From NCBI GenBank assembly GCA_038087875.1, contig CM075995.1, positions 8,372,001 to 8,436,000 of the forward strand: a stretch of 64,000 nt of DNA, read 5' to 3'. Numbering within the stretch: position 1 is the stretch's first letter; each line of letters starts with the position of its first letter. Shown one piece after another: positions 1 to 64,000 of the stretch. A program made the position numbers and the translations under genes. The DNA is from Malacoraja senta (taxonomy: Eukaryota). The notes below the pieces were generated by a model. It was given only the letters and a program-made list of their open reading frames with translations, made no database searches and was not told the DNA's origin.

Positions 1-504
1 ATTGAATAGGAATCTGAGAGGTAACTTTTTCACACAAAGGGTGGTGGGTGTATGGAACGAGCTGCCAGAGGAGGTAGTTGAGGCAGGGACTATCCCAACG
101 TTTAAGAAACATTTAGACAGGTACATGGATAGGATAGGTTTAAAGGGATATGGACCAAATGCAGGCAGGTGGGACTAGTGCAGATGGGACATGTTGGACG
201 GTGTGGGCAAGTTGGGCCGAAGGGCCTGTTTCCACACTGTATCACTCTATGACACTTAACTCAATTGACAAAAGTCCAATTAATGCAAATACCTTATGAA
301 ATTTTACAATTTAATCCCATTCCCTGCTAAACTTGTGGTAAATCTACGCGTCCAAGGTTAGTCAACCATTTTGGTGATAAGGTGCATAGAATTTTTGATC
401 GTGCTCTTGGCAGGGCTTTGTGTTCCACTCCTCCATTTGAAGCCTTTGATTAGTTTTCATATCAGCTCTTAATTCATGGGAGAAAAATTAGACCATCACG
501 TCTA

Positions 505-1290
505 CTCCACCATTCAATCATGGCTGATCTATCTTTCCCTCTCAACCTCTTTCTCCTGCCTTCTTCCCACAACCCCTGACACCCGTACTAATCAAGATCC
601 TATCAATCTCCTCTTTAAAAACTCTCATTGACGGCCTCCACAGCCTTCTGTGGCTAAATTCCACAGATTCACCACCATCTGATTAAAGAAATTCCTCCTC
701 ATCTCCTTTCTAAAGGTACGTCCTTTAATTTTGAGGCTGTGACCTCTGGTCCTAGACTCTCCCACTAGTGGAAACATCCTCTCCACATCCACTCTATCCA
801 GGCCTGTCACTATTCAGTATGTTTCAATGAGGTCCCCCCTCATTCTTCTAAACTCCAGCGAGTACAGGCCCAATGCCGTCAAACGCTCTTCATAGGTTAA
901 CCCACTCATTCCTGGGATCATTCTCGTAAACCTCCTCTGGACCCTCTCCAGAGCCAGCACATCCTTCCTCAGAAATGATGCCCAAAACTGCTCGCAATAT
1001 TCCAAATGCAGCCTGACCAGCGCCTTATAGAGCCTCAGCATTACATCCCTGTTTTTGTATTCTAGTCCCCTGGATGGACCTATTATCTATTGAAATTAAT
1101 GCTAATATTGCTTTGGCCTTCCTCGCAATCGATTCAACTTGCAGATTAACATTTTGGGAATCCTGCACCAGCACTCCCAAGTCCCTTTGCACCTCTGATT
1201 TCTGGATTCTCTCCCCGTTTAGAAAATAGTCCACGCCTTTATTCCTACTACCAAAATGCCTGACCGCACACTTTGCTACGCCGTAACTTG
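505..1290 (-). mobile_element. Degraded CR1 LINE 3' fragment
   Basis: ORFs 625-810, 814-1041 and 1025-1309 are CR1 ORF2 C-terminal peptides. Confidence 0.82.
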
Positions 1291-3557
1291 CTACACTGTG
1301 GATGTACAAGAACCGATGAACAAGCCTTTTCCAACACTTGAAAGCTAACCGGTTCGGATGTTGCGTCCTCCATCTGCGAATATTTATCTGTTCTTGAGCT
1401 CATCCTATCCAAGATCACATGATACTGACCATGCCAGTAGCTTCATTAACCACGTTCTTTTTGACTGAGAGATAAAGCAGGGGAGCTGGCCCTTCGGCCC
1501 ACGGAGTCCAAGCCGGCCCGTTCACGCTAATTCCATGTTATCCCACTTTCTCATCAACTCCTTGCACTCGAGGGACAATTTTGAGGCCAGTAAACTTACA
1601 ACCCCGCACGTCTTTGTGGGATGTGGGAGGAAACCGGAGCACCCGGAGGAAACCCACGCGGTCACGGGGAGAACGTGCAAACAGAACACTGTGGAGGCCA
1701 AGTCAATGGATATTTTTAAGGCACAGATTGGCAGATTCTTCATCAGTACGAGTGTCAGGGGCTTTTGGGGAGAAGGCAGGAGAATGGGGTTGAGAGGGAG
1801 AGATAGATCACCCATGATTGAATGGCGGAGTAGACTCCAGATAGATACAAAAAGCTGGAGTAACTCAATGGGTCAGGCAGCATCTCTGGAGAGAAGGAAT
1901 GGGTGACGGTTTGGGTCGAGACACTTCCCGTTTTGGGTCAAGACCCTTCTAAGTTGACATAGGACGTACTGTAAGTTGTCCAAAGGGACAGTTTCTTCCC
2001 AGCTGTTATCAGGCAACTGAACCGTCCTACAGAGCGGTCCTGAACTACTATCTACCTCATTGGTGACCCTTGGACTATCCTTGATCGGACTCTGCTGGCT
2101 TCACCTTGCACTAAACGTTATTCCCTTTATCCTGTATCTGTACACTGTGGACGGCTCGATTGTAATCATGTATTGTCTTTCCGCTGACAGGTTAGCACTC
2201 AACAAAAGCTTTTCACTGTACCTCGGTACACGTGACAATAAACTGGACTGAAAAAACATTTATATTCCCTTGTATTTAAATCGTCTTACAGACAAATCTT
2301 GTATTGATGATGTTAAATGCTGACATGTAATTATAAGGTCGTAAGTGTTAGGAGTAGAATTAGGCCATTCGGCCCATCTTGCCAAATGACATCCACAGTT
2401 CTTGCATCCTGTCCTTGATTTCCCTCAATCTGTCTGTTATGTCTACTCAAAATGAAAACCTTGTCATTCTTTCCCTCTATCCAAACTTCGACTGTATTTC
2501 AACAACCTATTCTTCTGCTCATGTCATGTGATAAGCGTAGAATTAGGCCATTCCGGCCCATCACGTCTACTCTGCCATTCAATCAGGCTGATCTATCTCT
2601 CCCTCCCAACCCCATTCTCCTGCCTTCTCCCCATAACCTCTGACACCCGTACTAATGAAAAATCTATCTCTCTCTGCCTTAAAAATCTGCACTGACGGCC
2701 TCCACAGCCGTTCTGTGGCAAAGAATTCCACAGATTCACCACCTCTATCTAAAGAAATGTCTCCTCGTCTCCTTCCTGAAAGAACGTCCTTTAATTCTGA
2801 GGCTGTGACCTCTGGTCCTAGACTCTCCCACTGGTGGAAACATCCTCTCCACATCCACTCTATCCAAGCCTTTCACTCTTCTGTAAGTTTCAATGAGGTC
2901 CCCCCTCATCCTTCTAAACTCCAGCGAGTACAGGCCCAGTGCCGACAAACGCTCATCATAGGTTAACCCACTCATTCCTGGGATCATTCTCGTAAACCTC
3001 CCCTGGACCCTCTCCAGAGCCAGCACATCCTTCCTCAGAAATTGGGCCAAAATTGCTCACATACTCCAAATGTGGCCTGACCAGCGCCTTGTAGAGGCTC
3101 TATCAGTTATTTGGTAGGGGTGCTTCTCAGCACTCTTCATGGGCACTGAATTGATGGTATCACATAAAAGTCAAAGTGACATTTATTCGTCACATAATAA
3201 TAATAATAATAATCATTTTATTTACTGGAGCCTTTCTAAAACCCAAGGACACCTTACAATGCCATAGAATCACAACAAAACAAAAAAACACATAATCGGA
3301 ATAAATTAAATAAATAAAAACACCACAGTACAGTACACAAATCAAGGACAGAATTCAATTTCAAAAGCACCAAAAGAAATAAGAAACACAATTTGAGGAG
3401 AGAGCAGCGGCGACCAATTCGCGCCAGCGTCCACTCTCCCCTCCGACCGCCATCTTGTACACGGACTGACAGGCACAGGCACAGGCACCCGAAGGTGCAG
3501 TGAAATGAATTTGTCAGCAGCGATACACTTTTAAAAAACCCACACAATACACAATAA

Positions 3558-4630
3558 GATAGAAACATAGAAACATAGAAAATAGGTGCAGGAGTAGGCC
3601 ATTCGGCCCTTCGAGCATGCACCGCCATTCAATATGATCATGGCTGATCATCCAACTCAGTATCCCATCCCTGCCTTCTCTCCATACCCCCTGGGGATGG
3701 GACTGGACTTTGCTGCCTTTCCCCCACAGTGGGAACCATTGTGGGGGATGTTTTTATGTTGTTGTTAAATTCTTGGATGTTATCTTTATTTGTGTGCTGC
3801 ATGGCAAGTCAAATTTCACTGCACCAATTGGTGTATGTGACAATAAATGTTTATCTATCTATCTATCTATCCCTTTAGCCTCAAGGGCCACATCTAACTC
3901 CCTCTTAAATATAGCCAATGAACTGGCCTCAACTAACTTCTGTGGTAGAGAATTCCACAGATTCACCACTCTCTGTGTAAAAAATGATTTCCTCATCTCG
4001 GTCCTAAAGTCTTCCCTCTTATCCTTAAACTGTGACCCCTAGTTCCGGACTTCCCCAACATTGGGAATAATCTTCCTGCATCTAGCCTGTCCAACCCCTT
4101 AAGAATTTTGTAAGTTTCTATAAGATCCCCCCTCAGTCTTCTGAATTCCAACGTGTACAAGCCGAGTCTATCCAGTCTTTCCTCATATGAAAGTCCTGAC
4201 ATCCCAGGAATCAGTCTGGTGAACCTTCTCTGTACTCCCTCTATGGCAAGAATGTCTTTCCTCAGATTAGGAGACCAAAACTGTACGCAATACTCCAGCT
4301 GTGGTCTCACCAAAGACCCTGTACAACTGCAGTAGAACCTCCCTGCTCTCATACTCAAATCCTTTTGCTATGAATGCTAACATACCATTCGCCTTCTTCA
4401 CTGCCTGCTGCATCTGCATGCCTACTTTTAATGACTGGTGTACCATGACAACCCAGGTCTCGTTGCATCTCCCCTTTTCCTAATCGGCCACCTTCTGATA
4501 ATAGTCTACTTTCCTGTTTTTGCCACCAAAGTGGATAACCTCACATTTATCCACATTATACTGCATCTGCCATGCCTTTGCCCACTCACCCAGCCTATCC
4601 AAGTCACCTTGCAGCCTCCTAGCATCCTCC
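3558..4630 (-). mobile_element. CR1/HER1 LINE 3' fragment, interrupted near 3690-3870
   Basis: ORF 3993-4358 with RPQLEYCVQFWSP; (TCTATGTT)n tail. Confidence 0.85.
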
Positions 4631-5276
4631 TTTAGATTTAAGATTTAACACAAACATCCACCACAGCATTCTCACCGTGGTGGAAGGCAACAAAGTCCTT
4701 CACAGCCAGTCCCCTCCTTTGTTCACCCCGTGGTCGGGGCCATGAACCCTCCGTAGTCGCCGCTACGGACGGCCCGACGTACAGGCCCTCTCGTCGGGAC
4801 GATCGAACCTCCGACGTCGGGACGGTCAAACACATAAGACACGATATTGATTGAGGGAAAACTGACGGATTGAGGGGAAAGCAAGAAACAAGGGTTGGAG
4901 GTGGACAAAAACGCTGGAGAAACTCAGCGGGTGAGGTAGCATCTATGGGGCGAAGGAAATAGGCGACGTTCGGGTCGAAACCCTTGAAGGAAATAGGCGA
5001 CGTTTCGGGTCGAAACCCTTGAAGGGTTTCGACCCGAAACGTCGCCTATTTCCTTCGCTCCGTAGATGCTGCCTCGCCCGCTGAGTTTCTCCAGCATTTT
5101 CGTCTACCTTCGATTTTTTCCAGCATCTGCAAGTTCCTTCTTAAGCAAGGGTTGGAATTAGCTGGGGGTTACTGAAACTGTGTCTAAAACTGGAAGCATT
5201 CTATTCCTGTGACGTCAGCAATTCAGCAGGATTGGACTGCTTAATGAAATGGATATTTTTTAAAACTTTATTGCAG

Positions 5277-5319
5277 GCACTTCAAACATCAATGTGACGA
5301 CCCCGATGCAAACTGGAAG
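5277..5319 (+). CDS. DNAJC13: DNAJC13 (RME-8) internal exon, (E)HFKHQCDDPDANWK
   Basis: ttgcag acceptor and gtaagg donor; peptide resembles recalled vertebrate EHFKNQQDNPEANWK; ends in phase 0, matching the next exon. Confidence 0.88.
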
Positions 5320-8300
5320 GTAAGGAGCGATTGTAGAAAGAGTTGAGAACTTGATGTGATGGATTACATCATGGATGCAGCGCCAGAGACCCGGGTTCGA
5401 TCCCGACTACGGGCGCTGTCTGCACGTTCTCCCCGTGACCTGCGTGGGTTTTTCTCCGGGTGCTCCAGTTTCCTCCCACACTCGCCGGTTTGCCGGTTAA
5501 TTGACTTTGGTAAATGTTGTAAATTGTCCCCAATAGACAACAGACAATAGGTGCAGGAGCAGGCCATTCGGCCCTTCGAGCCAGCACCGCCATTCAATGT
5601 GATCATGGCTGATCATCCCCAATCAGTACCCCGTTCCTGCCTTCTCCCCATATCCCCTGACTCCGCTATTTTTAAGAGACCGATCTAGGTCTCTCTTGAA
5701 AGCATCCAGAGAACCGGCCTCCACCGCCCTCTGAGGCAGAGAATTCCACAGACTCACCACTCTCTGTGAGAAAAAGTGTTTCCTCGTCTCCGTTCGAAAT
5801 GGTTTACTCCTTATTCTGAAACTGTGGCCCCTGGTTCTGGACTCCCCCCAACATCGGGAACATGTTTCCTGCCTCTAGCGTGTCCAAACCCTTAACAATC
5901 TTATATGTTTCAATGAGATACCCTCTCATCCTTCTAAACTCCAGAGTGTACAAGCCAGCTGCTCCATTCTCTCAGCATATGACAGTCCCGCCATCCCGGG
6001 AATTAACCTTGTAAACCTACGCTGCACTCCCTCAATAGCAAGACCTGCGTGGGTTTTCTCCGGGTGCTCCGGTTTCCTCCCACACGTGCAGGTTTGGCGG
6101 TTAATTGGCTTTGGTGAATGTTGTGAATTGTCCCTAATGTGTGTAGGATATGCTAGTGTGCGGCACCGATCGCTGGTGGGCGCGGACACGTTGGGCAGGA
6201 GGGCCTGTTTCCGCGCGGTATCTCTGAACTAAACTAAATAAATGATCCTGTCACTTCAATACCTGGTGTGAGCTGTCATCACAAATGGGACAGTGGTTGT
6301 GTTACTGAGCTCAGTTCATAAGTGATAGGAGCAGAATTTGGCCATCGGGGCCCGTCAAGTCTGCTACGCCATTCAATCATGGCTGATCTATCTCTCCCGT
6401 TCTCCCTGCCTTCTCCCCATAACCCCTGACCACCCAATAACACAGTATTATGTGCTGATACTCCAGGTACATGGGGGTCCAATCCCACCGTGATCCTGCA
6501 AGCTTCATCTTCAGCTTGTCGTCGAGTCCGCGGGACGAGGTAGTTATCTAGGCTGCCGGAGTAGCTAGTTGACGCAGGCAGGCACGGAAATCGCTATCAA
6601 AACATGCGGGGGACACAATATCTTGGCGGCCGCGCTCGCGCGCGCGCGCACACACCCGCACCTGTGGACGGTAACATCGGGAGCTGACCTGGTTGCTGAC
6701 AGACTCCGAACTCCAGCAACAGCAGCTTCGTGGGGCTTCAATCGGCCCGTTCGCGGGGCCTTTCATCGCCCGGCGGGGGCTTCAACATCGGGAGCCTCGA
6801 TCGCCTCGATGCAGCAGTTTGATTTTATGCCGTGCCGGGCGCTGAAAGGCCCCGCGAACGGGCCGATTCAGCCCTTAGAAAGCGGCTGATAAAGTCCAGA
6901 TTACAAAACACGGGGGGGGGGGATTGTACCCCACCTCTCAAAGGAGGGGGGCGTGTCCCCCCTGTCCCCCCACCCACCCCAGGATTTTCGCCCCCTGGAT
7001 GCAGGCACTATAACAACTTGTGAAAGACACTGGGCCATGTATCTGGATCAGAAAGGTTTAGTGGAATTTGGGCCAAATGCAGGAAAATAGGACTGGCTTA
7101 GAATGGACACCTTGGTTAGCGTTAACGTTGGGCCGAAGGGCCTGTTTCCATGCTGTGGGACTGTCATTACGATTAGATTATAGCTCGTTTTAACTGGCAG
7201 AAGTTTCAAAGGTTATTTATTGGTTCAAAGGTTATTTATTGGTCACATACACCATAGGTGTAGTGAAATGCTTCTTGCCAATGCAGCACATAAAAAAAAG
7301 AATACGGACATAACAATAATAGAGAGATTTAAACATAAAAAACATCCCCCCACAATGGTTCCCACTGTGAGGGAAGGCACAAAGTCCAGTCCCCATCTCA
7401 TGTCCACCCATAATCGGGCCTATTGAGGCCTCCACAGTCGCCTCCACGGAGGCCCGATGTTCTAGGCCGTTCTCGCCGGGTGATGGTGCTCTGGCGTCGG
7501 GAGAACCCTCTCAGCGGCTTGGGACACCTGGAACGACCGCTTCCTTACCGGAGACCGCGGCTTCCGAAGCCAACAAGGCCGCGCCGGATGGAGCTCCACC
7601 ACTGGCGATCTCGTTGAGAGATCCCAGGCTCCTGATGTAAAGTTCAGCGCCGCAGCTGGCCGCTCCACAGACCCGCAGCTCCGCGATGTTTTTATCGGCG
7701 GTCCCAGCATACCGGAGTCCCAGCGCGGCGACCCGGGCAAGGCATCGCCCGCTCCGCGATTGCGCCCCAGCGCTGTGCCGCCGCCGAAGTCGAGGTTCTG
7801 GCCGGTCCCCTCAGGAAACGCCGCTCCTGGCCCGCTGGTAGGCCGCGAGGACGGGTCGAAAGTGCAGCCCGGAGAAAAGCTGCCTCTCCGACCAGGTAGG
7901 GACCCTGAAAAGTAGTTTCCCCCTTCCCCCTCCCCACCCCCCACATAAAAAAGACTAGAACTCCAAAAACAAAACACTAAAACTCACTAAATCTTTTTAA
8001 AAAGAGTGAAAAACGAACAGCTGCAGGCTGGGCAGCCATACCACACAGGACGGCGCCCCCTAAACGGACTTAATTGGCACATGTACCAATTAAGGTACCA
8101 CTAGTGACATTTGAGTTACCATACAGCCATACTAAGTAAAAAAGCAAAAATACACACAGCATATAAAATATAAAGTTTAACATAAACATCCACCACAGTG
8201 GAATCCACATTCCTCACTGTGATGGAAATAAATAAAGTGCAGTCCTCTTCCTCCTTTGTTCATCCGTGGTGGTCGGGGATGTTGAATCCTCCGCAGTCAC

Positions 8301-9031
8301 CGCTGCTGACGGTTCGCTGTTCAAGCCCTCTCGTCGGGATGATGGAAACTCCGGCGTTGGGACGGATCGGAACACTCCCGAGCATGGAGCTCCCAAGTCG
8401 GCCTCTTCTTACCGGAGACCGCGGGCTTCACGGTGTTGAAGTCCACAGGCCACGCGGTCGGAGCTCCTACACTGGCGATCCTCGGCTCCGCGATGGTAAG
8501 TCCGCGCCGCACCCGCGGCTTGAAGCTCCGGGCCGGTCTCCAGGAAAGGCCGCACCACTCAAAGGGCGAAGGACGAAGGCCATTTATTGTCACATACACC
8601 AATTGGTGTAGTGTAATTTGAGTTGCCATTGCAGCACACCAATAGGCCGCAAGGGGGGGGGGGGAGAGATGCGACACGGAGAAAAATCACATCTCCGTCG
8701 AGGTAGGTGACAGGAAAAAGTTTTCCCCGATCCCCTCCCACACTCCCCACATAAAACACCAAGAGACATTAAAACAAACATTCAAGACATACTTAAAATA
8801 ATAAAAACAGAGAAGGGACAGGACAGACTGCTGGCGAGGCGGCCATTACGGGCGCCACCCGGTGGTGAATTTACACCGAATAGAGTGAGAGACAGCGTGG
8901 AAACAGGCCCTTCAGCCCAATTTGCCCAGACTGGCCCAACCATGTCCCATCTACACTCGTCCCACCAACCTGCGCTTGGTCCATGTCCCTCCAAACCTGT
9001 CCTATCCATCCATGTACCTGCCTAAGTGCTT

Positions 9032-9503
9032 TTTAAATTTTTTTTTAATTTTTATTAGAAGCAATTGTACAAGGATAAGACGACCGGCAGCATAACAATT
9101 ATACAATTATTGTGCAGCTTCATTTTTAACCTTATAACCTAAATTTAAAAAAAGAGAAAAAAAGGAAAACAAAGAAAGAAGAAGGAAAAGAATGAAAAAA
9201 GAAATAAATAGAAAAGAGCAGGATAAAGACCCCTAATCTACCAAAGCTACCAGTGCAGAAGAAAAGAAAAGAAATAAGAAAAGACAAAGATGGAGATACC
9301 ACCCCCCCCCCCTCCCCTCACCCATCCTGGCGTCGGATTTAAATTTAAATTTGTGTTTAACCATTCCGTTGTAAAAATTCAGTAAAGGGTGTCCATGTCT
9401 TAAAACATTGATCTGTTTTTTCCGCCAAGACAAGCCTAATGTTTTCCAAATGTAGTGTCTCGGACATATCTGTAATCCACATCTTCACTGTGGGGACTGT
9501 TGT
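9032..9503 (-). mobile_element. 5'-truncated L1/Tx1-type LINE 3' end
   Basis: [20 protein letters not shown]...W.PF resembles the L1 ORF2 C-terminus; AATAAA plus A-rich tail; 14-bp target-site duplication ctgcctaagtgctt at 9018-9031 and 9504-9517. Confidence 0.75.
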
Positions 9504-9590
9504 CTGCCTAAGTGCTTCTTCAAAGTTGTTAATGTTAATACGCTAGTGATGTTCTTGCTTGACGACTACTGCTTCCCCGTGCTCCTCCAG

Positions 9591-9764
9591 CTGCCCGAGG
9601 ACTTCACAGTTGTCCACGGAGAAGCCAGAGATGAGTTGTCCGTTGGAGGAGTCTTCCTGAGGATTTTTATTGCACAGCCAGGTTGGGTTCTTCGAAAGCC
9701 CAGGGAGTTCCTTGTTGCGTTGCTGGAGAGATTGACTGAGCTTCTGGAAGCGAGTAATCCTAAC
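9591..9764 (+). CDS. DNAJC13: DNAJC13 exon, [58 protein letters not shown]
   Basis: ctccag acceptor and gtaagt donor, 174 nt; [22 protein letters not shown] is characteristic of the RME-8 C-terminus. Confidence 0.96.
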
Positions 9765-9774
9765 GTAAGTCCAA

Positions 9775-9860
9775 TGGTGGGGGTTTGAGCGGGTCTGGTG
9801 GGGTTTTGAGCGGGTCTGGTGGGGTTTTGAGCGGGTCTGGTGGGGGTTTGAGCAGGTCTG
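9775..9860 (+). repeat. 21-bp minisatellite, 4 copies (ggtggggg/ttttgagcgggtct)
   Basis: Four tandem units starting 10 nt after a DNAJC13 donor. Confidence 0.85.
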
Positions 9861-10877
9861 AATCAATGAATGGATGGATGAATGCATACTTTATTGTCAC
9901 AGTGACATTCTTTGCTTGCCTACCCAAGGTATGCAAATAGTCACTACATAGAGGGCACAGGCAACGTCACAAAGTACCCCGGGCCAGTTCCTCCTTTGGG
10001 GTCCTGTACCACTTGGGCGACCTAATCCGCGAGTTCTGGCGAGTTTGCCCTCGACTCATACTCGCAGCATGGTCGACACGAGGTCTTTGTAACTCTCCTT
10101 CATGCCCGAGAGTGGTCTCCGCGTACGCGAGGCCTCAGTTAGGTCGCGGCAGTTTTTCAACATGTTAAAAAATGCCCGCGAGTAAAAAAAGGTCGCCTTG
10201 GAAAAAATCGGTGCTTTTTTTACTCGTAGGTTTAGTCCTAATAGGTCGGCATGTTAGTCGTAGGTAATCGAGGGTAGTCGAAGGTAGTCGTAGATAGTCT
10301 TCATCATAGTCGAAGGGAGATCGAAGGAGGTCGTCTTCACTCTCCACTATTCGGTGTCCAATTTTCCCGTAGTTAGTCGTAGCTAGTCGAAGCTGGTTTT
10401 CAACATAGTTGAAGGAGGTGGAAGGAGGTCTTCAACATAGTGGAAGGAGGTCTTCAACATAGTGGAAGGAGGTGGAAGGAGGTTTTCAACATGTCATTTT
10501 TTCAAACTCTTCTAAACTCGCCAACGTGGGACAGCCCCTTTTGTTCCCCCCCCCCCTTCCCCTCCTCCCTACAGTTCCCCATTGTTCCCCCCCCACCCCC
10601 CGCAACGCCGGGTCCTCCTTTGCTCCATCCCCCGGCAGCGGCGTCCCCACTACAACGTGCTCCGTCGGTCGCCGCCGACCTCTCCTTCATCGCTGCCGGG
10701 TCCTCTCCAGACGCCACCGTGGCGCCGACCCCGGCCCCTGCCGCGAGATTCATCCGGCTTCTCAGCCTTAAAGGGAGGCGTCTGCCGGGATTTGGGTGGT
10801 CGGTCGGGGTCGGGCGGGTGGACACAAAATGCTGGAGTAACTCAGCGGGTCAGGCAGCATCTCTGGAGAGAAGGAAC

Positions 10878-10913
10878 GGGTGACGTTTCGGGTCGAGGCC
10901 CTTCTTCAGACTG
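10878..10913 (-). ncRNA. Minimal hammerhead-like motif of a PLE terminal repeat
   Basis: Reverse strand reads CAGT CTGAAGA AGGGCCTCGACCC GAAACGTC ACC. Confidence 0.55.
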
Positions 10914-11164
10914 AGAGTCGGGGGAGAGGGTAACGAGAGATACAGACGGTGATGTGGAGAGATATAGAACAAATGAATGAAAGATATGCAAAGAAGTAAC
11001 GATGATCAAGGAAACAGGCCATTGTTAGCAGTGGGCTCGAAAACCAGTTACAGACAATGAGACTCAACAGACGGACTTTCAAGCTGGTACGAGGGTGGGG
11101 GAGGGAGGAGAGAGAGGGGATGCAAAGTTTACCGCTGGGTGGGCGGGCCGGGAGCGTTTTGATA

Positions 11165-11300
11165 GACACAGAGTGCTGGAGTAACTCAGCGGGTCAGGCA
11201 GCATCTGTGGAGAACATGGATAGGTGACGTTTCACAGAGTGCTGGAGTAACTCAGCGGGTCAGGCAGCATCTGTGGAGAACATGGATAGGTGACGTTTCG
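11165..11300 (-). repeat. Two-copy array of the 66-bp unit joined to a degenerate PLE terminal repeat
   Basis: Same unit, followed by gacgtttcgggtggagagcgttcttca. Confidence 0.88.
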
Positions 11301-11443
11301 GGTGGAGAGCGTTCTTCACACAGAGACTCGGGGGAAGGGAAGTCAATATTCATCCCGCTGGGTGGGTCAGGTGGGTTTTGTGTGGTAAATTGAAGGCAAC
11401 ATTTAAGCCGGGAATGATTGTAATGGGTTGTTTATCCACACAG

Positions 11444-11623
11444 GGTGAAACGTTAGAGCTGGTGACCACGGCCTCCGTCTGCCTGTTCCACTCACAGCCC
11501 CAGTTGGCAGACAAGTGCCACCCCCTGGGGCACCTTCCCAAAGTCATTACCGCTCTGAACCACCAGAATAACGCCATCCCCAAGTCTTCAATCCGCCTCA
11601 TTCACGCGCTCTCCGACAACGAG
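11444..11623 (+). CDS. DNAJC13: DNAJC13 exon, [23 protein letters not shown]...[34 protein letters not shown]
   Basis: cag acceptor and gtaaag donor, 180 nt; strong similarity; ADKCHPL versus expected ADQVPPL suggests compensating -1/+1 indels. Confidence 0.95.
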
Positions 11624-13852
11624 GTAAAGCCTTATTTGATTCCGGTGTCAAGTAGCCGTTTTTGTTTTCAGGTTCACGTTCAAGTTCAAGAGAGTTTATT
11701 GTCATGTGTCCCTGATAGGACAATGAAATCTTGCTTTGCTTCAGCACAACAGAACATAGTAGCATTGACTACAAAACAGATCAGTGTGTCCATATACCAT
11801 TATATAAATATATACACACATGGATAAATAAACTGATAGGTGCAAATAACAGATAATGGGCTATTAATGTTCAGAGTTTTGTCCGAGCCAAGTTTAATAG
11901 CCTGATGGCTGTGGGGAAGTAGCTATTCCTGAACCTGGACGTTACAGTCTTCAGGCTCCTGTACCTTCTACCTGAAGGTAGCCTGTTTGAGGCAGCAACT
12001 GCGATAGATCCCCTCGATGGAAGGGAGGTCAGAGCCGATGATGGACTACCACAGGTGGTAGGAGCAGAAATAGGCCACTCTATAGTCAAACTCTGTATCC
12101 ATTATCTGTCACTGTGGACGGCCCGATTGTAATCATATATCGTCTTTCCGTAGTCTTAACTGGTTAGAACGCAACAAAAGCTTTTCACTGTACTGGTAGG
12201 GTGGCAACGGTGGCGCAGCGGTAGAGTTGCTGCCTCACAGCGCCAGAGACCCAGGTTCAATCCCTGACTACGGGTGCTGTCTGTACGGAGTTTGATCCCT
12301 GGGACGGCGGGACTGTCATATGAGGAAATATTGAAAAGACTAGGTTTGTATTCACTGGAGTTTAGAAGGATGAGGGGGGGATCTTATAGAAACATATAAA
12401 ATTATAAAAGGACTGGACAAGCTAGATGCAGGGAAAAATGTTCCCAATGTTGGGCGAGTCCAGAACCAGGGGCCACAGTCTTAGAATAAAGGGGAGGCCA
12501 TTTAAGACTGAGGTGAGAAAAAACTTTTTCATCCAGAGAGTTGTGAATTTATGTAATTCCTGCCACAGAGGGCAGTGGAGGCCAAGTCACTGGATGGATT
12601 AAGAGAGAGTTAGATAGAGCTCTAGGGGCTAGTGGAGTCAAGGGATATGGGGAGAAGGCAGGCATGGGTTATTGATTGGGGACGATCAGCCATGATCACA
12701 ATGAATGGCGGTGCTGGCTCGAAGGGCCGAATGGCCTCCTGCACCTATTTTCTATGTTTCTACCTTCTCCCCGTGAGCGCATAGGTTTCCTCCTACGTCC
12801 CAAGGCGGGCAGGATTGTAGGTTGATTGGCTTCGGTAAAATCGCCCCACGACATGTCGCCTGTATGGTCGTGAGTAGTCACCCAAAGAGTCGTACCTTTT
12901 TCTGGTCGCCGCTGGATTATCAACATGTTGTAAATTTTCGGCCACCTGCTGCGACCATGATGGGTGCCGGCAGTCGCCAAAAAAAATCGCGTAAGTGGGA
13001 CAGGCCCTTTAATGGCATAATTCTGCTCCTATCGCATGAATGTCTGAACTTAAATCTATCATCAGCATTATCAGATTATGGTCGTACAATTAAATGTGTG
13101 TAAACAAAAATAAATGACAATTAACAACTGTTTTAGTAAAACTGTATAAATTTGTACATGATAGGAGAAGAATTACGCCATTCTCTCCCCATTTAGAAAA
13201 TAGTCTACGCCTTTATTCCTACTACCACAATGCACGACTCCACACTTTGCTACACTATATTCCCATCTGCCACTTCTCTGCCCACTCTCCAACCTGTCCA
13301 AGTCCTTCTGCAGAGTCCCTGCTTTCTCTACACTACCTGCCCTCCACCTATATTCGTATCATCCGCAAACTTGGCCACAAAGCCTTCAATCCCTCGTTCA
13401 AATCCGTGACTATAACGCTTGTATTCACGTATTGCCTTTCCGCTGAGTGGTTATAGCCCTGACCCACGGTATGAACGTAGCGGGTACGTCGGAGCTCGGG
13501 GACGTCTCTTAGCGGCTCGTAAACGCTAACGGCAGGTACTCGGGAAGACTCGCTAACGGCAGTAAGCACGTGATGACTCGTGAAGATTTTTCAACACGAT
13601 GAAAATGTCCACGAGAGCCCGAGTACCGACGAGCGGCCATTACCGTAAATCTCCGGGTTCGAATCAGGGCAAACTCGGGAGAACTCTTGGAATGAACTCA
13701 TTACCGTGGGACAGGGCTATTAGCAGGCAACGAGAGTTTTTCACTGTACCTCGGTACACGTGACAATAAACTGAGCTGTACTGTATATGCTGCCTGAGTG
13801 TTGACGTGGGTGAGGTTGTTTGTCAGTCTGACCAGACTGCCTTCTTGTTAAG

Positions 13853-13992
13853 TTGTGTGTGCGAGCCATGGCGGCCATGGAGACCATCGGCCCACTGATG
13901 AACGGATGAAGATTCGATCGGACATGATCGGCCTCGCCTCGGAGTCTCTCAACCGCATGTTTCAGAAGGAGCAGACCGACCTGGTGGCTCAG
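13853..13992 (+). CDS. DNAJC13: DNAJC13 exon, [47 protein letters not shown] (apparent -1 frameshift near 13905)
   Basis: ag acceptor and gtgggt donor; 140 nt where 141 are needed; both halves match DNAJC13 in different frames. Confidence 0.92.
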
Positions 13993-14842
13993 GTGGGTGT
14001 CCCTCCCTGTTGATGATAGCATTTAGGGGGCGGCACGGTGGCGCAGCGGGTAGAGCTGCTGCCTCACAGCGCCAGGGACCCGGGTTCCATCCTGTTTGTA
14101 CGTTCTCTCCGTGATAGCGTGGGTTTTTCACGTACAGTTTGTTATGTCTAGTTATCGAAGTAGCATTTAAACGTACGGGTTTTAAGATAAGGAGTAAGCC
14201 ATTTAGAACGGAGACGAGGAAACACTTTTTCTCACAGAGAGTGGTGAGTCTGTGGAATTCTCTGCCTCAGAGGGCGGTGGAGGCAGGTTCTCTGGATGCT
14301 TTCAAGAGAGAGCTAGATAGGGCTCTTAAAGATAGCGGAGTCAGGGGATATGGGAGAAGGCAGGAACGGGGTACTGATTGGGGATGATCAGCCATGATCA
14401 CATTGAATGGCGGTGCTGGCTCGAAGGGCCAAATGGCCTACTCCTGCACCCTATTGTCTATTGGGTCCACCACTGATTTTCATAGGCAACTGTTGGTCTG
14501 ACCTCTCCTATAACGTGGACAAATCTATCCCCCCCCCCCCCCCCCACTGGCGGTCCCCCCCGATAGCGTGTGTCACCTAGGCCGTGTGAGGCGGCCGATC
14601 TCAATCTCATCGGGATTTCCGCGGCCGATGAACGGGTGGAATTTGGCCCTCCGTGCCCGGGGCTCTGGAACTCCAGCCAGGCTGGAGCCGACAGATCCGT
14701 TCCCACGGCCGATGTTGCCGGCCGGCGTCTCGGCCCCCCTCAAGTCCATCAAAAGGTATAATCCAGAAAAGGCTCTGGAACCAAGGTGCCGGCAGCTTTA
14801 TAAGTCCATGGTGTTTAAAACATGTTATGTATGATGTAAACA

Positions 14843-15630
14843 AGGGCGGTCACGGTGGCGCAGCGGTAGAGTTGCTGCCTTACAGCCAATGCAGCGCCGG
14901 AGACCCGGGTTCCATCCCGACCACGGGCGCTGTCTGTACGGAGTTTGTACGCTCTCCCCGTGACCCGCGTGGGTTTTCTCCGAGATCTTCGGTTTCCTCC
15001 CACACTCCAAAGACGTGCAGGTTTGTAGGTTAATTGGCTTGGTGTAAAATGTAAAAATTGTCCCTAGTGCGTGCAGGATGATGTTAATTCAGGAAGGTTA
15101 ATTCCCGGGATGGCGGGACTGTCATATGCTGAGAGAATGGAGCGGCTGGGCTTGTACACTCTGGAGTTTAGAAGGATGAGAGGGAATCTTATTGAAACAT
15201 ATAAGATTGGTAAGAGTTTGGACACGCTGGAGGCAGGAAACATGTTGGGGGAGTCCAGAACCTGGGGCCACAGTTTAAGAATAAGGGGTAAGCCATTTAG
15301 AACAGAGACGAGGAAAAACTTTTTCACACAGAGAGTTGTGAGTCTGTGGAATCTCTGCCTCAGAGGGCGGTGGAGGCAGGTTCTCTGATGCTTTCAAGAG
15401 AGAGCTAGATAGGGCTCTTAAAAATAGCGGAGTCAGGGGATTTGGGGAGAAGGCAGGAACAGGGTACTGATTGGGGATGATCAGCCATGATCACATTGAA
15501 TGGCGGTGCTGGCTCGAAGGGCCGAATGGCCTCCTCCTGCACCTGTTGTCTATAATGTGCGGGGATCGCTGGTCAGTGCGGACCCGGTGGGCCGAAGGGC
15601 CTGTTTCCGCGCTGTATCTCCAACTAAACT
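14843..15630 (+). mobile_element. HE1-type V-SINE interrupted by a CR1 3' fragment (about 15090-15553)
   Basis: SINE head and body at 14843-15085; SINE tail resumes at 15555. Confidence 0.8.
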
Positions 15631-15852
15631 CTCTCCCTCTCTCTCTCTCGCTCCATGTGGGAATGGTCAACCCAGCTGGCCCCAGGTTGAACCTGTTCAG
15701 TGCCACCCTCGTGTATACTCGCGTCATGACCGATAATGAGAAACACACCTGGCAGTGAACAGGTTAAAGCCTCGTGGAGATGGTGAACGCAATTCTTTGG
15801 TGAATGAGCCTGGGAAATTGGAACAGTTTCCTCTTTTGTTTCCCCCCCCAAG

Positions 15853-15994
15853 GGTCTGAAGATGGAGTGGTGCCATATCTGCTGCAGCTGTTGGAAGGAG
15901 TAGGACTCGAGAAGGTCGAAAACCAGCCGCCACGAAGGCCCAGATAGTCAATGCACTGAAATCAATGACTCGCAGCCTGCAGCATGGTGAACAG
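15853..15994 (+). CDS. DNAJC13: DNAJC13 exon, GLKME/[43 protein letters not shown] (apparent -1 indels near 15868 and 15923)
   Basis: Pyrimidine tract plus ag acceptor, gtaggc donor; 142 nt where 144 are needed; matches recalled LVPYLLKLLEG...[24 protein letters not shown]. Confidence 0.92.
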
Positions 15995-16116
15995 GTAGGC
16001 TGTGCTCACTCTCTACATTCCTCACTGTGACATGCAGAACCGTGAAGGCCTGGATAGAGTGGATGTGGGGAGGATGTTTCCACTGCTGGGGAGAGTCTCG
16101 GACTGGAGGTCCCAGC

Positions 16117-16508
16117 CAAAGATCTACAGCAAGCAAGATAGATCACTCGACGAAAAAGACGTAGTACGGTCATGGTCAGATTCATGGGTTATTTTCGGCC
16201 CCATTTCCGTAACCGGCTTCCGTCTCCGCACAAAAGATCCCGTAGGATTCTAGTGCGGAGACGGAAGCCGGTTACGGAAACATCCTCGTAAAAATAAAAG
16301 TTATTTGGTAAAAATCCTCTCCTCATTTCAGAATTATAATTTATTAACACAAACTGTTCCCCCGCAACGTTGATTACACTGCGAGTCGGGTCGGGTCGGG
16401 TTACGGAAATGATGAAAAAAAGGCCCACGTTCCGCTCTGTTGCGTACTACACGTCAGCCCATTGCATTTAGCAGGAGTGGTCTATCTTGCTCCGCTATAG
16501 GATCTTTG
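16117..16508. mobile_element. hAT-type MITE
   Basis: Terminal inverted repeat caaagatc(c)ta.agc; 8-bp target-site duplication gtcccagc at 16109-16116 and 16509-16516; inserted in a CR1 fragment. Confidence 0.88.
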
Positions 16509-16889
16509 GTCCCAGCCTCAGAATTCAAGGACGTTTCTTTAGGAAGGAGATGAGGAAGAATTCCTTTAGACAAAGGATGGTGAATCTGTGAATTCTTTGG
16601 TCAAATCAGTAGTTTTTTAGGCAGATATAGATAGATTCTTGATTTAATACGGGTGTCACGGGTTATGGGGAGAAGGCAGGAGAATGGGGTTAGGAGGGAG
16701 AGATAGATCAGCCGTGATCGAATGGCGGAGTAGCCTTCATGGGCCGAATGGACTAATTCAACTCCTATCACTTATGACCTCATGACCTTGCATCATGTCA
16801 TAAGTTCACGTTCAGAAATGATAGGAGCAGAAATTAGGCCATTCGGCCCATCAAGTCTACGCCATTCAATCATGGTGGATCTATCTCTA

Positions 16890-18612
16890 TTTATTATGGG
16901 GAACAAGGAAATGGCAGATGAGTTGAACAGGTACTTTGGATCTGTCTTCACTAAGGAGGACACAAACAATCTTCCTGATGTACTCGTGGCCAGAGGATCT
17001 GGGGTGACGGAGGAACTGAAGGAAATCCACATTAGGCAGGAAATGGTGTTCGGTAACTGATGGGACTGAAGGCTGATAAATCCCCAGGGCCTGATGGTCT
17101 GCATCCCAGGGTACTTAAGGAAGTGACTCTAGAAATCATGACGCATTGGTGATATTTTCCAATGTTCTATAGATTCAGATCAGTTCCTGTGGATTGGAGG
17201 GTAGCTAATGTTATCCCACTTTTTAAGAAAGGCGGGAGAGAGAAAACAGGAATTATAGACCAGTTAGCCTGACATCGGTGGTGGGGAAGATGCTGGAGTC
17301 AATTATAAAAGATGAAATAGCGGCACATTTGATAGCAGTAACAGGATCGTCCGAGTCAGCATGGATTTACGAAGGAAATCATGCTTGACTAATCTTCTGG
17401 AATTTTTTGAGGATGTAACTAGGAAATGGACAAGGGAGAGCCAGTGGATGTAGTGTACATGACTTTCAGAAAGCATTTGATAAGGTCCCACATAGGAGAT
17501 TAGTGGGGCAAAATTAGGGCACATGGTATTGGGGGTAGAGTGCTGACATGGATAGAAAGTTGGTTGGCAGACAGGAAACAAGAGTAGGGATTACGGGACC
17601 CTTTCAGAATGGCAGGCAGTGACTATTGGGTACCTCAAGGCTCGGTACTGGGACCGCAGCTATTTACAATATACATCATTTGGATGAAGGGATTCAAAGT
17701 AACATTAGCATATTTACAGATGACACAAAGCTGGGTGGCAGTGTGAACTGTGAGAGGATGCTATGAGAATGCAGGGTGACTTGGACAGGTTGTGTGAGTG
17801 GGCAGATGCATGGCAGATGCAGTTTAATGTGGATAAATGAGGTTATCCACTTTGGTGGCAAAAACAGAAAGGCAGATTATTATCTAAATGATGTCAAGTT
17901 GGGAAAAGGGAAGTACAACGGGATCTGGGGGGTCCTTGTTCATCAGTCAATGAAAGTAAGCATGCAGGTACAGCAGACTGTGAAGAAAGCAAATGGCATG
18001 TGGCCTTTATAACAAGAGGAATTGAGTATAGGAGTGAAGAGGTTAGGGTACAGGGCCCTAGTGAGACCACACCTGGAGTATTGAGTGCGGTTTTGGTCTC
18101 CAAACTTGAGGAAGGACATTCTTGCGATTGAGGGAGTGCAGCGTAGGTTCACGGATGGCGGGACTGTCATATTTTGATAGATTGGTGCGGCTGGGCTTGT
18201 ACACTCTGGAATTTAGAAGGATGAGAGGGTATCTTATTGAAACATATAAGATTATTAAGGGTTTGGACATGCTAGAGGCAGGAAACATGTTCCCGATGTT
18301 GGGGAGTCCAGAACCAGGGGCCATAGTTTAAGAATAAGTGGTAAGCCATTTAGAACGGACATGAGGAAAAACTTTTTCACACAGAGAGTGGTGAGTCTGT
18401 GGAATTCTCTGCCTCAGAGGGCGGCGGGGGCTGGTTCTCTGGATGCTTTCAAGAGAGAGTTAGATAGAGCTCTTAGGGATAGTGGAGTTGAGGGATATGG
18501 AGAGAAGGCAGGAACGGGGTACTGATTGTGGATGATCAGCCATGATCACATTGAATGGCGGTGCTGGCTCCAAGGGCTGAATGGCCTACTCCTGCACCTA
18601 TTGTCTATTGTC
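16890..18612 (+). mobile_element. CR1/HER1 LINE 3' half with many single-base deletions
   Basis: KSPGPDG and reverse transcriptase motifs broken by frequent -1 indels; CTATTGT tail. Confidence 0.9.
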
Positions 18613-20008
18613 TCTTTCTCCCTCCTAACCCCATTCTCCTGCCTTATCTACTGTAGATAGGCACATGGATATGCAGGGAATGGATCACAGTGCAGGCAGA
18701 GGAGATTAGTTTAACTTGGCATCATGTTTGGCACAGACATTCTGGGCCGAAGGGCCTGTTCCTGGGCTTTAGAGACCTAGTGCAAAAATAGCCCCAAGTT
18801 CATCGCAACCAGCGATCACGCCGTCCACTAACGTTATCCTACACACCAGGGACAATTTACAATTTTTCCCAAAAGCTAATAAACCTACAAACCCGCACTT
18901 CTTGCTATTGAGGGAGTGCAGCGTAGGTTCACCAGGTTAATTCCCGGGAAGGCGGGACTGACGTATGAGAAAGAATGGAGCGGCTGGGCTTGTATTCACT
19001 GGAATTTAGAAGGATGAGAGGGGATCTTATGGAAACATATAAAATTCTTACGGGATTGGACGCTTGATGCAGGAAAACTGTTCCCGATGTTGGGGGAGTC
19101 CAGAACCAGGGGGTCACAGTTTAAGAATAAGGGGTAGGCCATTTAGGACTGGGATGAGGAAAAACCTTTTCACCCAGAGTTGTGAATCTATGGAATTCTC
19201 TACCACAAAAGGCAGTGGAGGCCGATTCACTGGATGTTTTCAAGAGAGAGTTGGCTCAAGGGATATGGGGAGAAAGCAGGAACGGGGGTACTGATTTAGG
19301 ACGATCAGCCATGATCATATCGAATGGCGGTGCTGGCTCGAAGGTTCGAACGGCCTACTCCTGCACCTATTTTCTATGTTGTTTGGGACTTGGAGGAAAC
19401 CGGAGCACCCAGAGAAAACCCACGTGGTCACAGGGAAAACATACAAACTCTGTACAGGCAGCACCCTCGGTCAGGGTGGAACCCGGGCCTCTGCCGCTGT
19501 GAGGCAGCAACTCTACCAGCTGCACCACTGTACTAAGCAGCAGGCTACATGGTTTAGGTTGGTTTAAATGTTTCCATCGCTTTGAATGCATACATTTCTG
19601 GCAATGCCTTTGACATTTTCACTATTTTCTAAGGAAGGTCAACATTTGCAGCTTGGCACGGTTTGGACAACTGGCATTGTTTACACACACAGTCATCTGG
19701 AAAATGGTCACAATCGAATTTGTTTCGTAGAGTGAGAGCGTGGAAACAGGCCCTTCAGCCCAACTCGCCCACACCGGCCAACATGTCCCATCTACACTAG
19801 TCCCACCTGCCTGCGCTTGGTCCATATCCCTCCAAACTTGTCCTATCCTTGTACCTGTCCAAATGTTTCCTCAACGTTGGGACAGTCCAGCCTCAACTAC
19901 CTCCTCTGGCAGCTCGTTCCATACACCCGCCACCCTCTGTGTGATAAAGTTACCCCTCGGATTCCTATTAAATCTTTTTCCCCTTCACCTTGAACCTATG
20001 TCCTCTTG

Positions 20009-20441
20009 GTAGACAAAAGTGCTGGAGAAACTCAGCGGGGTGCAGCAGCATCTATGGAGCGAAGGAATTAGGCAACGTTTCGGGCCGAAACCCTTCTTCA
20101 GACTGATGGAGGGTGGGGGGGCGGGGAGAAGAAAGGAAAAAGGAAGAGGAGGACCCCGAGGGCTAAGGAGAGCTGAGAAGGGGAGGAGACAGCAAGGGCT
20201 ACCGGAAATTGGAGAGGTCAATGTTTATGCCGCTAGGGTGCAGACTGCCCAAACGGAATATGAGGTGCTGCTCCTCCAATTTCCGGTGGTGCTCACTCTG
20301 GCCATGGAGGAGGCCCAGGACAGAAAGGTCGGATTCGGAATGGGAGGGGGAGTTGAAGTGATGAGCCACCGGGAGGTCAGGTTGGTTAATGCGGACCGAG
20401 CGGAGGTGTCCGGTGGAAACGATCGCCAAACCTACGCTTGG
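20009..20441 (-). mobile_element. Penelope-like element 3' fragment (GIY-YIG C-terminus, terminal repeat with hammerhead motif)
   Basis: HLRSVRINQPDLPVAHHFNSPSH...LEEQHLIFRLGSLHPSGINID; CTGAAGA...GAAACGTT motif at about 20074-20101. Confidence 0.88.
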
Positions 20442-20581
20442 TGCTCTGGCCCTCAATTCCCCTACCCTGGGCAAGAGACTCTGTGCGTCTACCCAATCTA
20501 TTCCTCTCCTGATTTTGTACACCTCTATAAGAACACCCCCCTCCTCATCCTCCTCACTATTTAAACACAATTTTTCTTCAG

Positions 20582-20681
20582 GTGAATGAAATCCTGAGTC
20601 GTTCATCTGTGTGGAGTGCCTTTAAAGACCAGAAGCATGATCTATTCATTTCTGAGTCGCAAACGTCAGGATATCTTACAG
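20582..20681 (+). CDS. DNAJC13: DNAJC13 penultimate exon, [33 protein letters not shown](G)
   Basis: ttcttcag acceptor and gtgagt donor; near-identical to recalled vertebrate sequence; ends in phase 1. Confidence 0.96.
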
Positions 20682-20756
20682 GTGAGTGATATTTCATCAG
20701 GGGGTGATAACTGTGTGAGATGTAACTTCAAAACCCAACTACTGACGGCAGATAAA

Positions 20757-21132
20757 CACAGAGTGCTGGAGTAACTCAGCGGGTCAGGCAGCATCTGTGA
20801 GAACATGGATAGGTGACGTTTCACAGAGTGCTGGAGTAACTCAGCGGGTCAGCAGCATCTGTGGAGAACATGGATAGGTGACGTTTCACAGAGTGCTGGA
20901 GTAACTCAGCGGGTCAGGCAGCATCTGTGGAGAACATGGATAGATGACGTTTCACAGAGTGCTGGAGTAACTCAGCGGGTCAGGCAGCATCTGTGGAGAA
21001 CATGGATAGTGACGTTTCACAGAGTGCTGGAGTAACTCAGCGGGTCAGGCAGCATCTGTGGGGAACATGGATAGGTGACGTTTCACAGAGTGCTGGAGTA
21101 ACTCAGCGGGTCAGGCAGCATCTGTGGAGAAC
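20757..21132 (-). repeat. Tandem array of about 5.7 copies of the same 66-bp unit
   Basis: cacagagtgctggagtaactcagcgggtcaggcagcatctgtggagaacatggataggtgacgttt repeated. Confidence 0.93.
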
Positions 21133-21589
21133 ACGGACTCTCAGTCTGAAGAAGGGTCTCGACCGAAACGTCACCCATTCCTTTGTCCAGAGATGCTGCC
21201 CGTCCCGCTGAGTGACTCCAGCATTTGTGTCTCACCTTTACACTGTTTATTCTATTGCTACTAAAAACTCTTTGAGTTGTTTAAAGATTAACAGTAACTC
21301 GAAATAACTTGTGCTTTGCTGCTTAATGTTCCAGCCTGCAAGAAGAGCGTGATGCTTGTCTCTCTGCTTGCTCCTGTCACTTTCTGTCTATCTCTTTCTC
21401 TCTTTCCCTAGGTGCCCTCACCTTCCCTCCTTACTGGCACTAGTCCTCTCCACCTGAGAAGTGGCTTTAGGGCTGCTTTGACAGGCTCAATGTTCAATTC
21501 TTAACTGTGCAGCAAGGTAGATACCACCTTCCTCATGCTTGTTTTGGTCTTTGCTCATGCAGTTGTGGTCACGGTATTGTGGGTTCAGT

Positions 21590-22698
21590 ATTGATGTGGA
21601 TAGAGAACTGGCTGGCAGAGGAAGCAAAGAGTAGGAGTAAACGGGTCCTTTTCACAATGGCAGGCAGTGACTAGTGGGGTACCGCAAGGCTCAGTGCTGG
21701 GACCCCAGCTATTTACAATATATATTAATGATTTGGACGAGGGAATTGAATGCAACATCTCCAAGTTTGCGGATGACACGAAAACTGGGGGGGGCAGTGT
21801 TAGCTGTGAGGAGGATGTTGGGAGGCTGCAAGGTGACTTGGATAGGTTGGGTGAGTGGGCAAATGCATGGCAGATGTAGTATAATGTGGATAAATGTGAG
21901 GTTATCCACTTTGGTGGCAAGAACAGGAAAGTAGACTATTATCTGAATGGTGGCCCGATTAGGAAAAGGGGAGATGCAACGAGACCTGGTTGTCATGGTA
22001 CACCAGTCATTGAAAGTAGGCATGCAGGTGCAGCAGGCAGTGAAGAAAGCGAATGGTATGTTAGCATTCATAGCAAAAGGATTTGAGTATAGGAGCAGGA
22101 GGTTCTACTGCAGTTGTACAGGGCCTTGGTGAGACCACACCTGGAGTATTATGTACAGTTTTGGTCTCCTAATCTGAGGAAATACATTCTTGCCATAGAG
22201 GGAGTACAGAGAAGGTTCACCAGACTGGTTCCTGGGATGGCAGGACTTTCATATGAAGAAAGACTGGATAGACTCGGCTTGTACTCTTTAGAATTTAGAA
22301 GATTGAGGGGGATCTTATAGAAACGTACAAAATTCTTAAGGGGTTGGACAGGCTAGATGCAGGAAGATTGTTCCCGATGTCGGGGAAGTCCAGGACAAGG
22401 GGTCACAGTTTAAGGATAAGGGGGAAGTCTTTTAGGACCGAGATGAGAAAATCATTTTTCACACAGAGAGTGGTGAATCTCTGGAACTCTCTGCCACAGA
22501 AGGTAGTCGAGGCCAGTTCATTGGCTATATTTAAGAGGGAGTTAGATGTGGCCCTTGTGGCTAAAGGGATCAGGGGGTATGGAGAGAAGGCAGGTACAGG
22601 ATACTGAGTTGGATGATCAGCCATGATCATATTGAATGGCGGTGCAGGCTCGAAGGGCCGAATGGCCTACTCCCGCACCTATTTTCTATGTTTCTATG
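21590..22698 (+). mobile_element. CR1/HER1 LINE 3' fragment
   Basis: [11 protein letters not shown] and KFADDTK motifs; CR1 3' end and tctatgtt tail. Confidence 0.9.
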
Positions 22699-25600
22699 TG
22701 TCCGAGGTGCTTTGTATAAAGAAATACATGTGCAGGCAGCCAAAACTCATAGCAAACGCAGCAGACATATTGTGGGCATTCACTTCATCCCTGCCGCCTC
22801 TGAAGCATTTTTAACCGAAAAACGTTGTTGCACAAATTATATGTACTTGTCCGAGACCCCCCCCCAAACCCGAATGAACTATTTCCAAATATAATCCATA
22901 TCTAGACTTCCCGGGTGGGAGATTTTTGTTAGAGCAGAGGGTACAGCTTTAAGCTGAGAAGGCCACAGTTGAAGGGAGTTGTGTGGGGCCAGGTATTTAC
23001 TTTTAAGGTGGGTGGGTGGTGGGCGCCTGGAACGCGCTGCCAGGGGTGGTGGCGGAGTTAGATACGATAGTGGCGTTTAGAAGGCGCCTGGGTTTGCACC
23101 TGCAGGGGTAGGGATCGCGTGCCGGCAGATCAGTGTTGGTTTGAGCATCATGTGCAGCACACAGACGCTGTGGGCCGAAGGGCCTCAGCCTGAGCTGTCC
23201 TGTTCCATATATACCCTTCTCCAGATCACATGAGGTGCTTGTACAGTCGGCCCAAAATCGCTGCAAATCCAAACCTTTTTTGCGTGGATTCACTGCGTTA
23301 CTGCCTTATGCGGCAGAGGGGCTGGATGGGCCTCAGTGTGTGGCGTTTTGGGATTGATAATTTGGATATAGGCTGAAAAGACCTCGGATCCAAAAGTCCC
23401 GTACTGGCGGGGAAATGAAAAGGAACATGTGATAATACACAATAGACAATAGGTGCAGGAGTAGGCCATTCGGCCCTTCGACCCAGCACCACCATTCAAT
23501 GTGATATGGCTGATCATCCCCAATCAGTACCCCGTTCCTGCCTTCTCCCCATATCCCCTGACTCCGCTATCTTTAAGAGCCCTATCTAGCTCTCTCTTGA
23601 AAGCATCCAGAGAACCGGCCTCCACCGCCCTCTGAGGCAGAGAATTCCACAGACTCACCACTCTCTGTGAGAAAAAGTGTTTCCTCGTCTCCGTTCTAAA
23701 TGGCTTACTCCTTATTCTTAAACTGTGTCCCCTGGTTCTGGACTCCCCCAACATCGAGAACATGTTTCCTGCCTCTAGCGTGTCCAAACCCTCAACAATC
23801 TTATATGTTTCAATGAGATCCCTCTCATCCTTCTAAACCCCAGAGTGTAAAAGACCAGCTGCTCCATTCTCTCAGCATATGACAGTCCCGCCATCCCGGG
23901 AATTAACCTTGTAAACCTACGCTGCGCTCCCTCAATAGCAATCGTGGCACTAAGGAGACTTCTCGATGGGCACATGGGCATGGAGGGATATGGAGCACAC
24001 ACACACACACAGGCAGAGGAGATCAGCATAGCTAGGCCTCATACACAGCACAAACATTGTGAGCCATTCTTTGCAGCGCTGTACGGTTGTATGTGTGTTT
24101 TGTAAGTGAAGTCCAAATGTCCTTTGAACTTTTGTATCTTGTACTTGTCAATCTGGTGTCGGGGGGTTACGGGGAGAAGGCAGGAGAATGGGGTTAGGAG
24201 GGAGAGATAGATCAACCGTGATTGAATGGCGGAGTAGGCTCGATGGGCCGAATGGCCTAATTCTGCCACCTATCATATACCTAACATGCCACCTAACATA
24301 TAGGATTGTTAAGGGCTTGGACACGCCAGAGGCAGGAAACATGTTCCCGATGTTGGGGGAGTCCAGAACCAGGGGCCACACAGTTTAAGAATAAGGAGTA
24401 AGCCATTTAGAACGGAGACGAGGAAACACTTTTTCTCACAGAGAGTGGTGAGTCTGTGGAATTCTCTGCCTCAGAGGGCGGAGGAGGTAGGTTCTCTGGA
24501 TGCTTTCAAGAGAGAGCTAGATAGGGCTCTTAAAGATAGCGGAGTCAGGGGATATGGGGAGAAGGCAGGAACGGGGTACTGATTGGGGATGATCAGCCAT
24601 GATCACATTGAATGTCGGTGCTGGCTCGAAGGCCGAATGGCCTACTCCTGCACCTATTGTCTGTTGTCTATCACTTACGACCTTGTATTGGAGGCTAAGC
24701 GATGGATATTTTTAAGGTGGAGATTGACATAAAGTTAGATAGAGCTCTTATTATGGCTAGCTCTTTTTGGTTAGTACGGGTGTCGGGGGGTTATGGGACG
24801 AAGGTGGAGAATGGGGGTTGAGAGGAAAGATAGGTTGGAAACTGAAGAGCAACATTTTCACACAGAGGGTGGCGGGTGTATGGAACGCCTAGCCAGAGGA
24901 TGGTAGACACAAAATGCTGGATCAACTCAGCGGGCGAGGCAGCATCTATGGTCTCGACCCAAAACGTCGCCAATTCCTTCTCTCCATAGATGCTGCCTCG
25001 CCCGCTGAGTTTCTCCAGCATTTTGTGTCTTACATAGAAACATAGAAAATAGGTGCAGGAGGAGGCCATTCGGCCCTTCGAGCCAGCACCGCCATTCATT
25101 GCGATCATGGCTGATTGTCCCCTATCAATAACCCGTGCCTGCCTTCTCCCCATATCCCTTGACTCCACTAGCCCCTAGAGCTCTATCTAACTCTCTCTTA
25201 AATCCATCCAGTGATTTGGCCTCCACTGCTCTTCTGTGGCAGGGAATTCCACAAATTCACAACTCTCTGGGTGAAAAAGTGTTTTTACTCACTTCAGTCT
25301 AAAATGGCCTCCCCTTTATTCTAAGATTACCTTCGATTTTACCAGCATCTGCATTTCTGTCTTATAGACCTGTCCCACAGTTCATTCCAAGAGCCCTCCC
25401 GAGTTTGCCCTGATTCGAACTCGGAGATTTACGGTAATGGCCACTCGTCGGTACTCGGGGCTCTCGTGGACATTTTTTCAACACGTTGAAAAATCTTCAC
25501 GAGTCTTCCCGTGCTTACCTGCCGTTAGCGAGTCTTCCCGAGTACCTGCCGTTAGCGTTACGAGCCGTCCCCGAGCTCCGACGTACCCGCTACGTTCATT

Positions 25601-25792
25601 CTCCGTGCTTACCACGAGTTTGATTTTTTAAAAACTCGGGAGAGCACTTGGAATGAACTCGCACCGTGGGACAGGGGCTATAAGACAGAAATGCAGATGC
25701 TGGTAAAGTCGAGGATAATCTTAGAATAAAGGGGAGGCCATTTAAGACTGAGGTGAGAAAAAAAATATCGTAAGACACTTGGATAGGTACAC

Positions 25793-25992
25793 NNNNNNNN
25801 NNNNNNNNNNNNNNNNNNNNNNNNNNNNNNNNNNNNNNNNNNNNNNNNNNNNNNNNNNNNNNNNNNNNNNNNNNNNNNNNNNNNNNNNNNNNNNNNNNNN
25901 NNNNNNNNNNNNNNNNNNNNNNNNNNNNNNNNNNNNNNNNNNNNNNNNNNNNNNNNNNNNNNNNNNNNNNNNNNNNNNNNNNNNNNNNNNNN
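25793..25992. other. Assembly gap (200 N)
   Basis: Run of N. Confidence 1.
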
Positions 25993-26348
25993 AAGGACTT
26001 TTTTTAGGAAGGAGATGAGGAGCATTTATTTAGTCAGAGGGTGGTGAATCTGTGGGATTCTTTGCCACAGACGGCTGTGGAGGTCGTCAGTGCATATATT
26101 TAAAGCAGAGATAGATAGATTTGTGATTAGTACGGGTGCCAGTGGCTATGGGGAGAAGAATGGGGTTAGCAGGGAGAGATAGATCAGCCACGATTGAATG
26201 GTGGAGTGGTCTTGATGGGCCGAATGGCCTAATTCTGCTCCTATCGCTGATGACCTTGGCAGCACACAAGGGTGGCCAGCTTCTGGCGTTGACAGTCACA
26301 TCAAGTTCATTGGACTTCTGTAATGTCCATGTGTTCTTGTGTTCGCAG

Positions 26349-26430
26349 GTCCGGTTGGCCACCAGTGGACGATGAGGATGGATCCCGAGAGCTGACTCAT
26401 TATGCTGTCCCAGAGGTGGAAGACCAGTGA
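26349..26430 (+). CDS. DNAJC13: Probable DNAJC13 last coding exon, GPV(G)/PPVDDEDGSRELTHYAVPEVEDQ* (needs a one-base correction)
   Basis: gttcgcag acceptor; phase-1 reading starts GP; an adjacent frame gives PPVDDEDG, resembling recalled PPVDHEAG; ATTAAA follows at 26523. Confidence 0.55.
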
Positions 26431-26522
26431 GGCTTTAACAGCACGGCAATCATCTCTGTAAGCTCAGATCACCGATTACCTTCACCTGTTGAGTTGGAAC
26501 TCTTTCACCTGCAATGCAAACT

Positions 26523-26528
26523 ATTAAA
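26523..26528 (+). terminator. Candidate poly(A) signal (ATTAAA) for DNAJC13
   Basis: ATTAAA about 90 nt after the putative stop, in non-repetitive sequence. Confidence 0.3.
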
Positions 26529-28277
26529 GTTCTCAACTAATTCTTCAATCGATCAGCCTTTCTGTCATTATTTTTCTGAAACTCATTTAGATTTTAATTT
26601 AGAGACGCAGCGTGGAAACAGGCCCTTCGGCCCATCAAGTCCGCGCTGACCAGTGATCCCCCCCCCCCCCCCCCGCACACTAACACTATCCTACACACAC
26701 ACTAGGGACAATTTACACTTAGACCAAGCCAATTAACCTCATTGGAGTGTGGGAGGAAACTAGTTCTCGGAGAAAACCCACGGGGAGAACGTACAAACTC
26801 CGTACAGACAGCACCCGTAGTTGGGATGGACCTTTACACCTTACGCTGCCTCAGCAAGGCCAGCAGCACAATCAAGGACCAGTCTCACCCCGGCCACTCC
26901 CTTTTCTCCCCTCTCCCATCAGGCAAGAGGTACAGAAGTGTGAAAACAAACGCGCACCTCCAGATTCAGGGACAGTTTCTTCCCGGCTGTTATCAGGCAA
27001 CTGAACCGTCCTACCACAACCAGAGAGCAGTGCTGAACTACTATCTACCTCATTGGTGACCCTCGGACTATCCTTGATCGGACTTGATCCCGCACTTAAT
27101 GTTATTCCCTTATCATGTATCTATACACTGTAAACGGCTCGATTGAAATCGTGTGTTGTCTTTCCGCTGACTGGTTAGCACGCAACAAAAGTTTTTCACT
27201 GTACCTCGGTACACGTGACAATAAACTGAACTGAACTAAAATGGAGCGGGCATGGGAGTTTAGATACAGCATAGAAACAGGCCCTACTGCCAAGACCAAC
27301 TCTTATCTGCCTGCACAGAATCCATATCCCTCCATTCCCTGCATATCCATGTTTCTGTCCAAAAGTCTAACATTATTGTATCTGCCTCCACCACCACCCC
27401 TGACAGCGCGTTCCAGGCACCCGCCACCCTCTGTACGGACAAAGTTGTCCCGCATGAGGTTATAGATACAGCATCGAAACAGGCCCTTCGACCCATCGAG
27501 TCCACGGCGACTATCCATCGCCCGTTCACACCAGTTCTGTCACAGCTCCATTGCAGAGTTGCGGACGCAGCCCAGACCCTCCCTTCCATCGACTCCGTTT
27601 ACACCTCACGCTGCCAGCAGCATAATAAAGGGCCAGTCCCACCTTCTCCCCCCCCCCCCACCCCCACTCCCATCAGGCAAGAGGTACAGAGGTGAAAACG
27701 CACACCTCCAGATTCACATGCAGGAAGGAACTGCAGATGCTGGTTTGCACCGAAGATAGACAAAAAATGCTGGAGTAACTCTGGAGAGAAGGAATGGGTG
27801 ACGTTTTGGGTCGAGACCCTTTAGACTGAGATTCGGTGGGGTGGGGTGGGGGGGGGTAGTCTAGAGACATGGATGAGCAAGGTGTGAAAATGACAGATCA
27901 AAGCAGACGATGCTTAGGAAATGCAGAAAAGATCATATTAGATACTGGAAAGCTGATTGAGTCCACACACACCGAGAGATTCTAAGCAAATATATTTAAA
28001 ATACAAACGAAAATGTGACCAAATCATCCCTTTGAAGAGGCTCTGGCAGTAGGTTTTCACGTGTTATTTTTAATGTTCCACCCTACAAGGAGCTGGAATG
28101 AAGGCGACTGAGAGAGGGAGAGATAGATCAGCCATGGTGGTGTAGGCTCGACGGGCCGAATGGCCTCATTCCTGCTGCCAGAAGTGGTGAACGTGACTGA
28201 TGTTGGTCTGTAGATGTCGTGAAGCCGCTGGTGCGGACCCCCCCCCCCCCCCTCACTGCAGTACAAGGTGCGGACAG

Positions 28278-28283
28278 TTTATT
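28278..28283 (-). terminator. Candidate AATAAA poly(A) signal for TOPBP1
   Basis: tttatt on + about 25 nt past the TOPBP1 stop. Confidence 0.45.
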
Positions 28284-28308
28284 GAACCGGGGAGCGGCGC
28301 TCTTATCT

Positions 28309-28422
28309 TCACGTTTTGCGGCACTTTCTCGAGTCGGCGTGATCGTCAGACACCTTGCGTTTCCGCGCTGCCGTCCCAGGCTCGGCGGTCAGGAAGTAAT
28401 TCTCAACGGGAGGGGGGCGCTC
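28309..28422 (-). CDS. TOPBP1: TOPBP1 last coding exon, ERPPPVENYFLTAEPGTAARKRKVSDDHADSRKCRKT*
   Basis: ttcag acceptor and TGA stop; matches ESPPHVENY and the basic C-terminal KRK...KR tail. Confidence 0.9.
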   Translation of the reverse strand, partial: ERPPPVENYFLTAEPGTAARKRKVSDDHADSRKCRKT

Positions 28423-29044
28423 CTGAAAGTTAAAGAGAAAGTCGTGAAATAATGGGGCGGCACGGTGGAGTAGCGGCTGAGTTGTTGCCTCACAGCGCCA
28501 GATACCCGGGTTCAATCCCAACTGGGGGGGGGAGGAGGTGACGAGCTGGAGGCAGGAAAAGACCAGGACCAAATCAGTACCTAGACACATAGACAATAGG
28601 TGCAGGAGTAGGCCATTCGGCCCTTCGAGCCAGCACCGCCATTCAATGTGAACATGGCTGATCATCCCCAATCAGTACCCCGTTCCTGCCTTCTCCCCAT
28701 ATCCCCTTGATTCCGCTAGCCCTAAGAGCCCTATCTAACTCATTTAAATGCATCCAGAGAACCTGCCTCCACCGCCCTCTGAGGCAGAGAATTCCACAGA
28801 CTCACCACTCTCTGTGTGAAAAGGTTTTTCCTCATCTCCGTTCTAAATGGCTTACTCCTTATTCTTAAACTGTGGCCCCTGGTTCTGGACTCCCCCAACA
28901 TCGGGAACATGTTCCCTGCCTCTAGCGTGTCCAATCCCTTCTTCTTGTCTATGGCGTGCACAGCCTACTATTTGATTGTGCACACCAGGTTGATTGCAAT
29001 CGTCGAAACAGGGCCGACCAAGTGAAGGTTGCAATCTCCCACCC

Positions 29045-31680
29045 CTCAATCCCTTAATAAACTGATATGTTTCTATAAGATCCCCTCTCACCCTTCTAAA
29101 TTTCAGTGAATACAAGCCCAGTCTTTCCATTCTCTCAGCATATGACAGTCCCGCCATCCGGGAATTAACCTTGTAAACCTACGCTGCACTCCTTCAATAG
29201 CAAGAATGTCCTTCCTCAAATTTGGAGACCAAAACGGCACACAATACTCCAGTTGTGGTCTCACTTGGGCTCTGTACAACTGTAGAAGGACCTGTTTACT
29301 CCTATACTCAACATCTCTTGTTATGAAGGCCAACATGCCATTAGCTTTCTTCACTGCCTGCTGTACCTGCATGCTTACTTTCAGTGACTGATGTACAAGG
29401 ACACCCAGGTCTCATTGTACTTCCCCCTTTCCTAATCTGACAACATTCGGATAATCATCTGCCTTCCTGTTCTTGCCACCAAAGTGATTAACCTCACATT
29501 TATCCACATTAAACTGCATCTGCCATGCATCTGCCCACTCACCCAACCTGTCCAAGTCACCCTGCATTCTCATAGCATCCTCCTCACAGTTCACACTGCC
29601 ACCCAGCTTTGTGTCATCTGCAAATTTGCTAATGTTACTTTTAATTCCTTCATCTAAATCATTAATGTATATTGTAAATAGCTGCGGTCCCAGCACCGAG
29701 CCTTGCGGTACCCCACTAGTCACTGCCTGCCATTCTGAAAGGGACCCTTTAATCCCTACTCTTTGTTTCCTGTCTGCCAACCATTTTCTATCCATGTCAG
29801 CACTCTACCCCCAATACCATGTGCCCTAATTTTGCCCACTAATCTCCTATGTGGGACCTTATCAAATGCTTTCTGAAAGTCCAGGTACACTACATCCACT
29901 GGCTCTCCCTTGTCCATTTCCTAGTTACATCCTCAAAAAATTCCAGAAGATTAGTCAAGCATAATTTCCCCTTCGTAAATCCATGCTGACTCGGACCGAT
30001 CCTGCTGCTGCTATCCAAATGTGCGGCAATTTCATCTTTTATGATTGACACCAGCATCTTCCCCACCACGATGTCAGGCTAACTGGTCTATAATTCCGTT
30101 TTCTCTCTCCCTCCTTTCTTAAAAAGTGGGATAACATTAGCTACCCTCCAATCCACAGGAACTGATCCTGAATCTATAGAACATTGGAAAATGATCACCA
30201 ATGCGTCCATGATTTCTAGAGTCACTTCCTTAAGTACCCTGGGATGCAGACCATCAGGCCCTGGGGATTTATCAGCCTTCAGTCCCATCAGTCTATCCAA
30301 CACCATTTCCTGACTAATGTGGATTTCCTTCAGTTCCTCTGGCCACTACTATATCAGGAAGATTGTTTGTGTCCTCCTTAGTGAAGATGGATCCAAAGTA
30401 CCTGTTCAACTCATCTGCCATTTCCTTGTTCCCCATAATAAATTCACCTGTTTCAGTCTTCAAGGGTCCAACTTTGGTCTTAACTAATTTATTCCTCTTC
30501 ACATACCTAAAGAAGCTTTTACTATCCTGCTTTATATTCTTGGCTAGCTTACCTTCGTACCTCATCTTTTCTCCCCGTATTGCCTTTTTAGTTATCTTCT
30601 GTTGTTCTTTAAACATGACCCAATCCTCTGGCTTCCCGCTCATTTTTACTACATTATAATTCTTCTCTTTTATTTTTATACTGTCCCTGACTTCCCTTGT
30701 CAGCCACGGTTGCCCCTTACTCCCCTTGGAATCTTTCTTCCTCTTTGGAATGAACTGATACTGCACCTTCTGTATTATTCCCAGAAATACCTGCCATTGT
30801 TGTTCCACTGTCATGCCTGCTAGGGTATCTTTCCAGTCAACTTTGGCCAGCTCCTCCCTCATGGCTCCATAGTCCCCTTTGTTCAACTGTAACACGGACA
30901 CCTCTGATTTACCCTTCTCCCTCTCCAATTGTAGATTAAACCTGACCATATTATGGTCACTACCTCCTAATGGCTCCTTAACCTCAAGTTCCTTTATCAA
31001 ATCCGGTTCATTACATAACACTAAATCCAGATCTCTAAATCTAATCTAGACCACTAAATCTCGGTGAGACCAAGCGTAGGCTTGGCGATCGATTCGGCGA
31101 ACACCTCCGCTCGGTCCGCATTAACCAACCTGATCTCCCTGTGGCTCAGCACTTCAACTCCCCCTCCCATTCCGAATCCGACCTTTCTGTCCTGGGCCTC
31201 CTCCATGGCCAGAGTGAGCACCACCGGAAATTGGAGGAGCATCACCTCATATTCCGCTTGGGCAGTCTGCATCCCGGTGGCCTGAACATTGACTTCTCCA
31301 ATTTCTGGTAGCCCTGTCTCCTCCCCTTCTCAGCTCTCCCTCAGCCCTCGGGCTCCTCCTCTTCCTTTCTTTCTCCTTTCTTCTCCCCGCCCCACATCAG
31401 TCTGAAGAAGGGTTTAGGCCCGAAACGTTGCCTATTTCCTTCGCTCCATAGATGCTGCTGCACCCGGTGAGTTTCTCCAGCACTTTTGTCTACACTAAAT
31501 CCAGAATCGCCTTCTCCCTGGTAGGCTCCAGTACAAGCTGCTCTAAGAATCCATCTCTGAGGCACTCCACAAACTCCCTTTCTTGGGGTCCAGTACCAAC
31601 CTGATTTCCCAGTCTACCTGCATATTGAAATCTCCCATAACCACCGTAGCATGACCTTTGTTACATGCCAATTTTAACAC
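29045..31680 (-). mobile_element. Long CR1/HER1 LINE ORF2 fragment (end of endonuclease, tether, reverse transcriptase), interrupted by a PLE
   Basis: ORFs 30314-31021, 30088-30306, 29412-29795 and 29103-29372 with GSDHN, KSPGPDG and KFADD motifs. Confidence 0.92.
31060..31493 (+). mobile_element. Penelope-like element 3' fragment inserted in CR1
   Basis: GETKRRLGDRFGEHLRSVR (GIY-YIG); hammerhead motif at 31402-31429; flanking duplication acactaaatccaga. Confidence 0.88.
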
Positions 31681-31684
31681 CTGA

Positions 31685-32864
31685 TGCAACTTTCTGACAG
31701 AGAGACCGCAGTCAGTCCGTGTTGGCAAGAACACTTCAGGCTCGATCACGCTGAGCACCGGCTCCCCTCAAGGCTGTGTGCTCAGCCCGCTGTTGTTCAC
31801 ATTGCTCACACATGACTGTGCGGCCAGATTCAGGGACAATAAGATCATAAAATTCGCGGATGACACAACAGTGGTGGGACTCATCAGCGGAGATGATGAA
31901 TCAATGTACAGGGAGGAAGTAAAACAACTAGTGGACTGGTGCGGCAAAAATAACCTAGAATTAAATGTCGACAAAACAAAGGAGATGGTTGTCGACTTCA
32001 GGAGGGCGCAGCCAAAGCATGCACCCCTTAACATCAAGTGGCGCCACAGTGGAGAGAGTGGAGAGCATAAAGTTCCTCGGGGTGCAAATTACAGACAGCC
32101 TCACCTGGTCCAGAAACACCACTGGGACCGTCAAACGGGCCCATCAGCGACTGCACTCCCTGAGGAAACTAAAACAGGCCTCACTCCCCACCAACATCCT
32201 CAGGACTTTCTACAGGGGTACGGTGGAGTCTGTACTCACGTACTGCATAAATACGTGGTACTCCACCTGCAACTGCTCGGACAGGAAGGCTCTGCAGAGG
32301 GTAGTGAGGGGAGCAGAGAAGATCATTGGCGTCTCCCTACCCTCGGTACAAGAACTGTTCCAGAGCCGCTGTCGGAAAAAAGCTCAGAGAATTGCTAAGG
32401 ACAAACTGCACCCCCTCCACATACACCTGGATCTCCTGCCATCAGGCAAGAGATATCGCAGCATCAAAGCCCGGACCACAAGACTGCTAAACAGCTTCCT
32501 GCCATATGCTGTGAGGCTGCTAAACAGCCACTCTGTACTCACAGTCACCTGATTCTGCGGCTTGGCACGGACACTTTAATAACTGGCACTGGCCACTTCA
32601 ATAACTGGCACTGGCCACTCAAATCAGCCACCCCGGACATGTTTATGATTGGTTTACTGTATTTTAACGTTGTTTTTACCTACTTTTTAACTATTGATAC
32701 TGTTCCATCAGGGACTGGATTGTTTTTAGTGGTGTTATTATGTGTGAAATGTTTTAAATTTCATGTGCGATGCTCCGGTATTCCCTGGGAAACGTCTTTT
32801 CATTTTGCACTGTACAACTGTTGCTTGCAAGATGACAATAAAGGTTGATTAGATTGATTGATTG
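31685..32864 (+). mobile_element. Rex1/Babar-clade LINE 3' part (reverse transcriptase and C-terminus), frameshifted
   Basis: STGSPQGCVLSPLLF..THDC, KFADDTTVVGLIS and LLPSGKRYRS motifs; AATAAA plus (GATT)n tail. Confidence 0.85.
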
Positions 32865-33071
32865 AACTTGCACCCTATGTCCAGGCTACTGTTTTGGGGC
32901 CTGTAGATAAGTCCCATTGTTGGCCAGGGAAGTTGTGATTCCAAGAGGGATACAATGTGGGTGAACCGTGGAGCCGGTAAATGAATGTCAAGGGTGGAGG
33001 ACGAGCTCACGGGGGAGGGAGGAGTGTGTAAGTAGAGGTTACATTGGACAGGTTTAGAGGGGTAAGGGCCA

Positions 33072-33845
33072 AATAGACAATAGACAATAGGTGCAGGAGT
33101 AGGCCATTCGGCCCTTCGAGCCAGCACCGCCATTCAATGTGATCATGGCTGAACATCCCCAATCAGTACCCCGTTCCTGCCTTCTCCCCATATCCCCTGA
33201 CTCCGCTATTTTTAAGAGCCCTATCTAGCTCTCTCTTGAAAGCATCCAGAGAACCTGCCTCCACCGCCCTCTGAGGCAGAGAATTCCACAGACTCACCAC
33301 TCTCTGTGAGAAAAAGTGTTTCCTCGTCTCCGTTCTAAATGGCTTACTCCTTATTCTTAAACTGTGGCCCCTGGTTCTGGACTCCCCCAACATCGGGAAC
33401 ATGTTTCCTGCCTCTAGCGTGTCCAAGCCCTTAACAATCTTATATGTTTCAATAAGATCCCCTCTCATCCTTCTAAACTCCAGAGTGTACAAGCCCAGCT
33501 GCTCCATTCTCTCAGCATATGACAGTCCCGCCATCCCGGGAATTAACCTTGTAAACCTACGCTGCACTCCCTCAATAGCAAGAATGTCCTTCCTCAAATT
33601 AGGGGACCAAAACTGCACACAATACTCCAGGTGTGGTCTCACCAGGGCCCTGTACAACTGCAGAAGGACCTCTTTGCTCCTATACTCAACTCCTCTTGTT
33701 ATGAAGGCCAACATGCCATTTGCTTTCTTCACTGCCTGCTGTACCTGCATGCTTACTTTCATAGACTGATGAACAAGGACCCCCAGATCCCTTTGTACTT
33801 CCCCTTTCCCCAACTTGACGCCATTTAGATAGTAATCTGCCTTCC
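33072..33845 (-). mobile_element. CR1/HER1 LINE 3' fragment, in frame with the TOPBP1 BRCT8 exon
   Basis: ORF 33163-34047 continues into KADYYLNG...RPHLEYCVQFWSP...; (CTATTGT)n tail. Confidence 0.93.
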
Positions 33846-33876
33846 ACCAAATGGAGACGTCGGAGGAGGGTCGTAC

Positions 33877-34038
33877 CTGTATCAGATAGTCGGCAATGAA
33901 CTCGGGTTTGAGGCAGAGGACGTCGAGTTCCAGGGCCTCGGTCAGGTTCACCCTCCTCTCCTCCACCTTCAGCTTGCCGAGGTCAACAAACAGGTGGGTG
34001 GCCTCTTGGTAGTCCGCGGGCAAGTGATTGGGGAGGAC
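33877..34038 (-). CDS. TOPBP1: TOPBP1 exon (BRCT8), VLPNHLPADYQEATHLFVDLGKLK...CLKPEFIADYLIQ
   Basis: ccag acceptor and gtacga donor, 162 nt; matches EATHLF...EYIADYLMQ. Confidence 0.94.
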
Positions 34039-35044
34039 CTGGAACACAGAGGCACAGCCATATTACATCAAAGCCAGCCACAAAATCAATGGGAGTTTTA
34101 CAGCGGTGCCATAGTCGAGTTGACCTTGCGTCCAGTTTAGATTATTGTCACGTGTACCGAGGGACAGTGAAAAACCTTTGTCGCCTGATAGCAGAAAGAC
34201 ATTGGTAGACAAAAAAAAACAATGCTGGAGAAACTCAGCGGGTGAGGCAGCATCTACGGAGAGAAGGAATAGGCGACGTTTCGACCCGAGACGTCGCCTA
34301 TTCCTTCTCTCCATAGATGCTGCCTCACCTGAAAAAGGTTAACTTATAACTAAACAAACAGGTTCACTTCTTAATAAACAGACAACTCACAATACGGTTT
34401 GGTAGACCAGTTCAATGCTTTACTAACTGCAAGGAGAATCCCAGCCAAGTGAGCAACACGGACACTTCTCTGAACACAGAATTACGTGGTATTTTATACT
34501 GTCACCTAAGCACATTCCAAAGACTTGAGTCATGGTCAGAGGTACAGTGAATACACGTTACTACAGGATGCGTCTGAGTTTGTCTCTTGTCAATCATCAG
34601 TCGCATCAAAAGGCATCCTGTCATTTGGTACAAGGCAGTTGCATATCAACAGCATCGGACATTGGTCTCAATAGCCCTTACTGGGATTAATCTGCTGGAA
34701 TGGCGGAGTAGACTTGATGGGCCGAATGGCCTAACTCTGCTTGTACCACTCGCGACCCATCACACAATGCGCTTTATTTCCAACAACAAACAATAGCGTC
34801 TAGAAGGCGTATGTAGGTTAATTGGCTTGATAAATTGTCCAGTATAAAATGATCCAACTTCCAGTATAGTCGCTCGTGAATACTTCGCAAGGTACAAGAT
34901 ACAAGGCAGAATGTCCTATTCCTGATGCCGCTCCTTCAGACTGAGCTGTTCACCTCACAATGAACACTACCGCTGATCCGATGCCATGACCGACGTCACA
35001 TTGGAAAGCAGGAGAAGCAGCAGGTCTTGTCGCCTGATAGCGGA

Positions 35045-36000
35045 AACATCTTCAATGTTCCACCTCAACAACAGGGAAGCGACCCGCGAGATGGACGTCA
35101 TGGTGGATAACGCCCGGTTACGGTCCCAGCCTGTCCCCACGTACCTCGGTGTGAAGCTCGACAGAACGTTGTCATTCAAACAACACCTGGAAGGTGTCAA
35201 GGCAAAGACAGGCGCCCGTGCCGCACTGATTCGCCGCCTAGCCGGCACCACATGGGGAGCCACGACGAAGACACTGCGCATGTCCACTGCGCGTGGCCCT
35301 GGTCTTCTCAGCCGCCGAGTACTGCGCCCCGGTCTGGTGCCGTAGCCCTCACGCCAAGAAGCTGGATGCTGCCCTCAACAGCGCCCTGCGGACTGTCTCC
35401 GGATGCCTACGAGCCACCCCAGTAAACCAACTGCCCGTCCTTGCTGGCATCGCCCCAGCCAACATCAGACGAGAAGCAGCCACGCTGGCCCTCTCTTGAA
35501 AGGCACAGACCAGTGAATCCCATCTCCTCCATCAGATCGTCACAGAGACACCACGACGAGTGCGCCTCAAGTCACGGCACCCCTTTGCCACGCAAGCCCA
35601 AGAGCTGCTCTGCACAACACCGGCTGACGCTTCTAAGGCTGCCTGGGTCAAGACGAGATGGAGAGACCAGTGGAAGTCAGCGGAACCATCTAGGCTACAC
35701 CATTACATCGATGACCCCATGGACGTCCCTGGCCAGGACCTGCCCCCGAAAGCAGTGGACAACCCTCAACCGCCGGAGGACAGGCATCAGACGCTATGGA
35801 GTAGCGATGAAGAGGTGGGGCCTCGTGGACAGCGCCTCCTGCGAGTGTGTGGGGACCCAACACAGACAGTGGAGCCCACACATAGTCACCAGTTGCCCCA
35901 AACACCAGCCACCGAATGGTGAACGAGGTCTGGACGATGACACGTTGGCCTGGCTCGCCTCAACGGAGCTGCAGGTCTAAAAGACACACGACAGAAGAAG
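35045..36000 (+). mobile_element. 5'-truncated Vingi/Ingi-like non-LTR retrotransposon, second family
   Basis: FHLNN...YLGVKLDRTLSF...LAGTTWGA...AEYCAPVW...LAGIAP; C-terminal CxC...HxxxxC; no RNase H visible; GAAGAAG tail. Confidence 0.72.
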
Positions 36001-36059
36001 GATGTCTTGGCGGACAGATGTACATGCACCGTACGGCGTGTGGAATGAATGGAACTGAC

Positions 36060-36152
36060 CTTGGCCCCTCCAGAGAGTAGAAGCCTCCTGAAGCCTGCCT
36101 CCTTGTTGTGGTCAAAGTTCAAAATGACCGTCCAGCCATTGAACGCACCAAT
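36060..36152 (-). CDS. TOPBP1: TOPBP1 exon (start of BRCT8), [31 protein letters not shown]
   Basis: cag acceptor and gtcag donor, 93 nt; matches GAFSGWKVIL...EAGFKRLLQSGGAK. Confidence 0.95.
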
Positions 36153-37908
36153 CTGCAGAGAGAAGGCAAGATGCATGGAGTTAGAAGTGATGTACGATAC
36201 TGAGACAAGAATCCTGGAGAATCCCATTCACACCAGTACCCATGTTTACAGTTTAGTTTATTGTCACGTGTACAGTGAAAAGCTTTTGTTGCGTGCTATC
36301 CAGTCAGCAGAAAGATAGTACATGGTTACAATCGAGCCATTTACAGTGTACAGATACATGATAAGGGAATAACGTTTAGTGCAAGGTTAAAGCCAGCACA
36401 GTCCGGTCAAGGATAGTCCAAGGGTCACCAGTGAGGTAGATAGTAGTTCAGGACCGCTCTCTGGTTGTGGTAGGATGGTTCAGTTGCCTGATAACAGCTG
36501 GGAAGAAACTGTCCCTGAATCTGGAGGTGTGCGTTCGTTTTAACACTTCTGTACCTCTTGCCCGATGGGAGAGGGGAGAAGAGGGAGTGGCCGGGGTGCG
36601 ATTAGTCCTTGATGATGCTGCCGGCCTTGCCGAGGCAGCGTGAGGTGTAGATGGAGTCGATGGGAGGTTGGTTTGTGCGATGGTCTGGGCTGCGTCCACA
36701 ATTCGCTGCGATCTCTCGCGGGTCTTGGATGCATCATCATCGTTGAAAACATCAGTGGGCGCGGTGCCTTACAATGCCGTGTATGACAATGATCGCAACG
36801 TTTACTGAAGTGGGGACGGCCGTTGGCTCGCTAGGAGCTCATCCATCCGCCCTTTGACAGGTCCTGTTTCTGGTCCTGCTGGGGGTCCACAGCCCCCCTC
36901 CTCACCTGGCAAACCAGGTGGGTGGGGGGAGACGGTTTAGTCGCCGACTATCCGACAATGGAGCGGGTAGCACGGGATTACATGGTACCCGTGGCGGGGG
37001 GGAACTCCCCCCGACCTGACTATTTCTGGGAACTGAAGCTGTTCCCACAGTTTAAGAATAAGGAGTAAGCCATTTAGAACGGAGACGAGGAAACACTGTT
37101 TCTCACAGAGTGGTGAGTCTGTGGAATTCTCTGCCTCAGAGGGCAGTGGAGGCCGGTTCTCTGGATGCTTTCAAGAGAGAGCTAGATAGGGCTCTTAAAA
37201 ATAGCGGAGTCAGGGGATATGGGGAGAAGGCAGGAACGGGGTACTGATTGGAGATGATCAGCGATGATCACATTGAATGGCGGTGCTGGCTCGAATTACC
37301 TACTCCTGCACCTATTGTCAAACCAAGCTGTGCTGCATCCCGACAAATGCATCGGCAGTGTTTTGCTGAGGCATTGTCACTGAAACAAGTATGGCGACAC
37401 GGTGCGACTGGTCCTCGGTGATGTTGCTGGCCTTGCAAAGGCAGCGTGAGGTGTAGATGGAGTCAACACCTCACCTGTCCACCTTATCCATCCATCTGCC
37501 AAGGCTACCTTGTCCATAGACCTGGTCACCATCTAAAGGCCCTGTCCCACTTTCCCGGGTTACTTACGAATTCTCCCGAGTTTTCTCCTTGATTCAAACT
37601 AGGAGAATGTCCGTAGGAGTCCGTAGATATATCGTAGCAGCTCGTACTGCCAGCCGTAGGTCCTCGGGGCATCAGGTAAGTCGGGACGTTTTTTCAGCAT
37701 GTTGAAAAATGTCCACGAGTAAAAAATATAGCCCCGGGTACCTACGGCTGGCTATTACCGTAATTCTCCGAGTTTGAATCAAGGGGAAAACTCGGAAGAA
37801 TTCGTGAGTAACTCGGGAAAGTGGGAGTTACCTGTCGCCAGTGACAGGAGGTCCAGGTGACTGACCCATTACAACGGTAAAAGTCAGGACATTTCTCAGC
37901 CCCAGTAC

Positions 37909-38049
37909 CTCTCCACTGTCATTCTTTTGTCTCAGTATCTCCAGCCTCTTCCTCCATCGCATGGCCGCCACCGCAAGCTTTCTCTGCTGCACACTGATCC
38001 CAGGCAGCACGTCCAGGATGAAGCTGCTGCCCCACTCGTAGTTCTCTTC
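37909..38049 (-). CDS. TOPBP1: TOPBP1 exon, [47 protein letters not shown]
   Basis: cag acceptor and gtactg donor, 141 nt; matches EEDYEWGSSSILDVL...AAMRWRK. Confidence 0.95.
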
Positions 38050-38961
38050 CTGCAGAAGGTGAAGGAATGATCAGCACCATGGAAACATCAACTGCATCTC
38101 CCCACTCACCCCAGTGTGTAGGAAGTGGATGCAATGGCGGGATCACATAGAATTATCCTCACACTTCCCAAAGATGATCCATGTGGACTCAGTGAGGAGG
38201 GGGAGGAGTGGGGGGGAGGAGGAGTGAGGAGGAGGGAGGGGGTAGAGGAGGGGAGGAGGGGGAGGAGGAGGGGAGGAGGGGAGGAGGAGGGGGGGGAGGA
38301 GGAGGGGAGGAGAGCGGGGGGAAGAGGAGGGGGAGAGGGGAGCGGGGCAGCCGGATTATGTCACTCGCGGCACGTGGAACAGAGCCTGGAGCCATTGTGA
38401 TGTCATCAGCCAAAGCCAGACTGTTTTATTTTCTAAGGTATTTCAGATTTTTGAAAATTTTGATTAATAACTCGAGAAATAATGCAGGGATTTTTCTGAT
38501 AAGGCAATTTTGGACTCCATGGGATAAATCTCGATCGGAATATGTAAATTTTTTACTGTTACCGCGTCATTTTTTCGAGAAGATGTGATCCCACACAAAC
38601 AAATAAATAAATACACATCCAAGATCAGAGTTTTATAGTTATAAGGATATGGATATATACACACACGCGCACGCACATATTTATATGCACATACATACAC
38701 ACATACAGTGCCCTCCATAATGTTTGGGACAAAGACCCATCATTTATTTATTTGCCTCTGTACTCCATAATTAGAGATTTGTAATAGAAAACAAATCACA
38801 TGTGGTTAAACTGCACATTGTCAGATTTTAATAAAGGCCATCTTCATACATTTTGGTTTCACCATGTAGAAATTACAGCTGTGTTTATACATAGTCCCCC
38901 CATTTCAGGGCACCATAATGTTTGGGACACAACAATGTCATGTAAATGAAAGTAGTCATGT

Positions 38962-39995
38962 TTAGTATTTTGTTGCATATCCTGTGCATGCAATGACTGC
39001 TTGAAGTCTGCGATTCATGGACATCACCAGTTGCTGGGTGTCTTCTCTGGTGATGCTCTGCCAGGCCTGTATTGCAGCCATCTTTAGCTTATGCTTGTTT
39101 GGGGGGCTAGTCCCCTTCAGTTTTCTCTTCAGCATATAAAAGCCATGCTCAATTGGGTTCAGATCGGGTGATTGACTTGGCCACTCAAGAATTGAGCATT
39201 TTTTAGCTTTGAAAAACTCCTTTGTTGCTTTAGCAGTAAGTTTGGGATCATTGTCTTGCTGTAGAATGAACCGCCGGCCAATGAGTTTTGAGGCATTTGT
39301 TTGAACTTGAGCAGATAGGATGTGTCTATACACTTCAGAATTCATTATGTTACTACCATCAGCAGTTGTATCATCAATGAAGATAAGTGAGCCAGTACCT
39401 TCAGCAGCCATACATGCCCAGGCCATGACACCCCCACCACCGTGTTTCACAGATGAGGTGGTATGCTTTGGACCTTGTGCAGTTCCTTCTCTCCTCCATA
39501 CTTTGCTCTTGCCATCACTCTGATATAAGTTAATCTTCGTCTCATCTGTCCACAAGACCTTTTTCCAGAACAGTGGTTGCTCTTTCAACTACTTCTTGGC
39601 AAACTGTAACCTGGCCATCCTATTTTTGCGGCCAACCAGTGGTTTGCATCTTGCAGTGTAGCCGCTGTATTTCTGTTCATGAAGTCTTCTGCGGACATTG
39701 GTCATTGACAAATCCACACCTGACTCCTGAAGAGTGTTTTTGATCTGTCGGACAGGTGTTTGGGGATTTTTCTTTATTAGAGAGAATTCTTCTGTCATCA
39801 GCTGTGGAGGTCTTCCTTGGCCTGCCAGTCCCTTTGCGATTAGTAAGCTCACCAGTGCTCTCTTTCTCCTTAATGATGTTCCAAACAGTTGATTTTGGTT
39901 AGCCTAAGGTTTGACTGATGTCTCTAACAGTTTTATTCTTGTTTCTGTCTCATAATGGCTTCTTTGACTTTCATTGGCACAACTTTGGTCCTCAT
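38962..39995 (-). pseudogene. Disrupted Tc1 transposase (DD34E)
   Basis: WTDETK, QQDNDPK and SPDLNPIE motifs, 34 residues between the second D and the E; stop at 39589-39591 and frameshifts in the N-terminal part. Confidence 0.9.
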
Positions 39996-40256
39996 GTTGA
40001 TAAACAGCAATAAAAGTTTCCAAAGGTGATGGAAAGACTGGAGGAAAGACTAGGTGCTGAGAGCTCTCTTATACCTGCATTAAGGAGGCAATTAAACACA
40101 CCTGAGCAATTACAAACACCTGTGAAGCCATGTGTCCCAAACATTATGGTGCCCTGAAATGGGGGGGACTATGTATAAACACAGCTGTAATTTCTACATG
40201 GTGAAACCAAAATGCATAAAAATATCCTTGTAATAAAATCTGACAAAGTGCACTTT

Positions 40257-40920
40257 CTTCTTCTTTACGTGTCTTTGAAGCTGGTTGGCTATATGACAGT
40301 TTCCCATTCCTTTGCGTTTTTATTGAACACTGCAAGATCCTTTGAGCTGCACTGGTTGGGTAGTAGGGGCAGACAAGGCAGTGCTGCATTGTGTGGTCCT
40401 CTTCTCCACATTCCAGGTGGTTTGGCCAGTTTCATAGCCCCATCTGGCCATGGCATCTTTTGATCGCCCTGTTCCTGTTCTCAGGCGGTTGAGCGTCCTT
40501 CCACTGGACCCATGGTGCTTCTGAGCCCGGAGGGAGGGCTTCAGAAGGAGGGATACCCATGTCAGTAGGAGGGGGGGTCGTCCTCAAGCCTTTTTGTCCA
40601 TAGTTGGAGTCTGGTTTCTTCCTGTGATGCTATTAGGGGCTGGACATGGCTGAGAAAACTTCTCCTGGACTTCAGCCGTTGGGCCGGGGGTACACGTCCC
40701 GTAGAGGTGGCGGCGTTCATCACTGGTGGCCTTGGTCATCTCTACTCGGCTGGCGACTTCCCGTCTCACATCAGCAGGGGCAATGCCAGCGAGGGAGGTG
40801 CAGTTGTTTATTTGGTGGGCTTCAAGCAGCCAGTGATTGAGCGGCAGGTGTTATTCAACGCTGGGTCTAGTTTCTTGGCATGGGATGATCTCTCCCAAAC
40901 AGGACACGCATACTCCGCAG
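40257..40920 (-). mobile_element. 5'-truncated Vingi/Ingi-like non-LTR retrotransposon inside the Tc1 inverted repeat
   Basis: Encodes AEYACPVWERSSHAKKLD...GCLKPT...LAGIAPADVRR; GAAGAAG tail; 10-bp target-site duplication agtgcacttt at 40247-40256 and 40921-40930. Confidence 0.75.
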
Positions 40921-41329
40921 AGTGCACTTTAACCACATGTGATTTTTTTCTATTACAAATCTAAATTGTGGAGTACAGAGGCAAAATAATTAAATGATGG
41001 GTCTTTGTCCCAAACATTATGCAGGGCTCTGTAATATACCCATATATGTACATACACACATACACACACACACACACACCACACACACAAACGCACACAC
41101 ATATATATAAATAGGGGATCTTTTTTTCTCGTTTGTTATATTATTTACAGTGTACAATGTTTACATATTCTGTTGTGTTGCTGCCAAGTAATAATTTCAT
41201 TTTCCTTCGCTCCATAGATGCTGCTGCACCCGCTGAGTTTCTCCAGCATTTTTGTGTACCTAAGATTTCATTTGTTCTGTCTGGGTCATTTGACAATAAA
41301 ACACTCTTGATCTTGAAATCCATGGTTAA

Positions 41330-41640
41330 GGGCAGTCATGGCGGCGCAGCGGTAGAGTTGCTGCCTTACAGCGAATGCAGCGGCGGAGACCCGGGTTCCA
41401 CGCTGACTACCAATGCTGTCTGTACGGAGGTTTGTACGTTCTCCCGGAGGCCTCGTCTCCAAGATCTTCAGTTTCCTCCCACACTCTAAAGACGTGCAGG
41501 TTTGTAAGTTAATTGGCTTGGTGTAAATATAAAAATTGTCCCTCGTGGGTGTAGGATAGTGTTACTGTGCGGGGGATCGCTGGTCGGCGCGGACCCGGTG
41601 GGCCGAAGGGCCTGTTTCTGTGCTGTATCTCTAAACTAAA
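41330..41640 (+). mobile_element. Full-length HE1-type V-SINE (many partial copies across the window)
   Basis: tRNA-like head with A and B boxes, V-domain ...tttcctcccacac, CR1-like tail gggccgaagggcctgttt, (CTAAA)n end. Confidence 0.85.
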
Positions 41641-41664
41641 CGTGGTCACAGGAGGAGGTGCAGA

Positions 41665-41840
41665 ACACACGCACACACAAACACACACGCACCTCACGTA
41701 ACACAAGCACGTGAGCACACACACACGCACACACACACACGCACGCACTCACGTTTACACACACACACGCACGCACTCACGTTTACACACACACACACGC
41801 ACACACACACGTACACACAAGCACGTGAGCACACACACAC
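41665..41840. repeat. Compound (CA)n/(CG) microsatellite
   Basis: Visible imperfect CA repeats. Confidence 0.9.
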
Positions 41841-41893
41841 CACCCAAGGTGAGGATCTTTGTGTTGTCAGGTAGTTTATTAGGAATACGTCAC

Positions 41894-42058
41894 CTGTATA
41901 AACCTGGACTCGGCTCTGCATGCCCTCCAAGTAGGATCGATGCAGGACCCACTTGCCAGCCGCCATAGAAGCCAAATACTTCTCGTTGCGCAGTGGCTGC
42001 CCTACGATGATGTGCGTACACGAAGCATCGAAGCATTGTCTATCCAGCACCACGCCAC
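41894..42058 (-). CDS. TOPBP1: TOPBP1 exon (BRCT7), [54 protein letters not shown] (+1 near 41924)
   Basis: cag acceptor and gtgac donor; [23 protein letters not shown] is characteristic. Confidence 0.95.
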
Positions 42059-42806
42059 CTGAAACAAGCACACAACGGTCTTTAGCCTTGACAGATACAG
42101 CGTGCAAGCAGGCCTACGCCAGTCGGCCAGCCTTCACCACGTACACTAACACTATCCGACACACTGTGGGATAATTTTAGAGAAGTCAATTAACCTACAA
42201 GCCTGCGCGTCTTTGGAATGTGGGGAGGAAACCGGAGCACCCGGAGAAAACCCACTGGGTTCAACACCCAAGTTCGAACGGCGGGATTGAAACCAGGTGT
42301 CGTAAGGCAGCAACTCTACCGCTGGTGCCACCCCTTCTAGTATTTGATCACCTACCCTGGCCAAAGGACTCTGTGCATTCACATTATCTATTCCCCTCAT
42401 GAATTTGTACCCTGTAGCGCGACGATAAGCCCGAAACGAGAGGCGAGGAGCCGGTGGTTTCGAGAGGTATTTTATTCGCTGGTCGTTCTCTTGGACCAGA
42501 CGGGTCTGCAAGAGAGCGGTCGCTCCTAAAACCCACTTGCCCTTTATCCCTGTAGCTAAGGGCCGCCCCCGGACTAGTCATTCCCGTGCCGAGGGGTTCG
42601 ATAGAGGAATAGCCCGACCCCTTGGGAGTCGCCACAACGCCTCTATTAGATCACCCCAATCATCCTCCTGCGCTCCAAGGAATAGAAACGCAGCCTGCTC
42701 AACCTCTCCCTGTAGCTCAGGCCCCTCGAGTCCGGGCAACATCCTGGTAAATCTTCTCTGCACCTTTTCCATGTTGCACAAGTTGGAGGATAGACAGCGT
42801 ACGTAC

Positions 42807-42916
42807 CTAGCTGTTCGATGAGATGGCAGTAGTCGATCCGCTCCCTGGGGGTTGAGTGATGACAACTGGAATCTCCTCGGGATCGCCTCTGGCTCCTTGT
42901 TCTCCTCAACAGCACC
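42807..42916 (-). CDS. TOPBP1: TOPBP1 exon (start of BRCT7), [36 protein letters not shown](G) (+1 near 42844)
   Basis: cag acceptor and gtacgt donor; matches [22 protein letters not shown]. Confidence 0.93.
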
Positions 42917-43422
42917 CTGGAGGGGGTTTCATCAAAGACACTGTCAATTCTCTGGCCTCAGAGGGCGGTGGAGGCAGGTTCTCTGGATGCTTTCAAGAGA
43001 GAGCTAGATAGGGCTCTTAAACACAGTGGAGTCAGGGGATATGGGGAGAAGGGCAGGAACGGGGTACTGATTGGGGATGATCAGCCATGGTCACATTGAA
43101 TGGCGGTGCTGGCTCGAAGGGCCAAATGGCCTACTCCTGCACCTGTTGTCTATTGTCTAATTCCACTGTAGACACAAGGAACTGCAGATGCTGGATAACA
43201 CACAAAGTGCTGGAGCACAAGAGGTCCTGACCTCCATCCTACCTCAAACTACCTTCAATCCAGACTTTACCTCGCACTAAACGTTATTCCCTTTATCCTG
43301 TATCTGTACACTGTGGACGGCTCAATTGTAATCATGTATTGTCTTCCACTTGACAGGATAGCACGCAACAAAAAAGCTTTTCACTGTGTCACGGTATAAG
43401 TGACGATAAACTAAATCAAACT

Positions 43423-43718
43423 ACTCAGCGGGTCAGGCAGCATCTGTGGAGAACATGGAATAGGTGACGTTTCAGAGATTGGAGTAACTCAGCGGGTCAG
43501 GCAGCATCTGTGGAGAACATGGATAGGTGACGTTTCACAGAGTGCTGGAGTAACTCAGCAGGTCAGGCAGCATCTGTGGAGAGACATGGATAGGTGGACG
43601 TTTCACAGAATGCTGGAGTAACTCAGCGGGTCAGGCAGCATCTGTGGAGAACATGGATAGGTGACGTTTTCACAGAGTGCCTCGGAGTAACTCAGCGGGT
43701 CAGGCAGCATCTCTGGAG
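43423..43718 (-). repeat. Tandem array of about 4.5 copies of the 66-bp unit
   Basis: Same unit with small indels. Confidence 0.9.
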
Positions 43719-45224
43719 AAAAGAGGTAATCTTTCAGGGAGAAAAGATGGAATAGAGAAAAGGTGAAAGGCGGAGAAAAGGTGTAATATATATATATGTA
43801 ATTTTCCGTTTCAGGTCGAGACCCTTCTTCAGACTCAGAGTCAGGGGAGAGGGAAACGAGAGGTATGCAAAGATACAAAGAGCAAATGAAACGTATGAAA
43901 AGAACAAATCAAGGGCAGCCAGGATGATCAAGGAAAGGTGGAGCCCACAATGGTCTATTGTTGGCTGTGGTATGCTTACTTCATTGGAGACCCGTGGACA
44001 ATTTTTAATCGGACGTTATTTTGCACTAAACGTTATACCCTGTATCCATACACTGTGGACGCCTTGATCGTAATTACGTATATAGTCTTTTTGCTGACTG
44101 GGACAGCATGTGACAGAAAGCTTTTCACTGTACCTCAGTACACGTGACAATAAACTGAACTAAACTCAGTGTGATCGTCTCGTTGGTTAAGATTTTAAAA
44201 TATCAGGAATCTATTCAGATCTATCTTCTTCCGCTCAGGCGATTTGTATGAACATCATGGTTAATCTTCCTGTGTTTAGACTTTTAGAGATACGGTGCAG
44301 AAAAAGGTACCAAATCCGTGCCGACCAGCGATCACTCCTCTATCCGAGCTACTTCTGCCAGCACCATCATCTATTGCGACAAGTGACGGCTCCCACTGAT
44401 TGTCGCCAGGAAGCTTGGTGTCCTTTTCAGGATGGACGATGACAGCGATGTCCAACATTTGAAACATGGAAGATGGACATGAAAGAAGAAGACTTCTCTA
44501 TGTCCACCCCAGTGACATTCTCCCAAACACACCAGGGACGATTTACAATTTTTACCAAATCTAATTACCCTACAAATCTGCATCTTTTATGCACACGTAT
44601 TCCGATAAGGCTGTATTTCATTTAACATCTAGTTAGTTTAAGTTTGGAGATACAGCGCGGATACAGGCCCTTTGGCCCATCAAGTCTGTGCCGACCCGCG
44701 ATCACCCTGTACACTATCACTATCCTACACACACTGGGGACAATTTACAATTTTCACCAAAGCCAACAACGTACAAACCTGTACGTCTTTGGGAGGAAAA
44801 CCGGAGCATCCGGAGAAAACCCACGCGGGTCACAGGGAGAACGAACAAACTCTGTACAGACAGCACCCGTCTAGTCAGGATTGAACCTGGGTCTCTGGCG
44901 CTGTGAGGCAGCAACTCTACCGCTATAAACTAAACTGAACTCTATTGCTATTATTGTCGAGTGTTTTCACAGGTTGTAGGGAGCAGGATTTGGCCATTCG
45001 GCCCATCAAGTCTACTCCCCCAGTCAATCCTGGGCCGATCTTTATTCCTTGACCCTATTCTCTTGCCCTCCTCTGCCATAACCCCTCCTCTCCCCATTTA
45101 AGGCCAAGGTGGAAGAGCCGTGTGGTGGTGAGTGTTTGTGCGGGACTAGTTACGACGGACTGGGGTGAAGTGGTGAACGTTGAGGAATTGAGCGGCGGTG
45201 AGCCAGGGTTTGAAGGCTGCTCAC

Positions 45225-45389
45225 CTGTTCCTTGGGCTGTGGTGCCACGGGCGGCCTGGCCAGGGGGGAAGGCGATGCTGGGTGCTTGCGGCGTGGGGCT
45301 GAGATGGTCGTCTTTCGCCGCAACGTCTCCGTTCCAGCCGCCACCTGCTGTGGGATTTCTGCAACGTAAGCACGGGGCACGATCAGAGA
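45225..45389 (-). CDS. TOPBP1: TOPBP1 exon, (V)SDRAP...[30 protein letters not shown] (+1 in a C run near 45265)
   Basis: aag acceptor and gtgagc donor; matches [27 protein letters not shown]. Confidence 0.88.
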
Positions 45390-46595
45390 CTTTGTGAACA
45401 CAGCAAAGAAATATTACACGAGGAAACTGCAGGTGCTGGTACAGTGAGCAAAAAAACAGATGCATCACAGCATGGCTTGGGAACAGCTCCATCCAATTAG
45501 GAGCAGGATTCAGTTCAAAGAGCAGAATTTGAACCCTCGGTTCCCGAGACTTTCTGGATTATCCGTGTTGCTGGACCAACAGAGGTCACGGCCTCCGAAA
45601 GGAGTCCTACGGTACCGGAACGTTCCGCCTAGACCTCTGGGAGGAGGAGGGGGGGGGGGGGGGGGGCGAGAAAACCGGCCTGCAAATGTCGGCCTTGGAA
45701 ATCAGGCCAATGAGGGAACGGATCTGCCAGCTCCGGCCGGGCCAGAGTTCCAGAGCCCGGCCACAGGGGGCAGATTCCACCCACCGATCGGCCGCAGAAG
45801 TCCTGATGAGGTCGGGCTCGGCCGGTCCCCTCAACCGGCCTAGACGGCACATTTTTGGGGGTGGGAGGACTTTTCGGGGACTCGGAAGTCAGCTATAACC
45901 ATCAGTCTATTGAGGACTACAACCTCACAAATAGTCTCTGAAACGTATATAGACTTGGGGGGCATTATTTTTTTTAAAAACTTTTATACTACTATCGTCT
46001 ATTTATTTGCCTGTTTGAGGAACAATTAGAAACACAGAAAATAGGTGTAGGAGGCCATTCGGCCCCCTTCGAGCCAGCACCGCCATTCATTGTGATCATG
46101 GCTGATCGTCCCCAATCATTAACCCGTGCCTGCCTTCTCCCCATATCCCTTGACTCCACTGGCCCCCTAGAGCTCTATCTAACTCTCTCTTAAATCCATC
46201 CAGTGATTTGGCCTCCACTGCCCTCTGTGGCAGGGAATTCCACAAATTCACAACTCTCTGGGTGAAAAAGTTTTTTCTCACCTCAGTCTTAAATGGCCTC
46301 CCCTTTATTCTAAGACTGTGGCCCCTGGTTTCTGGAATCGCCCCACATTGGAAAAATGTTCCTGCATCTAGCTTATCCAGTCCTTTTATAATTTTATATG
46401 TTTCTATAAGATTCCCTCTCATCCTTCTAAATTCCAGTGAATACAAGCCTAGTCTTTTCAATCTTCTCGTATTTGAAGTGCCACATTTTCAGGGGGAGAT
46501 TCCAAGTGTGCTCTCGTAATTCTGTCCGGGTTAAAGGAGGTGCCAGACCACCAGTTGCTGGAAAGTCGTGAAGGCGTGTAAGAGAGAGGAAGTAC

Positions 46596-46803
46596 CTATT
46601 GCGGCCATTTCTGAATCGGTGAAGGACTCTGGGTGCTTGGTGTTGTGCCCTCCAGCTGCTCCGAGTACTGGGGATGGGCTGCCGGGCCACTGCAGGTTGT
46701 TGGCCAGCTTGGCCCGCTCTTCCCGGGCCGTCGGGTCATCCCAGATGATCTGCTCGCTTTGTGACGGCTCTGTGTGATGTCCGTGACAAGTGGGCGCGAG
46801 CAC
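46596..46803 (-). CDS. TOPBP1: TOPBP1 exon with the ATR-activation core [30 protein letters not shown] (net -1 nt, several apparent indels)
   Basis: tag acceptor and gtactt donor; [12 protein letters not shown] motif; 208 nt where 209 are needed. Confidence 0.93.
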
Positions 46804-46840
46804 CTAAACATCAGAACATTGGAAATAGGAAGGTAGCAAA

Positions 46841-47213
46841 CAAAGATCCTATAGCGGAGCAAGATAGACCACTCCTGCTAAATGCAATGGGCTGACGTGT
46901 AGTACGCAACGGAGCGGAACCGTGGGCCCTTTTTTTCATCCATTTCAACCCGACCCGCAGTGTAATCAACGTTGCGGGGGAACAGTTTGTGTTAATAAAT
47001 TAAAATTCTGAAAATGAGGAGAAGATTTTTACCAAATAACTTTTATTTTTATGAGGATGTTTCCGTAACCGGCTTATGTCTCCGCTACGGGATCTTTGGA
47101 GCGGAGACGAAGCCGGTTACGGAAATGGGGCCGGAAATTACCCATGAATCTGCCCGTGACCGTACTACGTCTTTTTCGTTGAGTGATCTATCCTGCTCGC
47201 TGTAGGATCTTTG
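46841..47213. mobile_element. hAT-type MITE, same family as 16117-16508, opposite orientation
   Basis: Terminal inverted repeat caaagatccta; 8-bp target-site duplication gtagcaaa at 46833-46840 and 47214-47221; lies 37 bp from a TOPBP1 acceptor. Confidence 0.88.
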
Positions 47214-47984
47214 GTAGCAAATAGGTGCAGGAGTACAGAGGCTGTTGGGCCCGTTTCCACACTGCATTAATCTAGGACTCTATGAGTAAAATACAGTTTT
47301 ATTCTATGAGACAAATAAAGTTGACTTGACTTGACTTGAGTAGTGTGGGTCTCATGTAGCTGGGACATGTTGGCCTGTGTGGGCAAGTTGGGCCGAAGAG
47401 CCTGTTTCCACACTGTATCACCCTAGGGAGTAGGCCATTCGGCCCTTAAAGCCAGCACCATTATTCAATATGATCATGGCTGATCATCCAAAATCAGTAC
47501 CCCGTTCCTGATTTCTCCCCATATCCCTTTAGCCCGAAGAGCTCCAACTAACTCTCTCTTGAAAACATCCAGTAAATCGGTCTCCACTGCCTTCTGTGGC
47601 AGAGAAATTCCACAGATCCACAACTCTCTGTGTGAAACGTTTTTCCTCATCTCGGTCCTCATTCCGTTAGCCCCAAGAGCTAAATCGAGCTCTCTTGGGG
47701 TGACACTGTATACTGACTCAGTGTGCGACTTGTACTATATCTGAGATGCTTATCTAAGTGCTTACGTACAGTGATACTTGTATGAACTGTATACAAAAAT
47801 GAATTTCAGTTTACCTCGGTCCATGTGACAAATAATATACCGTAATAAAGTACCATATATGCAAACACAAATGGGGATTTGGTTCGGACGCGTTTGGAGT
47901 TTTGATTTCCTTCCGCACACGTTCCGTACAGGTTTTGAGGTTAATTGGCTTCGGTAAAAATAGTAAATTGTCCCGAGTGACAAT

Positions 47985-48722
47985 AAACAATAGGTGCAGG
48001 AGTAGGCCATTTGGCCCTTCGAGCCATTCAATGTGATCATGGCTGATCATCCCCAATCAGTACCCCGCTCCTGCCTTCTCCCCATATCCCCTGACTTCGC
48101 TATCTTTAAGAGCACTATCTAGCTCTCTCTTGAAAGCATCCAGAGAACCGGCCTCCACCGCACTCTGAGGCAGAGAATTCCACAGACTCACCACTCTGTG
48201 AGAAAAAGTGTTTCCTCGTCTCCGTTCTAAATGGCTTACTCCTTGTTCTTCAACCGTGGCCCCTGGGTCTGGACTCCCCCAACATCGGGAACATGTTTCC
48301 TGCCTCTAGCGTGTCCAAACCCTTAACAATCTTATATGTTTCAATGAGATCCCCTCTCATCCTTCTAAACTCCAGAGTGTACAAGCCCAGCTGCTCCATT
48401 CTCTCAGCATATGACAGCCCCGCCATCCCGGGAATTAACCTTGTAAACCTACGCTGCACTCCCTCAATAGCAAGAATGTCCTTCCTCAAATTAGGGGACC
48501 AAAAGTGCACACAATACTCCAGGTGTGGTCTCACTAGGGCTCTGTACTACTGCAGAAGGAGCTCTTTGCTCCTATATTCGATTCCTCTTGTTATAAAGGC
48601 CAACATGCCATTCGCTTTCTTCACTGCCTGCTGTACCTGCATGCTTACTTTCATAGACTGATGTACAAGGACCCCCAGATCCCGTTGTACTTCCCCTTTT
48701 CCCGACTTGACACCATTTAGAT
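47985..48722 (-). mobile_element. CR1/HER1 LINE 3' fragment
   Basis: ORFs 48250-48534 and 48547-48768; CR1 3' end. Confidence 0.88.
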
Positions 48723-49950
48723 AGAGTGTGTAGGATAGTGCTGGTGTACTGGGGATCGCTGGTTGCAATGAGAAAGTGTCTCACGGAACCCCGTTGGAGA
48801 GAGGTGGACTTCTTCACAGCAGGCATACTTTGATTTATCAAGCATCTGAACAGTCCATAAAACCATAAGCTAAGGTATTTCCCATTCATCTCTGCCCCAT
48901 TGCATTTGTATCTCTATAGAGTGATACAGTGTGGAAACAGGCCCTTCGGCCCAACTGGCCCACACTGGCCACACTAGCTCTACCTGCCCATGTATGGTCC
49001 ATATGCCTCCAAACCTGTCCATTCATGTACCTGCCTATTTCTCAAACGTTAGGACAGTCCCCTGCCTCAACTATGTCCTCTGGCAGCTTGTTCCATACAC
49101 CCACCATCCTGTGTGTGACTAAAGTTTTATCCTTGGTCAAATAAGAACGGAAAGCCTTCTCTAACTTGTTGCAAGGCCGTAATGAATAGGAGTAGAATTA
49201 GACCATTCGGCCCATCAAGTCTACTCTGCCATTCAATCATGGCTGATCTATCTCCCTCCTAACCCCATCCTCCTGCCTTCTCCCCATAACCCCTGACACC
49301 CGCACTAATCAACAATCTATCTATCTCTGCCTCAAAAATATCCATTGACTTGGCCTCCACAGCCTTCTTCTGTGGCAAAGAATTCCACAGATTCACCACC
49401 CTCTGGCTAAAGAAATTCCTCCTCATCTGCTTCCTAATGGCCATTTAAGACTGAGATGAGAAAAAACTTTTTCACCCAGAGAGTTGTGAATTTGTGGAGT
49501 TCCCTGCCACAGAGGGCAGTGGAGGCCAAGTCACTGGGTGGATTTAAGAGAAATTAGATAGAGCTCTCGGGGCTAGTGGAGTCAAGGGATATGAGGGTCG
49601 AGATGGCCTGTTTCCGTGCTGTAATTGTTATATGGTTATATTTATGGTCTGACCGCAGGTATATGGGACTAGGGGAGAATACGTGTTCGGCACGGACTAG
49701 AAGGGTCGAGATGACCTGTTTCCGTGCTGTAATTGTTATATGGTTATATGGTTATATGGGGAGAAGGCAGGCACGGGTTATTGATTGGGGACGATCAGCC
49801 ATGATCACAATGAATGGCGGTGCTGGCTCGAAGGGCCTCCTGCACCTATTTTCTATGTTTCTAAAGGAAGGTCATTTAATTCTAAGGCTGTGACCTCTAG
49901 TCCTTGCAGCAAAGAGTGGTGATTTGAAAGGCAGGAGAGATAAGAGAGAC

Positions 49951-50134
49951 CTGAGGGATTGCAGTGCTCTGCTGCGGCCTGTACGTGTGGCACAGTCTGC
50001 GGACACGGAGTGGTCCAGTATTCCCCTCGATGCCGCTCCACGGTGCCCGCCCGACTTCTCCACCCGTGTGGCCGACATTATTTCCTGCAGCTGGCGCTGA
50101 AAATTCTCCCTCATTTCGGAGGTTTCTGTCAAGT
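49951..50134 (-). CDS. TOPBP1: TOPBP1 exon (ATR-activation domain region), LTETSEMRENFQRQLQEIMSATRVEKSGG...GRSRALQSL(R)
   Basis: tag acceptor and gt donor; matches EMRENFQKQLQEIMSAT and GRSRVLEALR. Confidence 0.93.
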
Positions 50135-50484
50135 CTATTAAAAGGAGGAAAAAGGTGGTTAATAGTCTGACGGGTTATCGCGATAAGTTAGCGCTAGGAA
50201 TTAAACTATTACGGGGCGGCACAGCGGTAGAGTTGCTGCCTCACAGGGCCGGAGACCCGGGTTCCACCCCGATAACGGCTGCTGTCTGTACAGAGTTTGT
50301 ACGTTCTCCCCCTGACCTGCGTGGGTTTTCTCCGGGTGCTCCGGTTTCCTCCCACACTCCAAAGACGGGCAGGTTTGTAGGTTAATTGACTTGGTAAAAA
50401 ATTGTAGGCCCTTCGGCCCACCGAATCCGCGCCGACCAGCGATCACCCCGTACAGTCGCACTAACACACACACACACAGTGTAA

Positions 50485-50807
50485 TAGCCCTGTCCCACGG
50501 TACGAGTTCATTCCAAGAACTCTCCCGAGTTTGCCCTGATTCAAGATTTACGGTAATGGCCGCTCGTCGGTACTCGGGGCCCTCGTGGACATTTTTCAAC
50601 ATGTTGAATAATCTTCACGAGTCTTCCCGAGCTTACTTGCCGTTAGCGAGTCTTCCCGAGTACCTGCCGTTACCGTTACGAGCCGCTAAGAGACGTCCCC
50701 GAGCTCCGACGTACCCGCTACGTTCATTCTCCGTGCTTACCACAAGTTTGATTTTTTTTTAAACTAGGGTGAGCTCTTGGAATGAACTCGTACCGTGGGA
50801 CAGGGGT
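50485..50807. mobile_element. Harbinger-like MITE (CTGTCCCAC family); related copies at about 13455-13720, 25367-25680, 37536-37826, 58845-59046 and 9998-10539
   Basis: gccctgtcccacggtacgagttcattccaag ... cttggaatgaactcgtaccgtgggacaggg inverted ends. Confidence 0.65.
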
Positions 50808-51367
50808 TTTAGTGTGCGCAGACTTGGTGGGCCGAAGGGCCTGCTTCAGCGCCAAAATCTTTAAACTAAACAATCAGAGTAATTAACAGCCATTTTGGAG
50901 GCATCCGAGCCATCTGTTGCCCTTGTTCTTCAAGCTAACAGTGGTCATGTACAGGGGAGGTGCCGCTTTAAAAGGTTCTGAACTTTGTGGTGTCACAGTG
51001 GCAGAGTTGCTGCCTTACAGCACCAGAAACCTGGCTTCCGTCCTGTTTACGGGTCAAAGAGAGTCCTAGATAGAACAATACTCACAAGATCAACACAAAA
51101 AGCTGGAGTAACTCAGCGGGACAGGCAGCAGTTCTGGAGAGAAGGAATGGGTGACGTTTTGGGTCGAGGCACTTCAGTCTGAAGAAGGGCCTCGACCTGA
51201 AACGTCACCCATTCCTTCTCTCCAGAAATGCTGCCAGTCCCGTTGAGTTACTCCAGCATTTTGTGTCAATCTTCAGTGTAGACCAACATCTGCAGTTCCT
51301 TCCTACACAATATACACACACACACGAAAACAAACAATAATGCAAAAAGGTAAAAACCAATGCCTCT

Positions 51368-51403
51368 GAGTCTGAAGAAGGGTCTCGACCCGAAACGTCG
51401 CCT
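51368..51403 (+). ncRNA. Minimal type-I hammerhead-like motif of a PLE terminal repeat (representative copy)
   Basis: CTGAAGA, A, GGGTC-TC-GACCC (stem II), GAAACGTC; stem I is only about 2 bp, so activity is unproven. Confidence 0.6.
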
Positions 51404-52125
51404 ATTCCTTCTCTCCATAGATGCTGCCTCATCCGCTGAGTTTCTCCAGCAATTTTGTCTATGTAGTTTGGAGCTCATTTGGAGGCAGCCTGATGGCTGC
51501 AGAGAAGAAGCTGTTCCTGAACCTGGACGTTACAGTTCTCAGGCTCCTGTACCTTCTTCCTGATGGCAGAGGTGAGATAAGTGTGTGGCCAGGATGGTGT
51601 GGGTCTCTGATGGTGCTGGCTGCTGCCTGCAAATCCCTTCGACGGTGGGGAAGTCAGTACCCACGATGGACTGGGCAGTGATGTCTGTACGGAGTTTGTA
51701 CGTTCTCCCTGTGACCGCGTGGGTTTTCTCCGCCATCTTGTGCAGCGTGACATTCCACCGACTGTCACAACTGTACCCTTGGACCCAAAGTGCTGGAGTA
51801 ACAAGCACGGAGGAAGCAATCGAAGGAAAAATTGATTAGTTTGGAGTACCGCGTGCAGTTCTGGTCAACCCATTACAGGAAGGGTGTGAAGGCTTTGGTG
51901 AGGTTGGAGAAGAGGTTTATCAAAAAATACTGCCTAGATTAGAGGGTTTCATCTACAGCGAGTTTAGATAGCCTTGGATCGTTTTCTCTGGAGGGTCGGA
52001 GTGGAGGTGATGGAAGTGTATAAAATATCGAGAGGCATAGATAGGGTAGGCAGTCAGAATCGTTTTACCCCCAGGTGCAAATGCCAAAGACAAGAGGGCA
52101 TAGCCAATAAGTGATGTGGAGAAAG

Positions 52126-52685
52126 TTACTCCAGCACTCTGTGAAACGTCACCTATCCATGTTCTCCACAGATGCTGCCTGACCGACCCGCTGAGTTACT
52201 CCAGCACTCTGTGAAACGTCACCTATCCATGTTCTCCACAGATGCTGCCTGACCCGCTGAGTTACTCCAGCACTCTGTGAAACGTCACCTATCCATGTTC
52301 TCCACAGATGCTGCCTGACCCGCTGAGTTACTCCAGCACTCTGTGAAACGTCACCTATCCATGTTCTCCACAGATGCTGCCTGACCCGCTCAGTTACTCC
52401 AGCACTCTGTGAAACGTCACCTATCCATGTTCTCCACAGATGCTGCCTGACCCGCTCAGTTACTCCAGCACTCTGTGAAACGTCACCTATCCATGTTCTC
52501 CACAGATGCTGCCTGACCCGCTCAGTTACTCCAGCACTCTGTGAAACGTCACCTATCCATGTTCTCCACAGATGCTGCCTGACCGACCCGCTGAGTTACT
52601 CCAGCACTCTGTGAAACGTCACCTATCCATGTTCTCCACAGATGCTGCCTGACCGACCCGCTGAGTTACTCCAGCACTCTGTGTC
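52126..52685 (+). repeat. Tandem array of about 8.3 copies of a 66-bp PLE-terminus unit
   Basis: GAAACGTC starts at 52143, 52213, 52279, 52345, 52411, 52477, 52543 and 52613; period 66, or 70 with a gacc duplication. Confidence 0.95.
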
Positions 52686-52749
52686 TTTTTTCCCCAGATG
52701 GTATCAAACAATGAAAGTGAAACTGGATAATAATTAAGTCTCACTTTAC

Positions 52750-52855
52750 CTCCAAACTCTTGATTTTGAGGATTCTTTTCCGCCTCGAGAGTTTGTTCAT
52801 CGTTTGTCTTTTCATCGTTTTCACTCTCGGCTTGGTCAACCGCAGGGTTCGTTGT
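52750..52855 (-). CDS. TOPBP1: TOPBP1 poorly conserved acidic linker exon, TTNPAVDQAESENDEKTNDEQTLEAEKNPQNQEFG
   Basis: cacag acceptor and gtaaag donor, open frame, phase 0 to 1 bridges the flanking exons exactly; similarity is weak. Confidence 0.75.
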
Positions 52856-53807
52856 CTGTGAGAAACCCCAGAAATAACCATTTGTTTAGTCTAGTTCGGA
52901 GATACAGTGTGGAAACAGGCCCTTCAGCCCATCAAGTCCGCACCGGCCAGCGATCACTCCGCACAAACACGCACTGCAAACAATTTTACCAAGACAATTA
53001 ACCTACAAACCTGTACATCTTTGGAATGTGGGAGGAAACCAAAGATCTCGGAGAAAACCCACGCAGGTCACGGGCAGAACGTACAAACTCCATACAGACA
53101 GCACCCGTAGTCGGGATCCAACCCAGGTCTCCTATTCCTCTCATGATTTTGAACGGCTCTATAAGATCGCCCTCATCCTTCTGTGCTCTAAGGAATAAAG
53201 TCCTAGCCTGCTCCGCCTCTCCCTAGAAATTCAGGGCCTCGAGTCCTGGCAACATCGTCGTAAATCTTCTCAACACCCTTTCCAGTTTGGTGACCAAACT
53301 GAAACATAATACTGAAAGTGTGGCCTCACCAACTGCAACATGATCTCCCAACTTTTATACTCAATACTCTGACTGTAGAAGGCCAAAGTGCCAAAAGCCT
53401 TCTTGATAATGGACAATAGACAATAGACAATAGACAATAGGTGCAGTAGTAGGCATTTCGGCCCTTCGAGCCAGCACCGCCATTCAATGTGATCATGGCT
53501 GATCATCCCCAATCAGTACCCCGTTCCTGCCTTCTCCCCATATCCCCTGACTCCGCTATCTTTAAGAGCCCTATCTAGCTCTTGAAAGTATCCAGAGAAC
53601 CGGCCTCCACCGCCCTCTGAGGCAGAGAATTCCATAGACTCACAACTCTGTGTGAAAAAGTATTTCCTCATCTCCGTTCTAAATGGCTTACCCCTTATTC
53701 TTAAACTGCGGCCCCTGGTTCTGGACTCCCCCAACATCGGGAACATGTTTCCTGCCTCTAGCGTGTCCAAACCCTTAATAATCTTATATGTTTCAATAAG
53801 ACTCCCT

Positions 53808-54065
53808 GTCATCTATCCATGTTCTCCACAGATGCTGCCTGACCCGCTGAGTTTCTCCAGCACTCTGTGAAACGTCACCTATCCATGTTCTCCACAGATG
53901 CTGCCTGACCCGCTGAGTTACTCCAGCACTGTTAAACGTCACCTATCCATGTTCTCCACAGATGCTGCCTGACCCGCTGAGTTACTCCAGCACTCTCTTA
54001 AACGTCACCTATCCATGTTCTCCACAGATGCTGCCTGACCCGATGAATTACTCCAGCACTCTGTG
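53808..54065 (+). repeat. Tandem array of about 4 copies of the 66-bp unit
   Basis: Same unit in the opposite orientation to the 20757 array. Confidence 0.9.
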
Positions 54066-54400
54066 CCTTATTTATTTTGCAAACCAGCATCTGCAGTTCC
54101 TTATTCCCAATCAATACTCATACTGATGAAGGCTAATGTGCCCTATCTACCTTTCGAGGAACTATATACCTGCAATTGTAGATCCCTCTGCTCTGCAACA
54201 CTCCCCAGAGGCCGACCATTCACTGCGTAGGTCCTGCCCATGTTAGACTTCCCAAAATTCGACAACTCTCATTTCTCTGTATTAAATACCATCAACATTT
54301 CCTCCGCCCACCTGCCCGACCGATGGAGATCCTGCTGCAATTTTTCACAACCATCTTCCAACGTCTGCAATGCCACCCACCGCTAGTGTTCAGGGCCTTA

Positions 54401-55096
54401 AGGGCCTGTCCCACTTACGTGTCCTTGGCACGCAAATTACGCGACCTCGTGGTCGCGTTGAGCCGCGACGGTCCCGAGAAGGTCGCACGCAATTAAATTG
54501 CTTACGCACAGCCGTCTGGATCGCGTAACGTCATTTGAAATTGGACACAAAGCAGGAGTAACTCAGCGGGACCGGCAGCATCTCTGGAGAGAAGGAATGG
54601 ATGATGCTTCGGGTCGAGACCCTTCTTCAGTCTGAAAAGAAGGGTCTTGACCCGAAACGTCATCCATTGCTTCTCTCCAGAGATGCTGCCGGTCCCGCTG
54701 AGTTACTCCAGCATTTTGTGTCTATCTTCAATTTTCTTGGCCCCGCTCTGGGAGTAGAAGTGGGGGCGGATCCGGACCGCAACGGCCGTGAGCCCCAGGC
54801 CGAGTTCGGCGATCGTTTGCCTGCTTCTGCTGCTGTTGGAGGTGAGACGTTGCGTCGCGCCAGGGCCTTGGGCCTGTCCCACTTTGGCCGTCAGTTACGC
54901 GACAGGCCATTGGCACGCAAAGATTCCGTTTGCTACAAAAATTTCGGAGCCCCACGCGATGTCGCGCACAACTCCATACCCCTCCGCGCTTCTCAGTGGG
55001 ACCGGCCCCGCGTGGCCATACGATGCCCGTGTGCCTCAACGCGACCACGAGGTCGCGTAATTTGCGTGCCAAGGACACGTAAGTGGGACAGGGCCT
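54401..55096. mobile_element. PIF/Harbinger-like MITE with long inverted repeats and a nested PLE hairpin
   Basis: Inverted repeats of about 60 bp starting agg(g/c)cctgtcccactt; TTA on both flanks. Confidence 0.7.
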
Positions 55097-55181
55097 TTAC
55101 TGACACACGCAAATTGTCCGGGGGAAGTATGAGCACAATAAAATATCACACACTGAACGACAATATACATTCTTCCAATAC

Positions 55182-55325
55182 CTGCTTATCCCTGCATCTT
55201 GCTTCAGAAGGGGACCGGCGGGTGGACACTTTAGTTTCCTGAACGGCACTCATATCCAGGCTCATGTTAGGATTGTATGTGTGAGGGTAAAGATATTCAG
55301 GCACCTTCCTCTGCTCCTCAGCACA
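55182..55325 (-). CDS. TOPBP1: TOPBP1 exon, [48 protein letters not shown]
   Basis: cag acceptor and gtattg donor, 144 nt; matches [18 protein letters not shown]. Confidence 0.95.
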
Positions 55326-57187
55326 CTGCATCAAAGAATTTCACACAGTGCAATAATTAACAACGTGTTCATGAAACACAAAAGGTGCAGCTAGGAAAAC
55401 ATATTCAACTCGTTATACTTCAATTAAAGTAAATATCGGCACTAAGTAGGTTATGAGAACAAAGTCCTGCACACAGTCTATATAGATAGACTTTAGCAAG
55501 GCAGCATCTCCGGAGAGAAGGAATGGGCGACGTTTCAGTCTGAAGTAGGGTCTCGACCCAAAATGTCACCCATTCCTTCTCTCCAGAGATGCTGCCTCAC
55601 CCGCTGAGTAACTCCAGCATTTTGTGTCTACCTTCGATTTAAACCAGCATCTGCAGTTCTTTCTTACACATCTTAGACTTTAGCAAGGCATTTGGTTTCC
55701 TTATGTTTGGTTCACTGGAGTTTAGAAGGATGAGGGGGTGTCTTATAGAAATATATACAATTATAAAAGAACTGGACAAGCTAGATGCAGGAAAAATGTT
55801 CCCAATGTTGGGCGAGTCCAGAACCAGGGGCCACACTTAGAATAAAGGGGAGGCCATTTAAGACTGAGGTGAGAAAAAACCTTTTCACCCAGAGTTGTGA
55901 ATTTGTGGAATTCCCTGCCACAGAGGGCAGTGGAGGCCAAATCACTGGATGGATTTAAGAGAGAGTTAGATAGAGCTCTAGGGGCTAGTGGAGTCAAGGG
56001 ATATGGGGAGAAGGCAGGCACGGGTTATTGATAGGGGACGATCAGCCATGATCGCAATGAATGGCGGTGCTGGCTCGAAGGGCCGAATGGCCTCCTCCTG
56101 CACCTATTTTCTATGTTTCTATGTGTAGGAAGGAACTGCAGATGCTGGAGTAACTCAGCGAACAGGCAGCATCTCTGGAGAGAAGGAATGGGAGACGATT
56201 CGGTTCTGAAAAAGGGCCTTGACCCAAAAAGCCACCCATTGCTTCTGTCCAGAGATGTTGCCTGTCCCGCTGAGTTACTCCAGCATCTTGTGTCTATTTT
56301 GTTTAGTTATTTGGGTGAGAACATACAGGGCAAGATTAGCAAGTTTGCAGAAGATACAAAAGTGGGCGGGTTTGCAGACAGTGAAGATGGTTGAGAAAAA
56401 TTGCAGCAGGAACTTGATCGATTGGCCAGGTGGGCTGAGGAATGGTTGGTGGAATTTAATGCAGAGAAGTGTGAGGTGTTGCAATTTGGGACGTCGAACA
56501 AGGGCAGGACCTACACAGTGAATGGTAGGCCTCTGGAGAGTGTTCTAGAGCAGAGGGATCTGGGAGTCCAGGTGCATGGTTCCTTGAAGATCGAGTCGCA
56601 GGTAGATAAGGTGGTCAAAAAGGCATTTGGCACATTGGCCTTCATCAGTCGGAGTATTGAGTATAGAGGTTAGGAGGTCATGTTGCAGTTGCATAAGACG
56701 TTGGTGAGGCCACATTGTGTTCAGTTCTGGGCACCATGTTTTTGGGACGATGTTGCCAAGCTTGAAAGGGTTCAGAAAAGATTGACAAGGATGCTGCCAG
56801 AGCTAGAGGGTGTGAGCTATAGGTAGAGGTTGAGTAGGCTGGGACTCTATTCCTTGGAGCGCAGGAGGATGAGGAGTGATCTTATAGAGGTGTATAAGAT
56901 CATGAGCGGAATAGATCGGGTAGATGCAGAGTCTCTTGCCCAGAGTAGGGAAATCGAGGACCAGAGGACACAGGTTTAAGGTGAAGGGGAGAACAAATGT
57001 AATAGGAATCTCCATACAACAGCACCTGGATGGATCCCGGGTCTCCGGTGCTGTAAGGCAGCAATTGTACCGCTGCGTCACCGTGTCACCCTTTTGATAA
57101 GGATCTGCATGGTAGGCTGCTGTGGAAGGGTAGATCGTATGGCATCCAGAGATAGCTAGCCGACTGGATAGAGAATTGGCTTCATGT

Positions 57188-57996
57188 CACTCAGCGGGTC
57201 AGGCAGCATCTCTGGAGAACATGGATAGGTGACGTTTCACAGAGTGCTGGAGTAACTCAGCGGGTCAGGCAGCATCTCTGGAGAACATGGATAGGTGACG
57301 TTTCACAGAGTGCTGGAGTAACTCAGCGGGTCAGGCAGCACTAGAACTAGGGGACATAGTTGTAGAATAAGGGGGGGGCTCTTTTAAAACTGAGATGAGG
57401 AAGAACTTCTTCACCCAGAGGGTGGTTAATTTATGGAATTCACTGCCCCAGGGAGCAGTGGAAGCAGAAACATTAAATATATTTAAGTCTAAAATAGATG
57501 GTTTTTTAGCTGCCAAGGGGATAAGGGGCTACGGGGAGAGGGCAGGGATATGGACCTAGGTAGGGTTAGTATAGTAAGACCTGAGTGATCTCCTGGACAA
57601 GTGTCGATCGCCTGGATTGGGGTCGGAGAGGAATTTCCCGGATTTTTTTCCCGAATTGGACCTGGGTTTTTATCCGTTTTTTTGCCTCCCCCAGGAGATC
57701 ACTCGGTTCTTGGGGTGGAGAGGGGTGATAGCGCTATAATGGGGAGGGTAGTGTCTTGTGTTCTGTGTCTTGTGTCTACTGTTTGTGGGTGGGGGTGTTT
57801 GTTTGTTTGGTGTTCAGCCATGAGCGAATGGCGGTGCGGGCTCGATGGACCTGGTGGTCTACTCTCGCACCTACTTTCTATGATTCTATGATTCTATGAG
57901 CATCTGTGGAGAACATGGATAGGTGACGTTTCACAGAGTGCTGGAGTAACTCAGCGGGTCAGGCAGCATCTCTAGGGAACGTGGATAGGTGACGTT
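57188..57996 (-). repeat. 66-bp unit array split by a CR1 3' insertion (about 57341-57898)
   Basis: The unit stops at ...ggcagca and resumes at agcatctgtgg after the CR1 (ATTCTATG)n tail. Confidence 0.85.
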
Positions 57997-58048
57997 CGGG
58001 TTGGGACTCTTTTTGAGCTCGTCTTCAAAAGGGAAATACTTCTCGTAC

Positions 58049-58172
58049 AGCAAAGAGCCAGTGTTCGGAGACAACGTGAACGCCCTTTTCTTTGACGGAC
58101 TTGTATTCCCGACTGGTGTCATTCTGCTTGCCCTGGTAGATGTAATGAGTCACCATCTCTTCATAACTCCAC
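58049..58172 (-). CDS. TOPBP1: TOPBP1 exon (BRCT6), [41 protein letters not shown]
   Basis: cag acceptor and gtacga donor; phase-compatible across a 106-bp intron; BRCT SEHW motif. Confidence 0.95.
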
Positions 58173-58278
58173 CTGCAAGCACAAACAATATGTTCAGCAG
58201 AAAGCCCGTTTCCACCGGCCCAGAGCCGGAAAGGAGCTGTCTAAAAAGTGGGGAAGCGTTGGAGCAATAAGCCGATAC

Positions 58279-58385
58279 CTGTAATCTGCTCCCAGAGAGG
58301 CTGCTATTGCGTTCAAGTCGCCCTGTCGCTTGCCAAGCTTCTTACTCACACAAATCACAACATCCGCTAAGATCTCCGGCTCGTC
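58279..58385 (-). CDS. TOPBP1: TOPBP1 exon (start of BRCT6), [35 protein letters not shown](R)
   Basis: cag acceptor and gtatc donor; matches [28 protein letters not shown]. Confidence 0.95.
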
Positions 58386-59046
58386 CTGGCAAAGAAAGCA
58401 ATCCATTTACAGTGAACTCTTTTACAGCTCCAACCGTGACACTCCCGAAGGCGTTCATTAGACCAGGGGTCGGCAACCTTGTTCTGCATAGGAGCCAGGA
58501 CCCATGTCTGTGAGCGGATGGCGGGTCACGTCTATCGCCATAGTCAATAAATAATTAATGATAGATTTGTTTTTTTTAAATCGCGACAAAAACTTAACAA
58601 AAAGTCGATTACCCCCGCGACAAACTACAACTAAAGTGCAACACTGTGGCCGGAGCGGAATTCCTCACAGTCCCCGCTGATGCTCGGCTTTCCTCCAGCA
58701 CCCCCGCCCGCCGCTCTCAGCCCGCTTCAGCTTCACACACATGCCGCGGCACCGGGGCGGGGGGCGCTTTCATCTCTGGGTGGTCGTGGGGGATGGAAGA
58801 GGGGGTGGGAGGATAGGGACGGAGAAAGAGAGAGAGAGTGAGTTAAGGGCCTGTCCCACTTGGCGATTTTTTCGGCGACTGCCGGCATCATTTTCTGACG
58901 CATCAGGTCACCGAAACATTCGCGGCGTGACGACGTATTGACGTCGCTACATTTTTTCTGTCGCCGCTGGATTTTGATATGTTCAAAATCTTTTCGCAAT
59001 ACTGATATGATGCCGGCAGTCGCCGAAAAAAATCGCCAAGTGGGAC

Positions 59047-60442
59047 ATAGAACACATAGAAACATAGAAAATAGGTGCAGGAGTAGGCCATTCGGCCCTT
59101 CGAGCCTGCACCGCCATTCAATATGATCATGGCTGATCATCGAACTCAGTATCCTGAACCTGCCTTCTCTCCATACCCCCTGATCCTTTAGCCACAAGGG
59201 CCACATCTAACTCCCTCTTAAATATAGCCAATGAACTGGCCTCAACTACCCTCTGTGGCAGAGAGTTCCAGAGATTCACCACTCCCTGGGTGAAAAATGT
59301 TTTTCTCATCTCGGTCCTAAAAGATTTCCCCTTAATCCTTAAACTGTGACCCCTTGTCCTGGACTTCCCCAACATCGGGAACAATCTTCCTGCATCTAGC
59401 CTGTCCAACCGCTTAAGAATTTTGTAAGTTTCTATAAGATCCCCCCTCAATCTTCTAAATTCTAGCGAGTACAAGCCAAGTCTTTCCATATCCAGTCTTT
59501 CTTCATATGAAAGTCCTGACATCCCAGGAATCAATCTGGTGAACCTTCTCTGTACTCCCTCTATGGCAAGAATGTCTTTCCTCAGATTTGGAGACCAAAA
59601 CTGTACGCAATACTCCAGGTGTGGTCTCACCAAGACCCTGTACAACTGCAGTAGAACCTCCCTGCTCCTATACTCAAATCCTTTTGCTATGAATGCTAAC
59701 ATACCATTCACTTTCTTCACTGCCTGCTGCACCTGCATGCCTACTTTCAATGACTGGTGTACCATGACACCCAGGACTCGTTGCATCTCCCCTTTTCCTA
59801 ATCGGCCACCATTTAGATAATAGTCTACTTTCCTGTTTTTGCCACCAAAGTGGATAACCTCACATTTATCCACATCATACTGCATCTGCCATGCATTTGC
59901 CCACTCACCCAGCCTATCCAAGTCACCTTGCAGCCTCCTAGCATCCTCCTCACAGCTAACACTGCCCCCCAGCTTCGTGTCATCCGCAAACTTGGAGATG
60001 TTGCATTCAATTCCCTCGTCCAAATCATTAATATATGTTGTAAATAGCTGGGGTCCCAGCACTGAGCCTTGCGGTACCCCACTAGTCACTGCCTGCCATT
60101 CTGAAAAGGTCCCGTTTACTCCTACTCTTTGCTTCCTGTTTGCCAGCCAGTTCTCTATCCACATCAATACTGAACCCCCAATACCGTGTGCTTTAAGTTT
60201 GTATCCTAATCTCTTATGTGGTACCTTGTCGAAAGCCTTCTGAAAGTCCAGATACAACACATCCACTGGTTCTCCCTTATCCACTCTACTAGTTACATCC
60301 TCGAAAAATTCTATAAGATTCGTCAGACACGATTTACCTTTCGTAAATCCATGCTGACTTTGTCCAATGATTTCACCACTTTCCAAATGTGCTGCTATCC
60401 CATCTTTAATAACTGACTCTAGCAGTTTCCCCACTGCCGACG
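59047..60442 (-). mobile_element. CR1/HER1-type LINE, 5'-truncated, with an open reverse transcriptase frame
   Basis: ORF 59127-60689 contains [24 protein letters not shown] and KFADDTKL; CR1 3' stem-loop and (TCTATGTT)n tail. Confidence 0.95.
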
Positions 60443-60494
60443 ATAGACAGGCCCGTGAGTCGACAGGTATGATATGGAATTGGTTGTGTCTGTC

Positions 60495-60507
60495 AGTGAG
60501 TGAGTGA

Positions 60508-60553
<46 letters not shown>

Positions 60554-60610
60554 GCGTGCGTGGGTGCGTGTGTGCGTGTGTGTGTGTGTGTGTGTGTGCG
60601 TGCGTGCGTG
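60495..60610. repeat. (GAGT)n/(GT)n/(GCGT)n microsatellite
   Basis: Visible repeats; they create the spurious HT-rich start of the 520-aa ORF. Confidence 0.9.
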
Positions 60611-61242
60611 ATGCGGCCCGTGGCCCGTAGGTTGCTGACCCCTGAATGAGGTCCAATTTGCCGAGAAAAAAAAATGTCCAGAGAGTCAAAGATATAGATG
60701 TACAAAATCATGAGAGGAATATATCGGGCAGATGCCCAGAGTCTCTTTCCCAGAGTAGGGGTGTCGAGAACCAGAGGGCATTGGTTTAACATGAGCAGGG
60801 ATAGACTTAATAGGAATCTGAGGGGTAACCTTTTGACACAGCGGGTGGTGGGTGCATGGAACGAGCTGTCGGGTGAGGTAGTTTTGGCAGGACTATCGAA
60901 ACGTGAAAGAAGCCATTAAACGGGTACATGGATAGGACAGGTTTCGAGAGGTATGGGCCAAAAGCAGGCAGGTGGGACTAGTGTAAATGGGACATGTTGG
61001 TCAGTGCGGGCAAGTTGGGAAGGGAAAGATAGATCGGGGCATGATTGAATGGCGGAGTGGACTCGATGGGCCGAATGGACCACAGATCGCAGACCTAAGT
61101 CCTTGAAATCGCGAGGCAGAAGCTCCAACAGTGCCACTCCTAATGGCTTGAATTACACTAAGCAATTTTCTGAGAAATAAAATGTCTACAAAGAAAAAAG
61201 ACATTGAGCCCCAGGTACTGAGAAATAGCGCTGTGGTTTAAC

Positions 61243-61419
61243 CTTGGCTGGTTCAGGCGCATGAAACTGCGGGCTTGCTGCAGATGGTGCCAGCGCATTG
61301 CGTCTGCTGTTTGCCAACGCCACCTTCAGATTCCTCCCAATCACTTCAGATAAGGGGGTACTCATCTTCCTGTTACGTTGGTTTGGGTTGGTTGGAGTCT
61401 CCAGAGCTGCCAATGCATC
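61243..61419 (-). CDS. TOPBP1: TOPBP1 exon, [59 protein letters not shown]
   Basis: cag acceptor and gt donor, 177 nt; matches recalled [19 protein letters not shown]. Confidence 0.92.
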
Positions 61420-62814
61420 CTGCAATGAAGAAGACGTCATTGATATCATGGATATTGATATGTCACTGTATGTCATGTTGTCACTTGCGGGCGGAGCACC
61501 AAGGCAAATGCCTTGTATGTGAATACTTGGCCAATAAACTTATTCATTCATTGATAAACAGCCGGAGGCAGATAATTAGGACGGAGTAAAGGGCATCAGA
61601 TGTACAGATCAACAGCAGAATGACCACCGACTCCACGCCGGCCATCCATCTCCCGTACACACTAGCTCCTTGTTATTCCATTCTCACATCCAGTCCCCAC
61701 ACAGCAGGAGGCAATTTTACAGAGGCCAATTCACCTACAAACCCGCACGCCTTTGCGATTGCAATCATGTATGCGATTGTAACCATGTATGGATCTTATA
61801 GAAACGTACAAAATTCTTAAGGGGTTGGACAGGCTAGATGCAGGAAGATTGTTCCCGATGTTGGGGAAGTCCAGAACAAGGGGTCACAGTTTAAGGATAA
61901 GGGGGAAGTCTTTTAGGACCGAGATGATAATTTCTTTTTTTCACACAGAGAGTGGTGAATCTGTGGAATTCTCTGCCACAGAAAGTAGTTGAGGCCAGTT
62001 CATTGGCTATATTTAAGAGGGAGTTAGATGTGGCCCTTGTGGCTAAAGGGATCGGGGGTATGGAGAGATACTGAGTTGGATGATCAGCCATGATCTTATT
62101 GAATGGCGGTGCAGGCTCGAAGGGCCGAATGGCCTACTCCTCCACCTATTTTCTATGTTTCTATGTATGGTCCTACTGCTGAATGGATTAGCACGCAACA
62201 AATGCTTTTCACTGTACCTCGGTACACGTGACAATAAACTAAACTGAACTGAAAACTGGAGCGCCTGGAGAAAACCCACGCAGTCACAGGGAGAACGTCC
62301 ACAAAGCCAGCACCCGTGGTCAGGCTGGAACCTGGGTGTCTATCAGCTACTGCCCGATTCCCTATTGTGGACATTGGACTTTGTCCCTGGATCTGATGCG
62401 CTTGGGGGAGGGACTTGAACTTTATTTCGCCTTCCACCACAGTGAGGAGTGTGTAGGAGTCACTGTGGTGGATGTTCATGTTGAAATGTGTTTTGGATTG
62501 TTCTGTTTCCAAGATGGCCGCCGGAAGTGAGAGTGACCGTTGGCGGGACTAGCTGCTGCCGCTGCTCTCTCTTCGAATTGTGTATCGTTGCTGTTACCGA
62601 CCACTTCTTGTTCTGTTTCATTTTGTTTATATGTTTGTAATTTGCTTGTTTTAATCTGTAAGGTGTCCTTGGCAGTCCTGAAAGGCGCCCATAAATAAAA
62701 TGTATTATTATTATTATTATTATTACAATGCTGTGAACTATATTCAGCACTCTGTACCTTCCCCTTTGCTCTTACCTTGCCCACACCGGCCAACACACGT
62801 CCCAGCTACAGCAG

Positions 62815-63385
62815 GTAGACACAAAATGCTCAACGGGACAGGCAGCATCTTTGGAGAGAAGGAATGGGCGACGTTTCGGGTCGAGACACTTCTTCAGACT
62901 GATTTCAGGGGAGTGGGCGGGACACGAAAAGAATATAGTTGGAGACAGTAAGACTGGTGGGAGAACTAGGAAGGAGGAGAGGGTGGAGAGAGAGAGAGGG
63001 AAAGCAAGGGCTGTTTGAGAAGTCATCGTTCATACCACTGGGGTGTGAGCTACCCAAGCAAAATATGAGGTGCTGTCCCTCCAATTTGCGCTGGGCCTCA
63101 CTCTGACAATGGAGGAGGCCCAGGACAGAAAGGTCAGATTGGGAATGGGAGGGGGAGTTGAAGTGCTGAGCCACCGGGAGATCAGGTAGGTCAAGGCGGA
63201 CTGAGCGGAGGTGTTCAGTGAAACGATCACCGAGCCTGCGCTTGGTCTCGCCCCCAATGTACAGGAGTTGACACCTGGAACAGCAGATGAGGTTGCAAGT
63301 GAACCTCCGCCTCTCCTGAAAAGATTGTCGGGGTCCTTGGATTGAGTCGAGGGGGAAGATAAAGGGACAGGTTTTGCATCTCCTG
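62815..63385 (-). mobile_element. Penelope-like element 3' fragment (GIY-YIG and terminal repeat)
   Basis: CSRCQLLYIG..ETKRRLGDRF.EHL and AQHFNSPSHSQSDLSVLGL; terminal repeat with a degenerate hammerhead motif. Confidence 0.87.
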
Positions 63386-63389
63386 CTAC

Positions 63390-64000
63390 ACTAGTCCCAC
63401 CTGCCTGCGTTTGGCCCATATCCCTCCAAACCTGTCCTATCCATGTATCTATCAAACTGTTTCTTAAACGATGGGATAGTCCCAGCCTCAACTACTTCCT
63501 CAGGCAGTTTGTTCCATACACCCACCACCCTTTGTGTGAAAACGTTACCTCTCAGATTCCTGTTAAGTCTTTTCCCCTTCACCTTAAACCCATGTCCTCT
63601 GGTCCTCGATTCACCTACTCTGGGCAAGAGACTTTGTGCATCTACCCGATCTATTCCTCTCATGATTTTATACACCTCTTTAAGATCACCCATCATCCTC
63701 CTGCGATCCAAGGAATAGAGACCCAGCCTGCTCAACCTCTCCCTATAGCTCACACCCTCTAGTCCTGGCAACATCCTCGTAAACCTTCTCTGAAACCTTT
63801 CAAGCTTGACAATATCTTTCCTATAACATGGTGCCCGGAACTGAACACAATATTCTAAATGCGGTCTCACCAACGTCTTATACAACTGCAACATGACCTC
63901 CCAACTTCTATACTCAATACTCTGACTGATGAAGGCCAATGTCCCAAAGCCTTTTTGACCACCTTATCTACCTGCGACTCGACCTTCAAGGAACCATGCA
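63390..64000 (-). mobile_element. CR1/HER1 LINE 3' part of the subfamily whose tail is shared with the HE1 SINE
   Basis: ORF 63391-63939 with RPHLEYCVQF; tail continues at about 62780 beyond the PLE insertion. Confidence 0.88.

What the first reader, a model, noticed from the sequence alone, without database searches (positions are those of the whole stretch)
52126..52685. Dispersed 66-bp tandem arrays built from the Penelope terminus downstream of the hammerhead
Seen: the same 66-nt unit (GAAACGTCACCTATCC...CTCCAGCACTCTGT) forms arrays of 2-8 copies at six or more loci, in both orientations (11165, 20757, 43423, 52126, 53808, 57188). Each unit runs from the hammerhead GAAAC to the PLE 3' end and omits CTGAAGA and stem II. 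Some arrays run directly into the rest of a terminal repeat (11300, 57996). Known: PLE reverse transcriptases are close relatives of telomerase reverse transcriptase, PLE termini carry hammerheads, and hammerhead-bearing tandem retrozymes exist. Inference: the arrays may come from reiterative, telomerase-like copying of a short RNA end, or from rolling-circle copying of a small circular RNA, forming a mobile minisatellite. Ordinary slippage in one founder copy that then spread is the simpler alternative.
Basis: partly seen in the sequence, partly recalled or inferred. Interest (0 to 1): 0.72.

Follow-up and report, generated by a model that had tools for sequence, protein, structure and literature searches.

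The report
Ribozyme-less Penelope-derived mobile minisatellite
A 66-base piece from the end of a Penelope-type jumping gene, minus its ribozyme, forms short tandem runs scattered through this skate-like genome; it looks like a hitch-hiking variant of known Penelope-derived repeats rather than a new telomerase-like copying process.

Summary
Six loci (not seven: 57186 and 57996 are one array split by a CR1 insertion) carry 2.0-8.5 near-identical 66-bp units joined by one fixed junction (20 matches, 0 in shuffles). The unit is the post-hammerhead part of a Penelope-like (PLE) terminal repeat, which follows GIY-YIG remnants in the window. It lacks CTGAnGA, so it is not a retrozyme. Five of six arrays end in phase in the parent's normal 3' end or tail. 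One has a 7-bp target-site-duplication-like repeat. Variants occur in blocks within arrays. The junction has 1 nt of microhomology and lies 8 nt upstream of the predicted hammerhead cleavage site. This favours one founding duplication, spread by PLE retrotransposition and local DNA turnover, over telomerase-like or rolling-circle copying of a 66-nt RNA. The unexpected part: fresh units often sit in register inside older, decayed terminal repeats, also in a Rhinoraja protein model, suggesting self-targeted insertion or ectopic conversion. The repeat is held in runs of six organism labels and is read on both strands in poly(A) RNA with no defined ends. No paper describing it was found. New variant of a known kind; interest 0.42.

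The parts
52124..52683 (+). Array A4, 8.5 units; starts mid-unit (position 48) against a CR1-like fragment with 4-nt microhomology; a 4-nt duplication in units 2, 8 and 9 and G47C in units 5-7
52684..52690 (+). In-phase short parent 3' extension of A4 (proximal end class)
11159..11306 (-). Array A1 as a 148-bp insert: two perfect units (11167-11299) plus short parent ends, flanked by a 7-bp direct repeat (11152-11158 and 11307-11313), inside older PLE-terminus DNA
20757..21137 (-). Array A2, 5.8 units; 5'-truncated and joined head-to-head to an older monomer (21135-21238, +)
43423..43723 (-). Array A3, 4.6 units; first unit has a decayed monomer-type 5' half; last unit interrupted by a LINE-like 3' piece (43215-43422)
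43163..43214 (-). 3' end and full tail of A3 (monomer-type base at unit position 63)
43807..43843 (-). Hammerhead 5' part upstream of A3, separated from it by ~85 nt
53808..54104 (+). Array A5, 3.9 units plus full tail; 5' end abuts the truncated 5' end of a CR1 3' fragment
57186..57997 (-). Array A6, about 4 units, split by a CR1 3' piece (57342-57898); first unit decayed up to position 27; 3' end out of phase (position 53)
57998..58016 (-). Decayed hammerhead core and stem II remnant, in register upstream of A6
62813..63390 (-). Parent element: GIY-YIG endonuclease remnant (62908-63390) followed by the terminal repeat with an intact minimal hammerhead core (62874-62897)
20008..20621 (-). Second parent copy: endonuclease C-terminal remnant plus terminal repeat with hammerhead core (20078-20101)
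55487..55683 (.). Head-to-head terminal-repeat pair with a 10-bp target-site duplication (a second pair at 4891-5156 has 9 bp); shows that the parent termini insert by PLE-type retrotransposition

Best explanation
A non-autonomous PLE derivative. A tandem duplication arose once in a terminal-repeat (pLTR) subfamily, joining the base of its 3' stem-loop to the GAAAC of the hammerhead. The resulting 66-bp unit keeps the 3' module that PLE reverse transcriptase is inferred to use but has lost the ribozyme core. Transcripts carrying n units plus the normal 3' end are copied by a partner PLE's RT/GIY-YIG protein, starting at the usual proximal or distal site, and are 5'-truncated at variable points or joined in register to an older pLTR. 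Some arrays therefore land in, or are recombined into, pre-existing pLTRs. Unit number then changes by DNA-level slippage or unequal exchange. Shown: PLE origin, lack of the core, one junction, in-phase parent 3' ends, variant blocks, decayed edges around fresh cores. Inferred: RT-mediated mobility, self-targeting, the single origin of the junction.
For: The parent terminus follows a GIY-YIG-type remnant: best hits are elasmobranch proteins; it is 44% identical to P0007, which passes the Pfam GIY-YIG cut-off, and hit P0010 also carries an RT domain below cut-off. Array 3' ends (3 proximal, 2 with the ~35-nt tail, of 6 arrays) mirror monomer ends (of 21 examined, 18 parsed; by eye 15 proximal, 3 with tail). 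This matches the two RT start sites and the tail of PLEs (PMC11167929). A1 has a 7-bp direct repeat (null 0.008 per pair), and two inverted monomer pairs have 9- and 10-bp duplications, like the 8-10 bp TSDs of rotifer PLEs (PMC3846280). Arrays differ from the unit by about 0-3% substitutions while 13 monomers are 76-86% identical to it, so one young unit type serves all six loci. Shared variants in neighbouring units of A4, A5 and A6 need DNA-level duplication. A PLE protein nicks DNA from its own ORF-pLTR junction and does not need hammerhead cleavage to insert in vitro.
Against: Only 1 of 6 arrays has a TSD-like repeat; it was first seen by eye and 6 arrays were tested (about 5% overall), and the other 5 show no more than 5-nt matches. 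A6 ends out of phase. The 5' ends of A4 and A5 abut CR1 pieces and may be later rearrangements rather than retrotransposition truncations. Edges more decayed than cores (A1 5/24 vs 0/133, p=6e-5; A6 8/46 vs 1/207, p=5e-6, hand counts) and mixed flank subtypes do not fit pure clonal spread from one founder. No whole genome was available, so all locus-level inference rests on six arrays.
Confidence: 0.6

Rival explanations
1. Recombinational homing. The junction spreads mainly at DNA level: a break in a resident pLTR monomer (possibly made by the PLE endonuclease) is repaired from an ectopic array, and out-of-register re-annealing, or integration of an excised circle, adds whole units inside the resident copy.
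For: A3 and A6 switch from decayed monomer sequence to near-perfect array sequence at about unit position 28, the start of the shared core; A3 ends in a monomer-type base and tail. The C-terminus of a Rhinoraja longicauda protein model reads, antisense, as monomer-type 5' half + junction + monomer-type 3' half and tail, i.e. one unit inserted in register (P0012; read from protein only).
Against: A1 has a TSD-like repeat and two fully array-type units. A2, A4 and A5 start at unrelated phases (positions 14, 48, 6) next to non-homologous or inverted DNA. Divergent edge units are also expected in any old array that homogenises internally (general knowledge).
Confidence: 0.2
2. Reiterative or rolling-circle reverse transcription. 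PLE RT goes repeatedly round a 66-nt circular or end-juxtaposed RNA, and the multimeric cDNA is joined to pLTR ends by homology.
For: One exact junction and near-identical units. The circular 66-mer folds as a rod with the two junction bases stacked at the end of the central helix (-10.7 kcal/mol; 12 of 500 shuffles as good), lower than all 13 monomer-derived circles (-8.5 to +1.3). Circular templates were proposed for PLE tandems (PMC4209133). Junction-bearing RNA exists (1,143 of 25,740 laid reads).
Against: No catalytic core in the unit, and the boundary is not the cleavage site. 5 of 6 arrays end in parent sequence absent from the circle. 1-nt microhomology. Variant blocks. The fold signal is weak: 32 of 500 with DNA parameters; the parent-like base at position 27 folds better (-11.6); the dimer is 31 of 500 under the right control. 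The RNA is on both strands (465 +, 678 -) with no pile-up of ends, though a fragmented oligo-dT library cannot show a circle.
Confidence: 0.12
3. Independent local slippage in a monomer at each locus, guided to the same junction by the 3' hairpin.
For: The hairpin base coincides with the unit's last base. Edges are monomer-like at A3 and A6.
Against: All six arrays share one unit type that matches none of the 13 window monomers (76-86%). In laid contigs about 60-68% of depth at unit position 27 has the monomer base, which interior units mostly lack. Other back-jumps are minor in the rows shown.
Confidence: 0.04
4. The fresh-core, decayed-edge contrast is an assembly or polishing artefact: array interiors were overwritten with the genome-wide consensus.
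For: Scattered 1-bp indels in A2 and A3 look like long-read errors. The assembly method is unknown.
Against: Uncorrected indels argue against consensus overwriting. Raw RNA reads and three independent contig sets hold >=99% matches (987 reads; 8,219-9,879 contigs). A4 keeps locus-level variant blocks. The same mosaic appears in P0012 from a named assembly. The arrays themselves are real on any reading.
Confidence: 0.04

Closest known systems
Non-LTR retrozymes derived from PLE pLTRs (bioRxiv 10.64898/2026.07.22.740005; PMC7229834)
   Same: Dispersed, non-coding tandem arrays of a pLTR-derived unit; most families have at most seven units; reported unit range 51-972 bp; found in a chondrichthyan.
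   Different: Retrozymes are defined by a type I hammerhead in every unit; this unit has only the 3' half of the core. That study's screen needed two units with complete hammerheads, so it would not count these arrays. Its supplements could not be seen.
Non-autonomous Chlamys PLEs such as MRC1 (PMC8557442)
   Same: Non-autonomous PLE derivatives that match the autonomous 3' end and often form multicopy head-to-tail insertions; most Chlamys lack canonical hammerheads.
   Different: Different clade (N-terminal endonuclease, green algae). Here the unit is a 66-bp sub-fragment inside the pLTR, and the parent does carry a hammerhead.
Partial-tandem, inverted and tailed termini of EN+ PLEs (PMC8557442, PMC3846280, PMC11167929)
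   Same: Minimal hammerhead, optional 30-40-nt tail, head-to-head inverted copies, 8-10 bp TSDs, 5' truncation with microhomology.
   Different: Ordinary PLE tandems vary in truncation point; these share one junction and one near-invariant unit.
Minisatellites born in retroelements: Alu-derived minisatellites, mouse B1 VNTR family, MaLR Ms6-hm (review PMC9659126); SVA VNTR (recalled)
   Same: A segment of a retroelement is tandemly amplified, dispersed with the element, and turns over locally.
   Different: The review's text has no occurrence of 'Penelope'. In-register placement inside older copies of the parent is the unusual feature here.

Membership tests
EN+ Penelope-like element terminal repeat (parent) | Terminal repeat directly follows an RT/GIY-YIG ORF | tested here: met
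   Endonuclease remnants precede the terminus at 62908-63390 and 20202-20621. The window ORFs gave no Pfam hit themselves; relatives carry GIY-YIG, one above cut-off. No PLE RT was found in the window.
EN+ Penelope-like element terminal repeat (parent) | Minimal type I hammerhead with an extra base before stem II and a palindromic position 15.2-16.2 (PMC4209133) | tested here: met
   7 copies match the full pattern; stem II has 3-4 of 4 pairs; stem I is only 2 bp in all 7. Rfam reported no hammerhead family at E<=1. Activity is untested.
EN+ Penelope-like element terminal repeat (parent) | Optional 30-40-nt tail, inverted 5' copies, TSDs | tested here: met
   Two classes of 3' end; head-to-head pairs; 9- and 10-bp TSDs in 2 of 7 monomer pairs.
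Neptune clade | RT phylogeny | not tested
   No RT in the window. Cys motifs upstream of the GIY motif resemble Neptune elements (recalled, no call).
Non-LTR retrozyme | Complete type I hammerhead in each tandem unit | tested here: not met
   0 CTGAnGA in 7 of 7 array pieces, both strands.
Non-LTR retrozyme | Tandem, non-coding, pLTR-derived units | tested here: met
Non-LTR retrozyme | Monomeric circular RNA | not testable with these tools
   Only an oligo-dT raw-read run was laid; it showed junction reads on both strands and no defined ends.
Non-autonomous PLE | Keeps the autonomous element's 3' end at its insertion boundary | tested here: met
   5 of 6 arrays.
Non-autonomous PLE | Retrotransposition footprints (TSD, 5' truncation or inversion) | tested here: inconclusive
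   7-bp repeat at A1 only, 1 of 6; inversion at A2; A4 and A5 5' junctions ambiguous.
Telomerase-like reiterative synthesis | Template flanked by a repeated alignment sequence | tested here: not met
   1 nt shared at the junction; the alignment requirement is from general knowledge.
Telomerase-like reiterative synthesis | Repeats added de novo from one template, without inherited variant blocks | tested here: not met
   Shared variants in neighbouring units of A4, A5 and A6; later turnover could mask de novo synthesis.

The most novel reading that the evidence does not exclude
A skate PLE reverse transcriptase copies a rod-folded 66-nt RNA module repeatedly (repeat-addition processivity, as in telomerase) and, guided by its own endonuclease and by homology, homes the multimer in register into existing terminal repeats. 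The result is a ribozyme-less minisatellite that parasitises the PLE's own dispersed termini.
Probability: 0.12. Interest if true: 0.85.

Novelty: new variant of a known kind. Interest (0 to 1): 0.42.

Why it matters
How PLEs make their tandem and inverted ends is still undefined (PMC8557442). This family isolates the smallest pLTR module that seems to remain mobile without the hammerhead, in agreement with in vitro data that cleavage is dispensable. It offers many natural junctions for telling retrotransposition from recombination. It is invisible to retrozyme screens that need a ribozyme in each unit. If in-register invasion of older copies holds genome-wide, it is a minisatellite that spreads through a transposon family. 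In practice it makes up 2.9% of this window and enters gene models (P0012).

Tried and rejected
No whole genome is held for this window, so no genome-wide catalogue could be made. The junction motif and a core motif found 0 loci in viral, metagenome and prokaryote genome contigs. Rfam gave only hairpin-type chance matches below gathering score and no hammerhead. Pfam did not recognise the two endonuclease remnants. The phmmer search with the unit's one open frame returned 344 proteins, 150 listed; the four I printed were leucine-rich-repeat look-alikes, and among 163 stored proteins only P0012-P0015 resembled the repeat. Accessions for P0012-P0015 could not be looked up. My idea that both array-specific bases stabilise the fold failed for position 27, and the dimer z-score of -3.6 fell to -1.7 with a repeat-preserving control. 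TSD search was negative for 5 of 6 arrays and 5 of 7 monomer pairs. Earlier scan findings: four look-ups, nothing. Ten paper searches found no description of this unit; Dfam and Repbase could not be checked.

Full report
Observation. Splitting them into units gives A1 11167-11299 (-, 2.0 units), A2 20757-21137 (-, 5.8), A3 43423-43723 (-, 4.6), A4 52124-52683 (+, 8.5), A5 53808-54065 (+, 3.9) and A6, in two pieces, 57186-57340 and 57899-57997 (-). The two A6 pieces continue each other across a ~560-bp CR1 3' fragment, so there are six loci. A 23-nt motif across the junction matches 20 times (17 exactly) and never in 100 shuffles; one search shows 24 junctions, the other four having small indels. 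Arrays cover 1,887 bp, 2.9% of the window. Substitutions against the common unit are about 0-3% per array (hand count, used).

Parent element. About two dozen non-array copies of a related terminus lie in the window. Two follow a decayed ORF end (62908-63390 and 20202-20621). Pfam did not recognise these two pieces. A search among longer proteins with the first gave 11 hits of 577 candidates, led by skate, ray and shark proteins. It aligns at 44% with P0007, which passes the GIY-YIG cut-off; P0010 has RT and GIY-YIG matches below cut-off. Seven termini match the minimal hammerhead described for PLEs, with the extra base before stem II (PMC4209133, passages); stem I is only 2 bp in all seven. 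Monomer 3' ends fall into a proximal class and a class with a ~35-nt tail (21 examined, 18 parsed, by eye 15 and 3). Two of seven head-to-head pairs have 9- and 10-bp target-site duplications. These are the PLE hallmarks given in PMC8557442 (passages), PMC3846280 (passages) and PMC11167929 (parts 1-2 of 4). That the host is a skate is inferred from the best hits; the Neptune label is recalled and untested.

The unit. It runs from the GAAAC of the hammerhead to the base of a 3' stem-loop, 4-12 nt short of the proximal end. No array contains CTGAnGA on either strand, so it cannot self-cleave. Its 5' boundary is 8 nt upstream of the predicted GUC cleavage site, so it is not a cleavage product. 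The junction shares one base between the two sides. The unit is 76-86% identical to 13 window monomers. Its direct parent subfamily is absent from the window as a monomer but present in public data: in 3 of 3 contig sets, loose ends upstream of the unit read as an intact hammerhead, and 60-68% of depth at unit position 27 shows the monomer base (depth is not copy number).

Ends. Five of six arrays run in phase from the last unit into the parent's 3' sequence: three stop at the proximal site and two carry the tail. A6 ends out of phase against a CR1 piece. The 5' ends are mixed: in register with a hammerhead remnant (A1, A6), near one (A3), or cut at unit positions 14, 48 and 6 (A2, A4, A5). 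A2 is joined head-to-head to an older monomer. A4 and A5 abut CR1 fragments with short microhomology, and their order of insertion is unresolved. A1 is flanked by a 7-bp direct repeat (null 0.008 per pair; first seen by eye; 1 of 6 arrays), and both of its flanks are PLE-terminus DNA.

Turnover. A4 has a 4-nt duplication in units 2, 8 and 9 and one substitution in units 5-7; A5 and A6 each share a variant between adjacent units. Copying from one short template would not give such blocks, so DNA-level duplication or conversion acts on the arrays, or acted on their master.

Fresh cores in old edges. A1's upstream flank differs from the monomer majority at 5 of 24 bases (eight monomers: 1-3), against 0 of 133 in its units (p=6e-5). 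A6's flank and first 27 bases differ at 8 of 46, against 1 of 207 further in, leaving subtype bases aside (p=5e-6; hand counts). A3 has a decayed first half-unit and a monomer-type last base and tail. A Rhinoraja longicauda protein model (P0012; 1 of 3 hits among 958 candidates) ends in the antisense reading of monomer-type 5' half, junction, monomer-type 3' half and tail (inferred from protein only). So the junction sits in more than one background. Self-targeted insertion fits A1, since a PLE protein nicks DNA from its own ORF-pLTR junction. Ectopic conversion fits A3, A6 and P0012. Six loci cannot rank the two.

Distribution and RNA. I laid 4 of the 23 runs on a 94-bp junction-centred stretch. 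The three contig sets gave 99,591-106,987 laid contigs each, 8,219-9,879 at 99% or better. In the oligo-dT run (about 5% read), 1,143 of 25,740 laid reads go back by exactly 66 bases, 465 with the first mate on + and 678 on -. Other back-jumps in the rows shown had at most 9 reads (147 rows not shown), and no place had a pile-up of ends. This fits passive read-through in host transcripts; TOPBP1 exons lie on the minus strand at about 41915-42080 and 58043-58177, which places A3-A6 between or beside them. It does not test for a circle.

The circle idea. The circular 66-mer folds as a rod with the junction at the end of the central helix (-10.7 kcal/mol; 12 of 500 shuffles), lower than 13 of 13 monomer-derived circles. 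The signal is weak: 32 of 500 with DNA parameters, -9.0 for the parent-like unit, and no gain from the array base at position 27. With the tail-bearing ends, the missing core and the variant blocks, I give reiterative or rolling-circle synthesis 0.12.

Comparison with what is known. It works like the PLE-derived tandem families: non-LTR retrozymes (bioRxiv 10.64898/2026.07.22.740005, parts 1-3 of 5; PMC7229834, three passages) and non-autonomous Chlamys elements with multicopy head-to-tail insertions. It is not a retrozyme, because a hammerhead in each unit is the defining feature and was tested and not met. Minisatellites born in retroelements are well known (PMC9659126, passages). Ten searches (listings only, except for the papers named) and passages of PMC2746220 showed no description of this unit. 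Repeat libraries and the preprint's supplements could not be seen and may list it.

Verdict. Real, abundant and shared among several species; a ribozyme-less PLE-derived minisatellite family with one founding junction. New variant of a known kind; interest 0.42. The open and more surprising point is the in-register placement of fresh units in older terminal repeats.

Noticed in passing
window 11300-11323 (-): All 5 differences between A1's upstream flank and the monomer majority are swaps to the complementary base (four to or from C/G, one A to T), unlike ordinary decay; one hits hammerhead core position C3.
   Followed up: partly
window 4899-5150, 24899-25032, 34205-34330, 51090-51312, 54540-54734, 55499-55670, 56120-56297: Seven short head-to-head pairs of the PLE terminus form palindromes in 64 kb; two have 9- and 10-bp TSDs. 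They give the miRNA-like Rfam chance hits.
   Followed up: partly
window 4952-5025: A different, 35-bp tandem duplication of the same terminus at the centre of an inverted pair.
   Followed up: no
window 58043-58177 (-) and about 41915-42080 (-): TOPBP1 BRCT exons; A6 begins about 30-45 nt downstream of the first exon's end, in the gene's sense.
   Followed up: yes
window 11444-11626 (+): Exon-like stretch resembling the DNAJC13/RME-8 C-terminus (recalled); no PDB or Pfam match.
   Followed up: partly
window 52149-52595 (-); P0012: The antisense strand of the unit has one open frame (22-aa repeat); an annotated Rhinoraja isoform ends in it, so arrays can enter gene models.
   Followed up: partly
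window 25500-25557 and 50618-50672: Another short tandem (27-29 bp, two copies) with the same unit at two loci.
   Followed up: no
window 38962-39588 (-): 208-aa frame resembling a Tc1-type transposase (recalled).
   Followed up: no
window, about 25700-25900: A 200-base run of N (assembly gap).
   Followed up: no
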